A DNA stretch of 64,000 nucleotides from a virus. Positions 1 through 64,000 of the stretch are shown in pieces (within the stretch, counting starts at the first letter, position 1; each line of letters starts with the position of its first letter). The stretch is taken from IMG/VR virus record IMGVR_UViG_3300010883_026915, positions 16,015 to 80,014 of that record; one strand, written 5' to 3'. The notes under the pieces were generated by a model. The model was not told where the DNA came from. It saw only the letters and a list, made by a program, of their open reading frames with translations, and made no database searches. The translations under genes and the position numbers were made by a program.

Positions 1-111
1 TTTTATGATCTCATTCATCAGACAGATAACAAGTGTCCATCAATAAGAGGCGAAAAAGCTAGACTTAAAGATTCATCATTACGAGGTGCAATTGAGTCAA
101 AAGAAGAGTAG
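1..111 (+). CDS. 3' end of a gene truncated by the window start (hypothetical protein)
   Basis: Frame 1 is open from base 1 (FYDLIHQTDNKCPSIRGEKARLKDSSLRGAIESKEE) to TAG at 109-111 and overlaps the next gene; not in the ORF track. Confidence 0.55.
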   Translation, partial: FYDLIHQTDNKCPSIRGEKARLKDSSLRGAIESKEE

Positions 112-1231
112 TATAGAAAAAGTTATAATGATACCAGCTCGTGCCGGTAGCAAGAGAATTAAGAAAAAAAACATTAGGCTTCTTAGTGGCAAGCCGCTTA
201 TATCATATGCTATTAAGGCTTCCCTAGAGACAGGGCTTAAGGTTTATGTAAATTCTGACTGTGAAGTTATTCTAAAGCTAGCTGCGGATATGGGATGTAT
301 ACCGTATAGAAGAGATGACTCACTATGCACAGACTTTTCTACAAATGATGAGTTTATGAATGACTTTATAGATAATATAAAATCAGAGTATGTTTTACAG
401 ATTCTTCCAACGTCGCCGTTTATAACAAGAGATGAAATATTAAATTTTTCAAAAGAGATGAATAATTTTGATACACTTATTTCAGTTAAGGATGCACAGA
501 TTGGATGTGTATATAATAGTAACCCTGTAAACTTTGACAAAACTAAGCAAAACCCGCCTTCACAGGAAATAGAGCCAGTAAAGATATATGCAACGTCTTT
601 AATGGGATGGAAATGTTCAACATTTAAAGATAATATGTCAATGTTTGGTTGTGCATATCATGGCGGAAGTAAAAATACTGGATATTTTACACTTACAGGA
701 TGGTCTACTGTAGATATAGATAATGAGTCTGATTTTATGATTGCTGAGTCTATAGCACAGATGATACCATTTGAAAAATTATACAAGCCATCATATCATG
801 AACCAGAAACTTATTCTGACGATTTTGTTCCAAGGGTTTTAAAACAAGACGGAATACATGATGGAAATCCATCAACACCAAATAAAAACATAATATCAGT
901 TACAAATCTTATGAATAGTGGAGTTGATAAAAGTGCATGGTATCATACCCTTGTAGATACTGAGAATAATTCATGTACTCTAATAAACCAGATGCCTGGT
1001 GAGGGAAATAGACGTCATTACCATGCAAAATGGAATGAGTGGTGGTATATTCTTAGGGGAGAGTGGAAATTTGAAATAGGCGACGATATTCACAAAGTAA
1101 AATCTGGTGATCTTGTTTTTATAGAAAAGGGCCACCGCCATAAAATAACTGCAGCTGGAGATAAAATTGCATCAAGGCTTGCTGTATCCAGATATGATGT
1201 AGAGCACATATATAGAAAAGATGAAATATGA
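86..1231 (+). CDS. Acylneuraminate/ulosonate cytidylyltransferase (NeuA/CMP-Kdo synthetase family) fused to a C-terminal cupin
   Basis: IPARAGSKRIKKKNIRLLSGKPLI, PTSPF and DIDNESDF are CMP-NeuAc synthetase motifs; the C-terminus HYHAKWNEWWYILRGE...GDLVFIEKGHRH is a cupin motif. True start may be TTG at 92 (GAGG upstream). Confidence 0.88.
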   Translation: MQLSQKKSSIEKVIMIPARAGSKRIKKKNIRLLSGKPLISYAIKASLETGLKVYVNSDCEVILKLAADMGCIPYRRDDSLCTDFSTNDEFMNDFIDNIKSEYVLQILPTSPFITRDEILNFSKEMNNFDTLISVKDAQIGCVYNSNPVNFDKTKQNPPSQEIEPVKIYATSLMGWKCSTFKDNMSMFGCAYHGGSKNTGYFTLTGWSTVDIDNESDFMIAESIAQMIPFEKLYKPSYHEPETYSDDFVPRVLKQDGIHDGNPSTPNKNIISVTNLMNSGVDKSAWYHTLVDTENNSCTLINQMPGEGNRRHYHAKWNEWWYILRGEWKFEIGDDIHKVKSGDLVFIEKGHRHKITAAGDKIASRLAVSRYDVEHIYRKDEI

Positions 1232-1938
1232 AAATAGATTATTTGGGAAAAAAAGTTCTTGTAACTGGTGGAACTAGGGGAATTGGAAAAAGCCTTGTTG
1301 ATAATTTTAAAAATCTCGGCGCAAGTGTCTGGTATACAGGAAGAAAACTAGACTTAAATGAAAAAGGTTATATTCAGGTAGATTTTTCAAAAAAACGTCA
1401 AATGGAAAAATTTCTTAAAAAAATAGCAAGTATTGACTTTGACGTTGTAATAAACAATGCGGGTACAAACAAAATTGGACCAATTGAAGAGTATAGTGAA
1501 AATGACTATAGCTTGATTATTGATTTAAATCTAACATCATGTTTTAAGATAATGAAAGCTGTCATTCCGGGAATGAAGGCAAGGGGTTACGGAAGAATAG
1601 TTAACATTACATCTATATCTAGTGAGATTAGTATGCCACTGAGAACAGCTTATTGCTCAAGTAAGTTTGGACTAGTTGGGTTAACAAAAGCAGCTGCAGT
1701 AGAATCTGCAAGACATGGAATTCTTATAAACTCCGTGGGACCGGGAGTTACAGAAACTGAATTAACAGTAGATATTCTCGGAAAAGATAAGATGGCTGAA
1801 ATAGCTAAAAATATTCCGGCAGGAAGGCTAGCATGTGTTCAAGATATAGCATCTACTGTAATGTTTGTCGCTAGTGATCTTAATTCTTATATTGTAGGTC
1901 AAAATATTCTTGTTGACGGAGGTTACACGTGTGTCTAG
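1228..1938 (+). CDS. SDR family NAD(P)-dependent oxidoreductase
   Basis: TGGTRGIG, NNAG, catalytic YCSSK, C-terminal VDGG; ATGA overlap with the upstream gene. Confidence 0.92.
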   Translation: MKIDYLGKKVLVTGGTRGIGKSLVDNFKNLGASVWYTGRKLDLNEKGYIQVDFSKKRQMEKFLKKIASIDFDVVINNAGTNKIGPIEEYSENDYSLIIDLNLTSCFKIMKAVIPGMKARGYGRIVNITSISSEISMPLRTAYCSSKFGLVGLTKAAAVESARHGILINSVGPGVTETELTVDILGKDKMAEIAKNIPAGRLACVQDIASTVMFVASDLNSYIVGQNILVDGGYTCV

Positions 1939-3013
1939 TATAATATCAATTAAATCGTATATTGGTAAGTACACTGTATCTGTATATGATACAGAGCAAT
2001 GTAAAAATGCACGATCTCAAGCTCTAGAAAAGCTTTCTTGTAATACTTTTTTAGTAATTGATAGAAAGGTAGCTAGTCTATATCCAGAGATTACTGAATA
2101 CTGGAGTGATAATAACATTCATAAAATAGATGCTCTTGAATCAAATAAAGAGCTAGCGACATGCGAAATTTTATTAAAAAAATTAAATGATGCTTCTTTT
2201 AAAAAAAATATGAAATTAGTTGCAATTGGCGGCGGAATTATACAGGATATTACTTCGTTTACAGCTTCAATATTATATAGAGGTGTTGATTGGATTTTTA
2301 TACCTACAACACTTTTGGCCCAGGCAGATAGTTGTATCGGCAGCAAAACTTCTATTAATTTTAATGGAGCTAAAAATATTTTAGGAAATTTCTACCCACC
2401 TATGGAGGTTTACTGTTTTACGGATTTTCTTAGCTCACTGTCTAAGAATGATATAAAAAGCGGAATAGGAGAAATATTACACTATTATATTGTCGACAAT
2501 AGTCAGCATTCTAAAGAAATTATAAGAGATTATGATAAAATTCTAGAAAATCCTGGAGTAATATATTCTCACATTTTAGAAAGTCTGTCAATTAAAAAGA
2601 GAATGATTGAAATAGATGAGTTTGATAAAAAACAGCGAAGGATTTTTAATTATGGACATACTTTTGGGCATGCAATAGAGGTGTTAAGTGACTTTAAAAT
2701 CTCACACGGACAGGCTGTCACACTGGGCATGGATATTGCAAACTTTGTTTCATTCTCACTGGGGATGATACCGATCGAGAGATATAAATCTTTATGTGAG
2801 ATTTTATCAAAAAATATTCCTATCTTTAGAATAGAAAGTAAAAAAATAGATGATTTTATTAGACTGCTTCAAAAAGATAAAAAAAGTATAAAGGACAATA
2901 TTGTTTGTATACTTCCTGTTGGAGATAGTGATGTATCAGTTATAACAATTTCACATATTGATACATTAAGATCTCTAATAAAAGAGTATACAATGCTAAG
3001 TGTAGAGATTTGA
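1931..3013 (+). CDS. 3-dehydroquinate synthase-like sugar-phosphate cyclase (AroB-related)
   Basis: GGGIIQD, PTTLLAQADSCIGSKT, KNILGNFYPP, NYGHTFGHAIE, SHGQAV; start placed at GTG 1931 behind GGAGG (ORF track starts at 1910). Confidence 0.85.
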   Translation: MSSIISIKSYIGKYTVSVYDTEQCKNARSQALEKLSCNTFLVIDRKVASLYPEITEYWSDNNIHKIDALESNKELATCEILLKKLNDASFKKNMKLVAIGGGIIQDITSFTASILYRGVDWIFIPTTLLAQADSCIGSKTSINFNGAKNILGNFYPPMEVYCFTDFLSSLSKNDIKSGIGEILHYYIVDNSQHSKEIIRDYDKILENPGVIYSHILESLSIKKRMIEIDEFDKKQRRIFNYGHTFGHAIEVLSDFKISHGQAVTLGMDIANFVSFSLGMIPIERYKSLCEILSKNIPIFRIESKKIDDFIRLLQKDKKSIKDNIVCILPVGDSDVSVITISHIDTLRSLIKEYTMLSVEI

Positions 3014-3327
3014 TGAAAGTTTATGTAGACATAGATGAGACAATATGCTATTATGATGGATTGCGAGAATATGAGCTTGCTATCCCAATTAGGAAAAATA
3101 TTAAAAAAGTTAACAAGCTCTTTGAAGAAGGTCATGAGATAACATACTGGACAGCAAGAGGATCTACAACAGGAATTGACTGGTACAATATTACAAAAGA
3201 TCAGTTAGAAAAATGGAATTGCAAGTATCACATATTAAGTGTGGGTGAAAAACCAGATTACGATATTTTAATATGTGATAAAGCACACAACTCAAAATCT
3301 TTTTTTAGCAACTTAGACGACGGATAA
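3010..3327 (+). CDS. Small HAD-like phosphatase (capsule biosynthesis phosphatase type)
   Basis: VDIDETIC (DxD), YWTARG, KP.YD..ICDK motifs. Confidence 0.8.
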   Translation: MMKVYVDIDETICYYDGLREYELAIPIRKNIKKVNKLFEEGHEITYWTARGSTTGIDWYNITKDQLEKWNCKYHILSVGEKPDYDILICDKAHNSKSFFSNLDDG

Positions 3328-3330
3328 AAC

Positions 3331-4089
3331 ATGCTATATAATAATATTAATGATTTTAAATCAAAATATGCTATCTTTAAATCAAAATACGAAAATAATG
3401 ATACATTTGAATCAACTGATCTATGTACAATATTAGACTCTAACAGGTCAGATAAATCATACCCTAGCGATTCAAAAGATAGGATTGATGATTATACAGA
3501 GCTTGTTCTAAAGAAAAAGAGATCTTTTCACAATTATTCTCTGTTCTATCATGAGTTTTTTTCACATATTAGAGAGGACAACATGTCAATATTTGAAGTA
3601 GGCCTGGGAAGTAATAATAGCGATGTTCGAGGGTTTATGGGAAATGATGCAAGACCTGGTGCATCTCTATATGCATGGTCAGAATACTTTAAAAATGGAA
3701 GGATATACGGTGCTGATATTGATAAAAGAATAATATTTAATGACGATAACAAAAGAATAAAGACATACTGTTTTGATCAAGCAAATAGAGATAGTGTAAG
3801 AAGAGCTTTTGATGAAATTGGTCACAAAGTTGATATTATAATAGATGACGGATTACACTTTCCAGAATACAATATGAAATTTTTTGAAAATTCATTTCAA
3901 TATTTGGAAGAGGGCGGACTTTTTATAATAGAAGATTTGTTTTTGGCAAGACATACAACAAAAAACTTTAATAAACAACACAAGAGAAATCTAGAAAAAA
4001 TAAGAGGTACATGTAGATTTGCAGATATACTAACACTAAAGTCTACATTTAATAAGAAAGATAATAACCTAATGGTGATTTTAAAATGA
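3331..4089 (+). CDS. Class I SAM-dependent methyltransferase, likely a sugar O-methyltransferase
   Basis: FEVGLG...GASLYAWSEYF..GRIYGADID...DIIIDDGLH...GGLFIIED pattern of MycE/Mtf-type sugar methyltransferases. Confidence 0.75.
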   Translation: MLYNNINDFKSKYAIFKSKYENNDTFESTDLCTILDSNRSDKSYPSDSKDRIDDYTELVLKKKRSFHNYSLFYHEFFSHIREDNMSIFEVGLGSNNSDVRGFMGNDARPGASLYAWSEYFKNGRIYGADIDKRIIFNDDNKRIKTYCFDQANRDSVRRAFDEIGHKVDIIIDDGLHFPEYNMKFFENSFQYLEEGGLFIIEDLFLARHTTKNFNKQHKRNLEKIRGTCRFADILTLKSTFNKKDNNLMVILK

Positions 4090-4988
4090 AAAATGTAGTA
4101 GTTACAGGTGGTGCTGGGTTCATAGGATCAAATTTAGTAAAAGAACTTATTAAAATAGACATAAATGTAAAAATAATAGATGACTTTTCAAGCGGAAAAA
4201 GATCAAACATACCAAAGAGCAAAAATATTCATGTATGGAATCAGGATATATCAGATGCATCTGCAGAAGATCTTTTAAGCTTTATGAAAGACGTCGATGT
4301 TGTCTTTCACATGGCAGCAAGAGCACGAGTACAACCGTCTATTGATGATCCAGTGCCATTTAACAAGGCTAATGTTGATTCTACACTAAAGATACTTGTT
4401 GCTGCAAAAGACTCAAATGTCAAAAGAGTTGTATATAGTGCTAGTAGTTCATGCTATGGTGATACAAAAATAATACCAACACCTGAGACAGCAGCTAAAA
4501 ACCCTCTATCACCATATGGTCTTCAGAAATATATAGGCGAGCAATATTGTAAACTATTTAGTGAAATTTATGATATAGATACAGTTTCATTAAGATATTT
4601 TAACATATATGGAAGCGGAATGTCTAGCGATGGTGCATATTCTCTAGTTCTTGCAATATGGAAAAAACAATTCAATGAAGGCTACCCATTAACAATAACA
4701 AACGACGGAAATCAAAGAAGAGACTTTACACATGTAGATGATGTTATTAGTGCAAACATTCTTGCAGCAACATCTAAGAATAATTTTAAAGGCAAGTCAT
4801 ATAATATTGGAAATGGAAGATCCCTATCTATGAATGAAGTTTCAGATATGATAGGTGGAAAAGTAATATATTGTGAGAATAGAATGGAACCATTTGAAAC
4901 ATGTGCTGATAATACTAGTGCTATAAAAGATCTAGGGTGGAATCCAACAGGAAGTTTAAGTAATTTTATTAATAAGAATTTTAAATGA
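4086..4988 (+). CDS. NAD-dependent NDP-sugar epimerase/dehydratase
   Basis: TGGAGFIG, HMAA, SASSSCYG, SPYGLQK (YxxxK), LRYFNIYG, RDFTHVDD. Confidence 0.92.
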   Translation: MKNVVVTGGAGFIGSNLVKELIKIDINVKIIDDFSSGKRSNIPKSKNIHVWNQDISDASAEDLLSFMKDVDVVFHMAARARVQPSIDDPVPFNKANVDSTLKILVAAKDSNVKRVVYSASSSCYGDTKIIPTPETAAKNPLSPYGLQKYIGEQYCKLFSEIYDIDTVSLRYFNIYGSGMSSDGAYSLVLAIWKKQFNEGYPLTITNDGNQRRDFTHVDDVISANILAATSKNNFKGKSYNIGNGRSLSMNEVSDMIGGKVIYCENRMEPFETCADNTSAIKDLGWNPTGSLSNFINKNFK

Positions 4989-5962
4989 GTAGTCTAATAG
5001 TATCAAGAACACCCTTGAGAATAAGTTTAATAGGTGGTGGAAGTGATCTATATTCTTACTATTCAAAAGCTGGGTTTGGAAAAGTAATAAGTGTAACTAT
5101 TGACAAGTATATATACATAACTGCCCACAGTAGATACGACGGATTAATAAGAGCAAGCTATTCCAAAACAGAAATTGAAAAAAATGTAAGCGAGATAAAG
5201 CACGATCTAATAAGAGAATCAATGAATCTATTGAGAATAGAATCAGGTATAGAAGTTACCTCTATATCAGACGTAACTGCATATGGTACAGGTTTGGGGT
5301 CTTCTAGCGCGTATACTGCTGGTGTACTAAATGCTTTATCAAATCTATGTGGAAAAAAATATAGTAGATTCAATCTTGCAAATGACGCGTGCATTGTGGA
5401 AATTGAAAAATGCATGCAGCCAATAGGAAAACAAGATCAATTTTCATCAGTTTTTGGAGGACTAAATGAGATTAAATTTACAAACAATAATGTATTTGTA
5501 AGTGAGATCAATACAAGTTCAGAAAATTTAGATAATCTATCAGAAAATTTATTATTATTTGACACAGGAATAAAAAGAAAAGCTTCTACAATATTAGCAA
5601 GACAGAAAAAAGGATATGAAAACAATAAATTAGAAATAACAAGAAAACTAGTAGATTTAGTCCCACTAATGAAAAATGCTATAGTCGAAGACATAAGCCT
5701 TGTTGGAGAGATACTTGACGAAAGCTGGAATATAAAAAAAACAGTAACTAGTGGAATATCTAATGATATAATAGACGAGTATTATAAGATAGCAATGAAA
5801 AATGGAGCATCTGGTGGAAAGCTCTGCGGCGCTGGCGGTGGCGGCTTTTTGCTTTTTTATGCAAATAAAAAAGATCATAAAAGATTGAGAAGTGCACTAT
5901 GCAATATGAAAGAATTAAATTTTAAATTTGACTATGGGGGAGCAAAAATATTATGCAGCTAG
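4985..5962 (+). CDS. hddA: GHMP kinase, D-glycero-D-manno-heptose 7-phosphate kinase-like
   Basis: SRTPLRISLIGGGSD, GTGLGSSSA, IGKQDQ, GGKLCGAGGGGF; adjacent to gmhA. Confidence 0.82.
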   Translation: MSSLIVSRTPLRISLIGGGSDLYSYYSKAGFGKVISVTIDKYIYITAHSRYDGLIRASYSKTEIEKNVSEIKHDLIRESMNLLRIESGIEVTSISDVTAYGTGLGSSSAYTAGVLNALSNLCGKKYSRFNLANDACIVEIEKCMQPIGKQDQFSSVFGGLNEIKFTNNNVFVSEINTSSENLDNLSENLLLFDTGIKRKASTILARQKKGYENNKLEITRKLVDLVPLMKNAIVEDISLVGEILDESWNIKKTVTSGISNDIIDEYYKIAMKNGASGGKLCGAGGGGFLLFYANKKDHKRLRSALCNMKELNFKFDYGGAKILCS

Positions 5963-6447
5963 ATAGGCTAAAGCTTGAAATAGATAATATAAAATCATAT
6001 GTAGGCAAGCTAACAAATCTAGTTGAGTCTCATGATAGAGTTATAATAATAGGGAATGGTGGAAGTAACTCTATTGCATCTCATATATCACAGGATTACA
6101 CAAAAGCTTTGGGAAAAAATGCAATATGCTTCTCAGATCCTTCAAGACTTACATGCTATATTAACGATTACGGAATGAAAAATGCATATAGAGTTTTTAT
6201 AGAAGAATTTTCAACAAAAGACACACTAGTAATTGCAATATCATCCTCTGGTAATTCTGACAATATAATAAATGCTGTTAAATATTGCAATAAAAATAAC
6301 ATAAAGACTGTTACCCTTTCCGGATTCGAAAAAGATAATAAGCTTAATATGCTAGACAGCGAAATTAATTACTGGGTAGACTCTAGAGATTATGGTGTTA
6401 TTGAATGCGCACATCTTGTATTTCTTCATTCTATAATAAAATATTAG
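5953..6447 (+). CDS. gmhA: SIS-domain phosphoheptose (sedoheptulose-7-phosphate) isomerase
   Basis: IGNGGSNSIASH, TCYINDYG, ISSSGNSDNII, YGVIECAH. Confidence 0.82.
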   Translation: MQLDRLKLEIDNIKSYVGKLTNLVESHDRVIIIGNGGSNSIASHISQDYTKALGKNAICFSDPSRLTCYINDYGMKNAYRVFIEEFSTKDTLVIAISSSGNSDNIINAVKYCNKNNIKTVTLSGFEKDNKLNMLDSEINYWVDSRDYGVIECAHLVFLHSIIKY

Positions 6448-6453
6448 GAAAAA

Positions 6454-6759
6454 ATGAGAATATTTGTAGATATCGATGGAACTATTTGTAAAACATTAAA
6501 AGATGATGGAGCTTGGGATTATAGGAATTCAAAGCCTATCCATACAAATATTGAAAAAATAAATAAGCTGAAGGCTGATGGCAATGAGATAGTTTATTGG
6601 ACTGCAAGAGGTAGTACTTCTGGAATAGACTGGCATGATTTTACACATAATCAGCTTATGCTGTGGGGTTGTTTATTTGATGATCTTATATGTGGCAAAA
6701 AAAAGGGAGCCTTTGATATGATAATTGATGATAAAGCAAAGAGAATTGAAGAGATATGA
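6454..6759 (+). CDS. Small HAD-like phosphatase (paralog of 3010-3327)
   Basis: VDIDGTIC, YWTARGSTSGIDW, IIDDKA. Confidence 0.8.
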   Translation: MRIFVDIDGTICKTLKDDGAWDYRNSKPIHTNIEKINKLKADGNEIVYWTARGSTSGIDWHDFTHNQLMLWGCLFDDLICGKKKGAFDMIIDDKAKRIEEI

Positions 6760-7637
6760 AAATAGGGATAATAGGCCAGGGATTTGTAGGATCTGCTATA
6801 AAGGCGGGACTAAAGAATTTTTATGACATTAGAACATATGATATTGATGAGTCAAGATGTAACAGTACCCATCAAGCAGTTTGTTATGAGTCAGATATTA
6901 TTTTTGTATGTCTCCCTACACCAATGAGAAAAGATGGCAGCTGTGATACTAGAATGCTAGAATTCGCAATTGATAAAGCTTATAATGTTTTAAAGGATGA
7001 GCACAAAATACCTAAACATTCTGATTTTCTAAATAAGCAAAATCATAAAAAGATCTTTGTAATAAAATCAACTGTACCTCCCGGGACAACAGCAAGAATA
7101 GCTTCTAGCTATAAGGGTATTGACATTTGCTTTAGTCCAGAATTCCTTACTGAGGCGAATTCTTTTGAAGACTTTAAGAATCAGAGCAGAATTATCATAG
7201 GCGGCCCAAGACCGGCAACGGGCACAGTAAAACAAATGTTTAGAAAAGCATTCCCTACAATACCTATTGTTAAAACAGGAACAAAGACTGCAGAAATGGT
7301 AAAGTACTTTACAAACTGTTTTCTTGCAACAAAAGTGACTTTTGCAAATGAAATGTATGATATATGCACTGCTGCAAATGTAGATTTTGACAAAGTTACA
7401 GAATATGCTCTACACGATAAAAGAATTGGAAATAGTCATTTAACTGTTCCTGGGCCAGATGGCGACAGGGGTTTTGGCGGCCATTGTTTTCCAAAAGACA
7501 CAAAAGCAATTGTTTATTTCGCAAAAACACTAGGTATAGATGCAGAAGTTTTAAAAAGTGTTCTTAACAAAAATGATAAGATTAGAAGTGATAGAGATTG
7601 GGAAAAGATGAAAGGTAGAGCTATAAGTGAAGACTAG
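6756..7637 (+). CDS. ugd: UDP-glucose/GDP-mannose dehydrogenase family protein (short form lacking the C-terminal domain)
   Basis: GIIGQGFVG, CLPTP, KSTVPPGTT, SPEFL.E, AEMVKY, GFGGHCFPKD (catalytic Cys). Confidence 0.88.
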   Translation: MKIGIIGQGFVGSAIKAGLKNFYDIRTYDIDESRCNSTHQAVCYESDIIFVCLPTPMRKDGSCDTRMLEFAIDKAYNVLKDEHKIPKHSDFLNKQNHKKIFVIKSTVPPGTTARIASSYKGIDICFSPEFLTEANSFEDFKNQSRIIIGGPRPATGTVKQMFRKAFPTIPIVKTGTKTAEMVKYFTNCFLATKVTFANEMYDICTAANVDFDKVTEYALHDKRIGNSHLTVPGPDGDRGFGGHCFPKDTKAIVYFAKTLGIDAEVLKSVLNKNDKIRSDRDWEKMKGRAISED

Positions 7638-8049
7638 AATTATCAAAGGAATTATAGCCGGAAGCTTTGACCTAATTCACCCAGGCTACATAAAAATGTT
7701 TGAAGATGCTAGAAAAAATGCATGTGATTATCTAGTCATAGCTTTACAGAGTGATCCCACAGTCGAGAGGCCTGAAAAGTGTAAGCCTGTTCAGAGTGTA
7801 AGTGATAGAGAGTATATTTTAAGATCAATAAGATATATTGACGATATTGTTCATTATACAACTGAGGTCGAGCTGCTTGATATCTTAAAGAATTATGATT
7901 ATGACGTCAGAATAATTGGTAGTGATTATTCAACTGATACTGGATTTACAGGTTGTGAAATTGATAAGCATGTGTATTTTCATAAGAGAGATCACTGCTA
8001 CTCTCTAACAGACCTAAAGAAAAGAATAATAAATAGCGGAGTGTTATAA
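7627..8049 (+). CDS. Cytidylyltransferase-like nucleotidyltransferase (TagD/RfaE domain II family)
   Basis: GSFDLIHPGY (HIGH-like), CDYLVIALQSDP, IIGSDY. Confidence 0.82.
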   Translation: MKTRIIKGIIAGSFDLIHPGYIKMFEDARKNACDYLVIALQSDPTVERPEKCKPVQSVSDREYILRSIRYIDDIVHYTTEVELLDILKNYDYDVRIIGSDYSTDTGFTGCEIDKHVYFHKRDHCYSLTDLKKRIINSGVL

Positions 8050-8050
8050 T

Positions 8051-8944
8051 ATGAAAAATATAAGCCTGGTAACTGGAGGTTGTGGCTTTATTGGAAGTCA
8101 CATCGTAGATAAACTTATAACATTGGGTAATGAAGTAAGAGTAATTGATGACCTGTCAGCACAAGAAAATGAGGAGTTTTACTATAATGAAAAAGCTACC
8201 TACTGGAAGAAAGATATATCTAAAGATGACTGTAGCAATATTTTTAATAATGTTGACTATGTTTTTCATCTTGCCGCCCGCAGTCGCATTCAGCCTACTA
8301 TTGAAAATCCCGGGGCTTGCTTCGATGTTAACGTAGTAGGTACACAGAGGGTCCTGGAATGGTCCAGGTTGAACTCTGTTAAGAAGCTTATATATTCTAG
8401 TACGTCTTCACTATACGGCCAACAGAATTCAATTCCGTTCCAGCCAAATATGCCTCCATATTGCCTAAATCCATACTCAATGTCAAAATGGATGGGAGAG
8501 CAAGTTTGCAAATTATATTTTCAGCTATATGATTTAAATTCAATAGTTTTAAGATATTTTAATGTTTATGGCCCAAGGGAGCCAATCAAGGGCCAGTATG
8601 CTCCTGTTATTGGCCTTTTTAAAAGACAGTCAGCTGAAGGAGAAAGAATAACTATTGTGGGTGATGGATTGCAAAGAAGAGACTTTACTTACATTGAAGA
8701 TGTTGTTAATGCAAATATTTGCTCAATTGAGTCAAACATAGATCATAAAATTTACAATGTTGGAACTGGTAAAAATTATTCAATAATAGAAATAGCAGAT
8801 ATGATAAATAACGGAAACGGAATTGAGCATATTAGTGAAAGACCAGCTGAAGTAAGAGAAACACTTGCAGATATTACTAAAACAGAGGTAGATCTTGGCT
8901 GGCGACCATTGCACTCGCTAGAAGAAAAGATCAGCAAGTATTAA
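8051..8944 (+). CDS. NAD-dependent NDP-sugar epimerase/dehydratase (paralog of 4086-4988)
   Basis: TGGCGFIG, HLAARSRIQP, NPYSMSK, LRYFNVYG, RDFTYIED. Confidence 0.92.
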   Translation: MKNISLVTGGCGFIGSHIVDKLITLGNEVRVIDDLSAQENEEFYYNEKATYWKKDISKDDCSNIFNNVDYVFHLAARSRIQPTIENPGACFDVNVVGTQRVLEWSRLNSVKKLIYSSTSSLYGQQNSIPFQPNMPPYCLNPYSMSKWMGEQVCKLYFQLYDLNSIVLRYFNVYGPREPIKGQYAPVIGLFKRQSAEGERITIVGDGLQRRDFTYIEDVVNANICSIESNIDHKIYNVGTGKNYSIIEIADMINNGNGIEHISERPAEVRETLADITKTEVDLGWRPLHSLEEKISKY

Positions 8945-8946
8945 GA

Positions 8947-9570
8947 ATGTCTGAGTTGATTTATCCTGTTTGTATTGGAATGGAAAGATCTGGATCTACA
9001 GTTGTATGGCAAATAGCATCACTAGTACTAAAAAATAGATTGGAAAAAACACATGACTATGTTGATGGCACATGTGATTGTATCTACACCTATAGAGATC
9101 CAATAGCATGCTATATCTCACTAAGAAGAGTTTTTCTAGATGTATATCCTAGAGGTATAGCAGAAAATCATGCTATAAGAAGACTATATAGCCATGCACA
9201 GTATTATAAAAACCTTCTAAGGGATAAGCGAAGAGGTCGAAGAGTTTTATTTTTAAAATACGAAGATTTCTACAACATGCAAGAAGAAAGAATTATTTAT
9301 ATTTCCAGGTTTTTAAATAAAAAACTTTCCGCAGAAGAAGTCAAAAAAATACTAAATCAGACTTCCATAGAGGAAAATCTTAAAAAAAGTAATAATAGAA
9401 ACTTTGGAATAGTTGATAAAGATAGTAATTTACATGGATTTCATATAAATCCAGTAACGCTTGGCAACCCTGAAAGCTCTCTATCAAAAAAAGAAAATTA
9501 TACACAAATAGCAGAAATAAAGAGTGATCCAAGAATGGTAGAGCTAAGAAAGATTTTCTGCTATTATTAA
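8947..9570 (+). CDS. Sulfotransferase family protein
   Basis: GMERSGST (5'-PSB loop), YRDP...S (3'-PB), LKYEDF, ISRFL. Confidence 0.75.
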   Translation: MSELIYPVCIGMERSGSTVVWQIASLVLKNRLEKTHDYVDGTCDCIYTYRDPIACYISLRRVFLDVYPRGIAENHAIRRLYSHAQYYKNLLRDKRRGRRVLFLKYEDFYNMQEERIIYISRFLNKKLSAEEVKKILNQTSIEENLKKSNNRNFGIVDKDSNLHGFHINPVTLGNPESSLSKKENYTQIAEIKSDPRMVELRKIFCYY

Positions 9571-9584
9571 TAGTAAACACCAAT

Positions 9585-9613
9585 TTGAAAAATATTGTTT
9601 CTTATAGTAAAAT
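9585..9613 (+). promoter_or_regulatory. Sigma70-type promoter upstream of the Cas4-like nuclease
   Basis: TTGAAA (9585-9590), 17-nt spacer, TAAAAT (9608-9613), then GGAG at 9621-9624 and ATG at 9630. Confidence 0.6.
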
Positions 9614-9629
9614 ATAACTAGGAGAAATA

Positions 9630-10481
9630 ATGGAAAAATTAATTACAAGCAGTTTTCCAACTGGGAAAAAACATATATCTTTTTCTGAAATAAAGATATG
9701 GAAAGAGTGTTCATGGAGACATAAGCTAGTATATATTGATAAAATAGACATGTTCGAACCGTCACCTTACCTAGATTTTGGAACTGCAGTTCACGAAGGC
9801 TGTGAGACATATTTAAAAAATAGATCTGTTAATGTTGAAAAGCTTAAGGAAAATATAGTTTCTGCATGGGAAAAGTATGGATTTGATAATCCTGAATGGG
9901 TAGCTAAGCAACCATCATGGTATTTGAAATCATCTAATGTAGGTGTGGAAAAATGGTGTGAGTGGGCAGAAAATATGTGGGCAGAAGTTCCAGAATTTTT
10001 AGAAGAAACTTTTCCCGGATGGGAATGCTTTGATGCTGAGGAGACACTATATGAATCAATAGATAAAAAAGATATATTATTTAAAGGATTTATTGATGGT
10101 ATTATAAAAGTGCCAAAGAAAAGAGGTGAAGGGAGCATTTATTGGATTATTGATTGGAAAACTTCTGGAGCCTATGGGTGGAGAAGAGATAAGAAGCAAG
10201 ATCTAGGGATGACAGCACAATTAATTCTTTATAAGCATTTCTGGGCTAGAAAGCACGGAATCGATATAAAAGATGTTAGGTGTGGGTTTGTACTTTTAAA
10301 ACGAGGGGGTAAGCAAGGCAAAATATGTGAACTAGTAACAGTCTCAGTAGGCCCAAAATCTCTTGAAAAAGGAAAAAAATTAATGAACAATATGGTGGGA
10401 TCTGTTCAGAATCAACTATTTCTAAAAAATAGAAATAGTTGTAAGTATTGTCCATACGAAAATACAAACTACTGTACATAG
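9630..10481 (+). CDS. PD-(D/E)XK exonuclease, Cas4/AddB-like with Fe-S cysteines
   Basis: HISFSEIKIWKEC, FGTAVH, FKGFIDGI...IIDWKT, QLILY, C-terminal CKYCPY.....C. Confidence 0.85.
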   Translation: MEKLITSSFPTGKKHISFSEIKIWKECSWRHKLVYIDKIDMFEPSPYLDFGTAVHEGCETYLKNRSVNVEKLKENIVSAWEKYGFDNPEWVAKQPSWYLKSSNVGVEKWCEWAENMWAEVPEFLEETFPGWECFDAEETLYESIDKKDILFKGFIDGIIKVPKKRGEGSIYWIIDWKTSGAYGWRRDKKQDLGMTAQLILYKHFWARKHGIDIKDVRCGFVLLKRGGKQGKICELVTVSVGPKSLEKGKKLMNNMVGSVQNQLFLKNRNSCKYCPYENTNYCT

Positions 10482-10548
10482 TATTCAAATTATTAACAAT
10501 ACTTCTTTTTATAGTATTATTTTTTAAACAAAGAGTGAAAATTTCTAG

Positions 10549-11790
10549 ATGAAAAAGAAAATATTAATTTTATCTGACCATGCATTATCAACGTCAGGAG
10601 TTGGAACACAGACAAGACATTTAATAGAGGGCCTTCTCAAGAATAATAAGTATACATTTAGGCAATTTGGCGCCGCATTAAAGCATAATGATTATAGGAC
10701 AGTAGTTGTAAATGAAGACTTTATAATAAAACCCATTGACGGCTTTGGCGATAGAGATTTGCTTAGAGTTACACTTGCAACAGAAAAGCCAGATGCACTT
10801 ATTATATTTACAGATCCAAGATTTTTTATATGGCTATTTGAAATGGAAGATGAGATACACCAGATATGCCCAATTGCATGGTGGCATGTATGGGACAATA
10901 CTCCGTATCCTAGATATAATGAGCCGCTTTATAATGCAACAGACTTAATAAATTGTCACTCTCATCATACATACAAGCAACTGTATGATAAGTTTCCAGA
11001 TAAGGTTAATTTTGTACCTCATTCAATTCCAGAGGAAATATTTAAACCTCTTCCTGAAAACATGGTAATAGATGAAAAGAGGAAAATACTAGGAAAATCT
11101 AAAGAAAATCATTTTGTTGGAATATGGGTTAATAGAAATGCAAAAAGAAAGAGATCTGCTGATGTTCTTGAATCTTGGAAGCTATTTTTAGATAATTTAG
11201 AAAAAGATCATGGTCATAAAAATGCTACACTTATTATGCATTGTGACCCTCTTGATCACGAAGGACCAAATTTATTATCTGTTTCAGACATGCTTGGGAT
11301 AAGTGAAAACGTAATGTTTTCAAAAGAAAGATTAGACTTTGATCAAATGAACGTACTATATAATATTTCAGATTTTTGTCTAAATATTAGTTTTGCTGAG
11401 GGATTTGGTCTATCAACACTTGAGTCAATGCAGGCAGGAACACCTATAATTGCTCAAAAAACAGGAGGTCTGACAAGACAAGTAGAGGATCATCGTGATG
11501 GATCACAAAACGGTGTTGCACTTGATGTTGAGCTAAGAACATTAGTAGGCTCACAGCAAGTTCCCTATATATACGAGGATTATGTTTCAAATGAAACAAC
11601 GTCGAAAGCAATTATGAAAATATACAATCTTGACGAAGACGAGAGGGAAGAATTATCAAATAAGGTTATTGACTATGTAAATAGTGAATTCAATCATCAG
11701 ACTATGATTGATAAATGGGATACAACACTTTCCAGTTTAATTGATAACTGGAAAGATAACTATAAGAGATTTGAAATTACAACATTATGA
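10549..11790 (+). CDS. Glycosyltransferase, GT-B fold (GT4-like)
   Basis: ILILSDH...SGVG, VNRNAKRK, EGFGLSTLESMQAGTPII (EX7E). Confidence 0.88.
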   Translation: MKKKILILSDHALSTSGVGTQTRHLIEGLLKNNKYTFRQFGAALKHNDYRTVVVNEDFIIKPIDGFGDRDLLRVTLATEKPDALIIFTDPRFFIWLFEMEDEIHQICPIAWWHVWDNTPYPRYNEPLYNATDLINCHSHHTYKQLYDKFPDKVNFVPHSIPEEIFKPLPENMVIDEKRKILGKSKENHFVGIWVNRNAKRKRSADVLESWKLFLDNLEKDHGHKNATLIMHCDPLDHEGPNLLSVSDMLGISENVMFSKERLDFDQMNVLYNISDFCLNISFAEGFGLSTLESMQAGTPIIAQKTGGLTRQVEDHRDGSQNGVALDVELRTLVGSQQVPYIYEDYVSNETTSKAIMKIYNLDEDEREELSNKVIDYVNSEFNHQTMIDKWDTTLSSLIDNWKDNYKRFEITTL

Positions 11791-12968
11791 AAAAAATAAG
11801 AGCAATTATAAGAGCACCGCTACTTTCTGTAAGTGGATATGGAGTTCATTCAAGACAGCTACTTACATATCTTGAAAAGTCTGATTTAAATTTTGATATT
11901 GAAACACAGACTGTAAACTGGGGAAATACTCCATGGCTGCTTAATCCTGATCTAGAAAACGGACAGGTTGGAAGAGTTATGGAAAAAAGTATGAAAAAAG
12001 ATGAAATAGCTGATGTTTCATTCCAAGTTCAGCTACCAGATGAATGGGATCCGAATCTTGCAAAGATAAATATCGGTCTATCAGCAATACTAGAGACAAA
12101 TCTTTGTAACAAGGAGTGGGTAACTGCTTGCAATAATATGGATGCAGTTATAGTTCCATCACAACATGCAAAAGAAGTTCTAGAGATGTCTGGTAACCTT
12201 GAAACAGAACTATATGTTGTTCCAGAATGGTTTTTTCCAGAAATAATTGAAGAAAATTCAGCAGACGAATATTTTAAAAATTATAATTTCGGTACAGATT
12301 TTAACTTTTTAATTGTATCTCAGCTAACAGGTCAAAATACTGACACTGATAGAAAAAATATATTTTATACACTAAAGTGGTTTTGTGAAGTTTTCAAAGA
12401 TGATCCTAGTGTTGGAATTATATTAAAAACAAACCATGGAAGGGGGACATCTATAGACAGAATGCTAACTGAGAGCCTTCTAAAAAATGTTCTATCAGAT
12501 ATTGGAAAGAAAGATTTTCCAAAAATACATTTCCTTCATGGAAATTTAACACCATCTGAGATGGCAGGGCTATATTCCAACAAGTCTGTCAAAGCATTTG
12601 TAAGTCTAACAAGGGGCGAAGGCTTTGGATTACCATTACTTGAGTCAGCTGCAGCAGGAATACCCGTTATAGCGACAAACTGGTCAGCTCACACAGAATT
12701 TTTATCAATGGGAAGATTTTTATCTATAAATTATGACTTAATAGATGTACCAGAGTCAAAAATTGACGGAAGGATATTTGTTAATGGAATAAAATGGGCC
12801 GACCCACACGAGAAAGATTTTAAGAAAAAAATAGCAAAGTTTAGAGAAAAATCTGAAATACCAACAGAGTGGGCAAAAGAACTATCTGCTAAAATAAGAA
12901 ATAAATACTCTTCTAGTTCAATATGCAAGATGTATGACAGTGTTATCAAAGAGATATTAGAGGTATGA
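11787..12968 (+). CDS. Glycosyltransferase, GT-B fold (GT4-like)
   Basis: SGYGVHSR, DRKN, TRGEGFGLPLLESAAAGIPVIATNWSAH (EX7E). Confidence 0.88.
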   Translation: MKKIRAIIRAPLLSVSGYGVHSRQLLTYLEKSDLNFDIETQTVNWGNTPWLLNPDLENGQVGRVMEKSMKKDEIADVSFQVQLPDEWDPNLAKINIGLSAILETNLCNKEWVTACNNMDAVIVPSQHAKEVLEMSGNLETELYVVPEWFFPEIIEENSADEYFKNYNFGTDFNFLIVSQLTGQNTDTDRKNIFYTLKWFCEVFKDDPSVGIILKTNHGRGTSIDRMLTESLLKNVLSDIGKKDFPKIHFLHGNLTPSEMAGLYSNKSVKAFVSLTRGEGFGLPLLESAAAGIPVIATNWSAHTEFLSMGRFLSINYDLIDVPESKIDGRIFVNGIKWADPHEKDFKKKIAKFREKSEIPTEWAKELSAKIRNKYSSSSICKMYDSVIKEILEV

Positions 12969-13294
12969 TTGAATTGCTAGCTATTTCTAAGATTGTATTT
13001 TTTATACTCTTAGTGTTAGCTCTTTTATATTCTATCAGGCTAAATATAAAATTAGGTATCTATCTACTAGATGTTGAAGATTCAATAGAAGAGTCACTTG
13101 ATATTCTAGATGCTCAGTACAAATCTATATCATCAATATTAGAAATACCAATATTTTTTGATTCTATGGAAGTTCGACGTGTAATTGGAGATATAGAAAG
13201 AGCAAAGATAGCAGTATTAAAAGTAGCAAATGTTCTATCATCTGTAAGCGAAGTAGAGCAATATGAAGAAGTAGAGCAATCTGAAAAGGATTAG
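12965..13294 (+). CDS. Hypothetical protein with N-terminal transmembrane helix
   Basis: Hydrophobic IVFFILLVLALLYSI followed by an acidic helical region; ATGA overlap. Confidence 0.7.
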   Translation: MIELLAISKIVFFILLVLALLYSIRLNIKLGIYLLDVEDSIEESLDILDAQYKSISSILEIPIFFDSMEVRRVIGDIERAKIAVLKVANVLSSVSEVEQYEEVEQSEKD

Positions 13295-13301
13295 AATAAA
13301 A

Positions 13302-14045
13302 GTGGCAATTGTAGCAAAGAAAAAAACAAGAAAAAGAAGATCAAAGAGTAAGAAGAATGATTACTTTACGCAAGCTACTCATGATGCAATTAGAGAGTTT
13401 CAAAATACTGAAGCAAATTCAGGTAAACATAAAATATATGTTGAAAATATACTCCCGGCGTTTAACAAGCTAGCAGAAAATTTAATTTTTATACATAGGT
13501 TTGCGAAGACTGCTGATTCATTTGATAGATTAAAAAATGACTGTGTTACATTTTTATATGAAACATTGCATAAATTTGACCCAGATAGAGGTACAAAGGC
13601 ATTTTCTTATTTTAATGTTGTTGCAAAAAACTGGCTAATTATTCAAAGCAAAAAACAAGCAAAGCAAGTTAGAAGAAATATAAGCCTCGAAGATATTCAA
13701 GAAAATCAGGGAAGTGAACTAGCACAACACGCAGCATTCAAAGTCGCTGCAGTTCAAGAAAGGAATATGATAAAAAGAGAGTCAAAAGCTGACTTGGAAA
13801 AAATGTTACATGAGATAAAAAACAGGCTAAGAACAGAAAAGGAAAATTCTTGTATTGATGCAATTATATCACTTTTTGAAAGAGTTGATGACCTTGAGCT
13901 ACTTAATAAAAGAGCAGTGTTCATATACTTAAGGGATATATCAAACCTGTCACCAAAACAACTTTCTGTTACAATGTCAACAATTAGAAAACACTATAGA
14001 GATATTACAGGAAGGGATGATTTTTCACTTATTCTTGGAGATTAA
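13302..14045 (+). CDS. Phage late-transcription sigma factor (T4 gp55-like)
   Basis: KFDPDRGTKAFSYFNVVAKN resembles sigma region 2 of gp55-type factors; lies just upstream of the virion genes. Confidence 0.68.
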   Translation: MAIVAKKKTRKRRSKSKKNDYFTQATHDAIREFQNTEANSGKHKIYVENILPAFNKLAENLIFIHRFAKTADSFDRLKNDCVTFLYETLHKFDPDRGTKAFSYFNVVAKNWLIIQSKKQAKQVRRNISLEDIQENQGSELAQHAAFKVAAVQERNMIKRESKADLEKMLHEIKNRLRTEKENSCIDAIISLFERVDDLELLNKRAVFIYLRDISNLSPKQLSVTMSTIRKHYRDITGRDDFSLILGD

Positions 14046-14047
14046 AA

Positions 14048-14428
14048 ATGATTAAAAAAGATGGTAAGCGTTTTTCAGAAAAGATAACTGAGCTAGAATT
14101 GAAAATAACAAGATTTTCTGAATTACTTGAGTCTTTGGAAAACACTGAAGATAAGAAGAAGCTTTTGTGGAAAGAGATTTATGAAAATTCTCTAAGTGAT
14201 AGAGAGAATGCAAGTATACTCCTTACAGACTTACTAATGCAAACTAGGGGAAATCTTGCAAACCATGGTACATACGGATCAATTTTATCAAAATATCTTG
14301 AAAGGATGTCAAAAAGCAATGATCAGATACTAAGACTTGCAGAGATTATAGGCAAAGAAGAAGAAAAGTCAGTAGATATAAACGATATATACTCTAAAAT
14401 TAGTGAGAGCCAAGATGGGCCAGTTTAA
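14048..14428 (+). CDS. Hypothetical helical protein
   Basis: 126-aa ORF tightly packed between the sigma and baseplate genes. Confidence 0.7.
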   Translation: MIKKDGKRFSEKITELELKITRFSELLESLENTEDKKKLLWKEIYENSLSDRENASILLTDLLMQTRGNLANHGTYGSILSKYLERMSKSNDQILRLAEIIGKEEEKSVDINDIYSKISESQDGPV

Positions 14429-15866
14429 AAGTTTTAATTCTCCTGAGTGCAAAAAACCTGAGGCTGGTAGACCAAATAAAGAAACGAAAAAAACCGTAGA
14501 AAAAACAGGTTCCGGAAGGCTTCTATATCAAGCTGTTGTTTTAGATTTCTTTTCAAATCCTGAATCTGATTTAGAAAAATCGTATAATGGATCAACGGTA
14601 AGAGAAACACTAGGTCTCCTTGCAAATGGGTCAACAATGCCTCGTGGCTCAATTCTTGCAAAAATTGTATCTGATGATTTGGCATCTGACTCAAAGCCTG
14701 ATGTTGCTGTTAAAGGTTCTATATTTCTCCCAATGTTTCCTCATCTTGCTATGCCAGTCAAGCCTGGCGAAAGAGTATGGGTGATATATGAAACATTAAA
14801 CAAGTCGACTGCAAAGGTGGGATACTGGTTGTCAAGAATCTCTTCTGATGTTCGAGTTGATGATATTAACTATACACACTATTCTAGGGAAGCTTTATAT
14901 GGCGGCGGAATAGATGGAATAACAGATGCTCAGGCATATGGATTTGCCCCAGCTGGCACGACAGATGAGATTCCAGGTAGTGATTCTTATAATTTACTAT
15001 GCAATAATTCATTCTCGTATAATGAGCAATTTGTAGGTGAACCGGTTCCCAGATTCTCTCAGAGGGTTGGAGACTTAGTTCTGCAAGGATCAAATAATAC
15101 GCTTATATGTCTTGGACAAGATAGAAAAGATCTCTCTGGGCCAGAAAAAGACACCGATCACCTTGACAAATCAGGAACAATAGATATGGTCACTGGTCGT
15201 GGTCAGCCAGCCACTTTGCCCGCCACCAGCACTGCACCTTCAAAAGAGGTAGATCTGTCTACAGTTCTAAAAAGTGAAATTAGAGATTATTCAGAGATAG
15301 ATAAATTTCCAAGTCATAGCAAAACTCCTTCAAATATAGCAGAGGGCAACCCTGATTACACAAATGATCTATCAAGAGTTTATGTCTCATCAAACACAGA
15401 CGGCGATGTAAAGTTTGGCGGAACTGTTGCTGATCTAGTGCTTGGTGGTACAACTGGAGCAAACTCAAGTACAGGACCTTATGTTGTCGTAAAATCAACA
15501 CACCCTAGAATCATAGCACGCAGCGACGGAAGTGTAAAGATTGTACACCAGGGCGGCTCTAGCATATCGATGGACAGCTCTGGAAACGTTCAGATTGTGG
15601 CAGCTGGGAATATAAGCATGGGAACAGCAACCGCACTAAAAATGCAACCATTTGTAAGAGCAGATGATCTAGAGATTGAACTTGCAAAGATAGTTGCAGC
15701 AATCACTGCAGTTGCAGCAGCAGCAGGAACTGCAATCGCAGCAACCCCAGCCAACATCACCCCCGCCACCGCAACCACTGCGGGTGTAACTGTCAGCGCT
15801 TCTGCATCTGGTCTTTCAGCCTACCTTGCAGCAAACTTTAAGTCAAGTATCATAAAAGGTGAGTAG
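14403..15866 (+). CDS. Baseplate hub/spike protein (gp5/VgrG-like, no lysozyme domain seen)
   Basis: PMFPHLAMPVKPGERVWV (OB-fold-like), GDLVLQGSNNTLICLG and short beta-strand repeats (GSVKIVH.GGSSISMDSSGNVQI); upstream of gp25/gp6. Start may be ATG 14415. Confidence 0.6.
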   Translation: MRAKMGQFKSFNSPECKKPEAGRPNKETKKTVEKTGSGRLLYQAVVLDFFSNPESDLEKSYNGSTVRETLGLLANGSTMPRGSILAKIVSDDLASDSKPDVAVKGSIFLPMFPHLAMPVKPGERVWVIYETLNKSTAKVGYWLSRISSDVRVDDINYTHYSREALYGGGIDGITDAQAYGFAPAGTTDEIPGSDSYNLLCNNSFSYNEQFVGEPVPRFSQRVGDLVLQGSNNTLICLGQDRKDLSGPEKDTDHLDKSGTIDMVTGRGQPATLPATSTAPSKEVDLSTVLKSEIRDYSEIDKFPSHSKTPSNIAEGNPDYTNDLSRVYVSSNTDGDVKFGGTVADLVLGGTTGANSSTGPYVVVKSTHPRIIARSDGSVKIVHQGGSSISMDSSGNVQIVAAGNISMGTATALKMQPFVRADDLEIELAKIVAAITAVAAAAGTAIAATPANITPATATTAGVTVSASASGLSAYLAANFKSSIIKGE

Positions 15867-15952
15867 GTATCATTTTTTACAACAGCACTATATACGACAT
15901 GACAATGCTTGTTACAATAATTTTATAATACCCATAAAGGAAAGATTTAAAA

Positions 15953-16135
15953 ATGGAAAAAGATGAAGTAATGAAGCTTGCTAAGCTTAGAAGCTATTTA
16001 ATAACCTATTATAACAAACTCGAAAACCCAGGAAACCAAACTTCTTTGACTTCGACAAAGGATGTTGCATACCTATGTGAGACTGTAATTAAGAGCATGG
16101 ATGACATTCTTAAGGAATTTGTTAATTTTGAATAA
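15953..16135 (+). CDS. Hypothetical protein
   Basis: 60-aa ORF with an upstream AAGGA, filling the gap between baseplate genes. Confidence 0.6.
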   Translation: MEKDEVMKLAKLRSYLITYYNKLENPGNQTSLTSTKDVAYLCETVIKSMDDILKEFVNFE

Positions 16136-16178
16136 ATAAAAATCTAGCATATGTATAGTCTCAGTTTCACAATGCTGT

Positions 16179-16185
16179 ATAATTA
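16179..16185 (+). promoter_or_regulatory. Candidate late promoter ATAATTA
   Basis: 16 nt upstream of the gp25-like start; the ATA(T/A)TTA motif recurs at similar spacing before other late genes. Confidence 0.45.
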
Positions 16186-16201
16186 ATACTGGAGGCTTTA
16201 C

Positions 16202-16690
16202 ATGCCATCACCACCAGACGATGAAGAATTTAGATCTTCTGGTCTTTATTTTACAAGCGGATCATTATTAAGCGAGGTTGAAGCCCTCGCTGTTGGTGTT
16301 AGATTACCAATTGAAGTAGGAACAGAACGATCTGATTTATTTCAAATGAATTATGATGCTGCTTCTCAAGTTGGCGATAACTTTAAAAATCTTGTAAATA
16401 CTGATCATAATGAAAGGCTTGGGAGTCCAAGCTACGGTGCAAATCTTGGTCCGCTAATATCAGAGTATCAGGAGTTAGGTGATGATTTTGAGTCAGCAGC
16501 GATGGATAGAATACAAGCAGCAGTTACAAAATGGATGCCAACAGTCCAGCTTAACACTTTTACTTCGAAATTTGTCGAAGATAGAGATCCTGGAATGCTC
16601 AGGCTTGATATATCAATAGGCTACAGTGTCACATCGCCCACAGTAAGCTTTTCAGGAAGGAAATTAAATGTATCGTTTATGCTTCTATAA
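16202..16690 (+). CDS. Baseplate wedge subunit, gp25/GPW-like
   Basis: QVGDNFKNLVNT...ERLGSPSYGANL...IQAAVTKWMP.V pattern; directly before the gp6-like gene. Confidence 0.8.
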   Translation: MPSPPDDEEFRSSGLYFTSGSLLSEVEALAVGVRLPIEVGTERSDLFQMNYDAASQVGDNFKNLVNTDHNERLGSPSYGANLGPLISEYQELGDDFESAAMDRIQAAVTKWMPTVQLNTFTSKFVEDRDPGMLRLDISIGYSVTSPTVSFSGRKLNVSFMLL

Positions 16691-16709
16691 TTTATACGTG
16701 AGAGTTTAA

Positions 16710-18563
16710 ATGTCAAATAATAAAAAAAACACAGTTCAATCAATTAGAGAATCACAGAGAACATATTTAAATAGAGATTTTGATTCATTCAGATCTTCAC
16801 TTTCTTCATATGGAAAAGCTTTTTTTAGTGAAAAAAATGCTGACTTTGGCCCAAATGGATTTGCTGGAATGATGATTGAGCTAGCAGCATATGTTGGTGA
16901 CACACTTTCTTATTATATGGATCATCAATTCCAAGAATTAGATCTTTCAGAAGCTGTCGAGCCTTCTAATGTTGAGAGGCTTATACGGAATACAGGTATG
17001 AAAATAACTGGCGCCTCTCCTGCAACAGTTCTCGTCGATTTTTATATTGAAGTTCCAGCAATACTTGAAAGGAGAAAATATGTTCCTAAATCAACCCTTT
17101 TACCTGTAATAAAGGAAGGAACTACAGTTTCATCTGGTGGCGGAATTATCTTTACACTATACGAAACACTTGATTTTAGTAGAAAAAGCTCAATGGGAAA
17201 TATTATTGCAACTTATGTTACTATGAAATCAGATTCATCTGGAAATCCAACGTCATTTTCTGTAAAAATGTCAGGAATGTGTATATCATCAACAACTCAA
17301 AAAGAACAGTTTGTCATACCCAATAGGTTTGAACCTTTTAGAAAGATAATGTTATCAAATGCAAATGTAACTGAAATAATTGATATAATAGATTCAGAGG
17401 GCAATGAATATTATGAAGTTGAAAGCTTAACGCAGGATACAGTTTTTAAAAGGGTTGACAATCTTGCATATGATTCTGAATCTGTTGCAGAAAACATAGA
17501 GCTTCTTCCAGCTCCAAGAAGATTTATTACGTCAACATCAATAAAATCAAAAAAGACACAAATTCAGTTTGGCGGCGGAAATGCAAAATCTACTGATAAC
17601 GATTTAATGCCAGACCCTTCTGAGCTATCAATTCCATTTTACGGAAAGAGAACATCTGTTTCAAATTTTGCTATTGATCCAAACAGGCTTTTAAATACAA
17701 TTACACTTGGAATCTCACCACAAGGCACAACAATTTCAGTAAGGTATAGAGCAGGAGGCGGCATTAAGCATAATGTTTCTGCTGGGTCAATTAGAAATGT
17801 AAACAATCTTAAGGTAAAGTTTGGATCAAATATATCAGCTCCTAGTGTTTCATCAATACGATCATCACTAGAAGTTGATAATCAAAAAGCTGCAGCTGGC
17901 GGAGAAAATGCACCAACATTGAATGAAATGAGATCAATAGCACTGTCATATAGAAACTCACAATCGAGAATAGTTACAAAGGATGATCTTGTAGCAAGAA
18001 TATATACTATGCCAAATAAGTTTGGAAGGGTCTTTAGAGTTGGAATTAGGGCAAATAATAATAATCCGCTTGCAAGTGTTATTTCAATATTAAGTCGTGA
18101 CTCTGATGGGAAGTTAACAATATCATCAGACTCGCTTAAGCAAAATTTAGCAACATATATAAATGAATCAAGATTAATATCAGATGCAATAGATATAGTT
18201 GATGGTGCCGTCATAAATATTGCAGTAGCATATGGTGTTACAGTTTCTGGAAATTGTAACCCAGAGACAGTTATTCAAAAAATAAATACATCAATATACT
18301 CATACATGAATATTGAAAATTTTCAAATAGAGCAGCCAATTATAACATCTGATATAGTAAATATAATATTAAATACTCAAGATGTAGTCTCTATAGTAAA
18401 TTTGAAATTTACGAATAGATATGGTGTTATTGGTGATAATGTATATAGCGGCATATCATATCCGATCGATCAAAACACTAGTAGAGGAATGATAATATCA
18501 CCACCGGGCTCTATATTTGAGTTAAAATATCCAAATGAAGATATAGTTGGAACAATAAGGTAA
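16710..18563 (+). CDS. Baseplate wedge subunit, T4 gp6/baseplate J-like
   Basis: YLNRDFDSFR...MMIELAAYVGDTLSYYMD.QFQE, IQFGGG, AAGGE...RIVTKDD. Confidence 0.85.
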   Translation: MSNNKKNTVQSIRESQRTYLNRDFDSFRSSLSSYGKAFFSEKNADFGPNGFAGMMIELAAYVGDTLSYYMDHQFQELDLSEAVEPSNVERLIRNTGMKITGASPATVLVDFYIEVPAILERRKYVPKSTLLPVIKEGTTVSSGGGIIFTLYETLDFSRKSSMGNIIATYVTMKSDSSGNPTSFSVKMSGMCISSTTQKEQFVIPNRFEPFRKIMLSNANVTEIIDIIDSEGNEYYEVESLTQDTVFKRVDNLAYDSESVAENIELLPAPRRFITSTSIKSKKTQIQFGGGNAKSTDNDLMPDPSELSIPFYGKRTSVSNFAIDPNRLLNTITLGISPQGTTISVRYRAGGGIKHNVSAGSIRNVNNLKVKFGSNISAPSVSSIRSSLEVDNQKAAAGGENAPTLNEMRSIALSYRNSQSRIVTKDDLVARIYTMPNKFGRVFRVGIRANNNNPLASVISILSRDSDGKLTISSDSLKQNLATYINESRLISDAIDIVDGAVINIAVAYGVTVSGNCNPETVIQKINTSIYSYMNIENFQIEQPIITSDIVNIILNTQDVVSIVNLKFTNRYGVIGDNVYSGISYPIDQNTSRGMIISPPGSIFELKYPNEDIVGTIR

Positions 18564-18566
18564 AAC

Positions 18567-20111
18567 ATGTATAGAATACTGACAGCTAGCAAAGATACAT
18601 ACGTTACTAATAAGATTATTAATAATAGTTTTAGAGCAACAGATGCAAATGTAGGAATGGCATCTACTCTTGATTTATATAAATTATATGGAGAGTCTAC
18701 GTCTGGATCTGTTGAAAATCCAATCGAAATAAGTAGAATATTATTAAAGTTTAATTTAAATCCATTACGTGCACTTACTGGATCAATACTTGACTTAGAT
18801 TCAAGTACTTTTAAAGCAACATTAAATCTATATGATGTATACGGAGGTCAAACAACACCTAGTAATTTTAAATTAATAGTATTTCCACTTTCAAAATCTT
18901 TTGATGAGGGTATAGGTAGAAATATAGTAGATTTTTCTGACTTAGATTCTTCTAACTTTATAACAGCATCTGTATCAAATAGTTCTGCTGATGCCTGGCA
19001 TCTAAGCGGCGCAAACAAGCAAGGTTTTCTAGGATCAAGTAATATTGATATTATATCAAGCGGAACGCTGAGTGGAAGTAGTGAAACAGAGAATATTAAT
19101 ATCTGGAAATCGCAAACTTTTAGTACAGGAGATGAGAATCTATCTATAGACGTAACTACAATAGTATCTGGAACACTAGTAGGTTTAATACCCGATTGTG
19201 GCTTTAGGATTTCATTTAGCGGAAGCCAGGAAACAGATAAGAAAACAAGATTTGTAAAAAGATTTGCATCTAGACATACTACAAACTATATCAAAAGGCC
19301 TTCAATTGTTATTCATTACGATGATTCTGTACAAGATCATCACGAAGTTTTTTACTTTGACATGACGGGAAGCGTATTTTTAAATAATAGTGCAAGAGGC
19401 ACAAGAAGAAATTTCAGATCAGGATCAGCTGCAACTGAAATAACAGGTTCAGACTGCCTATATCTTGAGCTTGTATCAGGATCTAATCTAAGCGGAACAT
19501 TATTCCAGAAAACAATAACTGGATCTCAGCATAAAATTGGAAAAAACTTTATAACAGGTGTATATTCTGCATCATTTGCAATAAGTGAGTTCGAAAGTGG
19601 CACTTTATATCACCATGTTAAAAGTGCAGGATCAGCAAGCTTTACTGCTGTATGGTCATCAATGGATAAAACTGTTCCATTTCTAACATCTTCACTAGTT
19701 ATTTTTAGAACTGATAGATCTGCATTTGATAATGATCAAAAAAGACTTATTGTTACAGTAACAAATGTTCAACCTACATATGGCTTAAATGATAAAGTTA
19801 GATTTAGAGTATTTGCTGAAAATATAGATAGAGATGTTGTATATAAGAAGGTTCCAATGGAAACAAAGAGCCAGATATTTACAAAAATGTACTATAGAAT
19901 TAGGGATGCAATATCTTCAGATATAATAATACCATTTGAAAAATCAAACAATGCAACTCTTTGTTCTACTGATAGTGATGGAATGTATTTTGATATATAT
20001 ATGGATTCACTTAATGAGGGTAGACTTTATACTATAGACTTTTTAATAAAAGACATGGGTGAGGATCTTCTCTTTACAGATGTTGCAGCAAAATTTCGAC
20101 TAGAGAAATAG
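18567..20111 (+). CDS. Virion (baseplate-associated) structural protein
   Basis: Follows the gp6-like gene; ASKDTY...SRILLKF...PLSKSFDEG.G beta-sandwich-type pattern; S/T/G rich. Confidence 0.65.
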   Translation: MYRILTASKDTYVTNKIINNSFRATDANVGMASTLDLYKLYGESTSGSVENPIEISRILLKFNLNPLRALTGSILDLDSSTFKATLNLYDVYGGQTTPSNFKLIVFPLSKSFDEGIGRNIVDFSDLDSSNFITASVSNSSADAWHLSGANKQGFLGSSNIDIISSGTLSGSSETENINIWKSQTFSTGDENLSIDVTTIVSGTLVGLIPDCGFRISFSGSQETDKKTRFVKRFASRHTTNYIKRPSIVIHYDDSVQDHHEVFYFDMTGSVFLNNSARGTRRNFRSGSAATEITGSDCLYLELVSGSNLSGTLFQKTITGSQHKIGKNFITGVYSASFAISEFESGTLYHHVKSAGSASFTAVWSSMDKTVPFLTSSLVIFRTDRSAFDNDQKRLIVTVTNVQPTYGLNDKVRFRVFAENIDRDVVYKKVPMETKSQIFTKMYYRIRDAISSDIIIPFEKSNNATLCSTDSDGMYFDIYMDSLNEGRLYTIDFLIKDMGEDLLFTDVAAKFRLEK

Positions 20112-20112
20112 T

Positions 20113-23100
20113 ATGAAAAAACGAATAGTTTCAAAATCAAAAAGACCTTCTCTATTTAAAAATGAAAAATCAATAAATAAACTGACTTCAAAAAAAGAAA
20201 TAAGTCTTTCTAGTATGATGGATACAAATATACAGTCAGATGAATCATTTAGATATGATTCTTATTCAGAAGCTATAAAAAACACACAACAGCTTAACAT
20301 TGACTATACAAAATTCAAAAATCATACATTTTTCAATTCTGCGCAAGCAAAGACAAATATTGCAATATCTAAAATAATTAATGAGTATCCGTTTGATCAA
20401 AATAAAAAATCAATAGAGTCATTTTTTGATTCACTTACTGGATTTGAAAATTATGTTTTTAACATATTTCCAAAATATACTGGCTATTTACATTTTTCAG
20501 GAACAGTCTCTGGTGAACCAGCTAGTAATGGAACAATATTAGAAATATTTGATTCAAGCGGCTATAAGTTCCCACAATTCTCTACAAAAAATGATGGAAA
20601 TGCAGAGATAGATTTCGAATATAATCCGATCACAGTAGAGTTTCAAACATATATACCGGATCAGGTAAATGAAAATCAAATAATTATTCAAAAACAAAAA
20701 GAAGCAGGCTTCGGAGTAAATATTGCACTAAGCAGAAGCCTTGATACTTCAAGATGTAATATTATATGGTCTGTTGTTTCTGGTGGCATACACACATCTG
20801 TATCAAGTAGTATAGAAAAGGGAAAATGGGTTAATGTAGGTTGTATATATGATAGGGGAAATGAAAACAATCTGCACTTATTTTTTGACGGTGAGCTTCA
20901 AGGAACTTCTTCAAATAAAGCAGAGTTTAGTATACTTTCTTTTGACAAGTCTCCGCTTTATATTGGGACCGGATCTATATTCAATATTGATTCAAGATTT
21001 CAAAAAGGAGGAGAATCTACATTTTCACCTCAGGTATCTCTTTCTGGAAATTTAGATGAAGTTAGAGTGTTCCATGATGTTAGAACTGCAGATGAGCTAA
21101 AAGAGTTTAGACAAAAGAGTATCTTTCCTGAGCCAAACCTAGTATGCTATTTAAAGTTTAATGAACCATCGGGAAGCTATAAGGGAAATAAAATTATATT
21201 AGACTCTTCTGGAAACTCAAATCATGCTTTAATTCAAAACTTTACTAGTGAGCTAAGATTTACAGGATCACTTAGCTCGCCCTTGCTATTTGAAAAGAAA
21301 AACCTAACCCCGATTTTATTTCCTGATCACTACCTTGTTAAAGATCTAAATACAAAAATGCTTATATCAGCATCTAGGTATGACGAGATAAATCCAAATC
21401 TTATAACAAGATTAATACCAAAGCACTTTTTCGTCGAAGGTCAGGCAAATGAGGGATTTTCAACACAGGCTGGAGAAATTGTAAAAGCCATAACAGGAAA
21501 TTCAATGCCAGGATCAGCAAAGCTTGGAAGTGCGCAGCTTATGACATCATTTCTACTAGTTTATGCAAAATTCTTTGATGAATTGAAGATAGTAATTGAT
21601 AGCATTAGTAATTTTCTTAATGTAAACTATGAAAACGAAGAGACTATACCAGATCAGCTATTGCCAGCACTTGGGAGGTATTACGGAATAGATTTGCCTA
21701 GCTTGTTTACAAATGCTGATATATATCAATTTATTGATGGAGAAAGACTGGGAGAGAGCTGGGGTGCTAGTCCAAGATCACTTAGGGAATTACAAAACGC
21801 ACTCTGGAAAAGATTTTTGATAAATATTCCCTATATAACTAGATCAAAGGGAACAATAAGAAGTATAAAGTCTACATTATCATCATTTGGAATAGATCCA
21901 GATGATATTGTTAATATAAGAGAGTTTGGAGGACCTACTAAGAAGACACTAGATAATAAACGTATAAGAAAAATCAAGGCAATATCCTTTCTAGACTTTA
22001 CTGGATCTTTTGGTCATGAGAATGATACAGTTAACTATCAAGGCTACTCAAGCACATCTCCGATTTTTATTAGCAAATATCTTAGCTCTTCAAGAGTTGA
22101 ACCAGGATATCCTGAAATAAAGGGCAACTTTATAAATAAATCTAGTACAAATAGAAATGGTATATCAAATAATAAAAGTGATGGACAGCACACATCAGGA
22201 TCTTTTACATATGAAGCATATTATAGATTTCTAGAGAAGCCCAGGCTGGGTGGAAAAACACATTATGCAACACAGAGCCTAGCTAGACTTCATGTTACAG
22301 GATCACATGATGGAGTAGGTGGGGGAGCACATATTCTTAACATTCTGGCAACATCTGCTTCTATCCCTACAGAAAACAATAGATTAACTCTATTTGTTAG
22401 AGATGCCATCGACATCGCCACCCCTGGCCTAAAGATACAGATAAATGATAAAAATTTAGACCTGTTTAATGGTGAGCCCTGGTACATATCATTTGGAAAA
22501 GTCAGGTCAGATGACATCATAACTTCAGTATCAGAGAGTCTTGTTGGGTCAAAAGTTAGATCTCCGTTTTCAACGCCTAAGATTTCAACTAACATGACAT
22601 CATCATGGTTTATTAGGGCAGCAAGGTCTGCAAACGGGCGAGTTACAGAGTCTTACGTAAGTAAATCATTCTTTGCTTACGATGACCACAACCTGCTCGA
22701 AAATATCGCGCCCAGCGGTGAGACAGGCTATAATCCTAGTGGAACTTTTATAGCGATAGGCTCACAAAGCATGCCTCTTCCGACAACAATTTCACAAGAG
22801 AGATTTTTAATTAGTGATCGATCTTCTATTGAAGGATTGCCAAATTGGTCAAGTGGTGATCGAGACCTGGCAATGTCAACAAAATTCTCGGGCCAGGTTG
22901 GAAAGATAAGATTCTGGTCTTCTGCACTTGATGAAAAATCATTTAAAGATCATGTTAGAAATCCTGATTCTATAGGTTCACTAGACCCTGTAAAGAGTTA
23001 TGATTTTATAACTCAGGAAACAGGTTCTTTCCAGCGACTTAGAGTTGATCATCAGATGTCACAAGAAGTTCTCACATCTTCTGCAACAGGTGAGCTTATG

Positions 23101-23790
23101 ATAACAAACTTTACACAGACTACAGCAGCTACAGCACGCGGATTTGAGAAAAATAAACAAATTATAAAAAATGAAAATATATTCTACTCTATGCTTTCTC
23201 CAAAGTTTGATCTCTCACAAACAGATGAGAAAGTTAGAGTTAGAGGTTTCTCAGATTCTAAAAATATAGATAGTGAAGATTATGCATATGCATCACCAGT
23301 ATATGAAGTGCTGAGAAGTGAAAGCCCAGATGATGATACAAGATTTGCTATAGAGTTTTCAGCAATAAAAGCAGTTGAAGATGATATAATGTCTTTGTTT
23401 TCGTCTCTTGAGTTTTTTGATAATGCACTTGGAAATCCAAATTTATTATTTGATGAATTTTATCCTGATTTAGAGCAAATGAGAAAGATTTACTTTAGAA
23501 GACTATTAGCAAAACCTGAATTTGATTCATACTATAGGATGTTTAAATGGTTCACTAGTTCTCTAGGCAATATACTAGAGCAGCTTGTCCCAAAGAAGAC
23601 AAAGTTTCTTGGAATAGATTTTATATATGAGTCACATCCGTTGGAAAGAAATAGATTTAGATACCTATATGATGAGATTTATCTAGGGCAAGCCGAAAGA
23701 TCATTTGATAAACCCCCAGATAAGCCTACAGAATATCCTGATAATCCTGCTGCTGGGCAACTCAAGTCTGGCCAAATTAAGAAGTTTTAA
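20113..23790 (+). CDS. Large baseplate protein with LamG/concanavalin-like domain(s) and a P2 gpI/gp7-like segment
   Basis: GKWVNVGCIYDR...LFFDGEL...LSGNLDEVRVF (LamG); NIPYITRSKGTIRSIKSTLSSFG (gpI-like). Confidence 0.7.
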   Translation: MKKRIVSKSKRPSLFKNEKSINKLTSKKEISLSSMMDTNIQSDESFRYDSYSEAIKNTQQLNIDYTKFKNHTFFNSAQAKTNIAISKIINEYPFDQNKKSIESFFDSLTGFENYVFNIFPKYTGYLHFSGTVSGEPASNGTILEIFDSSGYKFPQFSTKNDGNAEIDFEYNPITVEFQTYIPDQVNENQIIIQKQKEAGFGVNIALSRSLDTSRCNIIWSVVSGGIHTSVSSSIEKGKWVNVGCIYDRGNENNLHLFFDGELQGTSSNKAEFSILSFDKSPLYIGTGSIFNIDSRFQKGGESTFSPQVSLSGNLDEVRVFHDVRTADELKEFRQKSIFPEPNLVCYLKFNEPSGSYKGNKIILDSSGNSNHALIQNFTSELRFTGSLSSPLLFEKKNLTPILFPDHYLVKDLNTKMLISASRYDEINPNLITRLIPKHFFVEGQANEGFSTQAGEIVKAITGNSMPGSAKLGSAQLMTSFLLVYAKFFDELKIVIDSISNFLNVNYENEETIPDQLLPALGRYYGIDLPSLFTNADIYQFIDGERLGESWGASPRSLRELQNALWKRFLINIPYITRSKGTIRSIKSTLSSFGIDPDDIVNIREFGGPTKKTLDNKRIRKIKAISFLDFTGSFGHENDTVNYQGYSSTSPIFISKYLSSSRVEPGYPEIKGNFINKSSTNRNGISNNKSDGQHTSGSFTYEAYYRFLEKPRLGGKTHYATQSLARLHVTGSHDGVGGGAHILNILATSASIPTENNRLTLFVRDAIDIATPGLKIQINDKNLDLFNGEPWYISFGKVRSDDIITSVSESLVGSKVRSPFSTPKISTNMTSSWFIRAARSANGRVTESYVSKSFFAYDDHNLLENIAPSGETGYNPSGTFIAIGSQSMPLPTTISQERFLISDRSSIEGLPNWSSGDRDLAMSTKFSGQVGKIRFWSSALDEKSFKDHVRNPDSIGSLDPVKSYDFITQETGSFQRLRVDHQMSQEVLTSSATGELMITNFTQTTAATARGFEKNKQIIKNENIFYSMLSPKFDLSQTDEKVRVRGFSDSKNIDSEDYAYASPVYEVLRSESPDDDTRFAIEFSAIKAVEDDIMSLFSSLEFFDNALGNPNLLFDEFYPDLEQMRKIYFRRLLAKPEFDSYYRMFKWFTSSLGNILEQLVPKKTKFLGIDFIYESHPLERNRFRYLYDEIYLGQAERSFDKPPDKPTEYPDNPAAGQLKSGQIKKF

Positions 23791-23805
23791 AAATAAGAGT
23801 AAAAT

Positions 23806-24678
23806 ATGCCAATTAAACCGTTTATAGATAGAAAAGAGATAAATCTAAGCACTAATGACTCTCTGCTGGCGTTGGCATCTGCTGCATCTGGATCTTTCGC
23901 TGCACCATGTATAGATGCATTTAAGCAAGGTGTAAGCCTAAAGACTTCAAAAGATGTATTCTCAAGACTGCTTCCTTTCGTAGGATCTAAAGGTCTACCT
24001 TTAAATTTTTATGATACTATTGACTTCTCACTTGAAAGAACAACATATGGAAATGTTGAACTATTTAGTGAATCTAGCAATGGATCAACAGTTGATCCAT
24101 TTGATGATATATCATCATTAAATAATCCTGTTACTTTTCTTAAAGATGATGGTCTTACAGCTTACCCACAAGTTATGCTTAGTCCAAATTGGCTTGATCC
24201 AGGGCTCATGAACGGAATAATAGAGCCTTTAGATCTTAGGGGAACATTGCCAGGTGCTAGTGTTGACTCTCCCTTTGTAGCAAGAACAATAAAGGCAAGC
24301 ATTATGGATAATCCCTATCCGTATAGGTGCGATAGAGTGTTTGATAAAAAGTCTACATTTGATGTAGACGTTGCATTTATAGATTCTCAAAATCTAGGTC
24401 CATCAAAGGATAATTTTCATATGTTCTCTGAGCCTATAGGTGATTTCGGTAGATCAAAAATATCACCATATGACGAGCTAATTGACAGCTATATTGTAAA
24501 TGATCTAAAGACTATGAGTGATACTAATTTTAACGATACTATTGGACTTGGAATAATATCAAGGGGAGTAGGAACAATAATGAATTATAATTCTTCTAAA
24601 ATTGTTCAAAGAGGTGAGTCTGGATTTAGAAATCTAACAGTAGTTGACTCAATAGCATTTGGAGGCTTAGTTAAGTAA
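23806..24678 (+). CDS. Hypothetical virion protein
   Basis: 290-aa ORF in the structural operon; TAATG coupling to the next gene. Confidence 0.65.
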   Translation: MPIKPFIDRKEINLSTNDSLLALASAASGSFAAPCIDAFKQGVSLKTSKDVFSRLLPFVGSKGLPLNFYDTIDFSLERTTYGNVELFSESSNGSTVDPFDDISSLNNPVTFLKDDGLTAYPQVMLSPNWLDPGLMNGIIEPLDLRGTLPGASVDSPFVARTIKASIMDNPYPYRCDRVFDKKSTFDVDVAFIDSQNLGPSKDNFHMFSEPIGDFGRSKISPYDELIDSYIVNDLKTMSDTNFNDTIGLGIISRGVGTIMNYNSSKIVQRGESGFRNLTVVDSIAFGGLVK

Positions 24679-27600
24679 TGCCAATATCAGGTTCAAAAGG
24701 ATATAGATCGGGAATATTATCACTGCCCAATAGAGTTACAATAAGGATGACAGATAGTGTCAGTGGAACATATCCGACCACTGCTAGAACTACAGGTAAA
24801 ACTCATGGATTAATTGGAAAAAATATATTAAGATTTGATGATACTAAAACTAAGATGTTTTTAGGCTCAGATTCAATGGTATATCCAATTGTTCAGACAG
24901 CAGCAAACATATCACAATCTAATACTTCTATACTTATTGCATCGCCTAACAAGCCACCGACTATTATCACACATGGAACATCTTCTGACGGCCTTTCAAT
25001 GGACGGGATGATTTCAAATATAGAAAACGGTCTAGTATTTTTACCTTACGATGAAACAAGAATTGTTAATACAGGAAAATCTGATTCTTTCTATGCTACT
25101 GGCACAAAATCAGAAAATCTACCAGGATTTTCAGGTCCACTTAGGGATAAAATAAGTATAACAATACCAATAAATAATTCAAGCCAGAAAATAGCTACAA
25201 GATATAATGTTTCAGGAATAAATGTTGACTCAAGCGGGCATTTTCCTTCGACATCAGACAAATATTCTGGATTTTTATATTATAACCCAAGCTTAAATAG
25301 GTGGGAGGATATCGGCCTTGTAGATCATTTGCACAACTCATCTACAAACTACAAGATGTACTATCAGAGTACAAGTACAGATGTAAGCAAAGTTGATTGC
25401 TGGATCGCTGGCACACATGTTACAAGCTCCAATCTTGGAGCTGGCACTCCTTCTTATCCCAAAATGCAGCAATTTGCAATGTCAGATCATATGGCAGTAT
25501 ATCTTGACTCTGTCGCTGATATATCTTCTGTAAAGGGCTCTAGTAAGTACTCAATATTGACGTCTTCTTTAGATTATCATCTTATTGGAACACCAACTAT
25601 AGCAGCATTAGCTCCGGGTGCATCAATATATCATGCTACATCTAGTCAGACTTTGTCTATTGACAATTATATAAATGATCCATTTGCACTAGAATCTATG
25701 GTTCTAGAGATACCAGTTGTAGTTCAAAGAATGAGAGGCACTGTTGCAAAGCCAACAGAAGAGTCTAGGTTTTATGAAGCATGCAGAGATATTGACAATT
25801 ATACATTTTTTATATATAGACAGACTAGACCTACTAATTCTAATATTGACTCAGATGAACATATAGAAACCTCAAGAAGATATTTGATTGGAAGCGGGTG
25901 TGCTACATTTTCAAATACAAATTCACTTTCAGGAAGAATGCCAGCGATTGTTCGTTCAAAGGGCTGGCCACACAAGCCAGCGTTTTCTCATGACTTTCTC
26001 GTTGCCAGTGGCGCTGCAGCAAATGAAAATGTAACTTCTAGTCCCATATCAGTGTTTTCAGGAACACTAGAAATAAAAATAAAACCAGCAGTAGCAAATG
26101 GGCAATATCTAGGGGGTTCTAGGTTTCCTCTAGGCCCAAGTATAGGTGCCGGTCTTGCTGGAGGCAGTGTTTTTTGTACTGATGGTATACGAAGCATAGT
26201 AACACAAGATTTTTGGCCAGGTGGAACAACTACATTGTCTGGAAATATAAAGCCAGCATCATCTAGACAATATTCACCTCAGATAAATACTAGTATTTTT
26301 AAAGGTGCTAGAGACCCACAGATTAGTTTCGCAGGATCATTATTACACAGTGAATATAATAACTTGCTTAGTGAGTACAAAGAGCTAGTTCTTAAAGATA
26401 AGCTAGGATTAGTTGATACTAGGCCGCTTGCAAATGGTATCGGCTTAAGATCAACAGGTTCAGTTGAAAATACAGTTTCAGGAACTATCGCACTTGGACA
26501 AAAAAGTGGAATACTAGGATATACAGCACAATCAACGCCATCTACAAGAAGCTTTCCTGTCGGTCTTGGATCTCTTCCAAACTCAAAAGAGTCACCATAT
26601 CTACTGCTACCTGGTGATGAAATAGTTCTGGGTCTTGATGTGGGTGTATCTATGATTCCAAGCTCTGGAACAAACATGACATGGACTTCTGGACTTGGGA
26701 CAATTGATGTTGGGAAAGATTTGGGATTCTATTCTGCATCTAGCGCAGATAATGAATACTTTGGAACAGTTTCAGGATCATTTATGAAACTAATAAAGGG
26801 TCAAGCTAAACTAACACTATACGGATCTCTAGTCAGATGGGGAAAGGGAATAGAAGGTGAATCAAATCAGAATATCACGTCAGATGCAATACATGAAGCT
26901 GTGGGAAACCATAGGGTAACAGATCAGTATGATATTCCAACAAGAAATGATCTATCTTCAAGCTACGTTGATAGATTTATAGTAGGTGTTATGAAATCTG
27001 GCTCAAGAGATGCATACTACTCAGAGAATAGCGGATATTATGAAAACACTATAAATTTTAATTTTGGATATAATCTAAAAAGATCTGTTAGAGGATTATT
27101 TTCTAAAAATAGAACTGGAATATACAGTAATCTTCAAAATACAATATTTTCTAATTATAGTGTTGGTGCTCCACCTAGATTAAAATATTCATCAGTTTTC
27201 CCTTCAAATACAAGCGTTGTACTTGACAGATACCATATATCTAGATACGGAGAGTCAATATTTGATTTTGGAAAAGGCTTTCGATCGCTCCAGAGATTTG
27301 TCGGACTAGACTGCAATAAAGAAAGATTTTATGATACTGTTATGCCTGATATTATGCACCTGGCTTTAGCATCACCATCACTATCTGTAGATCCAATACC
27401 TTCCGGAACATATACAAAAAGGATAACACTTGATAAGCATAGAGCTATATCATACCCATATAGTGGTAACCCGGATAGATATGTAGAACAAAAGTACTAT
27501 CTTAGAGTTGATGCTTCAAGTGGAACAATTGGAAGCACAATTCAAGATTTTAAATCTGACTATGACAGAAAGCTTGTCAATGTTTGCTTATTTCAACGAG

Positions 27601-28019
27601 GGTGGAATTTTTCTACATATAACGCAAAAACTAGCAAAGTTGCACACTTTAGACATGCTGTATCAGCTAGTTTTGGACCATTATATGGAATAATGAGTCC
27701 AATGCCCAAGTATACTTCTTCAAAATTTAGAAGAGATACATATGGGCAATTTAGAGATATGCTTGAACAAAGAAAAGACGGAAAGTTTTTCCATTCAGAA
27801 GAGAAAAATAAATCTGTAAATGACTCACCTATTCAAGTAAGTTTTGTTAACAGTTCAGATGGCTTTACTAATGTCCAGCCATCTTCAACAGACTCTGTTA
27901 ATTTTAGCAAAGAGTATTCATCTTCTTTTGCATATGTAGAAGGAGATTCATTAAATCCAAAAGGCCAGAATAATGTATCAGTATCACTTGGTGCTGGTCC
28001 ATTTTATAACATGAAATAG
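24678..28019 (+). CDS. Large hypothetical virion protein
   Basis: 1113-aa S/T/G-rich ORF in the structural operon. Confidence 0.65.
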   Translation: MPISGSKGYRSGILSLPNRVTIRMTDSVSGTYPTTARTTGKTHGLIGKNILRFDDTKTKMFLGSDSMVYPIVQTAANISQSNTSILIASPNKPPTIITHGTSSDGLSMDGMISNIENGLVFLPYDETRIVNTGKSDSFYATGTKSENLPGFSGPLRDKISITIPINNSSQKIATRYNVSGINVDSSGHFPSTSDKYSGFLYYNPSLNRWEDIGLVDHLHNSSTNYKMYYQSTSTDVSKVDCWIAGTHVTSSNLGAGTPSYPKMQQFAMSDHMAVYLDSVADISSVKGSSKYSILTSSLDYHLIGTPTIAALAPGASIYHATSSQTLSIDNYINDPFALESMVLEIPVVVQRMRGTVAKPTEESRFYEACRDIDNYTFFIYRQTRPTNSNIDSDEHIETSRRYLIGSGCATFSNTNSLSGRMPAIVRSKGWPHKPAFSHDFLVASGAAANENVTSSPISVFSGTLEIKIKPAVANGQYLGGSRFPLGPSIGAGLAGGSVFCTDGIRSIVTQDFWPGGTTTLSGNIKPASSRQYSPQINTSIFKGARDPQISFAGSLLHSEYNNLLSEYKELVLKDKLGLVDTRPLANGIGLRSTGSVENTVSGTIALGQKSGILGYTAQSTPSTRSFPVGLGSLPNSKESPYLLLPGDEIVLGLDVGVSMIPSSGTNMTWTSGLGTIDVGKDLGFYSASSADNEYFGTVSGSFMKLIKGQAKLTLYGSLVRWGKGIEGESNQNITSDAIHEAVGNHRVTDQYDIPTRNDLSSSYVDRFIVGVMKSGSRDAYYSENSGYYENTINFNFGYNLKRSVRGLFSKNRTGIYSNLQNTIFSNYSVGAPPRLKYSSVFPSNTSVVLDRYHISRYGESIFDFGKGFRSLQRFVGLDCNKERFYDTVMPDIMHLALASPSLSVDPIPSGTYTKRITLDKHRAISYPYSGNPDRYVEQKYYLRVDASSGTIGSTIQDFKSDYDRKLVNVCLFQRGWNFSTYNAKTSKVAHFRHAVSASFGPLYGIMSPMPKYTSSKFRRDTYGQFRDMLEQRKDGKFFHSEEKNKSVNDSPIQVSFVNSSDGFTNVQPSSTDSVNFSKEYSSSFAYVEGDSLNPKGQNNVSVSLGAGPFYNMK

Positions 28020-28027
28020 AATATAGA

Positions 28028-30469
28028 ATGTCTAACATTAAAAAAAATCAATTAAAAAAACTTGAAAAAGTAGTAAATGTAAAAAAGCATACTGGAAATA
28101 TTGAAAGTGTTACCATTCCTGCAAGATTTCAGGTTGGATATGATGATGACGACTTTAGAAGTGGTGCACTTATACATGGTAATACACATGTTTGTGGAAG
28201 CATACAGGTAGAACAAAATAAATATTTAAACTTTGGCAATGTTATCGGTGAAGATAGCTACGGATTTAGAGATAATAATGGAACAGTGCAGTATAAAAAT
28301 AAGACCGTCGGTCTAAATCCTACTTCATGGATAACTTTTGGGTCAGCTGGAAATCCAGCAGGATCAAATACACAAGTTCAGTTTAATAATAATTCTTCAT
28401 TTGGTGCTGATTCTAACTTTACATTTAATAGCACTACAGATACACTTACTGTTACAAATTTATCTGCAGCTATGACAAACTTGCCAGACGGCTCTTCTTT
28501 TATTGCAGGTGGTTCAAATATAACAGTAGTTTCGGAGTCTAATGGTCGAATAACAATTTCATCACAAGCTGGCGGAGGCGCTTCACTTACTGTTGTATCA
28601 CAATCAGTTTCAGTATCCAGTGTAACTACATTGGCAGCATCAGACGGGTTTCTAGTTGTAAATGAGGGCTCTGGTAGAGCAGCTCTATCTGCTTCAATTG
28701 GTGTACCAGAGGACGGATCTTATGCTGATGGCCTCTTTACAGATTTCACTGCACAGACCAGACTTGGAATTGCAATTGATAGATTTAATGAAGTTCTTAA
28801 GGGGTTAGCACCTAGTGCAGCCCCGGGTTTAGACGATATGGACTCAGACAGTACCGGCACTAGTGCAAAGCTTAGTTTTGGCTCATCTCAGTCAATATCA
28901 GGATATACAAACACTCAACCTTCAACATTATCATCACCGGCTTCATCTCTATCTAATGTAGATATAAACGGATCGTATAGTTCAACTACAGTTAATAATG
29001 ATATAAGGGCAGCTTGCTTTAATAAAGGTACAACTATTGAAGGAACACTAAATGAAGATGTTACCGCAGACGGTGTAAATTATCCTGCAAACTCTTTTGG
29101 CGATGGAGATCAGGGAACACTTTATCTTTATATTAATAATAATACTAGTGAGAGTCACTCTTTAGACTTAAGCACTTTTGGTTCTGGAAATTCACTAACG
29201 GGAAACGGATCTGGGTTTATAAACCTAAGCTCAGCAAATTCAGGTCATTTTTCTGATGGAAGCAGCTTTACAACTTTTAAAAATAGAACAGGATCATTTA
29301 GAGTTTCAACAACAGATCAAAGAAATGGGTGGAACTATGTAAGAGTTTCTCACACAGTTGGATCATCTACTTCTACTTGCAACTTTACTGAATGGGTAAA
29401 TGATAACAATGGTGATGCTTTAGCAGCAGCTGGGTCAGCTCTAGATACACTTGCAATGTCAGGCTTGAATAGATTATCAGGTGCAAGATACAATACAGGA
29501 GGGACAGCTGTATACAGGGTAAGAGCAACAAATGCATACAAGAATATATACTCTACAAATACAATAACATTTAATGGAACAAATTGTACTTTATCATCTC
29601 AAGCATTTCCGATAATAGACTATGGATCTGGTGAAAGTGAATCTAAAATATTACACATTACACAGTCTGCTACTATAAATGCAGACCCTATTTTGAATTC
29701 ATCTATAACTGTTAGCTCAAACATCCCTCATCCTCTAAAATCTAATCTATCTTCAGCGGGCTCTGTTTCAGTAGCTGGAATACTTTTATATAATTTATCA
29801 AATACATCTACAGTTCTATCTGAAACATTTCGTACAGAATCATATAGAAAAATATCTGGAAGTTATGGAACTCAAGCTACTATCACAGACAATGCAAATA
29901 CTTGGAATTCTTCTAATCATATGAGCGGAACAAATACTGGACATACAGATGGATTGTTATTCTATAACTCAAGATTGTATGCACCAGTACAGGGCGCAGC
30001 TTCTGGAGATTTTAGAAATTCAGCTGATGGTGGATCTATAGCAAACGGCCCTAGTGATAATGTAAACTATAGTGGAATAAGTTCTGGAAAAAGAACATTT
30101 TATAGATATTTTCAAAATAATTCAGGAGGATCAAAGACAGATTTCGCATTAACTATTCAGGGCTCTGCCGCTATAGTTTCGCAAGGAACAAGTTTGGGAA
30201 CTGGTAATATATCTGCTCTAGTAAAAATCCCAACTACTTCTGGAAATCAATCTACAGGATGGATGGATATTTCACTATCTTTTTCAACTGGACAAACATC
30301 TGATGGTAATGGATGCCTTGTCGGATCTCTAGATAGCTCTCTGAATGCTACAAATAACGGAACATTTGGAACAGCCTTTGTTGCAGATAATGAGTATATA
30401 ATGCTAAAAATTGAAGCGGACGCCTCTTTTACAGGTTATATTAGCTCAATTAGTATATCGTGGTCATAG
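28028..30469 (+). CDS. Tail fibre/adhesin-like virion protein
   Basis: YGFRDNNGTVQYKN and GNPAGSNTQVQFNNNSSFGADSNFTFN are motifs typical of phage fibre proteins; S/G/T/N rich. Confidence 0.65.
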   Translation: MSNIKKNQLKKLEKVVNVKKHTGNIESVTIPARFQVGYDDDDFRSGALIHGNTHVCGSIQVEQNKYLNFGNVIGEDSYGFRDNNGTVQYKNKTVGLNPTSWITFGSAGNPAGSNTQVQFNNNSSFGADSNFTFNSTTDTLTVTNLSAAMTNLPDGSSFIAGGSNITVVSESNGRITISSQAGGGASLTVVSQSVSVSSVTTLAASDGFLVVNEGSGRAALSASIGVPEDGSYADGLFTDFTAQTRLGIAIDRFNEVLKGLAPSAAPGLDDMDSDSTGTSAKLSFGSSQSISGYTNTQPSTLSSPASSLSNVDINGSYSSTTVNNDIRAACFNKGTTIEGTLNEDVTADGVNYPANSFGDGDQGTLYLYINNNTSESHSLDLSTFGSGNSLTGNGSGFINLSSANSGHFSDGSSFTTFKNRTGSFRVSTTDQRNGWNYVRVSHTVGSSTSTCNFTEWVNDNNGDALAAAGSALDTLAMSGLNRLSGARYNTGGTAVYRVRATNAYKNIYSTNTITFNGTNCTLSSQAFPIIDYGSGESESKILHITQSATINADPILNSSITVSSNIPHPLKSNLSSAGSVSVAGILLYNLSNTSTVLSETFRTESYRKISGSYGTQATITDNANTWNSSNHMSGTNTGHTDGLLFYNSRLYAPVQGAASGDFRNSADGGSIANGPSDNVNYSGISSGKRTFYRYFQNNSGGSKTDFALTIQGSAAIVSQGTSLGTGNISALVKIPTTSGNQSTGWMDISLSFSTGQTSDGNGCLVGSLDSSLNATNNGTFGTAFVADNEYIMLKIEADASFTGYISSISISWS

Positions 30470-30477
30470 GTTTATAA

Positions 30478-31461
30478 ATGTCTTTATCTGATGCTAGTAA
30501 AATAAACATTTCAATAAAGAAGCTTAGCGGCAAAGCTCAAACATCAAATGATAAAGACCTTGCAAACGAAGGCCTGACATCAGGTATAACTATAACTTCA
30601 GAGACAGTATTTGGAGATGCTATATCTAAAGATCCATCAAATGTCGCACTATACAATATAACTAGCACATCTGTTGAGCTTATAAGATTTCAAGCATCGT
30701 TCATAGCTGGAACTGATACATCATCCGGAAGACATGGATTTGAGTTAAAGTTACCATCAGATTATGAGGAAAGCTCTTCAAATACAAAAGCAGGAACATA
30801 TCCGTTTACAAATAGTCAGTCAGTAAATATTACATCCGGTGCATTACAGCTCATTCCAACATCATTTGCCTCATCATATGAGGCAAAGCCATTTTATGGT
30901 GGCAGCGGCATAAAAAACTCTGGGACTCAAATTCCTATTTTAGACTCTAGAGACTGGTCATTAGATTTTTTTAATGGAGTATTCTTTCAACAAGACCCAC
31001 CAGGAACAGGTGATCATTCAAATAATCCTGACTACGTAGAGGCATTTTTGTATATAGGCTCTTTCGTAAGTGATAAAGTTCAAAATGTTGCAGCTGCAGA
31101 GTACGTTGTTACAGCACTTACAGGAACACTTACTAATGAAAAGCTTCTTACTGCAGGAACCGGAATATCAATAGCAACATCAAGTAATTCAGTTACTATT
31201 GCATCAGATGCATCACATTCAATAAGATCAAAATCTCACACAAGATTGACATCTTCGATATCAGCTGGTAGTGATTGTAACCTTTTAATAGACTTCTCTT
31301 CAGTATCATATAATATAAATAGAGTGGATGTATTAATAAATGGTCAACTGCTAGTAAGCGGAACAAATGAAGATTATATTCTAAATACTTCAAAAACAGG
31401 AAGTATTCAATTCGCTTTCGACCTATTTAAAGATGATACTGTAATAGCAACATTGGCATAG
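30478..31461 (+). CDS. Virion/fibre-associated protein
   Basis: AEYVV...LTNEKLLTAGTGISI fibre motif; C-terminal module shared with 31803-33641. Confidence 0.6.
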   Translation: MSLSDASKINISIKKLSGKAQTSNDKDLANEGLTSGITITSETVFGDAISKDPSNVALYNITSTSVELIRFQASFIAGTDTSSGRHGFELKLPSDYEESSSNTKAGTYPFTNSQSVNITSGALQLIPTSFASSYEAKPFYGGSGIKNSGTQIPILDSRDWSLDFFNGVFFQQDPPGTGDHSNNPDYVEAFLYIGSFVSDKVQNVAAAEYVVTALTGTLTNEKLLTAGTGISIATSSNSVTIASDASHSIRSKSHTRLTSSISAGSDCNLLIDFSSVSYNINRVDVLINGQLLVSGTNEDYILNTSKTGSIQFAFDLFKDDTVIATLA

Positions 31462-31470
31462 GAGCAAAAG

Positions 31471-31692
31471 TTGAAGAACAATTACGAAACATCAGATATA
31501 GGATTGTCTGCATACCTGATGCTCAAGGGCGCAAAGTTATTATCTGTTGACAAGGGAACATATGGCTATAAGATAGTATTTGATAATAGTAATGGTTCAT
31601 GCACACAGCATTCACTTGATTATGTAAATTCAGAATTTTTAAGATATGACATGTATTCAAAAAACTTAAGAGTTTTATTAAAAAATAAGTAG
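31471..31692 (+). CDS. Small protein, DUF5659-like
   Basis: YETSDIGLSAYLMLKG.KLL pattern; GGAG RBS before a TTG start. Confidence 0.55.
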   Translation: MKNNYETSDIGLSAYLMLKGAKLLSVDKGTYGYKIVFDNSNGSCTQHSLDYVNSEFLRYDMYSKNLRVLLKNK

Positions 31693-31802
31693 AAATTACA
31701 TAAGTTTCTAATATGTAATTACGTTGACTAGATTAGATTAAATTTGTAAATATTTGTTGTTTTCCTATAACACGGCTTTTTTAAATATAAAGGAGAACAA
31801 AA

Positions 31803-33641
31803 ATGCCTAATAGAACACAATTAAGACTGAACCAGATTACAGGTTCAGCAGTAGAAATAAAACCCACAGCACTCACACGAGGGTCAACTGCAGCACTTCT
31901 GGTAGCTGGTGACATATCAGGATCACTATCATATCTTGCTCAAGCAATTTCAAACATCCATGGTGGCGTTGAGTTTGGTAACTCACCAATTGGACAAATT
32001 AGTATACCAGACGGGACCAATGTAGACGTTGTATTGCAAAATATGGATACTGGCCAGAAAATACTTATTGACGCTAAGGGAACAGGCGCAGCAGGAGTAG
32101 ACATATTGTCTGGTAAGTCGATGGAGATAAAAGTACCTGATGCTGATGGTGTCATTGTAATGGGTAATGTTACTAAAGATACATACTTTAAACTTGTTTC
32201 ACACGCAACCCCGGCTAATGAGCTTGTTTCAGTGGTCAACTTAGCTGGTACTGCTGTATCAGATACAGCTGCTGCAGTTCAGGTTACTTCAGCTGCCGGA
32301 GCTGTTACTTTGAATGCTGGTGTAGCTGATGCAGCTGCTGTAAGAATCTTTTCTTCAAACGCTGCAGGTGGTGTGGATATTGATGCTGGAACAGGTGGTC
32401 TTACACTTGATTCAACTGGTATAGTCTCCATTGATGCTGCCGATGACCTGAACTTGACGGTCACGTCTGGCCAAGATGGTGAAGATCTAACCATCGCACA
32501 AATCGGCGGTAATGATTCATCTATCATTATAACTGCTGCTGGTACTGGTACCGATGCTATCGACATCAATGCTACTGCTGGTGACATGCTTATCGGTAAA
32601 GCTCTGCTTGATGGAAAGACGCTTAAGCTTGGTAAGAACGCTGCTGTTGAGATGGTTTTAGCTCCTCACGGCACTCCTACTAGTGAGGTTTTCTCTGTTA
32701 CAAACACAGGTGGTACTAATGACAACTGTATTGAGCTTGACGCGGTCGCTGGTGGTATTAAGCTAGAAGCAGCCAAGTCTATCCTTTTTGAATCAGAACA
32801 AGGCGAAGATGATGCAATTCAGATTTCGGCAACTAATGCTTCAGGTGGTATTCAATTAAAGGTAAACACCAATGTGCTAATGGAAGTCGATGCTGACCAA
32901 GTGGATTTCACTTCCACTGCTGCGACAGTTAATGTTGCTGGTCAGCTTAATGCTGATGCAACTACAGTATCTACTTCTAAGACAACTGGTGCTCTTGTTG
33001 TTGACGGTGGTGCTGGTATTGCTCTTGATCTCTTCGTTGGTGATGATATCTTTCTTAAATCTGACGGAGCAGCTATCTTCCTGGGTGATGGCAATGATGT
33101 CCAGATAGCACATAATGGCTTGACTGGTCTTAATGTTTCTTCAGCTGGTCCGGCAGTAGTGTCAGGTACTTTCATCGGCCTCTCGGGAGCTATTTCATTC
33201 TCTACTGATGGTGCAATGACTTCCGACCCAGCTGGGAATATGGCTTTTGGTGCATATTCTGACTTTATTACATTTAGATCACAAGGAATATTCAGCGCTG
33301 GTACAACAGTCGTTGGTGCTCTTAATGCTCTAGCTACAGCTGCTGGCGGTGGTTTTGTTGGAAAGCAACTGATAACATCTTCTGTTGATTCACCAGATAT
33401 ATTCTCATTGCAAACCCTTCAGAATACACCAGGTTTTACAACTGAGATAGATCTTTCTGAGGCCTCACCTGCAAATACAGAGCTCTATATTAACGGTCAG
33501 CTCTTAATGTCAGGATCAGTACTTGGAGCAAATGCAGACTATCTTGTATTCGGACATCAGAAGCCAGGATTGCTCAAGTTCGCATTCGATCTCGTTCAGC
33601 ACGATGTCCTTGTTATTAAGACAACATCAGAGCAGGGATAA
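31803..33641 (+). CDS. Abundant fibre-like virion protein with internal repeats
   Basis: Strong AAGGAG RBS, GCT/ACT/GGT-biased codons, own terminator; STSKTTGALVVDGGAGIA fibre motif. Confidence 0.7.
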   Translation: MPNRTQLRLNQITGSAVEIKPTALTRGSTAALLVAGDISGSLSYLAQAISNIHGGVEFGNSPIGQISIPDGTNVDVVLQNMDTGQKILIDAKGTGAAGVDILSGKSMEIKVPDADGVIVMGNVTKDTYFKLVSHATPANELVSVVNLAGTAVSDTAAAVQVTSAAGAVTLNAGVADAAAVRIFSSNAAGGVDIDAGTGGLTLDSTGIVSIDAADDLNLTVTSGQDGEDLTIAQIGGNDSSIIITAAGTGTDAIDINATAGDMLIGKALLDGKTLKLGKNAAVEMVLAPHGTPTSEVFSVTNTGGTNDNCIELDAVAGGIKLEAAKSILFESEQGEDDAIQISATNASGGIQLKVNTNVLMEVDADQVDFTSTAATVNVAGQLNADATTVSTSKTTGALVVDGGAGIALDLFVGDDIFLKSDGAAIFLGDGNDVQIAHNGLTGLNVSSAGPAVVSGTFIGLSGAISFSTDGAMTSDPAGNMAFGAYSDFITFRSQGIFSAGTTVVGALNALATAAGGGFVGKQLITSSVDSPDIFSLQTLQNTPGFTTEIDLSEASPANTELYINGQLLMSGSVLGANADYLVFGHQKPGLLKFAFDLVQHDVLVIKTTSEQG

Positions 33642-33676
33642 TAATTAACTGTCTAGAGTAATATCTAGTATTTTCT

Positions 33677-33710
33677 TGAGGGGTCCAGTTTAACTGGGCC
33701 CCTCATTTTT
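33677..33710 (+). terminator. Rho-independent terminator
   Basis: 13-bp stem TGAGGGGTCCAGT / ACTGGGCCCCTCA (one G-U pair), TTA loop, then TTTTT; 35 nt after the stop of 31803-33641. Confidence 0.9.
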
Positions 33711-33744
33711 ATTATAATATTATTAACCTCATGTTGGAGAAAAA

Positions 33745-34221
33745 ATGGATTTTGAATATTACCTTAATAATCTTTTAAAGCTATCAAGAGAGAGAAAACA
33801 AAAAATATCAAAAATGAGATCAGATGGTGCATACTATAAAAATGAAATAACAAAAAATATTAATGAAAATTTAAAAAAATATTTCAAAAGTGAAGACAGC
33901 ACCGCTGCAATATCACAAGTTATAACTGAGGTTCCAAACTATGTCGAAGATATAGTCGAGTCAGTAAAAATTGCAGATATTAGAGCATTAGAATCAATTA
34001 AGACAATTGAAATGGTAATTGCAGAATTTAGAAAATATAAAATTAAATATGAAGAAAGCAAGCCAGCTAAAGAAGAAAATAATATAAATTCAAAAGATAA
34101 AGATAAAAAAGATAAACCAAAGTCAATTAGAAATACAAAGTCTATAAAGCGAAAAGTTAGAGATATCGGCCAAAAACCAGTAGATAGAATAGCAGCAAGA
34201 AAAAATAAAAACACTGACTAG
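33745..34221 (+). CDS. Hypothetical protein with Lys-rich C-terminus
   Basis: 158-aa ORF with GGAG RBS. Confidence 0.65.
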   Translation: MDFEYYLNNLLKLSRERKQKISKMRSDGAYYKNEITKNINENLKKYFKSEDSTAAISQVITEVPNYVEDIVESVKIADIRALESIKTIEMVIAEFRKYKIKYEESKPAKEENNINSKDKDKKDKPKSIRNTKSIKRKVRDIGQKPVDRIAARKNKNTD

Positions 34222-34280
34222 TTTTAGATTTAATAATTTGCTTACCTATAGTCTCTAATATTTAAAAATGAGGTTTTACA

Positions 34281-34958
34281 ATGAGTAAGTCTGAAAAAAG
34301 GAATACTAGCAGAAAGCTAAGAAGAGCAAAATCAGAATTAAAGTACTTTATCAATCTATTGAATGATATGAGAGAAGAGAGTGATAATTATAATATAGAA
34401 TGGTACTCTGATTTTAATTTTATAGTAAAGGAACTCGATCTTTGTGATAGAGATAAGAAAGATTTAGAATATAAACATTTAGAAAAAATTACAAACAAAA
34501 AAATAAAAATAGAATCAATAGAAGCAATTGAAGAAAAGATTATAAATAATGAAAAACCAGATTGGGCAAAAAAGCTCTATAGAAAAATTGCTAAAACATC
34601 ACATCCTGATAAAACAATAGATACATATAATTCTAAAAAAATGAATGATATTTTTCAAAAAGCTTCAACAGCATTTAACAAAGAAGACTTTAACGTACTT
34701 ATAGAGATAGCTATAGATTTAGAAATTCAAGTAGAAATATCAAATAGAGATCTACTAGAAAAAGTAAACAAAAGAATAAAATCAGCAAAAAAAGATATAG
34801 CTGATATAGAAAATAGTCCTTACTGGCTGTGGGGCGAAAGCTTAGGTATGGATGATTTACGATTAACACTTTTAGAAAAAATTTTAAGTAATAAATTTTC
34901 AACAAAAGTTAAAAGAGAAAAAATTTTAAACGCACTGGGTGTTTTAAATAATACTTAG
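34281..34958 (+). CDS. J-domain (DnaJ-like) co-chaperone
   Basis: AKKLYRKIAKTSHPDK...MNDIFQKASTAF; HPD motif at 34602-34610. Confidence 0.75.
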   Translation: MSKSEKRNTSRKLRRAKSELKYFINLLNDMREESDNYNIEWYSDFNFIVKELDLCDRDKKDLEYKHLEKITNKKIKIESIEAIEEKIINNEKPDWAKKLYRKIAKTSHPDKTIDTYNSKKMNDIFQKASTAFNKEDFNVLIEIAIDLEIQVEISNRDLLEKVNKRIKSAKKDIADIENSPYWLWGESLGMDDLRLTLLEKILSNKFSTKVKREKILNALGVLNNT

Positions 34959-35031
34959 TATAAGGATAATAAGACAAATGTCAGCGTATAAATTCATCGT
35001 ATGTATATTTACTGTTAAGGAAAACTAAAAA

Positions 35032-36276
35032 GTGTCAGGAATTCTAGATTCAAAGAAGAGAGTTATAGATGCAGTTGTAACTCAAGAGGGTAAGCGGCAA
35101 ATATCACTAGGTGGTTTACGAGCTGTATATGCAACTGTTTCTGATAAATGTAGCTATTATGAGAAAGATATTGTAAGCGGATCCGCAGATGCAACAAAAA
35201 GAATATATTTTGAATCACCTATAGAAAATATAAATGATTCAATAACAATGGAAACAGATGACTCTGGTAAACTTCTTGGGTATCCTGTTAGAGGTGAAGC
35301 TTTTTATAATATCGACGGCGCTGTAGAGGGATTGTCCTCTATTAGTGGAACACTAGTGTTAGCTACAAATGATACAGCAACTGGCTTTGCATCTCTTGCA
35401 ACTGGAATTATAACTCAATCTCTTGATAGGTTTAGAAATCTAATGTCACTAGGCACAAGAGATTCAAATGAACCTGATAACTTAGCTACAAGGCTAAATA
35501 GAGATAACTATACGTTTACACTAACAAACAATTCACCGTTTTTTCAAGGAAAGCTAAAAGCAATAACAGATGTAGACTTTCTTGAACCACTATTTTTTGA
35601 TGAGAGATTGAGCAATGTTATAAATTTTAAATTTTTACCGCCTATAATAAAAGACTTAACAAAAAAAGAAAAGAAAGATCTAGACGTAAGAGGTAAAATT
35701 CCAAATAGGAAGAAATTTGGAAACTATACTAAGGTTAGCAGACCGTGGAAACTAACATACCAGGATATAATTAGACACTTAAATACACCGACAACAAATG
35801 ATGTAATACCTACAGGGGGAGTTCCAACTGTAATTACCCTTGAGACGCCTACCGGGTACACCATCGAGCCAGCGGAATTATTAGAAGAACCTACTGGAAG
35901 CCCAGATGCCGACGCAGACGCAGATTTCGATGCCGAAGATGATGAACCTAGTGAGCCATCACTTCCCTATGAGGCTCCTCCAAGCGAGTCTTATGATGGG
36001 TCTACTGTTCTTATAACTATGGATCAACCGTCTAGAGAAAGAGTGCCAGTTATCTTTAAGTCAACATCAAATACAAATAATTTAGTTATGCAACTTTTTG
36101 AACTTAACGAAACAGAAAATAAACTTAAAAAGCTAGACGTAATTGATTTCGGAATTGTTGAAGTCCCTAGTGATAAAAGACACCCTACAAAGCAGATATT
36201 CTTTGCAGGGAAAATATTTATAAATTCAATAAATTTACCATGTTACGTTAATTTATTTACAATTATTATGGATTAA
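35032..36276 (+). CDS. Virion protein, N-terminus paralogous to 45554-46270
   Basis: MSGILDSKKRVIDAVVTQEGKRQI versus MGFLDHSTNNVIIDAVLTDQGRKLL; internal Pro/acidic linker. Confidence 0.6.
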   Translation: MSGILDSKKRVIDAVVTQEGKRQISLGGLRAVYATVSDKCSYYEKDIVSGSADATKRIYFESPIENINDSITMETDDSGKLLGYPVRGEAFYNIDGAVEGLSSISGTLVLATNDTATGFASLATGIITQSLDRFRNLMSLGTRDSNEPDNLATRLNRDNYTFTLTNNSPFFQGKLKAITDVDFLEPLFFDERLSNVINFKFLPPIIKDLTKKEKKDLDVRGKIPNRKKFGNYTKVSRPWKLTYQDIIRHLNTPTTNDVIPTGGVPTVITLETPTGYTIEPAELLEEPTGSPDADADADFDAEDDEPSEPSLPYEAPPSESYDGSTVLITMDQPSRERVPVIFKSTSNTNNLVMQLFELNETENKLKKLDVIDFGIVEVPSDKRHPTKQIFFAGKIFINSINLPCYVNLFTIIMD

Positions 36277-36277
36277 A

Positions 36278-39112
36278 ATGATAATAAGAAAGAAATCAAT
36301 AAAAGTTCTAAGTAATTCTAAAAGTATATCATCACTTATAGAAAACATAACAGAAAGACAAATTACTAAATCATCCAAATCTAGATCTATTAATGGGCAG
36401 GCAGTAAATAGCAATACTAAAAAAACAAAAAAAACTAGAGATTTCCATTACTGCATTTTCTTTAATATAGATACAAGGCTTGCAATATCTACAAGTCTTT
36501 CAAAAGTAAATTTTAAAATTTTTAAAAACAAGCAAGAATCTGGATTTAAATATTTATCAAATATGCCAAAGAATAATGGGCTAGGAGTAATTGCAGCAAT
36601 TTTGGGATCGAAGACTGACAGGAAGAGAAAACTATATGAAATCAACAATCTATCAGTTCTAAATGGTGAAATAGATATAACTTCAATAATATTTGAAAAA
36701 AGAATAAATTTTAATAAAAGTCAAGACAAGATTTCAAACAAATCTGCACTTGGAGTTTCAAGATACTCAAAAATTGTCAATGTTGGTAGGCAAAAAAAAT
36801 TAAAAAAAGATTCAAGATTATATCAGATACACTCACCAACCTCAGATTCTAACCTTATTGAGAATTCTACGTTTGGCTCACTCTATCTAAGCTCTTTGGA
36901 ACTTGGAAAAGATTCTGCATCAATGCTGTCTCCAGTTGTAAATACAACTGGTAAAAATTTTGGGTCACTTATAAAGACAATGAATCATAGCAATAACTTC
37001 GAATCTGATAAAGTTAAAAATTCTATAAGGGGCATTGTTGAAAACATTCAAAACATTCAAAATACAGATTTAAATAAAATAGCCAATAATTCAGAAAATG
37101 TTTCAATTATGGCTAAATCTGCAGATAATAAGATTAGTTGTGCTTATAAGCTTATAATTCCAGAAGAGCTTATAGGTAGTAGCACAGATTCATTTATATT
37201 CGAGCTTTCTGTAAGAGATAGTATAACAGGTTTGACTATTCAAAAAATAAATATTCCTATTTTGCATAAAGAAAATATTTCAAACTATTATATTCCAGAT
37301 GAAATTCCAAGAATAAGATTAAACAAGGAGTCAAGAAATAGTAGGACATTTGAATCTTTTTTAAATATTTCTGATACAGATATTGATAAAATATCATCAG
37401 TTAATCTATCAATAAGAAAAATATCTAGAGATCAGAGATTGGGTGATTCATCTTTTACAAAACCTTTTAAGATTGAACAGCCAGACTATATAAAATATCA
37501 AAATCAAAAAGGGTATAAAAATGATAATGGATCTTTTAAAATGAATGGATTTTTGCAAAGTTCTGAAAGTACAATGGTCATTGTTAGGGCTAGTCCTGTA
37601 ACTAGACTTGGTGAAAATATTTCAAACTTTGATAGTGCAGCTATAGTTGGAAGTCAGTTTGATCTTGGGTATGGTTCATACGATGCTGTTGTAACATCTG
37701 GAGGTATACATATAGATTATATGTGTAATTCTCACTCACTTTCAGGAACCACTATTTTAAAAAGACAAATAGGTAATGAATACGCAGAGCTTGGCAAATA
37801 TCCGTCTTCTATATGTAATAATAGTGATATTTATAATAAAGCCTCTCCTAATCATAATGATTTTATTGCGCGTTACGATGATGGTAATTCACTTGGTCTC
37901 GGAGCATCTTCTATAGTTGATCCTTTTACACAAGAGGGTAAAATTGTAGAATATAGAATGCTACTTCACTTAAAAAACGGCGGCAGTAGACTACTTGGAA
38001 AAACTGTAACAGTTCTTGATAAGAGACCTATGAATTATTTAAAAGTTAAAGCTACTGATAGAGAAGTTTTCGCAATGCTAAATAAAAATAGCCCTAGTGA
38101 CACACATGTTGAGGCTAAGAGTAATTCAGTAAGTATTGGAGTAAAGTTTAAAATAGATTTCGATATGGTAAAGACATCTACTGATATGATACTTGACACA
38201 CTTAGATCTATTGGCAATGAAGAAATATTTTCAAAAGATGTTAATAATATCAAGTCAGCTCTTAGCGACATGGTATTGTTTGGTGTAACAAGAGTAAACT
38301 TGTCTAACACTACGTCAGATTTTCTTGGATACTATAGCCAGGGTGAATTTTTAGATGATGGATCAATTGTATCCGGAGTATTATATAGGTACTATATAAG
38401 AGCATATCTTATTAATCCTGAGCTAGTATCTAAAAGCAAGACTATTGCGCAGGCTTATAAAAAAGAAAAATCTCTAAAAATAAGCGAAATTATAATTCCG
38501 AGAAAGCTAAATGAAATACAAAACTCAGCAATGAATAGCAACGAGTCTTTAGCTTCAAATGACGAAATTTCACAAGGTATGTCTGCAAATAGTGCAAATA
38601 TTATTAAGAATAGATTTCAAATGTTAAAAACATATAAAAACTTTTCTGAAAAAGGGTTACTTAAATCTACCCTAGATGATAATATTGCAAGTGATCAAGA
38701 ATATGATATTTCTAAATTTTGTACTGGAGACTACCTCTCATTTGAAGTAGAAAAATCATCATCAAATTTTTCAATTACTTCAAAAAACTCTTCATTTACA
38801 AGATCTTCATCAGGTATACCAGTATTAAGATTTTCAGTAAATACAATCGATGAATTTTCATCAATTTCAAAAATAGACTATTTTGTAATAACATGTAAAC
38901 GACAGGATAATATATCAATTTGCGGAACTTGTCACAATGATATGTCAGGTAAGATTACATTTGTAGATTATATAAACAAAGATTATATAGGGACTGTTGA
39001 ATACTCTGTAGCTATAGTTCTTGTAGACGGATCAATAAAGGCTGGAAATGTACTTGGAAAATTTATACTAAAAAATATGAAACCGGAAAAAATACTAATG
39101 AGTAGCTACTGA
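36278..39112 (+). CDS. Large hypothetical virion protein (possible FN3/Ig-like repeats)
   Basis: Repeated (F/I)xD....G..(Y/V)xYx(I/V/M) strands: IVDPFTQEGKIVEYRM, FLDDGSIVSGVLYRYYI, FVDYINKDYIGTVEYSV. Confidence 0.6.
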   Translation: MIIRKKSIKVLSNSKSISSLIENITERQITKSSKSRSINGQAVNSNTKKTKKTRDFHYCIFFNIDTRLAISTSLSKVNFKIFKNKQESGFKYLSNMPKNNGLGVIAAILGSKTDRKRKLYEINNLSVLNGEIDITSIIFEKRINFNKSQDKISNKSALGVSRYSKIVNVGRQKKLKKDSRLYQIHSPTSDSNLIENSTFGSLYLSSLELGKDSASMLSPVVNTTGKNFGSLIKTMNHSNNFESDKVKNSIRGIVENIQNIQNTDLNKIANNSENVSIMAKSADNKISCAYKLIIPEELIGSSTDSFIFELSVRDSITGLTIQKINIPILHKENISNYYIPDEIPRIRLNKESRNSRTFESFLNISDTDIDKISSVNLSIRKISRDQRLGDSSFTKPFKIEQPDYIKYQNQKGYKNDNGSFKMNGFLQSSESTMVIVRASPVTRLGENISNFDSAAIVGSQFDLGYGSYDAVVTSGGIHIDYMCNSHSLSGTTILKRQIGNEYAELGKYPSSICNNSDIYNKASPNHNDFIARYDDGNSLGLGASSIVDPFTQEGKIVEYRMLLHLKNGGSRLLGKTVTVLDKRPMNYLKVKATDREVFAMLNKNSPSDTHVEAKSNSVSIGVKFKIDFDMVKTSTDMILDTLRSIGNEEIFSKDVNNIKSALSDMVLFGVTRVNLSNTTSDFLGYYSQGEFLDDGSIVSGVLYRYYIRAYLINPELVSKSKTIAQAYKKEKSLKISEIIIPRKLNEIQNSAMNSNESLASNDEISQGMSANSANIIKNRFQMLKTYKNFSEKGLLKSTLDDNIASDQEYDISKFCTGDYLSFEVEKSSSNFSITSKNSSFTRSSSGIPVLRFSVNTIDEFSSISKIDYFVITCKRQDNISICGTCHNDMSGKITFVDYINKDYIGTVEYSVAIVLVDGSIKAGNVLGKFILKNMKPEKILMSSY

Positions 39113-39113
39113 T

Positions 39114-42100
39114 ATGCCTAGAAAAACAACAGAAATACCAATTGAAGTTCATTCTTTGCCAGTTGTTGAAGAACCTGGAGCGATTACTGAAATAAAACCT
39201 TCTTCATATTCCCTGGGATCTAGTATTGTGGTCAGCGGACCAACACTTCCGTGGTCGTCTCCTGAAGATATTGATACTCTACCTCCGGGGGATCCTGTTT
39301 TCACATCAGGCGGCGGTGGTAGCAGTTATGACATGGGAAGTCTTTCAATAGATTTTAATTATGATAGCTTCTATCTAAATCCATCTCTTGAAACCATGCT
39401 AAATAGAAGAGGATTTTCAACACAGCGTGCAGAAATTTTAGGAATGTTTAATTATAAGGCACCGCTTGAATCAGGCGATCCTGCATACGGCCCTGATGCT
39501 AATTATCTAATAACTCCATATGGTGAACTATTCGACTATCAGTGTCAACTAAAGCAATTACGATATAATGATGCAATGTATTTTTTAACTACTCTTTTAG
39601 GGTTTGATTTATCACCGCAAACTCTTGGTTATATTTTAACTCCTGGATCTAGCCCAGGGCTATTTGCTAATCAAGAAGATCAGGAGATGTACTTACAAGA
39701 ATATCAAAATGAAATGTCTCTTGCAAAAGATGTTCTTGATTATTTAAGAATTATATACAATGCTGTTACAGAATTTATAAATGCACAGCAAATAATATAT
39801 GATACACACAGAATATTTTATCCAAGCGAAGATCTTAGTGCAGGCTACAGCAGCGGCGAGCTTGGAGATAGTTATCTTAATGTCTCAAATAACTTACCAT
39901 CTGTTAGTTTTGATTACAATGGTAGTCATCTGACTGGCAAACTTCCTAATATTTTTATATCTGCAGAATATCAAGGTATGAGAGATTTTTTTGAAGATTT
40001 TGGACTTGGTTACTCATGGGCTAGACATGCATCTTGTACAACACAAGTTGCTCAAATAGCAAGAATTGCTCTTTCTTCTGTAGCAGTAGAGAATTTTAAA
40101 GTACCTGGTTCTTCTTGGACACCGATCGAGACAATGTCTGATAGATTTTCTGAAAACTGGTATTCTAATAAGATAGCGGGTATTGGGTGGTACCGCGATT
40201 CAACAAATTCAGCATACGAAAAAAATGCTTTTAATGTAAGGCGAGCTAAAAGTGACGGTACAAAGATTAATTTTTGGAATATGTGCTCTGACGGTGAAGT
40301 AAGGCCGCTAGACTCTGGAGACTCTAATCGGATGAGTGAGTTGTTGGACACTTTTTCCCGAGGTGAGGCTTCATCACCTGAAGATTCACAAAGATCAAAT
40401 TTGTTATATGCATCAACAATCGACTATATACAGGGCATCTATATTAGCAGCCTAAGAGATGCTGGTCAGACACTTGGACAGTTTCCAGTAGCTTCATTGC
40501 ACCAGAATAGTATTGTAAAGAGTCTTGTAAATAAGCACTTTGGAACTGAAGCAAGTAATTTTACAGGTACCCATGGACTATTAGATAATCTACCTAGAAA
40601 TCCAAATTGCTTAATTAGATCAATTGTTGGAAAAAATAGAGATCCAGCAATAAATGATAATAGAGATGCAATTGAAAACTATACATCTTCAAACTATAAT
40701 CTTGCAAAAACAGTAACATTATCAAGAAATGGAAGATCATATTATTGCGATGAAGTTACAACAGTAGAGGTAGACGAAGTTCAGGAAAGGCTAGTAGCTT
40801 TAATGGATAGTCTAAGAATGGGCGGAGAAACACTTGGAGATTTCGCACGACTCACATGTATAGAGGGTACAGCAAGTATAAATGTAATTGATGGAGATTC
40901 ATCCACAACACTTGATATAGAGGACATTTCGCAACCAGCATACGAGTCTGGTACTGACTCTGGTTTTATCCAGCCAAGCTCTATTATGCACTTTATAGCG
41001 TTAGCTATTCAAAGAATAACCAGTGCCCATCTCGATCATAATGAGGCTGATCTCGGCGCTGACACATCATCTAATGTCGCAGTCACAACCCTATCTGGTT
41101 TCACTCCAATGCTTATTACAACATTGGCAATGGAAAGTAAGAAAATCAAAGCAAGCCTTCTCGGACTTTTAATTGCAAGGTGGAATTGGTATTATAAAGT
41201 TGGCGGCGAAGCTGGCGATCGTGATGAAGACTTGAAAAATTTGCAAGATGTCGCAAGGACACTTATGAACCAGGTCGTACATGCTGTCTATAATGATTTT
41301 TATGATCATATAGCATGGACCGTTTCCGATGACCCAGACATGGCCGGTGAAGAGAGAGTCAGTGCCTTTGACTCAGGTCGTGTTCGTCACCCAATGTGTA
41401 AATGGGGATATGCAACATCAGCTGATGATAAGAAGATAACGCAGACGAATTTTAAATACAAGCTAAATTCAGGCTGGTCAGTATATCCAAGAGGATCTAT
41501 TGGTGTGGTAGTGACCCTCGAATCCAGTGAGAGCACCGACTGGTCCAAAGCGGCGTTTAAAGATTACATCGATTTTTCTAAGTTTGGTCCACAGATTGAG
41601 TATGCACTATTTGGTAATCAGGAAGACGGAAGGTGTACAGTTCTTGAGTCTAAAAGCTGGGGCGACGATATTGATCACCTATTTTTTGATGCACCACTTA
41701 TTGCTGTTAGGGATTTTGAGACGATGGTATGTGATGCAGCAGGTGTTAGTAGGGATACTGAATATACATCTAGAAATCATTCATCTCAATCAAGGATAAT
41801 TGCTGCATTTAATTCTTGTTGCAACATATGGCATAATGGATTGAGAATGGGATTTGCTTCTAGCACAACTTCAGGCAGTAGCCACGTAATCGACACCGAA
41901 GTCCTAACAGCTGGTGGTCCCGCTCCAGAGACAGGGCTTTCAGGCCACTTCAAAAAAGTCTGGCTAGCATATAATGAAAGGGCACTTTTTAGCATGTACA
42001 ATGCATGTCAAAATTTTACAAAACATTTTCCACCATGTTATGGAGCAAGCTACTCAGACTTTCAAGTTACTGATATTAAAAATGATCCCTGGGATGTAGA

Positions 42101-43496
42101 TGGAGAATATATTCTTGATAGAGAAGAGTTTCAAGCAGACGATTCCAGAGAGTTCTCTCCACCGTCTGTAAGAGGATATGACTATGATATACGTAAAATT
42201 TATTCTGCAATCAGTGATGATTACTGTGCAATGGTGATGAAGGAAAGAACATCACATAGTCTTATGCTATTTACTGCAAAGTTATTTGATAGGCTAAGTG
42301 CAGCAGCAGGAAATCTTTATGATACAATTGTTGGAACATCAATCGAGCAGGATACATATCAATCTGCTCTAGAAAATATATTTGCAGATGAAAGGTTTCA
42401 AAGTTCAACAATGCTATCAATATCAAGAGACCAGCTTTGTACAAATTGGGCATTATACGATTCTCTTAGCGTTCCAAATAGAGAGTATCCGTATGTCCCA
42501 GCAACAAAAATAGCAACAACTAATCAGTCAATAAATCTTGCCGGATTTGTGAAAGATGAACGGCTTCTAAATACATCTGATATGAGAAGAAGATATATTA
42601 TGCCAATAGGTATTACAGCTGGTTTAATTGAAGCACTACGATATAGAATGATGGATGAGACTGGAGATCTTAGCTATAGATTTTCAAACTTGATAGAAGT
42701 ATCTGTTTTTAAAAGAGATCTTCTTGATGAATCAAAGCTCTATTATCCAAAAAGGTTTCCATTTGATACTTCAAAATATATAATTACAGGCAGACCAAAT
42801 CCAACATCAGTGGGAGATGATCTAGACGGTGATTCACAAACAGCAAGTCCGCAAGACTATGCTCGCGTTAGAGAGAGTATGGTCTATAGGACATATACTC
42901 CTGATGGCAATATAGAGACTTTGGTAGGAACTAGTTACCCAACACTATGGAAAACTGCGGATGAATCTATCAGTAGCGGCGATGTTGACAAAAACCACGC
43001 CATGGATCATCAGCTTAAAACACTTATGAAGTTAACAACGGGTTTTGATCTTTCTGAGGATGTATTTCCCTTTCTTGAGAATTTTGTATTTTTTGATGAG
43101 CCTGATGATAATAGACAGGATATATACGAGTCATTAGTAGACACAGCTCAGGTTTCATTTACAGATAATGATCTTGAAACAGCACTAAATTATGATAGAC
43201 TTATAGGGGAAATAAAACGGTCAATAATTGTAAGCCCTAAGAAGTATAGAAATAGAATAGTATATCCAAAAGTATTTGCAAGAACATTTTGTATTTTTAT
43301 AGATCCTAATGAGTTTGAAGTTATGCCTGATAAGGAAGATGAAGACTCAGATGCAACTTTTACTGTCCTAGATGGCACGATATCTGATGAATATACACAA
43401 TATTATGTTACAATTAAGCTTCTTCCTGACTTTACTTCCCCAGGAGCGTACACAGAGTATTCGTATTCTGTATTCACCGCCACTGAGGCAGAATAA
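39114..43496 (+). CDS. Very large hypothetical virion protein (1460 aa, acidic)
   Basis: Long uninterrupted ORF coupled to its neighbours in the structural operon. Confidence 0.65.
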   Translation: MPRKTTEIPIEVHSLPVVEEPGAITEIKPSSYSLGSSIVVSGPTLPWSSPEDIDTLPPGDPVFTSGGGGSSYDMGSLSIDFNYDSFYLNPSLETMLNRRGFSTQRAEILGMFNYKAPLESGDPAYGPDANYLITPYGELFDYQCQLKQLRYNDAMYFLTTLLGFDLSPQTLGYILTPGSSPGLFANQEDQEMYLQEYQNEMSLAKDVLDYLRIIYNAVTEFINAQQIIYDTHRIFYPSEDLSAGYSSGELGDSYLNVSNNLPSVSFDYNGSHLTGKLPNIFISAEYQGMRDFFEDFGLGYSWARHASCTTQVAQIARIALSSVAVENFKVPGSSWTPIETMSDRFSENWYSNKIAGIGWYRDSTNSAYEKNAFNVRRAKSDGTKINFWNMCSDGEVRPLDSGDSNRMSELLDTFSRGEASSPEDSQRSNLLYASTIDYIQGIYISSLRDAGQTLGQFPVASLHQNSIVKSLVNKHFGTEASNFTGTHGLLDNLPRNPNCLIRSIVGKNRDPAINDNRDAIENYTSSNYNLAKTVTLSRNGRSYYCDEVTTVEVDEVQERLVALMDSLRMGGETLGDFARLTCIEGTASINVIDGDSSTTLDIEDISQPAYESGTDSGFIQPSSIMHFIALAIQRITSAHLDHNEADLGADTSSNVAVTTLSGFTPMLITTLAMESKKIKASLLGLLIARWNWYYKVGGEAGDRDEDLKNLQDVARTLMNQVVHAVYNDFYDHIAWTVSDDPDMAGEERVSAFDSGRVRHPMCKWGYATSADDKKITQTNFKYKLNSGWSVYPRGSIGVVVTLESSESTDWSKAAFKDYIDFSKFGPQIEYALFGNQEDGRCTVLESKSWGDDIDHLFFDAPLIAVRDFETMVCDAAGVSRDTEYTSRNHSSQSRIIAAFNSCCNIWHNGLRMGFASSTTSGSSHVIDTEVLTAGGPAPETGLSGHFKKVWLAYNERALFSMYNACQNFTKHFPPCYGASYSDFQVTDIKNDPWDVDGEYILDREEFQADDSREFSPPSVRGYDYDIRKIYSAISDDYCAMVMKERTSHSLMLFTAKLFDRLSAAAGNLYDTIVGTSIEQDTYQSALENIFADERFQSSTMLSISRDQLCTNWALYDSLSVPNREYPYVPATKIATTNQSINLAGFVKDERLLNTSDMRRRYIMPIGITAGLIEALRYRMMDETGDLSYRFSNLIEVSVFKRDLLDESKLYYPKRFPFDTSKYIITGRPNPTSVGDDLDGDSQTASPQDYARVRESMVYRTYTPDGNIETLVGTSYPTLWKTADESISSGDVDKNHAMDHQLKTLMKLTTGFDLSEDVFPFLENFVFFDEPDDNRQDIYESLVDTAQVSFTDNDLETALNYDRLIGEIKRSIIVSPKKYRNRIVYPKVFARTFCIFIDPNEFEVMPDKEDEDSDATFTVLDGTISDEYTQYYVTIKLLPDFTSPGAYTEYSYSVFTATEAE

Positions 43497-45481
43497 TGAC
43501 AACAGCAGAAACATTTTATGAGCTATTGCAGGATGAGCTAGGCCTCACAGAGACAAATCAATACCCATCAGCACCTGTGACAACAGTTGATCTAAGAGAG
43601 CCCATAAGTGTATCATCAGATTTTTTTTATAATTACTATACACGAGATGAAAGAACAGCAGATCCTGATACAAGTGGTATAATTGATATATCACCTGAAT
43701 CTGAATCTCTTGAGATAGCAAAGAAGCGTCAAAAAGCGCCGAGATCAGCTATAATAAATATCAAAGTTCCAGCAAAGTTGCCCCCGGATAGTTCATATGT
43801 AGATGTTCAGGCAAGAAAGTTTATTATTGAAAATTATATAACTAGATTTCCAAAAAAGATAGTCTTTGAAGGTGCTGTTGCAAATACAAGATTTTCTTCT
43901 ATAATACTTCAAGATAATCAAATAGACGATACATTTTATAAGACTCTTAGTCAATCTGTTGCATTTAAAGAATCATACTCAAAAACATCAACAGCTAGTG
44001 AACTAGGAAATGTTCTTGATAGATACTTTACATCACCTATGGCATATGCTAGTGCGACGCCATCTACAATAAGAAAAGTTATGTCAAACTATCAGCCAGC
44101 AGGTGTTGCATATGCACCGACAGATGCTAGGCGAGAAGTTATAGCTGAAGCTCTTAGGGACGTAAGGTTTGTAGAATATAATTTTACTATAAACAATGCA
44201 ATTGCTCATAATGTAATACTAGGGGGTCTTGAAGATAGAGGAAATATTTATCAAGATGAACTAATAGGTGTTGAAGATGATGCAAAAGATGTTCAAAGAT
44301 TTTTTCTTTCAACGATAAATCCGGCAATAATAGATGGATCAGAATTTGAGCTTGAACTAGCTGCTATGACAGTAGAGACGAAAGGAGATATTGAATCTGC
44401 TGGATTATCTGTTGACGAAAGCTCAGTTCCTATTGGGTTGTACATCGAGAAGCACGAAATTCAGACTATGGGAGACGGATCATTTAAAACTACAAGATGT
44501 GACCCAATAGTTATTAAAGACTATGGAAACTTTAATATTTTCGACAGTCGGATAAGATACGGAGCTACTTATATATACAGGGTTAGAATTATATACTGCA
44601 CTGTTTATGAAGCTACTGCAATAGATCCAGAATCAATTACTGAATCAGAGATAGTATTTGCAACATCTATGGTTGCATCTCAAGGTATAAAAACACAAGT
44701 TATGTGTGTAGAAAATATACCGCCTGATCCTCCTAGAAATTTAAGATTTAATTATGACTTTTTTGATAATAGTCTTGACATATTTTGGGAAGAACCGACA
44801 AATCCTCAGAGAGACGTTGTAAGATATCAAATATTTAAAAGAGGATCACTTGATGTTCCATTTACACTTGTAAGAGAGCTAGATTTTGACAAATCTACAA
44901 GTAAGGTTGTACCTCTAGAGAAAGCTCCAAAGAGTAAACTAACCAAAGTGTCAGGACCAAGAAAATTTCTTAAAGATAGAACGTTCAAGAGAGAAACACC
45001 AGAAATTTATGCACTTGCCTGTGTAGATGCAAGAGGTTTAACATCATTGTACTCAGAGCAAATATTAGTTTCTTTTGATAGATATAAAAATAAAATAGAG
45101 CGTGAAAGAATTTCACCTCCAAAAGCACCAAAGCCATACCCTAATCTATATTTGAATCGTGATTTGTTCGTAGATACAATGAGATCTTCAGATGCATCAA
45201 GAATGAGAATATATTTTGATCCAGAATATTTCGATGTTCAGCAAAGTACGATGTATGAAGCAACTATAACTACATATGACGAAAAGACAGGCGCAGCCAT
45301 ACATTCTACAAAAGAATACACAGGGACATCATCTCTAGAGCTTATAAAAGCTAAATATAAGTTGCAGCTTATAAATGTAGATTTGCAAGATGCAAATATT
45401 TTTGATATAAATATTAACAACCTTACATTTGATATAACTGAGATTCCAGTAACTAGTGCAACAATTAAAACTGTATTTTAA
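43496..45481 (+). CDS. Virion protein with fibronectin type III-like domain
   Basis: IFDSRIRYGATYIYRV and PPDPPRNLRFNY...LDIFWEEP...VVRYQIFKR...YALACVDARG. Confidence 0.65.
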   Translation: MTTAETFYELLQDELGLTETNQYPSAPVTTVDLREPISVSSDFFYNYYTRDERTADPDTSGIIDISPESESLEIAKKRQKAPRSAIINIKVPAKLPPDSSYVDVQARKFIIENYITRFPKKIVFEGAVANTRFSSIILQDNQIDDTFYKTLSQSVAFKESYSKTSTASELGNVLDRYFTSPMAYASATPSTIRKVMSNYQPAGVAYAPTDARREVIAEALRDVRFVEYNFTINNAIAHNVILGGLEDRGNIYQDELIGVEDDAKDVQRFFLSTINPAIIDGSEFELELAAMTVETKGDIESAGLSVDESSVPIGLYIEKHEIQTMGDGSFKTTRCDPIVIKDYGNFNIFDSRIRYGATYIYRVRIIYCTVYEATAIDPESITESEIVFATSMVASQGIKTQVMCVENIPPDPPRNLRFNYDFFDNSLDIFWEEPTNPQRDVVRYQIFKRGSLDVPFTLVRELDFDKSTSKVVPLEKAPKSKLTKVSGPRKFLKDRTFKRETPEIYALACVDARGLTSLYSEQILVSFDRYKNKIERERISPPKAPKPYPNLYLNRDLFVDTMRSSDASRMRIYFDPEYFDVQQSTMYEATITTYDEKTGAAIHSTKEYTGTSSLELIKAKYKLQLINVDLQDANIFDININNLTFDITEIPVTSATIKTVF

Positions 45482-45553
45482 AATATAACTAATCATATTT
45501 TATATTTACAGAAGCTTATAAGCGTAATATATAATCAATAAGGAGTTTTTAAA

Positions 45554-46270
45554 TTGGGATTTTTAGATCATTCAACAAACAATGTTATTATCGATGCAGT
45601 ATTAACAGATCAGGGTAGAAAGCTCTTAGCTGGTGGACTTGGAAATTTTACAATTTCAAAGTTTGCATTTGCAGACGACGAAGTCGATTATACTATAATA
45701 AAAAAATTCGGAAGAACAGTAGGCAGGGAGAAGATTGAGAAAAATACTCCTGTCCTTGAGGCTCCTACAAGTGGATATCTTGGCTTAAAGTTTAAAAATA
45801 CTAGCTTTAACAATAATTCAATGATTAGGTTGCCAACACTAACCATATCAAAAGGTATAGATGCATCTGGTGCTGCTTCTGTAACAAGAAGTAGAACTTC
45901 ATCACAAATTGATACATCAATTTCAATTACTGCAGAGCAGAAGTTAATCACAGGCGGAGTTGCAGATCATGATGTAACAAACTATTCATATCAGATAACT
46001 TTAGATCATTTATTTTTAAGAGTACAAGGGTATACGCCTGACTACGTCGATGCTTATAATAATGCAACGTATACTATAAGAGCAGCAAACTCTCTTTCTA
46101 ATCAAAGATGCTCAAGTGTAACATTTTCTCTGGTTCCAAATCTACTCAATGATATAACATTTCGCCAGTACTCATATACAACCCAGGGTACATCAATTGT
46201 AACAAGACCGGTTTCTGTTACTGGGTTAAATGATGGACAATCTGTATCATTTAACATAAACATTTACTAA
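45554..46270 (+). CDS. Virion protein with tail-collar-like N-terminus
   Basis: IIDAVLTDQGRKLLA...FTISKFAFADDEVDY; AAGGAG RBS before a TTG start. Confidence 0.65.
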   Translation: MGFLDHSTNNVIIDAVLTDQGRKLLAGGLGNFTISKFAFADDEVDYTIIKKFGRTVGREKIEKNTPVLEAPTSGYLGLKFKNTSFNNNSMIRLPTLTISKGIDASGAASVTRSRTSSQIDTSISITAEQKLITGGVADHDVTNYSYQITLDHLFLRVQGYTPDYVDAYNNATYTIRAANSLSNQRCSSVTFSLVPNLLNDITFRQYSYTTQGTSIVTRPVSVTGLNDGQSVSFNINIY

Positions 46271-46284
46271 AATAGGAATTTAAG

Positions 46285-47520
46285 GTGGCAGTATTTAAAC
46301 AAATAGGACCAGGTGATATATCTACAGCCCAGTCTTTTCTAACACAATTAGTAGATGTAATTGCGTCCGATGTTTCTGGATCTACAACCTGCAGGAAGTA
46401 TCAAGTATTTGTGACTGGTGCAAACGGTCGAGGCGCAGGAGTTACCTCATCTTTGTTTCAAACAGTTTGTGATCAAGATTATACGCTACAAACTTCTAAT
46501 GAGATATTAGATATGACAGTAGGGCTTAGAGACGATTCATTGCTGGTCAAATCAGCTTCAACGGGAAAAGATACTGCTGGCAAAAAGCTTTTCCCATCTG
46601 AATCTTTGATGATGAGGGAAAAAATATCAATCTATAGTCAGTATTCTCTTCTATTACTCGGCGCGTCAGGATCTGCTTTTAAATCACCTCAGAATTCAAC
46701 TCTAGAGTCTGACAAGATTGATAATGCAATGTTTATAAGCTTTAAGCGACTATTTTCTAGAGATTCTATTAAGGAAAATAGTTTTGCACTTGAAGTTGCA
46801 TCAAGCGGATGTAAATCAGAAGGCTCTTCAGGAGCAGACTCCCGACCAAACATTAATAGAACATCAAACTCAGGTACTATGTTTAATGTATATACTGATG
46901 CAGGGTTATCGACATCAACATTGGTCAAATTTGGAGGTACATGCAGTGATATTGTCAATGCTACAAATACTGCTGAGAAAGTTGGAAATATATTCTACCA
47001 GCACGGAATAGTAGTTCTCGATATTGAAAAAGTTTTTTCAGGTAGTCAGAAGATATCAGGAACAATTGATGCTGTGACTTCTGAAGGTAATGGTAAAGTC
47101 GTCTTAGGTGCTTTGAACACGCCTGGCTCAAATAAGCAGGCAAAGCTTGTTCCAGATCTAATGGTTTCAGGATCTATAGATGATATCTTAGATTTTTACA
47201 GGACTACTAGATTTAAGTCAGGCTCTCAGACTTGTTATACCTTTATGAATCGTACAAATATTAATTCAACACTTATATGGTGTAGGGCAACAGCAGATGA
47301 ATTTAACTATTCTTCAAATCCTACTTATGTAGATCCATCAACGAATAGAATAAATGTCATAGAAGTAGGGCAAGAAAACTTTCAAAGTGCTTTTTCATAT
47401 ATAACAACCGTCGGCTTGTATGATCCAAATGATAATTTAGTTGCAATTGCAAAAATGTCTAGGCCGATTGCGAAAAACAATGAGAAGGATATTACCATTA
47501 GGGTAAGGCTCGACTTCTAG
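46285..47520 (+). CDS. Virion tail/baseplate protein
   Basis: VGNIFYQHGIVV, EFNYSSNPTY, YITTVGLYDPNDNLVAIAKMSRPIAK...IRVRLDF. Confidence 0.65.
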   Translation: MAVFKQIGPGDISTAQSFLTQLVDVIASDVSGSTTCRKYQVFVTGANGRGAGVTSSLFQTVCDQDYTLQTSNEILDMTVGLRDDSLLVKSASTGKDTAGKKLFPSESLMMREKISIYSQYSLLLLGASGSAFKSPQNSTLESDKIDNAMFISFKRLFSRDSIKENSFALEVASSGCKSEGSSGADSRPNINRTSNSGTMFNVYTDAGLSTSTLVKFGGTCSDIVNATNTAEKVGNIFYQHGIVVLDIEKVFSGSQKISGTIDAVTSEGNGKVVLGALNTPGSNKQAKLVPDLMVSGSIDDILDFYRTTRFKSGSQTCYTFMNRTNINSTLIWCRATADEFNYSSNPTYVDPSTNRINVIEVGQENFQSAFSYITTVGLYDPNDNLVAIAKMSRPIAKNNEKDITIRVRLDF

Positions 47521-47534
47521 AAAAGGGCTCAATA

Positions 47535-50096
47535 ATGGCAATAGTTAAAATACCCAAAGAAAGGGAAGAATATTTTACATTAACAACTCACCCAGATGTT
47601 ATTTATGTAAGTGGATGTAACCCATCAGTAGTCGAAGGAGCAATGTCTCTAAGGGGCAGGTCAAGCCCAATAGTAAAAGAGTATATTGCAGTCAACGCAT
47701 ACTATGAGTTGACAGATGATTGGCGAGCAGGCACAACATCAAGACCGTGGAACCTAAGCGACTTCGATATCCCAACCAGCCTGGGCACCGCCTGCTGGGA
47801 CCGCGCTGTGGCTGATTTTTACGAAACGACAGCTAATATCTCAAAATATATTAAAGTCTACATGGCTGCGGCGAACGCCGCACCTAGATCAATATCTGAT
47901 ACAAAAAATATTTATATTACAAGATTTGATACACCATTTCTTTTCAACAGCACAGCAATAAAAAAGTCAATTATTCAAAATAACTTGATGAAATTTTATG
48001 AGTCAAGATATGACTTATGCGAAATGTCATATACAAACTATCATACATTAAATTTCTTTTCAGCACCAGATGTCGCAGGTGCACCTGAAGTTGGTGAGAA
48101 TGCAAGACTCCCAGACGACAGCGCAATAATATACCAGAATTTTGGCGGCGGCAGACCTCCGGATACAAATCCATATTATGTTACTGGTGCATTTTCTATT
48201 CATTGCTATCTTAATGCAAGATACACAAATGAAAGAATCGGCAGCACTTTTAACCCATATACTGCAGGTACAATTATGCACCTGTCTTCATCATATGCTC
48301 TTTCACTGATATCAGGTAGTCGTAGAGATCAGAATGGCAACGTAAACGGATATAGGCTAATGCTACAGCTTAGCCACAGCGCAGATATTGCGCCAAGAGA
48401 TGTTAATATTAATGCAGTTGATGCTGGAACAAACTCATACCCAAATGATTTAATATTTTTAACTGAAGATAATTCAATATCTAGAAACTACTGGCATAGT
48501 GTTGCTGTAAGGTGGGGAACAAAAGAGTATAATATGGGAACAGGTAGCATTGATATTGACAGCGTTGCAATGTCTACTTTTGTAATTCCGTCTGGATCGA
48601 TATTACCTCCTGCACACATATCGCCACCTAAGGGTTTGTTTGTTGGAAATTACAGAGAGGGCCCGCCAGGGCCTAAGCAGGATGGTAAATTTTTTAATGC
48701 AAAGGCACGTATTAGGGAGGGTATTAACCCAAGTATCGATATGGGTAGTGATTCTGATAATCAAGATCCTACAACTGTTACACTTAGACACCCCTTGAAT
48801 GCTGAGATTCATGAAGTTAAAATATATGACAAGTATTTAACTAATAAAGATATAATAGATGTATCTAAAACATCACCGAAAAATTATAAAAATCTAAAGT
48901 TTTATGTTCCCCCTTTATTTACTCACGACTTTAAGAATGACATCAGGGATACACTTCTTTCACAAACTAGATTTTATCCGACTGCTTCAATACACCCTTT
49001 TAATACAATGTTCTCTTTTAATGTGGGTGGCTTTGATTTTAATCTTGAAAAACATACAATTGATAATGCAAACGGATACAAGCCAAGGCTTTATAAGTTA
49101 ACTGGCTCTGCAGATATCCCTGTGCCATCAGCAGGATTAACTGCAAACGAAGCTATGTATAGACAGGGCACGCTAAAGAAGAGAAATTTAACATGTCTTC
49201 CCTGCGATAACGGAAAATTTAAACCAGACTACCCGTCAGGTCCAGGACTCGGTCAATCTTTTAAAAAAGTAAAACGCCAAAACGGTTGTCCAGATCCAAG
49301 TATTATACCTCTAGATCCCATGGTTTCTGACAGTCATGCTCTTGCCGGGCTTCCTGTGGTGACGGCAAAAGCTCTCTGGCTGGAGTCAATGGCCTCCATG
49401 GCAGACTTTGAGGCAGAACCATCTCCGGATGATCCGTCACCAATTGTTTATGGAGTGCTTCCAGCTATGGTAGATCCTTTAGGCGTTGTTACTGGGGAAA
49501 AACCAGCATCATTTAGCTCTCCAATATTCACAATATTTCAAAAAATGAGAGATACAAGCTCTAGAGAGATTTGCTTTTTCAATATTTCAAATATATACTA
49601 TGGAAATAAAATTCTTGAAAACACTTTCTTTGTCAATGATGAAGATTTAAGCGGTTCTGATGGTAAAGTTAAAATAACACTTAGGGATAACGGAAGAGGA
49701 GGCTTGTATAGATGTGATGCAAGTACTAAGCATCCGCAATGGGCAAATATTGGAAATATTCTATACGAAGAAGGAATTGTTTTTGTAAAATCTCCAATAT
49801 TAACATTATTTGGAAAAGATAAATTTGAAACAAAGTTCAAAGGTGAGCAAAATATACACATTAAGAGTCTTAATATAAAAATTCCAGCAGGAATGATGAA
49901 TAGTTCAAGTAATCCAGGATACAAAATACTAAGTGCATCAGAAAGTCCAAGCGACATTGGAGAGAGATTTGTCTATATAGATAGTATAAACATACATGAT
50001 GAAAATCTTAATGTTATAATGAGAGGTACTCTTGCACAGCCTATAAAAAAGAGAGTTGATGACGAGATGGTTATAAGATTTAAGATGGATTTTTAA
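47535..50096 (+). CDS. Virion protein with LamG-like domain; C-terminus paralogous to 46285-47520
   Basis: YWHSVAVRW...LNAEIHEVKIY (LamG-like); IGNILYEEGIV...NSSSNPGY...YIDSINIHDENLNVIMRGTLAQPIKK...IRFKMDF. Confidence 0.65.
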   Translation: MAIVKIPKEREEYFTLTTHPDVIYVSGCNPSVVEGAMSLRGRSSPIVKEYIAVNAYYELTDDWRAGTTSRPWNLSDFDIPTSLGTACWDRAVADFYETTANISKYIKVYMAAANAAPRSISDTKNIYITRFDTPFLFNSTAIKKSIIQNNLMKFYESRYDLCEMSYTNYHTLNFFSAPDVAGAPEVGENARLPDDSAIIYQNFGGGRPPDTNPYYVTGAFSIHCYLNARYTNERIGSTFNPYTAGTIMHLSSSYALSLISGSRRDQNGNVNGYRLMLQLSHSADIAPRDVNINAVDAGTNSYPNDLIFLTEDNSISRNYWHSVAVRWGTKEYNMGTGSIDIDSVAMSTFVIPSGSILPPAHISPPKGLFVGNYREGPPGPKQDGKFFNAKARIREGINPSIDMGSDSDNQDPTTVTLRHPLNAEIHEVKIYDKYLTNKDIIDVSKTSPKNYKNLKFYVPPLFTHDFKNDIRDTLLSQTRFYPTASIHPFNTMFSFNVGGFDFNLEKHTIDNANGYKPRLYKLTGSADIPVPSAGLTANEAMYRQGTLKKRNLTCLPCDNGKFKPDYPSGPGLGQSFKKVKRQNGCPDPSIIPLDPMVSDSHALAGLPVVTAKALWLESMASMADFEAEPSPDDPSPIVYGVLPAMVDPLGVVTGEKPASFSSPIFTIFQKMRDTSSREICFFNISNIYYGNKILENTFFVNDEDLSGSDGKVKITLRDNGRGGLYRCDASTKHPQWANIGNILYEEGIVFVKSPILTLFGKDKFETKFKGEQNIHIKSLNIKIPAGMMNSSSNPGYKILSASESPSDIGERFVYIDSINIHDENLNVIMRGTLAQPIKKRVDDEMVIRFKMDF

Positions 50097-50638
50097 TGAT
50101 TGTACTTGGTCTTGATATATCTACGAGTTGCACAGGTTGGTGCATTCTAAACGACAAAGTCCAAATAATCGATATTGGATATATTGATACAGGTAAGGAA
50201 AAATGTATTTTCAAAAAGGCAAATACTGTAAAATCTAAGCTAGAAAAAATAAATAATTCTCATAATATTGAAAGAATATTTATCGAGGAGAATTTACAAT
50301 CTTTTAGAAGTGGATTTTCATCTGCTCAAACACTTTCAAAGCTTTCAAAATATAATGGAATTATATCTTATATATGCAATGAAGAATTTTTAATTGCACC
50401 TGAGTTTATAAATGTTAACAAGGCAAGAAAAACAGTTGGCATAAAACTTAAAAGAAAGAAGGATGGAGGTAAAGATACTAAAATACAGCTTTTGGACTGG
50501 GCAAAAATAAACGTAAGATTTGACTGGCCTGATAAAATTTTAAAGTCTGGCCCCAGAAAAGGTCAGAAAGTTACTGATCAAAGAGCATATGATATGATTG
50601 ATGCTTACATAATATCTGCTGCTGGGCTTGTAATATAG
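50096..50638 (+). CDS. RuvC-like Holliday junction resolvase
   Basis: IVLGLDISTSCTGW, IFIEE, DMIDAY catalytic acidic residues. Confidence 0.8.
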   Translation: MIVLGLDISTSCTGWCILNDKVQIIDIGYIDTGKEKCIFKKANTVKSKLEKINNSHNIERIFIEENLQSFRSGFSSAQTLSKLSKYNGIISYICNEEFLIAPEFINVNKARKTVGIKLKRKKDGGKDTKIQLLDWAKINVRFDWPDKILKSGPRKGQKVTDQRAYDMIDAYIISAAGLVI

Positions 50639-50662
50639 AAATAAATTAAGTAAAATTACTGC

Positions 50663-51625
50663 ATGGCAGAATTTTCTACAGATAGACACAGGATTGAATT
50701 TATAATATCAGCATTTGGCGATGCAAAAGTTGCCAGAGATGGTAAGAACGTTGCAGTAAAATGTCCTAGCTGCGGCGAGAAAAAGAAGAAATTTTCAATT
50801 AATATACACACGTGGATGTGTCACTGCTGGGTTTGTGGTATAAAAAGTAAAAATCTATACTATATTTTAAAAAAACATATAGGAGAAAGTACTGCAATAA
50901 GGTTTAAAAGTCAGGCAGGAAAGATAACAATAGATGAAAAGATAGATGATTGTAGTTTGCAAATTGTTGAACTACCAGAAAATACAATCATGCTAGCATC
51001 ATATTCAGGTCTAGATCCAGATATTCTTGCAACTAGGGCCTATTGTACGAGAAGAGGAGTAACAGTTAGATCAATGTGGTACTTTAAGATATGTGTATCT
51101 AAAAGTCCACAGTTCAGAAGAAAAGTTATAATACCATCATTTGATAAATCTGGAAAGCTAAACTATTTTGTATCTAGAACAATAGACAGAAATGGATTTC
51201 CAAAGTATATTAATTCAAAGGTAAAGAAGACTAATATTATTTTTAATGAAATGAATATTGACTGGCAAAAAGAAGTTTCAATAGTTGAGGGACCTTTTGA
51301 CTTAATAAAATCAGATCAAAATTCAACATGTATACTAGGTTCAAAACTATCTGAAAAAAGTGCACTGTTTAACAAAATAGTTGAAAACAAGACACCTATT
51401 TTGCTTGCGCTGGATGCTGACATGAAATCTGAATCTCACAAAATAGCAAAATCACTATCATCATTTGGAGTAAGTGTTAGAATTATGGATCTAAGAGGAA
51501 AACTAGATGTTGGTGATCTATCAAGCGATGAGTTTAAAAAATTAAAAATTAATTCAACAACATGGTCAAGTGATATGGGTTTAAAATATAAAATAAGATC
51601 AATAAAATCAGGTTCTATTTTTTAG
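50663..51625 (+). CDS. DNA primase (zinc-binding domain plus TOPRIM)
   Basis: CPSC...CHCWVC zinc finger, IIPSFD.SGKLNYFVSR, KYIN, IVEGPFD, LALDAD, DVGD. Confidence 0.88.
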   Translation: MAEFSTDRHRIEFIISAFGDAKVARDGKNVAVKCPSCGEKKKKFSINIHTWMCHCWVCGIKSKNLYYILKKHIGESTAIRFKSQAGKITIDEKIDDCSLQIVELPENTIMLASYSGLDPDILATRAYCTRRGVTVRSMWYFKICVSKSPQFRRKVIIPSFDKSGKLNYFVSRTIDRNGFPKYINSKVKKTNIIFNEMNIDWQKEVSIVEGPFDLIKSDQNSTCILGSKLSEKSALFNKIVENKTPILLALDADMKSESHKIAKSLSSFGVSVRIMDLRGKLDVGDLSSDEFKKLKINSTTWSSDMGLKYKIRSIKSGSIF

Positions 51626-51659
51626 AGATATTTATATATGAAAATACATCGGAGGTAAA

Positions 51660-52019
51660 GTGAACCGAAAAGAGTTAAGAAATATTATTGTTGAAGAAGT
51701 AAAAAAAATACTTCAAGATGATGCTTTGTTTAAAGCTGCAGATAGTGCTGGAATCTTAGATAAGCATGAAATACCAGGAGACTATAATAGCGACGGTAGA
51801 AATCTAAGCTATGGGAATATAAAATCTACTGATCGTGAGGGTCGATCTACAAAAAAACAGCTTTACTATATCTTTAGAAAATCTCAAAGTCTTTATGATA
51901 TGCTTGATGACGATGATGATCTTCCAGAATGGGTTCAAAGCAAAGTGTCTCGAGCAGCAGATAAAATCCAGACTGTATATGAATATCTTGAATATAAGAT
52001 AAATACAGGAACCTATTGA
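51660..52019 (+). CDS. Hypothetical phage protein (possible internal head protein)
   Basis: N-terminal MNRKELRNIIVEEVKKIL leader; DDDDLPEWVQSKV; GGAGG RBS. Confidence 0.7.
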   Translation: MNRKELRNIIVEEVKKILQDDALFKAADSAGILDKHEIPGDYNSDGRNLSYGNIKSTDREGRSTKKQLYYIFRKSQSLYDMLDDDDDLPEWVQSKVSRAADKIQTVYEYLEYKINTGTY

Positions 52020-52082
52020 TTTGTACATTTCAATCTATTGTGAAATAATTAATATGATGATATTATTATACAAGTTTATAAA

Positions 52083-55000
52083 ATGAAAATAATTCACATA
52101 GCTGATATTCACTGGAGAGGTTTATCTAGACACGATGAGTATACTGAAAGCTTTGAAGATTTTTTTACCCAGTGCAAAAGTTTAAATCCAGATATAATTT
52201 ATGTCGGTGGTGATATTGTACACTCTAAAACGCAAGGTATATCACCAGAGCTTATTGATAGACTAAGCTGGTGGTTTACATCGCTTTCAGAAATATGTCC
52301 AGTTCATGTTATATTGGGAAATCATGATGGCTTAATGCATAATAAAAGCAGACAAGATGCAATTTCACCAATAATATCTGCACTTAACAATCCGAATATA
52401 TTTTTATATAAGAAATCAGGTGTATATCCAACAGGATTTGAAGGTGTTAACTGGTGCGTATTTTCATGCTTTGATGAAGAGGGCTGGAAAGACGTAAGAC
52501 CTGTTAAGAATGAGATAAATATTGCATTATTTCATGGAGCTGTGTGGGGATCAAAAACAGATATTGACTGGGAGATAGAGGGTGATGTAACCGTAGATCT
52601 TTTTGAAAGTTTTGATTACTCACTTTTGGGAGATATACATAAAAAACAGTATCTTGATACAAACAAAACAATAGCATATTGTGGGTCAACAATTCAACAA
52701 AACTATGGTGAAGATACTGGAAAAGGATTTCTATTTTGGGAAATAAATGGAAAAAATGATCATACAGTAACTTTTCATAAGGTTGAGCACAAATCTCCAT
52801 TTATAACAATAGATTGTGATGGTGATGTCAATAGTGTAATAGAAAAAGCAAGAAAGTATGATCCTGGCGCTAGAATTAGAATAAGATCAAAAAATCTTTT
52901 AACACATGCAGCTTCACAAGAGATTTCATCTAGAATAAAGAGAGACCTTGGAGCTTCTGAAGTTGTATTTAAAAACGAAAACCAATTTAATTCAAAAGAT
53001 TATTTAATTATAAATGACGGAGAACGAGATCTAGACTTAAGAGATTTATCAACTCATTTATCATTATTTAAAAAATATTATAAAAATTCAGGCTCTACTG
53101 AGGAGCAGCTAGAAGAGCTCGATGTACTTGTTGAGAAATATTTTTCAAGTGCATTTTCTCATGATGAATCTTTACGAAATGCTCAGTGGCAAATTGAAAA
53201 TATTGAGTTTGATAATCTTTTCTCATATGGAACAGGAAATAAAATTGACTTCTCTAATAATCAGGGAATAACTGGAATATTTGGTAAGAACACAAAGGGA
53301 AAATCTTCAATAATTGGTGCTTTGATGTATTCAATGTTTAATACTACAGATAGGGGCCCTATAAAAAATCTTCATATTATAAATAGTAGAAAGAATTTTT
53401 GTAAATCTTCGCTAGATATAAAACTAAACGGAGAAATATTCAATATAAATCGAGGAACAGTTAAGCATACAACAAGGAAGGGTGATGTGTATGCATCAAC
53501 CTCACTTGAATTAAAAAGATTATCTATGTCTGGAGATGTAATAGAAGATCTTACAGAGGAGCAGAGGAGAGAAACAGAAAAAACTATTAGAAAGCTTATA
53601 GGAACAGCTGAAGACTTTCTTATGACATCACTAGCAAGTCAAGGTGGTATGAATAGATTTTTAAATGAAGGTGCAACAACCAGAAAGAACATATTGACAA
53701 AGTTTTTAGATCTTGAAGTGTTTGATAGGATGCATGAACTATGCAAGCAAGACTCTGCAACAATAAGAGCAATGTCAAAATCAATAAAAAAAGAAGACTG
53801 GGTACTAAGAATTGATGAAACAGCTAGTAATATAGATCTAGATTTAGAAATTCTCAAATCTATTGAAACTGAGATATCAGACAGTAGAAGCTTAATTGCA
53901 GATCTTAGACGAAAGATGCACACAGGTAGCAAAAGTAAGAATGAATACTATACAAGAATACAAATAGAAAAAAAGAAAAATTATATAGCTGGTATTAATA
54001 AAAGAAAGAAATTACAAGAAATTGAACTTGACAAAGTGTTGAATAATATTAAAAACAGTTCTGAAAAGCTTAAAATGATAAGCGAAGTTTGCAACAATAC
54101 AGATATAGATGATCTTATAGTACAAAAGGGTATGAAAGTTGATCTTGAAAAAAATATAATAGATTTAGAAAATAAAAAGCTAGCTGCAGAGTCAAACCTT
54201 GAAAGAATAGCTGAATCAGCACGAAAGCTTGATTTAGTTCCATGCGGAACAAGCTTTCCTACATGCATGTTTATAAAAGGATCACATGAAGATAGGGAGA
54301 TATTATCTGAATCAGAAAAATCACTTTTGCTTGCAATAGATCTTCTGACAAATGTTAAAAAATCTCTTGATATTATATTAAGTTTAAATCCAGATGAAAA
54401 GATTAAAAAGTATAATACTCTAAAAGGGAAGGAAAAAGATATAACTCACAGTATTGAAATGGCTAGGGGAAATATTTCAAATATATCTGGTAGAATTAAA
54501 AATATAGACATAGAGTTATTATCTTTAGATAAAGATTTAAATAGAATGATTTTATTAGAGATAAAAGATGAAAATGATCCAAGATTTGAGTATCAAAAAA
54601 GAATTGACAGTATAGACTTGCGAATAGAAGACTCTGAGAGAAAGAAAGTAAAGTATATTGAAAAAATAACAGAAAGTAGAATATCATTAAATAATCTAAA
54701 AGATGATAAAGATAGGTATAATCAAATAAAATCACAGATGAAACTATATGATTTATTTTTACAGGCTTCTTCAAAGAAAGGAATACCGGCAAAAATTATG
54801 ATGTCAAGATTACCAATTATAAATTCTGAAATTTCAAATATTTTGCTAGGGGTTGTTGATTTTACAGTTTTACTAGAAGCTGATGAAAATAACAGTTCCA
54901 TGGATATTTATATTGACTATGGAGATAGTAAAAGAGTGATTGAGCTGGCATCTGGAATGGAGAAAATGATATCATCTCTTGCAATGCGTGTAGCTTTAAT

Positions 55001-55223
55001 AAATACATCTACATTAACAAAAACAAACATGATAATTATAGATGAGGGATTTGGGTCTCTAGACGCTACAAGCCTAGAGGCATGCACTAGACTACTTGAA
55101 TCTTTAAAGAAATGGTTTAGAAATATACTGGTAATATCTCATGTAGACGCAGTAAAAGATTGTGTTGATAACTCAATAGACATAGTAAAAAAAGGAAAGG
55201 ATTCATATGTCGAATTTATCTAA
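52083..55223 (+). CDS. Fused SbcD-SbcC (Mre11-Rad50, T4 gp47-gp46-like) recombination nuclease/ATPase
   Basis: HIADIH, GGDIVH, GNHD, LGDIH phosphoesterase motifs; Walker A GKNTKGKSS, long coiled coil, signature ASGME, Walker B IIIDEGFG, ISH. Confidence 0.92.
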   Translation: MKIIHIADIHWRGLSRHDEYTESFEDFFTQCKSLNPDIIYVGGDIVHSKTQGISPELIDRLSWWFTSLSEICPVHVILGNHDGLMHNKSRQDAISPIISALNNPNIFLYKKSGVYPTGFEGVNWCVFSCFDEEGWKDVRPVKNEINIALFHGAVWGSKTDIDWEIEGDVTVDLFESFDYSLLGDIHKKQYLDTNKTIAYCGSTIQQNYGEDTGKGFLFWEINGKNDHTVTFHKVEHKSPFITIDCDGDVNSVIEKARKYDPGARIRIRSKNLLTHAASQEISSRIKRDLGASEVVFKNENQFNSKDYLIINDGERDLDLRDLSTHLSLFKKYYKNSGSTEEQLEELDVLVEKYFSSAFSHDESLRNAQWQIENIEFDNLFSYGTGNKIDFSNNQGITGIFGKNTKGKSSIIGALMYSMFNTTDRGPIKNLHIINSRKNFCKSSLDIKLNGEIFNINRGTVKHTTRKGDVYASTSLELKRLSMSGDVIEDLTEEQRRETEKTIRKLIGTAEDFLMTSLASQGGMNRFLNEGATTRKNILTKFLDLEVFDRMHELCKQDSATIRAMSKSIKKEDWVLRIDETASNIDLDLEILKSIETEISDSRSLIADLRRKMHTGSKSKNEYYTRIQIEKKKNYIAGINKRKKLQEIELDKVLNNIKNSSEKLKMISEVCNNTDIDDLIVQKGMKVDLEKNIIDLENKKLAAESNLERIAESARKLDLVPCGTSFPTCMFIKGSHEDREILSESEKSLLLAIDLLTNVKKSLDIILSLNPDEKIKKYNTLKGKEKDITHSIEMARGNISNISGRIKNIDIELLSLDKDLNRMILLEIKDENDPRFEYQKRIDSIDLRIEDSERKKVKYIEKITESRISLNNLKDDKDRYNQIKSQMKLYDLFLQASSKKGIPAKIMMSRLPIINSEISNILLGVVDFTVLLEADENNSSMDIYIDYGDSKRVIELASGMEKMISSLAMRVALINTSTLTKTNMIIIDEGFGSLDATSLEACTRLLESLKKWFRNILVISHVDAVKDCVDNSIDIVKKGKDSYVEFI

Positions 55224-55461
55224 TATTGATAAAATTAGCATATTTTGTACTATTTGTCAGTATTTTACAATATCTTCGATTGATATAGATTCTAAAACAG
55301 AACATGGTGTTTGTAGACAGTGTGAGCTTGATATAGTTCAACCAAACAGAAAGGAGTGGAATAGCGGCTGGCGCCCAAGTATTGATGAAATACAGGACTA
55401 TAGGGAAAAAATAAAGAAAAGAGTGTTTCCAATTTTAAAGAACATACATAATTACTTCTAG
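55207..55461 (+). CDS. Small Cys-rich (zinc-binding) protein
   Basis: CTIC...CRQC...W..GWRP; overlaps the end of the SbcCD gene. Confidence 0.6.
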   Translation: MSNLSNIDKISIFCTICQYFTISSIDIDSKTEHGVCRQCELDIVQPNRKEWNSGWRPSIDEIQDYREKIKKRVFPILKNIHNYF

Positions 55462-55473
55462 GGGTTAACAATA

Positions 55474-55860
55474 ATGCTAAATACATCAGAAATAAATCAT
55501 TTAGGTCAAATTTGCAATGATACATGGGGTTATCCTGGAGGTTTGAATAGCAAATCTCCGTCTTCTTCATTGAAAATGTCATTGCAAGACAACAAAATGG
55601 TAGTAACATATTCTACAATAGTTCACATTGCTAGTGATAGAAATCTAAGAGATCAGTCAGGTAAATTTGAAGAAGAATCTATTTTACTAGTAAGACAATA
55701 TGTAAATAATATTAAAGACGAATTTAAAAAAGTTGCAGGCAGATCTTTAAAGTCAAAAGAAGAAGCAAGCCGTGATTCAATAGAGATAATATCCACTGAT
55801 CCAAGAGCTGCAAGAAGAACTGCATACTATAGAAGGTTTACTACATACGAAGTCGAGTAA
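55474..55860 (+). CDS. Hypothetical protein
   Basis: 128-aa ORF immediately upstream of the terminase. Confidence 0.7.
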   Translation: MLNTSEINHLGQICNDTWGYPGGLNSKSPSSSLKMSLQDNKMVVTYSTIVHIASDRNLRDQSGKFEEESILLVRQYVNNIKDEFKKVAGRSLKSKEEASRDSIEIISTDPRAARRTAYYRRFTTYEVE

Positions 55861-55862
55861 AG

Positions 55863-57494
55863 ATGGGACTACCTGGAAAATCAAAGCAGGTTGAGGAAAT
55901 AATACGTTGTGGAAAGCAGCCAGATTATTTTTTTAACAACTATGTTAAAATACAGCATCCTGTTAGAGGTCTAATAAAGTTTGATACATTTGAATTTCAA
56001 GATAAATGTGTAAGCACATTTATAGATGAAAGATTTTCAATAGTTTTAAAATCAAGACAGCTTGGGATGTCAACGCTTGCTGCAGCATACTCTTTGTGGA
56101 TGGCAATATTTCAAAGAGATAAAAATATACTTGTAATTGCAACAAAGCTTTCAGTTGCACAAAATTTTATTACAAAAGTAAAGACAATGCTTAGAAGTGT
56201 TCCTAAGTGGCTTGTAATGCCAGAGCTTACTAGTAATAATAAACAGCTTTTAGAATTTAGCAATGGATCTTCAGTAAAGGCAATTCCTACATCAGATGAT
56301 GCAGGAAGATCTGAGTCACTTTCACTATTAATTGTAGATGAGGCGGCATTTGTTAAAAACTTTGATGAATTGTGGATGGGATTGTATCCTACGATATCAA
56401 CAGGTGGAAGAGTTGTAATACTTTCAACACCAAACGGTGTAGGTGGACAGTATTACAAACTATATACAGATGCAGAAGCCGGTGTAAATGAATTTAAAGC
56501 AATAAAGCTTCCATGGGATGTTCATCCAGAGAGAGATAAGGAGTGGTTTGAAGAAACAACAAAAAATCTTTCAGATAGACAGATTGCCCAGGAGTATCTC
56601 TGTGACTTCGCAGCATCAGGTGAAACCTTTCTATCAAGCAATGATATAGAATACATCAGACAGACAGTCAGGCAGCCCATTGAAAGATCTGGACCTTCTT
56701 CGTGTGTGTGGACATGGAAGTATCCTCTATCAGAGCACGAATATATAATCTCAGCTGATGTTTCAAGAGGCGATTCACGTGACTATTCAACATTTCATAT
56801 TATTGATATAGATGAAAGCGAATGTGTTGCAGAGTATAAGGGCAAGATTCCACCTGATAGATTTGGAGAATTACTAGCTGAGTACGGGAAAAAATATAAC
56901 AATGCACTAGTCTGCCCAGAGAATAATTCATACGGATATGCAACAATTTTAAAATTAAAAGAAATTGACTATCCAAACATGTATTTCAAGAGGCGGAAAG
57001 CAGTATTTATAGGCGACTATATTCCAGATTGTGATCCAGACCTAGCAGGCTTTACTACTAGCGGAAGAACAAGATCACTAATTTTAACAAAGCTAGAAGA
57101 AGTTCTTAGAAATAAAATGATAAAAATTTATAGCACTAGGTTTTATGAAGAACTTAAGACATTTGTATGGATTGGTAGCAAGGCACAGGGAATGAAGGGA
57201 CACAATGATGATCTTGTTATGAGCTTTGCAATAGGTGTATGGCTGTTCGATTCTGTAGACGGATACAGTAAAAGTAATAGAGATATAAATGATGCAATGC
57301 TTAAGGCTATGTCAGTGACTAGAAATACCTATGATGACTTACCAGATGCAATACTTGACGGAAGGCCTCACAATAATAAAAACTCGGAAAATAAAAACAT
57401 AGATATTGGAAAAAAACAAAATAGAAATATTCACAGTTCAGACATAAAGAATAAAATAAGGATACTTAATGATTGGAAATGGGTACTTAAGTAA
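55863..57494 (+). CDS. terL: Terminase large subunit (T4 gp17-like)
   Basis: KSRQLGMST (Walker A), LLIVDEAAF (Walker B), LSTPNG, QEYLCDF, ADVSRG..RDYS, HNDDLVMS nuclease motifs. Confidence 0.95.
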   Translation: MGLPGKSKQVEEIIRCGKQPDYFFNNYVKIQHPVRGLIKFDTFEFQDKCVSTFIDERFSIVLKSRQLGMSTLAAAYSLWMAIFQRDKNILVIATKLSVAQNFITKVKTMLRSVPKWLVMPELTSNNKQLLEFSNGSSVKAIPTSDDAGRSESLSLLIVDEAAFVKNFDELWMGLYPTISTGGRVVILSTPNGVGGQYYKLYTDAEAGVNEFKAIKLPWDVHPERDKEWFEETTKNLSDRQIAQEYLCDFAASGETFLSSNDIEYIRQTVRQPIERSGPSSCVWTWKYPLSEHEYIISADVSRGDSRDYSTFHIIDIDESECVAEYKGKIPPDRFGELLAEYGKKYNNALVCPENNSYGYATILKLKEIDYPNMYFKRRKAVFIGDYIPDCDPDLAGFTTSGRTRSLILTKLEEVLRNKMIKIYSTRFYEELKTFVWIGSKAQGMKGHNDDLVMSFAIGVWLFDSVDGYSKSNRDINDAMLKAMSVTRNTYDDLPDAILDGRPHNNKNSENKNIDIGKKQNRNIHSSDIKNKIRILNDWKWVLK

Positions 57495-57509
57495 TAATAG
57501 GAAAAATTA

Positions 57510-59549
57510 ATGGCAGAAGAATCATCATCAGCATTGTTTAGAAGACTTACAGGATTGTTTAGAAGCGGTCCTGTTATAAAGAGAAAAGTTAGAGACTTTG
57601 AATCTACAAAGAAGACATCGTCTGCGTTCGATCTCTTTAGAAAAAATCAAAGTCATGTCTATAGCTCTGCAATGAGTGCGTATGGAACTTACGATAGAAT
57701 GGCAAGGTATAGTGACTTTAGTGAAATGGAGTATACACCTGAGATAAGTTCTGCACTTGATATATACGCAGAAGAGACAGTTGCTGCAGATGAACATGGG
57801 CAAGTTTTACACATCTATTCAGAAAATCATACTATAAAAAAACTTCTAAGTGATCTTTTTTACGATACACTTAATGTTGAATTTAATTTAACAGCCTGGT
57901 CAAGAAATCTTTGTAAGTACGGAGACTTTTTTCTTTTTAATGATGTAAGCCCAGAGCACGGAGTTATTAATACATTTCCTATTCCAGTAAATGAAATAGA
58001 GCGAGAGGAAGGATTTGATACAGAAGATCCAATGGCTGTTAGATTTAGGTGGGTTACACAGGGAAATCAGATTCTTGAAAACTGGCAAGTAACACACATG
58101 AGAGTCTTGGGGAATGATGCATTTTTACCATACGGCTCTTCTGTACTAGAGGCAGCTAGAAGAATCTGGCGCCAGCTTATACTTGTTGAAGATGCAATGC
58201 TTGTATATAGAATAGTAAGATCACCAGAGAGGAGAGTTTTCTATATTGATGTGGGAAATGTTCCACCGGAAGATATTCCAAATTATATGGAGCAAGTTCA
58301 AGCAACACTTAAAAAAGCACAAGTTGTTGATAAGACGTCTGGTAGGGTTGATTTAAGATATAATCCTTTATCTGTAGACGAAGATTATTACTTGCCAGTT
58401 AGAGGGTCTGAGACTGGAACTAAAATAGATACGCTTGCAGGAGGAACAAATGCAACGGCAATAGAAGATGTTGAATATATTCAAAAGAAACTTTTTGCAG
58501 CACTAAAAATTCCAAAAGCATATCTTGGGTATGACGAGGGCCTTGGCGCAAAGGCAACACTTTCACAAGAAGATGTAAGATTCTCAAGAACAATAGCAAG
58601 AATTCAAAGAACAGTTGTATCAGAGCTAAATAAGCTAGCAATAGTTCACTTATACTGCAACGGCTTCGAGGGAGAGGATCTATTAGATTTTAATCTTGCT
58701 CTTTCAAATCCGTCAACGATTGCACAACAGCAAAAGCTTGAGCTATTTAGAACAAGATTTGATGTTGCAACAACTGCCAACAATATAGAAGGCTTAGTTA
58801 GTAGAGACTGGATAAGAAAGAAACTATTTAATATGACAAATGATGAAATAAGTGTAGTAACTGAGCAGAGGGAGTATGATAGGCTTGAAGACCTTAGGGT
58901 CGAGTCAGTTACACTTCCAGAGTCAGAATCTGATGGCGAACCGCCTGAAAGTGACGATGATGATATTGATGTACCAGAGACTCCGACAGACTTAGCTGAT
59001 TCTGATAATTTTAACAAGTTATCACTTCCAATACTAACAGAACCAGATATAAAAATAATGTCGCTAAATGATGAGCATTCACCAGTTAAGGCACAAGCTG
59101 CAGTTGATAGAGTTGCAAATAATCTTTCAGAGAAAAGCAAACACAAGAAGTCTGAAGATAAAAGATATAAGAATACATTAAGAACTAAAAATAGTCCATT
59201 TTCAGATCCAAAAGGGAAGATGGCTAGCCATTCTGCAGATGATAATGATGATTCACTCGGTGATTTATCAAAACATCAGAGGTACAAAAGATCGTCAGAG
59301 CAAAAGGAGGATGCAAACCCAGCAGCAGCAATATCTAGAGAGCTAAGAAATGCAAGTAAAATGCCTTCAATATTTGAAGCTGACGCAGATTTTGAAAAAT
59401 CTTTTATTGAAGAAAAGGCTAAAAGACAAAATAGATTGAATAACAGACTAAGATATACATTAAAATCTCTTGAAAGAAACATACATATAAAAAAGCCATC
59501 AACGCTTTTATCTGAAGAAAATAATCCAAAAGAAGAAAAAGAGGTATAA
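57510..59549 (+). CDS. Portal protein (T4 gp20-like) with long C-terminal extension
   Basis: PEISSALDIY, QLILVEDAMLVYRIVRSPERRVFYIDVGN, EDYYLPVR, IDTLAGG, IEDVEYIQKKLFAALKIPK. Confidence 0.95.
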   Translation: MAEESSSALFRRLTGLFRSGPVIKRKVRDFESTKKTSSAFDLFRKNQSHVYSSAMSAYGTYDRMARYSDFSEMEYTPEISSALDIYAEETVAADEHGQVLHIYSENHTIKKLLSDLFYDTLNVEFNLTAWSRNLCKYGDFFLFNDVSPEHGVINTFPIPVNEIEREEGFDTEDPMAVRFRWVTQGNQILENWQVTHMRVLGNDAFLPYGSSVLEAARRIWRQLILVEDAMLVYRIVRSPERRVFYIDVGNVPPEDIPNYMEQVQATLKKAQVVDKTSGRVDLRYNPLSVDEDYYLPVRGSETGTKIDTLAGGTNATAIEDVEYIQKKLFAALKIPKAYLGYDEGLGAKATLSQEDVRFSRTIARIQRTVVSELNKLAIVHLYCNGFEGEDLLDFNLALSNPSTIAQQQKLELFRTRFDVATTANNIEGLVSRDWIRKKLFNMTNDEISVVTEQREYDRLEDLRVESVTLPESESDGEPPESDDDDIDVPETPTDLADSDNFNKLSLPILTEPDIKIMSLNDEHSPVKAQAAVDRVANNLSEKSKHKKSEDKRYKNTLRTKNSPFSDPKGKMASHSADDNDDSLGDLSKHQRYKRSSEQKEDANPAAAISRELRNASKMPSIFEADADFEKSFIEEKAKRQNRLNNRLRYTLKSLERNIHIKKPSTLLSEENNPKEEKEV

Positions 59550-59552
59550 ATC

Positions 59553-60410
59553 TTGCCAAAATCTCACAATAAAAAAAGAAATGTAGGGATAGTATATGAA
59601 CTCTTACTCAAAAGAGTAAGTGAGCGTCTAGTATCAGAAAATACTAAAGAAGCACAAGTTGCTTTAGATATTATATCTAAACGATTTAAAAGGGGAACTG
59701 AGCTATATAGAGAGTTTAAACTGTTTAAAGCTCTTGCTAAGTCAAATGTATCTAGCAAGGAGATTGGAATATCAATCTTAAACGAATCAAAGAAAATAGC
59801 AAAGTTAACAAATTTAAAAAAACTTGATAGAGAAAAGTCTGATTTAATAAGAGAGATAAACTATACTTTCAAAGATCAAGGGTTTTATAGAAACTATCTT
59901 TCTGATTACAAAGCTATGGCTACTATTCAAGTTCTTTTAAATGATTGGAGAGATACTGATTCATATAATATTAATAGGGTTGCAGAGTATGAATCAAAAG
60001 TTCTTGATCACATTTTAAAAGAAAAAGTAGAAAAATCGCTTGAGACAGAAAAAAATCCTGACATAGACAGGCTTGTTGTCAAGATAATGTCTGAAAAGAT
60101 TAATAAAAAGTATACAGGTGTATTTAATAGAGATCAAAAGAAAATATTGAACATGTATGCAATATCAAGTGATTCAAATGATAATAAAAAGATTGCAGAG
60201 ATGGAATTGCTTCTTGAGTCAATTAAGGAAAAATCATTAAAATCACTAGAAAGTCTCAAGGATAGTACAAATAATAATATTATTTTTTCAAAAATAGATG
60301 AAGTAAAATCTGCTGTTGCAAAAGAATCATACTCTGACCTAAATGATGAAAAAATATCTAGATTTTTAACAATGATAGATCTTTGTAATGAAATAAGGGA
60401 GATAGCGTAA
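59553..60410 (+). CDS. Hypothetical head-module protein
   Basis: HNKKRNVGIVYELL; lies between portal and prohead protease. Confidence 0.7.
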   Translation: MPKSHNKKRNVGIVYELLLKRVSERLVSENTKEAQVALDIISKRFKRGTELYREFKLFKALAKSNVSSKEIGISILNESKKIAKLTNLKKLDREKSDLIREINYTFKDQGFYRNYLSDYKAMATIQVLLNDWRDTDSYNINRVAEYESKVLDHILKEKVEKSLETEKNPDIDRLVVKIMSEKINKKYTGVFNRDQKKILNMYAISSDSNDNKKIAEMELLLESIKEKSLKSLESLKDSTNNNIIFSKIDEVKSAVAKESYSDLNDEKISRFLTMIDLCNEIREIA

Positions 60411-61021
60411 TGTCAAATTCTATGAAGCTTCTTACTGAGTGGATGCCGCTTAAGTACACAAGTGATTTAATAAAAGAGTCAAAAGTAAATAACGATGGAA
60501 AGATTTTTCTGAAAGGTGTTCTTCAAAAAGCAGACACACTAAATCAGAATGGAAGAGTTTATCCTAGATCTGTACTTGAAAGAGAGATGATAAATTATCA
60601 AAAATTTATATCTGAAAATAGAGCACTTGGTGAATGTGATCACCCAGATACATCTGTAATAGAATTAAAAAATGTTTCACATATTATTAGAGAGGCACGA
60701 CTAGAGGGCGATAATGTAGTTGGAACAATTGAACTTTTAAGTACACCAGCAGGAAAAATACTTCAATCACTTGTTGAGTCCGGAGTAACATTGGGAATAA
60801 GCTCTAGAGGTGTAGGTTCAACAATAAATGAAAATGGAAATCAAATAGTGCAGGATGATTTTCAACTAATATGCTTCGATATGGTAAGCGAGCCATCAAC
60901 ACCAGGAGCATTTATGCTTACTGAGGGCAAGAATGTCAATAGGTCTGATCTAAACAAACACTTTAACGCTTCTGATAGAATAGATAGAATATTTAATGAA
61001 GTTCTTATGTGGGAAAAATGA
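60410..61021 (+). CDS. Prohead core protease (T4 gp21-like)
   Basis: NQNGRVYP, ALGECDHP, NVSH, TPAGKIL, LGISSRGVGS, DMVSEPSTPGA. Confidence 0.95.
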   Translation: MSNSMKLLTEWMPLKYTSDLIKESKVNNDGKIFLKGVLQKADTLNQNGRVYPRSVLEREMINYQKFISENRALGECDHPDTSVIELKNVSHIIREARLEGDNVVGTIELLSTPAGKILQSLVESGVTLGISSRGVGSTINENGNQIVQDDFQLICFDMVSEPSTPGAFMLTEGKNVNRSDLNKHFNASDRIDRIFNEVLMWEK

Positions 61022-61437
61022 GTAAATTAAGAAAATCAGATTTAAAAGAAATAGTAAAGCAATGTTTAATTGAAATTCTTGAAGAAGGTGCTGGCCGAAA
61101 TATTCAAGAAAATAAATTTCAAAATCTGCACGAAGGTAGAGGTTCTGTAAGATCAAATAGAACATCCTTTGATCATGTCAAATGGCAAAAGGAAAATATG
61201 CAGGATGAAAATACAAAAGATAGTTTTGTTGAACACGCAGCAATGCTGTCTGACGATCCAATTCTTGCCGAGGTCTTAGCTGATTCCGGAAAAACACTTC
61301 AAAGACAAATGGCAGCAGAGAGAATGGGAACACCTGCTATGAGCGGTGATTTAGCAGCAAGAGAAGTTGCAGGCTCAAATTTAGAAGATCTATTCCCAGA
61401 CTCAGCTGGGAAGTGGTCAACACTTGCATTTGAATAA
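61018..61437 (+). CDS. Hypothetical head-module protein
   Basis: ATGA overlap with the protease stop gives start 61018 (track 61009); leader LRKSDLKEIVKQCLIEILEEG. Confidence 0.7.
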   Translation: MSKLRKSDLKEIVKQCLIEILEEGAGRNIQENKFQNLHEGRGSVRSNRTSFDHVKWQKENMQDENTKDSFVEHAAMLSDDPILAEVLADSGKTLQRQMAAERMGTPAMSGDLAAREVAGSNLEDLFPDSAGKWSTLAFE

Positions 61438-61496
61438 AAAAAAATTTTTAATATATTTTTTTATCTTTTCGGATATTTATCATTGGGAGGTGCAAA

Positions 61497-61739
61497 TTGC
61501 CTAAACTAACAGTCGATAAAATTAGAAGAATAATTGAGGAAGAGAAAAAGAAGCTTAAAGATGAAAGTTTGATTTCTTCTGAAGCAAAAAGTGATGCATG
61601 GTCAGGAGGAAAAAATCTTGTTCATGCAGTTGATTATGTAAAGAAGCTTGGAATAAAAGAGCAAAAGCTTAGAAGACAAGCGGACCAATATGCAAAATAT
61701 AGAAAAGCATTAAAAATAAAAATATTAAAGGAGCTATAA
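61497..61739 (+). CDS. Small hypothetical head-module protein
   Basis: GGAGG RBS; leader LTVDKIRRIIEEEKKKL. Confidence 0.7.
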   Translation: MPKLTVDKIRRIIEEEKKKLKDESLISSEAKSDAWSGGKNLVHAVDYVKKLGIKEQKLRRQADQYAKYRKALKIKILKEL

Positions 61740-61740
61740 A

Positions 61741-62340
61741 ATGCCTTCAGTAACACAAACAATATTAGACCCGGGAACACCAAAGGGTAATAATCTTGGG
61801 ACAACACTTGGTTCGAGAAATGATTCAACTTTAAAAAATAATTATCCAAATAGCCCAATCTATCTTGGAACATATGAAGATGATGAGAGGAGAGAAATTT
61901 ATATGACTTTATTGGCAAGTGAAAATGTTGTAGCTGAGGTGACCAGCGCGACCTACAGTACAACCCTCCCTATGGGTACAGAGGGTCTTGGAGTGTCATC
62001 CTTTAGCACAAAATACACTGGGGGAGCTCTCGACGAGCGACCTCCAAACTTTGCTGAAATGGCACTGGATACAGATTCGTTTGGCGGCGGCGGCGGTCAG
62101 GCAACAACTCCGTATATTCCTCCCTTGGGATCCACAGATACTGGCGACGAAACAGGTCTTGCTGCATGGACAGGCGCAGCCACAGACTTGCCCGCGGGCG
62201 GCGATCAATATGGATCAGGGCATAATGCTCCAGCAAGCCCATCTGACACATCAGCAAAGATGGATAGTGCTGAATCGACAGATTCTGGCACAATAGGAAG
62301 CTATATAAAGGGAAGATCTTACGCAGGATCAGCAGGATAA
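61741..62340 (+). CDS. Hypothetical Gly/Ser/Thr-rich protein (probable virion component)
   Basis: 199-aa ORF coupled to its neighbours in the head module. Confidence 0.65.
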   Translation: MPSVTQTILDPGTPKGNNLGTTLGSRNDSTLKNNYPNSPIYLGTYEDDERREIYMTLLASENVVAEVTSATYSTTLPMGTEGLGVSSFSTKYTGGALDERPPNFAEMALDTDSFGGGGGQATTPYIPPLGSTDTGDETGLAAWTGAATDLPAGGDQYGSGHNAPASPSDTSAKMDSAESTDSGTIGSYIKGRSYAGSAG

Positions 62341-62344
62341 TAGA

Positions 62345-63019
62345 GTGGCAAAATATACCTCCAATATTCATGCACCGCCTGATAGGTCATCATATCAGGG
62401 GAATAATTTAAAATCGCCGCATGATAGACGGATTAACCACGGCTATGGAAAAGCACAAAAAATTCCAAGCTTCGGTACAGGAATCGGATCAATGACATCA
62501 ATGGGCTCTTCTGATACTGGGATATACCCAGAAGAAGATGATTTTGATTACGCAGAGCAAGATATGCCGTTTGATTCAGCAGACGATTTAGTAAAGTTTA
62601 TATCAAAAGTAAATTTAAATTATAAATCTTCTGATTCAATTAGACCTCGTGCAGATGTATCATCACTTGGTCATTCAAGTAACAAGTTTTCTACAGTAGG
62701 ATTCTCTGAACAAACACAGCTCCCGAAGGCTTTACCTGGTATTTCTCCATTTGGAAGTGATACATTATATCCGAATCTAGGATCTTCTACTGGAGGCTCT
62801 TCAACACAGCATGGATCTACAAGAATTGGCCCAGGTAAAAAGGGTGGAGATGGAACTCAGTTTGGATTTTCAAGAAAACCTCTTGATACTGTAGATGATG
62901 GTATAAGATTTATGTCAATAGTTGACTTATTTTCCTTACCTGACGATGAAAGAAGCTTTCTAAAACAACAGATAAACCTAAAAAAAGCTTTGTACATAGC
63001 AGAATGTTTAGAAAAATAG
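62345..63019 (+). CDS. Hypothetical Gly/Ser-rich protein
   Basis: 224-aa ORF in the head module. Confidence 0.65.
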   Translation: MAKYTSNIHAPPDRSSYQGNNLKSPHDRRINHGYGKAQKIPSFGTGIGSMTSMGSSDTGIYPEEDDFDYAEQDMPFDSADDLVKFISKVNLNYKSSDSIRPRADVSSLGHSSNKFSTVGFSEQTQLPKALPGISPFGSDTLYPNLGSSTGGSSTQHGSTRIGPGKKGGDGTQFGFSRKPLDTVDDGIRFMSIVDLFSLPDDERSFLKQQINLKKALYIAECLEK

Positions 63020-63082
63020 GTAATATATACAGTTAAGTAAGTTTATTTTTCTGAAATTTTTTATTTAAGGAGCAGTTTGATA

Positions 63083-64000
63083 ATGACATCTAAGATTTAT
63101 ACAGAGGCAATAGCTGAGGCTAAGCACCTTAGAGAGGTCGCTGAGCAAAATGCTAAAAATGCAATAGTCGATGCAGTTACACCAAAGATCAGGGAGTTTA
63201 TAGATAATCAACTTCTTGGAGACTCAACTGATAGACATTTTAATGATTCAGATGCTGAGTCTATTATAATGGAATCTATTGGAATAGAAGAGTCAAACGA
63301 AAATAATGAGTATGTAAACCTTGATAATGGCGCTCTTTCTGCTCTGGCAAATTTAATAGGTGCCAATTCAGAAAATAAAACAGTACTGGCTGCACTTGCT
63401 GAGTCTGTTAACAGTATGGGTTCTAATAATGCAAAGCTTATAGACTCAGCGGCTAAAAAAATATTACATAGTAATGATAGTTTTAAATCTAACAGGATAA
63501 ATAATGTTATGAGTGATACACAGGAGAACTCAAAGATGGGATTAAATGAAGTAGTTTATGATGTGGATATTAATCTTCTCAAGGAAGAGATGGATTCACA
63601 TTCTCGTGCAAAAAATATTGACGATGCAATGTCTGAAGAAGATACTGAGTCTAAAATGTTTGCAGAAGATGCTGATGAAATCAGTGATGCAGACAAGAAA
63701 GAGCTTCAGGAAATGTTAGCATCACTTGGGATTCTAAATGAGGATGTCATTGAAATTGACCTTGGCGATGTAGAACTTCCTGATGATCTCATGCCTGTTG
63801 CAAGTGTAGTAAGGGATGAAGAAGATGAGGACGATGACCTTGAAGTAATGGACGTTGAAGATGATATGGACGCAGATGACGTAGAATCACCTCTTGATGA
63901 CCTCGCTTCAGAAGAAGATCTTGAATCCCTTGATGTAGCTCCTGCAATTGCTCCTCGCATCTTCAGACCCGCATTACTAAGCGTTAGAGCTATAGTTAGA
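63083..64000 (+). CDS. Prohead core/scaffold-like acidic protein, truncated by the window end
   Basis: AAGGAG RBS, ATG at 63083, open for 306 codons to base 64000: MTSKIYTEAIAEAKHLREVAEQNAKNAIVDAVTPKIREFID..., then very D/E-rich; position after the protease; absent from the ORF track. Confidence 0.75.
   Translation, partial: MTSKIYTEAIAEAKHLREVAEQNAKNAIVDAVTPKIREFIDNQLLGDSTDRHFNDSDAESIIMESIGIEESNENNEYVNLDNGALSALANLIGANSENKTVLAALAESVNSMGSNNAKLIDSAAKKILHSNDSFKSNRINNVMSDTQENSKMGLNEVVYDVDINLLKEEMDSHSRAKNIDDAMSEEDTESKMFAEDADEISDADKKELQEMLASLGILNEDVIEIDLGDVELPDDLMPVASVVRDEEDEDDDLEVMDVEDDMDADDVESPLDDLASEEDLESLDVAPAIAPRIFRPALLSVRAIVR

Follow-up and report, generated by a model that had tools for sequence, protein, structure and literature searches.

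A hydroxyl-glycine-hydroxyl tripeptide over-represented in baseplate and fibre proteins of a marine T4-like phage clade is a candidate O-glycosylation sequon

Introduction

Three mycobacteriophages, Che8, Corndog and Myrna, use glycosyltransferases of their own to glycosylate virion proteins (PMC12363180, PMC11256854, citing Freeman et al. 2023). These soluble, phage-encoded enzymes act in the host cytoplasm on the phage's own virion proteins and give rise to a glycan coat. Reportedly, the glycans sit C-terminally on the subunits of the capsid and the tail tube. O-glycosylation in the cytoplasm is also carried out by TibC and Aah, GT9-like heptosyltransferases that modify TibA and AIDA-I, respectively, at many dispersed Ser/Thr residues in the inter-strand loops of a folded, beta-rich surface protein, following no linear consensus. 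In the GtfA/GtfB and SdgA/SdgB systems of Gram-positive bacteria, adjacent O-GlcNAc transferases of the GT-B/GT4 type prime, in the cytoplasm, Ser residues of adhesins with serine-rich or Ser-Asp repeats; further, variable glycosyltransferases then extend the glycan. Bacteroidota use a three-residue O-glycosylation sequon, D-(S/T)-(A/I/L/V/M/T), which is modified on the periplasmic side by enzymes of the host. The chloroviruses PBCV-1 and NY-2A encode a host-independent glycosylation of a structural protein at non-canonical sequons; these viruses infect eukaryotes, and their glycans are N-linked to the major capsid protein.

Here we analyse a window of 64,000 nt, positions 16,015-80,014 of IMG/VR record IMGVR_UViG_3300010883_026915, which stems from an abundant, uncultured, marine, T4-like phage. 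An earlier note on this DNA had read the tripeptide [ST]-G-[ST], frequent in the virion proteins, as the candidate sequon of a phage virion-glycosylation system. A search of the literature returned no account of this motif, nor any of glycosylated virions among members of the clade.

Results

A conserved glycosyltransferase pair lies beside a variable glycan island

In agreement with the earlier note, the window carries both glycosyltransferases, with a GT4-type pair at 10549-12968, and nucleotide-sugar pathway genes:

86..9570, + strand: variable glycan-synthesis island, adjoining the nuclease-GT4-GT4 block
9630..10481, + strand: PD-(D/E)XK (Cas4-like) nuclease, which always precedes the glycosyltransferase pair, including in immuto
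10549..11790, + strand: first glycosyltransferase, GT4-type, with the EX7E motif EGFGLSTLE; syntenic core gene of the clade
11787..12968, + strand: second, more divergent protein, probably GT4-type, overlapping the first by 4 bases; syntenic core gene

The island encodes a CMP-transferase-cupin fusion, an SDR, a DHQS-like cyclase, epimerases, a GHMP kinase, a SIS isomerase, a UDP-Glc dehydrogenase, a nucleotidyltransferase and a sulfotransferase, and runs on beyond the upstream edge of the window for another 16 kb, which hold GT2, GT4 and GT8 enzymes, NeuB, and Maf/MptE-like and GT29-like proteins. In relatives, too, the conserved block adjoins glycan islands of variable content. The nuclease-GT4-GT4 block itself is kept in all of the approximately 30 IMG/VR relatives with enough flanking sequence as well as in Flavobacterium phage immuto, and the glycosyltransferase pair is kept both in immuto and in the second cultured relative, Microcystis phage Mel-JY01; a relative devoid of the pair was not found among the loci fetched (about 30 with enough flank). 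Apart from the nuclease, the two GT4 proteins are the only conserved enzymes of the region 9630-16690.

The first glycosyltransferase, 56-70% identical across the IMG/VR relatives, qualifies as GT4-type by its score of 45.3 bits against Glycos_transf_1 (gathering cut-off 26.4) and by the EX7E motif EGFGLSTLE at residues 284-292, conserved in at least 95% of 29 relatives. Its sequence matches in the PDB are MshA, BshA and the chlorovirus NY-2A GT4 protein B736L (3oy2, E 1.6e-5), the last a similarity at the generic GT4 level. Of 50,697 phage records only 8 contain the protein, and these belong to the clade save for one partial match of 59 residues in an uncultured phage record from human faeces; RM378 has a distant homologue (23% identity) and no clear motif enrichment. 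The second protein scores 37.0 bits against Glycos_transf_1 (cut-off 26.4), gave no sequence match in the PDB and reads EGFGLPLLE in the window, where EGFGLP is conserved and the second Glu of EX7E is retained in fewer than 95% of 32 relatives; it may be a non-catalytic partner. Only generic GT4 models matched the pair, with the BshA and MshA models far below cut-off; its target could be DNA, lipid or polysaccharide instead of protein.

As in the mycobacteriophages, the phage thus encodes glycosyltransferases of its own, here predicted to be soluble, namely the GT4 pair and the GT2, GT4, GT8 and GT29-like genes. A heptose-type gene set (SIS isomerase, GHMP kinase, nucleotidyltransferase, epimerases) recalls TibC and Aah, but these sugar genes lie in the variable rather than the conserved part of the locus, and the conserved pair is of the GT4 type (Glycos_transf_1) rather than GT9-like: it matched no GT9 model, and no NCBIfam heptosyltransferase was among the matches listed. 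Like GtfA/GtfB and SdgA/SdgB, the pair consists of two adjacent GT4-type proteins beside variable glycosyltransferases, here with the first well conserved and the second more divergent. The curated SdgA and SdgB models score only 17.0 and 15.7 bits against a cut-off of 800, and neither GtfA nor GtfB turned up among the PDB matches of the pair. With the chloroviruses the phage would share a virus-encoded glycosylation of structural proteins. The Bacteroidota sequon likewise spans three residues, and at least one member of the clade infects Flavobacterium; however, phage virion proteins are cytoplasmic, and the motif excess described below is also present in the phage of a cyanobacterium (Mel-JY01).

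The tripeptide is over-represented in baseplate and fibre proteins

The proteins that carry the excess, together with the wedge protein that serves as internal negative control, are the following (expected counts from whole-protein shuffles):

16710..18563, + strand: gp6-like baseplate wedge, internal negative control, 0 motifs versus 1.4 expected
18567..20111, + strand: 514-aa baseplate-module protein directly 3' of the gp6-like wedge, 13 motifs versus 1.56 expected
20113..23790, + strand: 1225-aa protein with a Laminin_G_3 domain, 9 motifs versus 2.47 expected
24678..28019, + strand: 1113-aa fibre/baseplate-block protein, 11 motifs versus 4.34 expected
30478..33641, + strand: two proteins of 327 and 612 aa, marginal, 4 versus 1.5 and 5 versus 2.3 motifs
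46285..47520, + strand: 411-aa protein, 7 motifs versus 1.41 expected
47535..50096, + strand: 853-aa protein, 5 motifs versus 1.26 expected

In the 514-aa protein, 13 of the 33 glycines sit in [ST]G[ST]; the chance level of one to two claimed earlier agrees with the whole-protein shuffles, and local shuffles give about 2 (1.6-2.2 across nulls). For the five enriched proteins (those starting at 18567, 20113, 24678, 46285 and 47535) p lies between 0.0005 and 0.0075, and the excess is retained when residues are shuffled within windows of 10, 20 or 40, while the proteins starting at 30478, 31803 and 35032 are marginal (p 0.03-0.08). Over the whole virion block 70 motifs stand against 31 expected, over the non-virion ORFs about 10 against 10.5. 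The Ser/Thr/Gly-rich 813-aa protein at 28028-30469 is not enriched (4 versus 5.9 expected). Hand counts in the earlier note were reproduced exactly for all proteins named, including the four [ST]AS of the 514-aa protein and the near-absence of the motif from the portal (1), the terminase (0), the gp6-like wedge and the SbcC-like protein at 52083-55223 (2); the Cys variants it listed are present, but they occur in SbcC as well. We conclude that the excess in the baseplate and fibre proteins is real and several times the chance level.

PHROGs and Pfam identify the protein at 16710 as a baseplate wedge and find nothing in the enriched proteins beyond the Laminin_G_3 domain. The 514-aa and 853-aa proteins have no tblastn match among the 50,697 phage records, and the 411-aa and 853-aa proteins have no sequence match in the PDB. 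All-against-all BLAST and a family HMM detected no paralogy linking any of the four other enriched proteins to the 514-aa protein, which bears out the view that the carriers are apparently unrelated. Paralogy or a shared domain as the cause is ruled out by the same searches, which yielded only short common C-terminal stretches: about 90 aa that the 411-aa protein has in common with the 853-aa protein and with immuto, Mel-JY01 and RM378 proteins, and about 45 aa common to the 327- and 612-aa proteins.

Order, residues and flanks of the motif

The excess depends on residue order, with hydroxyl-Gly-hydroxyl found 67 times versus 37 for hydroxyl-hydroxyl-Gly and 33 for Gly-hydroxyl-hydroxyl. In a dipeptide-aware null the hydroxyl residues on both sides of Gly are coupled beyond dipeptide preferences, with odds ratios of 1.8 in the window, 3.5 in immuto and 6.0 in Mel-JY01 (p 8e-4 to 6e-11), so that the enrichment persists under all three kinds of null, whole-protein, local and dipeptide-aware. 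Among [ST]-x-[ST] tripeptides only x = G is raised, in relatives also x = A. Across 170 kaa of relatives SGS and TGS reach 5.2-5.5 times expectation, SGT 2.7 and TGT 1.75 times, while NGS is depleted (0.63 times) and DGS stands at 0.93 times. Almost nothing but Ser occupies the third position in immuto and Mel-JY01, an asymmetry that would come naturally with an enzyme but is strange for a backbone motif. [ST]-[G>A]-[S>T] describes the motif better than [ST]-G-[ST]: a Gly-centred hydroxyl motif, as first proposed, stands, but its symmetry does not, as the third position favours Ser and Ala is tolerated in the middle.

Residues beside the tripeptide are hydrophobic in 54% of cases on each side against a background of 32%, in line with the remark that the motif often follows a hydrophobic residue. 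This sets it apart from eukaryote-type Ser-Gly xylosylation of proteoglycans, where the flanks are acidic. It is also distinct from the Bacteroidota sequon, as had been claimed, the enriched pattern being hydroxyl-Gly-hydroxyl with a hydrophobic residue before it and DGS not being raised.

The Ser codons of the motifs are a mixture of AGY and TCN and, as the earlier note held, the motif is for this reason not a DNA repeat. GGA encodes 51% of motif glycines versus 37% of other glycines; the share is 48% for any Gly preceding Ser/Thr, which makes the preference a codon-context effect rather than a signature of the motif. A DNA or codon motif is ruled out on these two grounds, low-complexity linkers by the excess kept in local shuffles, and a genome-wide dipeptide bias by the non-virion ORFs at expectation.

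Distribution across relatives and control phages

We extended the counts to 80 metagenomic IMG/VR loci, whose downstream ORFs contain 1361 motifs versus 364 expected (3.7-fold). The family of the 514-aa protein reaches 5.5-fold in these loci, the gp6-like wedge has an O/E of 0.53 across 75 relatives, and the upstream non-virion ORFs show no flank coupling. The excess extends to immuto (73 versus 27 expected) and to Mel-JY01 (53 versus 13), whose hosts belong to different phyla. No excess is seen in control phages that do not carry the glycosyltransferase pair: O/E is 0.54-0.67 in the matched block downstream of gp6 in T4 and 1.0 in the matched baseplate blocks of both cyanophage Sf-FS3 and Vibrio phage D479, and the flank-coupling odds ratios of the control blocks range from 0.33 to 0.72. 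The cyanophage block includes two proteins of 2,500-3,000 aa. In RM378, where no gp6 homologue was found, a 26-kb mixed structural region holds 11 motifs versus 6.3 expected, which is not significant, and LR756508 shows a weak excess (10 versus 4.1).

The orthologues of the 1225-aa protein in immuto (1265 aa) and Mel-JY01 (1336 aa) carry 8 and 11 motifs. The three lineages, at 18-35% identity, thus each hold 8-11 motifs per orthologue, mostly at different positions. Among orthologues, for example, ISFSGSQE of the window is aligned with IKYSDEHE of Mel-JY01. Within the 514-aa family, motif sites are positionally conserved, and Gly is replaced mainly by Ala or Ser. A hydroxyl is kept at 0.77 of motif Ser/Thr versus 0.70 of other Ser/Thr (p 0.09), motif glycines are conserved less well than the remaining glycines, and new motifs arise at non-query sites at chance rate only; these tests of hydroxyl retention and turnover did not discriminate between the readings considered below.

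Structural context of the motifs

An AlphaFold model of the 514-aa protein consists of a jelly roll followed by Ig/FN3-like sandwiches. Its first domain resembles a carbohydrate-binding module. All 13 motifs fall within residues 1-360, several at strand exits or entries, in loops; an insertion at residues 255-392, absent from the Mel-JY01 and immuto orthologues, accounts for 7 of them. In the model of the 411-aa protein, for which Foldseek returned no significant match, most motifs follow helices and others precede strands. The motifs thus lie in loops bounding secondary-structure elements in confident parts of both models, and the conserved C-terminal anchor domain holds none. Loops after strands or helices fit a single structural role poorly, and judging by their loop positions in the two models the motifs are unlikely to be buried turns of a single kind, the alternative raised earlier.

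This placement differs from that in the mycobacteriophages and in the paired O-GlcNAc transferase systems. Here the putative acceptors are spread over numerous internal loops in proteins of the baseplate and fibres, and the head-module ORFs 59553-63019 do not exceed expectation; the mycobacteriophage glycans are reportedly C-terminal, on subunits of the capsid and tail tube. The Gly-Ser context does recur in mycobacteriophages, since capsid and tail-tube subunits of Che8 and Corndog end in -TGS, -DGS, -VGS and -GDS. The Che8 capsid protein has 3 internal motifs versus 0.4, and the other virion proteins of the two phages show no clear internal excess. GtfA/GtfB and SdgA/SdgB act on long tandem Ser-rich repeats, whereas the tripeptides here are single and dispersed over folded domains.

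A generic beta-sandwich or turn preference is ruled out by the flat T4, cyanophage and Vibrio phage controls, the depletion of NGS and the preference for Ser over Thr at the third position. A more specific structural account holds that the tripeptide starts or caps loops, its flexible Gly and its hydroxyls capping strands and helices through hydrogen bonds of the ST-turn or Schellman-like kind, while the glycosyltransferase pair has another target. It would accommodate motifs placed exactly at secondary-structure boundaries, hydrophobic flanks that fit strand ends, and sites that keep their position within a family with Gly giving way to Ala or Ser. We nevertheless consider it unlikely, although it is the strongest competitor of the sequon reading. 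Comparable beta-sandwich-rich baseplate and fibre proteins of the control phages have neither excess nor positive coupling; the classic turn formers NGS and DGS are not enriched; SGT is not enriched in immuto and Mel-JY01 even though Thr would serve structurally; homologous positions in orthologues carry unrelated residues; and the contexts vary (strand exit, helix end, mid-strand) among proteins with no detectable domain in common.

Discussion

The best single explanation among those we weighed, and quite possibly the right one, is that [ST]-[G>A]-[S>T], for the most part placed between hydrophobic residues, is a tag that accepts O-linked sugars in the cytoplasm on outward-facing baseplate and fibre proteins, modified by enzymes of the phage. 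The tag would be placed in short loops at strand and helix ends. The soluble, clade-specific GT4 pair, presumably co-expressed with the late structural genes, would put the first sugar on the Ser/Thr of the tag in folded or folding virion proteins, and the neighbouring variable island, with its nucleotide-sugar synthesis, further glycosyltransferases and methyl- and sulfotransferases, would supply and extend the glycan, resulting in a lineage-specific sugar coat on the tail periphery. Our data show the excess, its dependence on order and residue, its confinement to peripheral virion proteins, its spread over the clade and the conservation of the pair; that a sugar is attached, that this pair reads the tag and that one of the tag's hydroxyls is the acceptor is what we infer. 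As a tentative generalisation, a sequon Phi-[ST]-[G/A]-[S>T]-Phi may be in use throughout a deep, very abundant clade of marine, freshwater and brackish T4-like phages, the relatives of immuto and Mel-JY01, read by the GT4 pair and extended by the islands into lineage-specific tail coats.

Of the original sequon claim, the statistics, the specificity and the co-occurrence with the glycosyltransferase pair have held; the association is a correlation within one clade. Because pair and motif excess are both traits of that single clade, their co-occurrence amounts to one evolutionary event rather than a repeated association, and the support for the sequon is only correlative. Also weighing against it are the counts in RM378 and LR756508, motif Ser/Thr and Gly that are no better conserved than others in the 514-aa family, the generic nature of the pair's GT4 matches, and the 813-aa and head-module proteins that lack the enrichment.

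Since the excess is specific to order and clade and occurs in outward-facing proteins that are not paralogues, selection must have acted on the sequence itself, and such selection could also arise from another clade-specific role: a different modification (for example phosphorylation, acylation or phosphoglycosylation), hydroxyl-rich loops as binding sites for host glycans, or a recognition site for an assembly chaperone. The carbohydrate-binding-module-like first domain of the 514-aa protein would suit glycan binding. We judge such a role distinctly improbable: the block 9630-16690 showed no conserved kinase, acyltransferase or dedicated chaperone, and glycan-binding sites usually rely on aromatic residues, which the motif lacks. 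That the excess is a leftover of lineage history or sequence bias, neutral and now without function (unrecognisable ancient domains, codon-context or mutational bias, low-complexity linkers), has very little in its favour, for although motif residues are under no stronger constraint than their neighbours and motif Gly prefers GGA, that preference belongs to any Gly before Ser/Thr, Ser codons are mixed, the excess survives 10-residue shuffles, the genome's non-virion genes match expectation, relatives' upstream ORFs lack coupling, and three diverged lineages maintain similar motif numbers at mostly different positions.

If the sequon reading is true, a very abundant group of ocean phages decorates its host-recognition apparatus with self-made, fast-varying sugars, which would explain tens of kilobases of phage glycan genes without export machinery and would have a further bearing on host range, on adsorption to particles or mucus and on how grazers or defences are evaded. 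The island-derived glycans would include nonulosonic-acid, heptose-type and sulfated sugars. It would be the first sequon-directed protein glycosylation system in tailed phages beyond the actinobacteriophages, and would offer glyco-engineering a short, portable acceptor tag together with a cognate soluble enzyme pair. The long-standing puzzle of what sugar genes do in marine phage genomes becomes directly testable on two cultured phages, immuto and Mel-JY01. Searches of public metagenomes with two of the protein families brought up more than 1,800 distinct relatives for one and more than 4,600 for the other.

Ser/Thr-Gly-Ser/Thr tripeptides in the baseplate proteins

Virion proteins of the window carry an excess of the tripeptide [ST]-G-[ST], which an earlier note had reported from hand counts; all of these counts were reproduced exactly. 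The features concerned are:

16710-18563, gp6-like baseplate wedge (profile search)
18567-20111, + strand, 514-aa protein of the baseplate module
20113-23790, 1225-aa protein
24678-28019, further enriched protein
28028-30469, 813-aa protein
46285-47520, 411-aa protein
47535-50096, 853-aa protein
elsewhere in the window, SbcC-like nuclease, large terminase, portal and prohead protease (profile searches)

In the 514-aa protein, 13 of 33 glycines lie within SGS, TGS or SGT, against 1.56 motifs expected from whole-protein shuffles and 1.9-2.2 from shuffles in 10-, 20- or 40-residue windows (p ≤ 0.0005 throughout). The proteins at 20113-23790, 24678-28019, 46285-47520 and 47535-50096 are also enriched (p 0.001-0.0095, whole-protein and local shuffles), three more proteins of the block show a marginal excess, and in shuffles across the window the head, packaging and replication proteins and the wedge lie at or below expectation. 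The enrichment is thus kept after composition-corrected shuffling in virion proteins (70 observed, 31 expected) and absent from the remaining ORFs (about 10 against 10.5). Within the block, Ser/Thr and Gly content peaks in the 813-aa protein (26% and 11%), but this protein carries only 4 motifs where 5.9 are expected, so the motif is not a product of composition alone.

The observation is thereby confirmed, and the signal is more specific than first stated. When all residues x in [ST]-x-[ST] were compared, only Gly was raised in the window (2.4x); in Flavobacterium phage immuto and Microcystis phage Mel-JY01, Gly is raised 2.9x and 4.8x and Ala about 2x as well. Ser/Thr residues on either side of Gly are coupled beyond dipeptide prediction (odds ratio 1.8 in the window, 3.5 in immuto, 6.0 in Mel-JY01; p 8e-4 to 6e-11), and the ordered hydroxyl-Gly-hydroxyl arrangement was counted 67 times, its two permutations 37 and 33 times. 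In 80 IMG/VR relatives (254 ORFs, 170,000 residues), enrichment is 5.2-5.5x for SGS and TGS, 2.7x for SGT, 1.75x for TGT, 2.6-2.9x for SAS and TAS and 2.9x for AGT, with DGS at 0.93x; the third residue is nearly exclusively Ser in immuto and Mel-JY01. From these preferences for a Gly or Ala centre and Ser in third place, the best notation is [ST]-[G>A]-[S>T]. Asn-Gly-Ser is depleted (0.63x) within the same relatives' proteins in which Ser/Thr-Gly-Ser is enriched 5x. Hydrophobic residues make up 54% of the neighbours on each side of the tripeptide, against a background of 32%, in line with the earlier remark on hydrophobic neighbours. The claim that this is not a DNA repeat was likewise borne out: Ser codons are mixed and the motif Gly favours GGA, but so does every Gly preceding Ser/Thr, so that there is no motif at the DNA level.

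Distribution of the motif among related and control phages

The window (34% GC) comes from an uncultured T4-like myovirus represented by a contig of 80 kb. The closest cultured relatives of this phage, by matches to the portal, the wedge and the glycosyltransferase GT1, are Mel-JY01 and immuto, together with the uncultured jumbo phage LR756508; Rhodothermus phage RM378 is a remoter relative, connected through portal and GT1. Matches of the portal (57510-59549) in cultured phages span residues 1-468 of 679 only, the C-terminal ~210 residues having no match there.

As controls we used the blocks downstream of the gp6 homologue in other phages. No excess was found in T4 (4 against about 7; all tested T4 virion proteins 11 against 16.4), cyanophage Sf-FS3 (24 against 23.8, with two proteins as long as 2,995 and 2,492 aa among those counted) or Vibrio phage D479 (16 against 15.9), and flank coupling was negative in all three. 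These flat controls exclude a universal backbone preference. Members of the clade are enriched (immuto 73 against 27, Mel-JY01 53 against 12.8), LR756508 is weakly positive (10 against 4.1), and a 26-kb structural region of RM378 shows no significant excess (11 against 6.3). In the IMG/VR family, enrichment reaches 5.5x in the 514-aa family and 3.7x in downstream ORFs, the wedge falls to 0.53x, and coupling is absent from the non-virion ORFs upstream (odds ratio 0.94). Sf-FS3, which has no motif excess, carries two sugar genes immediately 5' of its baseplate genes (L084:9783-10487 and 17427-18179), one for a nucleotide-sugar epimerase and one for a glycosyltransferase of an unrelated kind; the mere presence of phage glycosyltransferase genes does not predict the motif.

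Location of the motif sites

The confident predicted structure of the 514-aa protein (pLDDT 82) has a CBM-like jelly roll and, after it, Ig/FN3-like sandwiches. Most of its motifs come within the first residues that follow a strand, or just ahead of one; one is mid-strand and one lies within a helix. In the 411-aa model (pLDDT 73), a helix immediately precedes 5 of the 7 motifs. Contexts and positions of the motifs vary so much that one conserved feature of the fold hardly accounts for them. A structural loop cap peculiar to the clade is an unlikely, though not negligible, explanation. All 13 motifs of the 514-aa protein fall in residues 1-360, none in the conserved C-terminal domain, and 7 lie in an inserted domain (255-392, ~140 residues) that is missing from the orthologues in Mel-JY01 (386 aa) and immuto (369 aa). 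TGS at 267 is the only motif that all three lineages have in common in the N-terminal domain of this protein, and ISFSGSQE of the window aligns to IKYSDEHE and LKLSDDIEY in orthologues. Orthologues of the 1225-aa protein carry 9, 8 and 11 motifs in three lineages, with merely two or three positions coinciding.

The enriched proteins show no detectable paralogy, pairs having only short C-terminal stretches in common (46285/47535; 30478/31803). The 411-aa and 853-aa proteins are homologous at 26% identity over their C-terminal ~90 residues (47242-47520, 49836-50096), and the same module occurs in immuto, RM378 and LR756508 and at 5 places in Mel-JY01; it is probably a baseplate-attachment module common to interchangeable fibres.

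A conserved glycosyltransferase pair and variable glycan islands

The genes upstream of the wedge are:

86-9570, glycan-synthesis island (profile searches)
9630-10481, PD-(D/E)XK nuclease
10549-11790, glycosyltransferase GT1
11787-12968, glycosyltransferase GT2
the 16 kb directly upstream of the window, continuation of the island: two GT2-family, one GT4 and two GT8 enzymes, methyltransferases, NeuB, a CMP-transferase, Maf/MptE-like and GT29-like proteins

Nuclease, GT1 and GT2 keep their order and their distance from the wedge in all ~30 IMG/VR loci with a contig long enough to include them; GT1 identity among these is 56-70%. Immuto retains the block (L087:7801-11720), followed by a different island with aminotransferases, more glycosyltransferases and a "pilin glycosylation protein". 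GT1 matches occur in 8 of 50,697 phage records, all of this clade bar one partial match. GT1 has a conserved EX7E motif and is a typical GT4 enzyme; GT2 is more divergent, and curated models gave the pair only generic matches far below threshold (BshA, MshA; SdgA and SdgB faintly).

Nucleotide-sugar genes vary among relatives. The products of 86-3013 are a CMP-type cytidylyltransferase-cupin fusion, an SDR and a 3-dehydroquinate-synthase-like cyclase. Taken together with the NeuB and second CMP-transferase genes further upstream (L083:9342-13968), they suggest a pathway to an unusual activated ulosonic or carbocyclic sugar. Between 4985 and 9570 lie genes for a UDP-glucose dehydrogenase, a sulfotransferase and the enzymes of a heptose-type set (GHMP kinase, SIS isomerase, nucleotidyltransferase, epimerases); it would be unusual for a phage to make a sulfated glycan.

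Interpretation and comparison with known systems

The most economical single explanation, which we favour tentatively, is that the motif serves as a sequon at which outward-facing tail proteins would be O-glycosylated in the cytoplasm: the conserved GT4 pair would prime the glycan at the tag, and the variable island would elaborate it. The virion-glycosylation sequon proposed in the earlier note stands in part. Relatives with enough flanking sequence all carry the pair and the controls are flat, but motif and pair each characterise the same single clade, which makes their association one event; RM378 is no clear fit, and no extra purifying selection on the motif was found in the 514-aa family. 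If the reading is true, phage virion glycosylation would here use a defined internal sequon and a new enzyme pair; no account of the motif turned up in literature searches.

Another modification, or a binding function, is improbable as the role of the motif. The pair itself could equally modify DNA or polysaccharide; a Cas4-like PD-(D/E)XK nuclease always precedes it in the marine family and immuto, a linkage that could point to a DNA-related role. Sites in the 514-aa family (at least 56% identity) are positionally conserved, with Ser/Thr swaps and Gly-to-Ala or Gly-to-Ser replacements, motif residues are not more conserved than other Ser, Thr and Gly, and additional motifs appear at chance rate only. 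A neutral historical bias seems very improbable.

The proposed sequon system would work in a mode similar to the BAHT, GtfA/B and SdgA/B systems, but the pair matched no heptosyltransferase model of the GT9-like kind and SdgA and SdgB only faintly, GtfA and GtfB are not among its PDB matches, and the motifs are dispersed singletons, unlike long tandem Ser-rich repeats. In the mycobacteriophages Che8, Corndog and Myrna, virion glycosylation by phage glycosyltransferases is established (Freeman et al. 2023, cited in PMC12363180 and PMC11256854). Four capsid and tail-tube proteins of Che8 and Corndog (L088:5051-5872, L088:7613-8422, L089:548-1780 and L089:4317-5132) end in KTGS, SDGS, PLVGS and IKGDS, with a terminal Ser and a Gly one or two residues earlier.

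These proteins show no clear internal motif excess, except the Che8 capsid protein (3 against 0.4). In the glycosylated mycobacteriophages named above, the glycans reportedly sit, O-linked, on the C-terminal ends of the capsid and tail-tube subunits. The Gly-Ser C-termini may provide the acceptor context there, a suggestive parallel to the motif of the window.

What the first reader, a model, noticed from the sequence alone, without database searches (positions are those of the whole stretch)
47721..47880. Short in-frame GC3-rich islets are scattered through virion genes: candidate micro-patch diversification mechanism
Seen: 47721-47810 is 62% GC (47771-47810 is 75%) against 23% at 47941-48000 in the same gene. 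It includes ten consecutive G/C-ending codons (ACC AGC CTG GGC ACC GCC TGC TGG GAC CGC) in a genome that strongly prefers A/T-ending codons. Similar sharply bounded islets: 15219-15230, 15750-15770 (GCC AAC ATC ACC CCC GCC ACC), 22405-22422 (GCC ATC GAC ATC GCC ACC), ~22680-22725, 35851-35868, 41511-41555, ~41200-41390, ~41880-41950, ~49340-49440, 61936-61956. The bias is at synonymous positions, so amino-acid composition does not explain it. I saw nothing comparable in primase, SbcCD or protease. Inference: 15-150-nt pieces of coding DNA from a high-GC donor (host genes or GC-rich relatives) are repeatedly written in frame into variable loops of structural proteins. No RT or template repeat is visible, so this is not a classical DGR. 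The Cas4-like, RuvC-like and SbcCD nucleases are possible participants.
Basis: partly seen in the sequence, partly recalled or inferred. Interest (0 to 1): 0.78.

Follow-up and report, generated by a model that had tools for sequence, protein, structure and literature searches.

The report
GC-rich codon patches in phage tail genes
An AT-rich, uncultured marine T4-like phage really does carry short patches of G/C-ending codons, mostly in its baseplate and fibre genes, but they look like scattered scars of ordinary recombination and repair with mixed causes, not a new diversity-generating machine.

Summary
G/C-ending codons cluster far beyond synonymous-codon shuffling: 14 high-scoring segments against 2.2 expected. 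They also exceed a first-order Markov null. Phage T4 structural genes with the same GC3 show no excess. Thirteen of the 14 segments lie in virion genes (P=0.002).

The set is heterogeneous:
- Some islets sit in invariant protein segments.
- One covers the translation start region of the next gene.
- Several are Pro-Ala-Thr low-complexity inserts.
- Eleven of 17 lie within five codons of an indel relative to the nearest syntenic relative (P=0.03).

The focal islet is lineage-specific. Only 1 of 40 AT-rich homologues has any significant islet, and at a different position. It lies in the least conserved part of the protein. It holds both amino-acid differences seen among three population variants.

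No donor, reverse transcriptase, template repeat, shared motif or RNA structure was found.

My best reading (about 0.4) is sporadic short-tract recombinational patching with GC-richer DNA that has not yet decayed to the genome's composition. An in-situ GC-biased process is a serious rival. A dedicated "micro-patch writer" is unsupported. Interest is modest.

The parts
47745..47810 (+). Focal GC3-rich patch: 22 codons, 18 of them G/C-ending, 65% GC, residues 71-92 of the 853-aa protein
   Evidence: Score 15.1, per-gene P<0.002. Homologues show no GC3 rise at the aligned positions. It contains the polymorphic residue D/Y89 at nt 47799 and W72, where 12 of the 14 homologues that carry this segment have Phe.
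47856..47879 (+). Second small patch in the same gene: 8 codons, 7 of them G/C-ending, one being the invariant ATG (Met)
   Evidence: Score 6.2. It contains the polymorphic residue V/I108 at nt 47856 and A113, where 54 of 61 homologues have Val.
47535..50096 (+). Host gene: an 853-aa protein with a ConA-like (laminin-G) jelly-roll domain, in the baseplate/fibre block
   Evidence: 681 or more homologues, the nearest 51-53% identical, some carrying Pfam Laminin_G_3. The only confident part of the model (residues ~210-350 and 420-460) matches lectin and pentraxin folds. It is syntenic with G001.
41505..41555 (+). Second-strongest islet, inside a broad GC3-raised and poorly conserved zone (~40900-41950) of the 1460-aa gene at 39114-43496
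   Evidence: Score 10.2. Gene-wide GC3 dispersion z=4.2. GC3 against identity to G001 gives rho=-0.34. An indel is adjacent.
35836..35874 (+). Islet inside a Pro/Thr/acidic low-complexity insertion that is absent from G001
   Evidence: Score 8.9, per-gene P=0.004. The segment is unaligned to G001. For the gene, rho=-0.51.
22678..22728 (+). Islet over a 4-residue insertion in the 1225-aa Laminin_G_3 protein
   Evidence: Score 9.0. Identity to G001 is 0.18 against a gene mean of 0.53, the 3rd percentile.
22405..22440 (+). Islet in the same gene, close to an indel
   Evidence: Score 7.6. An indel lies within 5 codons.
15204..15230 (+). Pro-Ala-Thr insert islet in gene 14403-15866
   Evidence: A 5-residue insertion relative to G001. 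The codon unit CCN GCC ACN recurs here and at 15744-15782.
15546..15578 (+). Islet over a 6-residue insertion in the same gene
15744..15782 (+). Pro-Ala-Thr low-complexity islet in the same gene
   Evidence: Score 8.9, GC12 0.65.
61936..61968 (+). Islet in the hypervariable 199-aa head-module gene; it holds the polymorphic residue T/A75 at nt 61963
   Evidence: Score 8.8. Polymorphism. An indel is adjacent.
62173..62202 (+). Gly/Ala-rich islet (80% GC) in the same gene, next to a 13-residue deletion relative to G001
32439..32471 (+). Islet in the 612-aa gene at 31803-33641
   Evidence: Score 8.8, per-gene P=0.15. Not compared with G001 because the orthologue aligns only in parts.
47461..47517 (+). 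A different kind of islet: the conserved C-terminus of the upstream gene, overlapping the translation start region of the focal gene
   Evidence: 89% amino-acid identity to G001, and G001 is also GC3-rich here at 0.53. AGG/GGG-rich sequence lies 15-40 nt before the ATG at 47535.
58647..58676 (+). A different kind of islet: synonymous C-ending codons in an invariant portal segment, partly shared with the closest relative L096
   Evidence: 100% amino-acid identity to G001. L096 shares CAC, TAC, TTC and GAG. Score 7.5, per-gene P=0.044.
8345..8386 (+). A different kind of islet: a nucleotide-conserved stretch in an epimerase gene
   Evidence: About 52 of 54 nt are identical to G001 over an 18-codon stretch overlapping the islet (about 8327-8380). 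In the islet itself, third-base identity at identical residues is 0.75, against 0.59 for the whole gene.
44435..44455 (+). Run of 7 G/C-ending codons in a fairly conserved segment
   Evidence: Score 8.6, per-gene P=0.004. 71% identity to G001, with no indel nearby.

Best explanation
The islets are a mixed population, not one system.

The core of the signal consists of lineage-specific compositional patches in the fastest-evolving parts of baseplate, fibre and head-accessory genes. These are the focal patch at 47745-47810 with 47856-47879, plus 41505-41555, 35836-35874, 22678-22728, the inserts in 14403-15866, and 61936-62202.

I read these as footprints of sporadic short-tract recombinational repair: gene conversion or templated replacement over tens to about 150 nt, often leaving a small indel. 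The ordinary T4-type recombination machinery would do this, copying from GC-richer DNA met during co-infection. Relatives of this phage group span GC3 0.20 to 0.79. Because synonymous sites decay only slowly towards the genome's AT-rich equilibrium (GC3 about 0.22, intergenic GC 25%), recent patches still stand out, most strongly at third codon positions. They persist mainly where the protein tolerates or benefits from change. That would explain their bias towards virion genes, variable segments and polymorphic sites.

The remaining islets have unrelated causes:
- overlap with the next gene's translation start region (47461-47517);
- a nucleotide-conserved stretch (8345-8386);
- reuse of one codon unit in Pro-Ala-Thr low-complexity inserts;
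- shared ancestry plus chance (portal, 58647-58676).

Shown: the excess, its distribution, its lineage specificity, and its association with indels and polymorphisms. Inferred: the import by recombination. No donor was identified.
For: - The clustering is real and absent from T4 at the same GC3. The window has 14 segments against 2.2 expected; T4 has 1 against 1.35.
- Thirteen of 14 segments lie in virion genes, P=0.002.
- The focal GC3 rise is absent at aligned positions in 45 AT-rich homologues. Only 1 of 40 homologues has any significant islet. This points to a rare event in one lineage rather than a conserved functional element.
- In structural genes GC3 rises where identity to the syntenic relative G001 falls: rho=-0.10, P=3e-4 overall; -0.34 and -0.51 in two genes. 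G001 shows no rise at the same places.
- Eleven of 17 islets lie within 5 codons of an indel, against 7.0 expected, P=0.026.
- Composition is shifted at all three codon positions. In the focal patch GC12 is 0.57 and GC3 is 0.82, the profile expected of DNA from a genome of about 60-65% GC.
- GC-richer relatives exist. Homologues of the focal gene reach GC3 0.79. The closest relative over the terminase-portal region (L096, 79% nucleotide identity) is 39.6% GC.
- The patch is present in three independently assembled population variants, so it is not an assembly artefact.
Against: - No donor was found. Residues 56-120 and 56-122 match nothing but their own cluster in two very large protein searches.
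- Exact 24-mers from two islets are absent from prokaryote genomes, and the focal one also from IMG/VR.
- No sampled homologue is locally closer in the patch than expected, and local similarity does not track GC3.
- Every sampled homologue that has the segment homologous to residues 66-82 is AT-rich, with GC3 0.20-0.32.
- Inside the patches two conserved residues are replaced in the GC-increasing direction: Phe to Trp at 72, and Val to Ala at 113. This fits an in-situ GC-biased force at least as well as import.
- Across all islets taken together, association with low identity is not significant: Kolmogorov-Smirnov P=0.34.
- The rise in GC12 is borderline, P=0.067.
Confidence: 0.4

Rival explanations
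1. In-situ, recombination-associated GC-biased fixation (like GC-biased gene conversion). Heteroduplex repair at local recombination hot spots in the variable parts of tail genes favours G/C alleles. W-to-S changes then accumulate at synonymous and tolerated non-synonymous sites, with no GC-rich donor needed.
For: - No donor exists in any database searched.
- All homologues carrying the homologous segment are AT-rich.
- Conserved Phe72 and Val113 are replaced by Trp (TGG) and Ala (GCG), the kind of mildly deleterious W-to-S change such a process produces.
- All three amino-acid polymorphisms in islets involve a G against A/T difference.
- The invariant portal segment carries purely synonymous T-to-C changes.
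- Relatives show a weaker general excess of GC3 clusters: 21 against 11.7 expected.
Against: - It needs more than a dozen fixations within 66 nt while the flanks stay at background, which is a very sharp and long-lived hot spot.
- Thirty-nine of 40 homologues show nothing comparable in this gene.
- To my knowledge GC-biased repair has not been demonstrated for T4-type phages.
- The direction of the polymorphisms is unknown.
Confidence: 0.2
2. Local selection on the nucleic acid or on decoding. The patch would be kept GC-rich for a function of its own, such as translation pacing, an mRNA structure, a protein-binding or DNA site, or an overlapping reading frame.
For: - One islet (47461-47517) does overlap a translation start region and is GC3-rich in G001 too.
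- In G001, clusters of C-ending two-fold codons pile up in the gene at G001 64199-66208, just downstream of the orthologue of the window's last gene, as translational selection on an abundant late protein would predict.
- In enzyme genes GC3 correlates positively with conservation, rho=+0.16.
Against: - The focal patch is not conserved in position among homologues.
- It lies in the least conserved protein segment.
- Its predicted RNA fold is unremarkable, z=-1.4.
- There is no Rfam match.
- The islets share no motif beyond chance.
- Alternative-frame ORFs in GC-rich DNA are an expected by-product of having fewer stop codons.
Confidence: 0.12
3. No common cause. The excess is a statistical tail made up of unrelated small effects: low-complexity inserts built by slippage, shared ancestry, regulatory overlaps and chance.
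For: - The islets are demonstrably heterogeneous.
- Most are individually marginal, with per-gene P of 0.004-0.15.
- The CCN-GCC-ACN unit recurs in the inserts of one gene.
Against: - The focal patch alone is far outside the null: score 15.1, and a run of 10 at P=0.006-0.012.
- The collective excess is six-fold, whereas T4 shows none.
- The enrichments in virion genes, near indels and at polymorphic sites are each significant.
Confidence: 0.15
4. One reading: a dedicated mechanism repeatedly writes 15-150-nt pieces of high-GC donor DNA in frame into variable loops of virion proteins, perhaps using the Cas4-like, RuvC-like or SbcCD nucleases.
For: The islets are real, are biased towards virion genes, and are partly linked to indels and polymorphism.
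Against: - There is no donor, no template repeat and no reverse transcriptase in the 80-kb contig.
- There is no shared boundary or motif.
- It is not recurrent in 40 homologues.
- Population variants keep the patch intact and differ only at single residues.
- Several islets lie in invariant segments.
- The nucleases named are standard T4-type recombination and repair genes.
- Being 'in frame' follows from synonymous sites being the freest to drift.
Confidence: 0.04

Closest known systems
Mosaicism of T4-like phage tail-fibre and baseplate genes by homologous or homeologous recombination. This includes motif-mediated segment swapping in T-even gp37/gp38 adhesins (Tétart, Desplats and Krisch, 1998; cited from memory).
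   Same: Variation is concentrated in host-recognition genes. Short segments are exchanged between co-infecting relatives by the phage's own recombination system. The result is a patchwork within single genes.
   Different: No donor or alternative haplotype was seen here. No conserved flanking motifs (such as the glycine-rich motifs of gp38) are shared by the islets. The patches were detected by composition alone and are shorter than the usual modules.
Host recognition cluster, or hypervariable island, of pelagimyophages and cyanomyophages (Zaragoza-Solas et al. 2020, PMC7029224)
   Same: The same kind of phage: a marine T4-like phage of 33-35% GC, with a large variable region holding fibre genes and glycosyltransferases. 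The paper describes a patchwork of conserved modules and hypervariable regions.
   Different: That work concerns gene-content variation at the kilobase scale. It does not describe sub-gene compositional patches.
GC-biased gene conversion and clustered W-to-S substitutions. This is established in eukaryotes and was proposed for bacteria (Lassalle et al. 2015; cited from memory).
   Same: Short tracts with a GC excess that is strongest at synonymous sites, sometimes overriding purifying selection, and linked to recombination.
   Different: It has never been shown in phages. The substitution direction could not be polarised here. One gene in one lineage is affected.
Diversity-generating retroelements (DGRs)
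   Same: Targeted variation of a short stretch in a phage receptor-binding protein.
   Different: No reverse transcriptase and no template repeat. Both A and T are depleted, rather than A alone. The patch is N-terminal and predicted helical, not a C-terminal C-type-lectin variable region.
Compositional amelioration of horizontally acquired DNA (Lawrence and Ochman 1997; cited from memory)
   Same: Foreign DNA keeps the donor's base composition, most visibly at third codon positions, until mutation bias erases it.
   Different: The concept is usually applied to whole genes or islands, not to tracts of 20-150 nt inside a gene.

Membership tests
Diversity-generating retroelement | A reverse transcriptase gene near the target | tested here: not met
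   Pfam RVT_1 (PF00078) finds nothing in the whole 80,014-bp contig at E<=0.1. The contig is a fragment (CheckV estimates about 16% completeness), so a distant reverse transcriptase cannot be excluded.
Diversity-generating retroelement | A template repeat about 75-95% identical to the variable region | tested here: not met
   The repeat search and blastn-short of 12 islets against the contig found only chance matches of 10-16 nt.
Diversity-generating retroelement | Adenine-specific substitution pattern | tested here: not met
   In the core, at 47775-47810, A and T are equally depleted: 5 and 5 of 36 nt (read).
Recombinational mosaic patch (gene conversion from a relative) | A donor or relative that is locally much more similar than it is globally | tested here: not met
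   Local identity is no higher than global identity for all 61 homologues with DNA. No match was found in the 5.8-billion-cluster or 1.84-billion-representative protein searches. Exact 24-mers are absent.
Recombinational mosaic patch (gene conversion from a relative) | A compositional shift at all codon positions, specific to the lineage | tested here: met
   The focal patch has GC12 0.57 and GC3 0.82. Homologues show no rise at the aligned sites. Over all 14 islets the GC12 rise is borderline, P=0.067.
Recombinational mosaic patch (gene conversion from a relative) | Block haplotypes segregating in the population | not testable with these tools
GC-biased gene conversion | An excess of W-to-S over S-to-W changes on the lineage's own branch within the tract | tested here: inconclusive
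   The nearest relative is only about 50% identical, so changes cannot be polarised. Phe72Trp and Val113Ala are suggestive.
Translational codon optimisation | Preferred codons at conserved sites or in abundant proteins, conserved in position among relatives | tested here: not met
   The focal patch is in the least conserved segment and is not positionally conserved. A pattern of this kind does appear in head-module genes of G001, next to the orthologue of the window's last gene.
T-even gp38-type motif-mediated segment shuffling | Conserved short motifs flanking the hypervariable segments | tested here: not met
   No 6- to 8-mer is shared by the islets beyond codon-shuffled expectation.

The most novel reading that the evidence does not exclude
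Marine T4-like phages may have a recombination-linked, GC-biased short-patch process. It could be in-situ biased repair or repeated templated rewriting. It would act preferentially on host-recognition genes and create GC-rich, fast-evolving micro-patches that are hot spots of amino-acid polymorphism. That would be a retroelement-independent route to local hypervariation.
Probability: 0.1. Interest if true: 0.7.

Novelty: new member of a known kind. Interest (0 to 1): 0.3.

Why it matters
If the patches are recombination scars, scanning for compositional micro-patches is a cheap way to map very short, recent exchange tracts in the host-recognition genes of uncultured phages. Alignment-based methods fail there because close relatives are lacking. 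If the patches instead arise in place, they would be the first sign of GC-biased repair shaping phage receptor-binding genes. Either way the present evidence concerns one lineage and a handful of patches, so the practical weight is modest.

Tried and rejected
- **Assembly artefact.** Rejected. The same patch is encoded by three independently assembled proteins.
- **Amino-acid composition.** Rejected. The synonymous-shuffle null keeps every residue in place.
- **General short-range autocorrelation of GC3.** Rejected by the Markov null. Run lengths are geometric up to 5 codons and then show a heavy tail.
- **A generic property of AT-rich T4-like phages.** Rejected by the T4 control. Relatives show only about a two-fold excess.
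- **DGR.** Rejected.
- **Structured RNA or a known RNA family.** No support.
- **A shared sequence motif or Chi-like site in the islets.** None found.
- **Host-gene donor.** The left part of the focal patch is homologous to the family, and exact 24-mers are absent from 185,579 prokaryote genomes.
- **GC-rich family member as donor.** No local similarity was found, and the sampled GC-rich members lack the segment.
- **Closer relatives.** The search for related loci with the whole focal protein and with its most variable stretch found no relative in IMG/VR. The single metagenome scan returned only 55% and 78% partial relatives that do not cover the islet. The portal search found 87-89% relatives, but on contigs too short to reach the focal gene.
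- **Mapping onto structure.** The AlphaFold model is poor (mean pLDDT 41.7). It places the patches in two helices at pLDDT about 60, so nothing firm can be said about loops.
Full report
**Context.**
- The window is the last 64 kb of a single 80,014-bp viral contig.
- It is 34% GC, and all genes are on the + strand.
- It carries a T4-type portal, large terminase, prohead protease, primase and a fused SbcCD.
- It also has a 14-kb block of sugar-pathway and glycosyltransferase genes, and a long run of large unannotated proteins between a weak gp25-like hit and the primase.
- A 160-kb IMG/VR contig, G001, is syntenic across the whole window at 30-87% amino-acid identity.
- This is the genome type described as pelagimyophage or cyanomyophage-like, with a hypervariable host recognition cluster (PMC7029224). 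Earlier notes of this scan pointed me to that paper.

- The ten consecutive G/C-ending codons begin at 47775 in the frame of the 853-aa gene at 47535-50096.
- Shuffling synonymous codons within each gene keeps the protein and each gene's codon counts. Against that null, runs of 6 or more are 11 against 2.3 expected, runs of 7 or more are 5 against 0.56, and a run of 10 has P=0.006.
- A scan statistic gives 14 segments of score 7.5 or more against 2.2 expected, and 9 against about 1 at 8.5 or more.
- Run lengths decay geometrically up to 5 codons and then show a heavy tail. A first-order Markov model also fails to explain this: runs of 6 or more are 11 against 3.2, P=6e-4.
- The same test on 11,043 codons of phage T4 structural genes, at the same GC3 of 0.236, gives no excess: 1 against 1.35.
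- Relatives of the window's phage show a weaker excess, about two-fold. In G001 it sits largely in C-ending two-fold codons of head-module genes next to the orthologue of the window's last gene, which looks like ordinary translational selection.

**Distribution.**
- Thirteen of the 14 strong segments lie in the virion-gene share of the contig, which is 53% of codons. P=0.002, counting the upstream 16 kb, which has none.
- Inside islets the third base is C in 48% of codons and G in 29%, against 10% and 12% elsewhere.
- Thr, Ala and Pro are enriched. First and second positions are somewhat GC-richer: 0.50 against 0.455 for random segments of the same genes, P=0.067.

**The islets are not one thing.** Pairwise alignment to G001 separates them as follows.
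- *Conserved-protein islets.* In the epimerase, an 18-codon stretch overlapping the 8345-8386 islet is about 52 of 54 nt identical between the two phages. 47461-47517 is the conserved C-terminus of the upstream gene, lying over the ribosome-binding region of the focal gene, and G001 is GC3-rich there too. The portal segment 58647-58676 is invariant in protein, and half of its C-ending codons are shared with the closest relative L096. 44435-44455 also belongs here.
- *Variable or indel-linked islets.* Three lie in 14403-15866; two of these (15204-15230 and 15744-15782) repeat a CCN-GCC-ACN (Pro-Ala-Thr) unit. Three lie in 20113-23790. 35836-35874 is inside a low-complexity insertion absent from G001. 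The others are 39843-39860, 41505-41555, and two in the hypervariable 199-aa gene at 61741-62340.

Over all 17 islets, identity to G001 is not significantly low (Kolmogorov-Smirnov P=0.34). Proximity to indels is raised: 11 against 7.0 expected, P=0.026. In structural genes as a class, GC3 falls as identity rises (rho=-0.10, P=3e-4). This is strong in 39114-43496 (-0.34) and 35032-36276 (-0.51). Enzyme genes show the opposite sign, +0.16.

**The focal patch.**
- The 853-aa protein belongs to a large family: 681 or more members, the nearest 51-53% identical.
- It has a ConA-like jelly-roll domain. Some homologues carry Pfam Laminin_G_3, and the only confident part of the model matches lectin and pentraxin folds.
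- Residues 55-125 are the least conserved part of the alignment.
- The first seven codons of the patch still encode the family motif R-P-x-N-x-x-D-F, so this is not an unrelated host insert.
- The core, 47769-47810, keeps little more than one Leu. It includes a two-residue insertion (Trp88-Asp89) that nearly all homologues lack.
- Forty-five AT-rich homologues show no GC3 rise at the aligned positions, with a ratio of 0.90-0.93. Only 1 of 40 has any significant islet, and it is elsewhere. The patch is therefore a one-off in this lineage.
- Two conserved residues are replaced in the GC-increasing direction. Phe72 becomes Trp (TGG), and Val113 becomes Ala (GCG).

**Population variants.**
- The 90% cluster of the focal protein holds three sequences from different assemblies. 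They differ only at residue 89 (Asp/Tyr, nt 47799) and residue 108 (Val/Ile, nt 47856). Both are inside the two patches.
- I added five further proteins that have a near-identical variant, out of ten looked up. Three of the six amino-acid differences then fall in islets, which make up 3.3% of the residues compared (P=7e-4).
- The variants keep the rest of each patch unchanged. What is seen is point variation, not block replacement.

**Search for a mechanism or a donor.**
- No reverse transcriptase in the contig.
- No template repeat.
- No Rfam family.
- No unusual RNA fold, z=-1.4.
- No motif shared by the islets.
- Residues 56-120 match only their own cluster among 5.8 billion protein clusters. 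Residues 56-122 match nothing among 1.84 billion representatives read exhaustively by HMMER.
- Exact 24-mers from two islets are absent from 185,579 prokaryote genomes, and the focal one is also absent from IMG/VR.
- Among 61 homologues with DNA, none is locally closer than globally, and local similarity does not track GC3.
- All homologues possessing the segment are AT-rich.
- GC-richer relatives do exist. The family reaches GC3 0.79. The closest terminase-portal relative, L096, is 39.6% GC at 79% nucleotide identity.

**Interpretation.**
- A conserved functional element and translational optimisation are unlikely for the focal patch. It is lineage-specific and lies in the least constrained segment.
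- An assembly artefact is excluded.
- Two recombination-linked readings remain.
  - *Import.* A short tract is imported from GC-richer DNA and has not yet ameliorated. This best explains a sharp, block-like patch shifted at all codon positions, the indel association, and the one-off occurrence.
  - *In-situ GC-biased fixation.* This best explains the missing donor and the GC-increasing replacements at conserved residues.
- I put them at about 0.40 and 0.20. A further 0.15 goes to "no common cause" and 0.12 to local selection.
They would be needed under any recombination model.

**Limits.**
- The nearest relative with DNA across the focal gene is only about 50% identical, so substitutions cannot be polarised.
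- The polymorphism result rests on six differences.
- The virion status of the focal gene rests on synteny and a lectin-type domain, not on a named structural homologue. There was no PDB sequence match.

Noticed in passing
window 8327-8380: In the NAD-dependent epimerase gene, an 18-codon stretch is about 52 of 54 nt identical to the G001 orthologue, although third-base identity averages 0.59 across the gene. This suggests either a recent exchange between the two lineages or a nucleotide-level constraint.
   Followed up: partly
window 14403-15866 (15204-15230 and 15744-15782): The codon unit CCN-GCC-ACN (Pro-Ala-Thr) recurs four times in two inserts about 540 nt apart. It looks like duplication or slippage of a short GC-rich unit inside a high-GC1/GC2 protein of unknown function.
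   Followed up: partly
window 61741-62340: This 199-aa, Gly/Ala-rich gene (GC2 0.57) sits between the prohead protease and the last gene of the window. It is hypervariable: flanking genes align at the nucleotide level to relatives L104 and L127, but this gene does not, and it is only 31% identical to its G001 counterpart.
   Followed up: no
whole window: enzyme genes against structural genes: Within-gene GC3 correlates positively with conservation in enzyme genes (rho=+0.16; +0.6 in 8051-8944 and 9630-10481). It correlates negatively in structural genes (rho=-0.10). The opposite signs suggest that different forces act on codon choice in the two classes.
   Followed up: partly
L096 (IMGVR_UViG_3300030333_008067), against window 55528-59622: This is the closest relative found for any part of the window: 79% nucleotide identity and 88% portal identity. 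It is clearly GC-richer (39.6% GC, portal GC3 0.33 against 0.21). Near relatives of differing base composition therefore do exist.
   Followed up: partly
window 41527-41799: A 90-aa alternative-frame ORF lies inside the 1460-aa gene, exactly over the GC-raised zone. It is most likely a by-product of fewer stop codons in GC-rich DNA.
   Followed up: no
window 35820-35995: The 414-aa protein carries a Pro/Thr-rich and then strongly acidic low-complexity linker of about 50 residues (the Asp-Ala repeat region). It is missing from the G001 orthologue.
   Followed up: no
G000 and G001 records: CheckV completeness estimates of 16% for the 80-kb contig and 58% for the 160-kb relative imply expected genome sizes of roughly 280-500 kb. 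That is larger than the published pelagimyophages (about 100-165 kb in PMC7029224).
   Followed up: no
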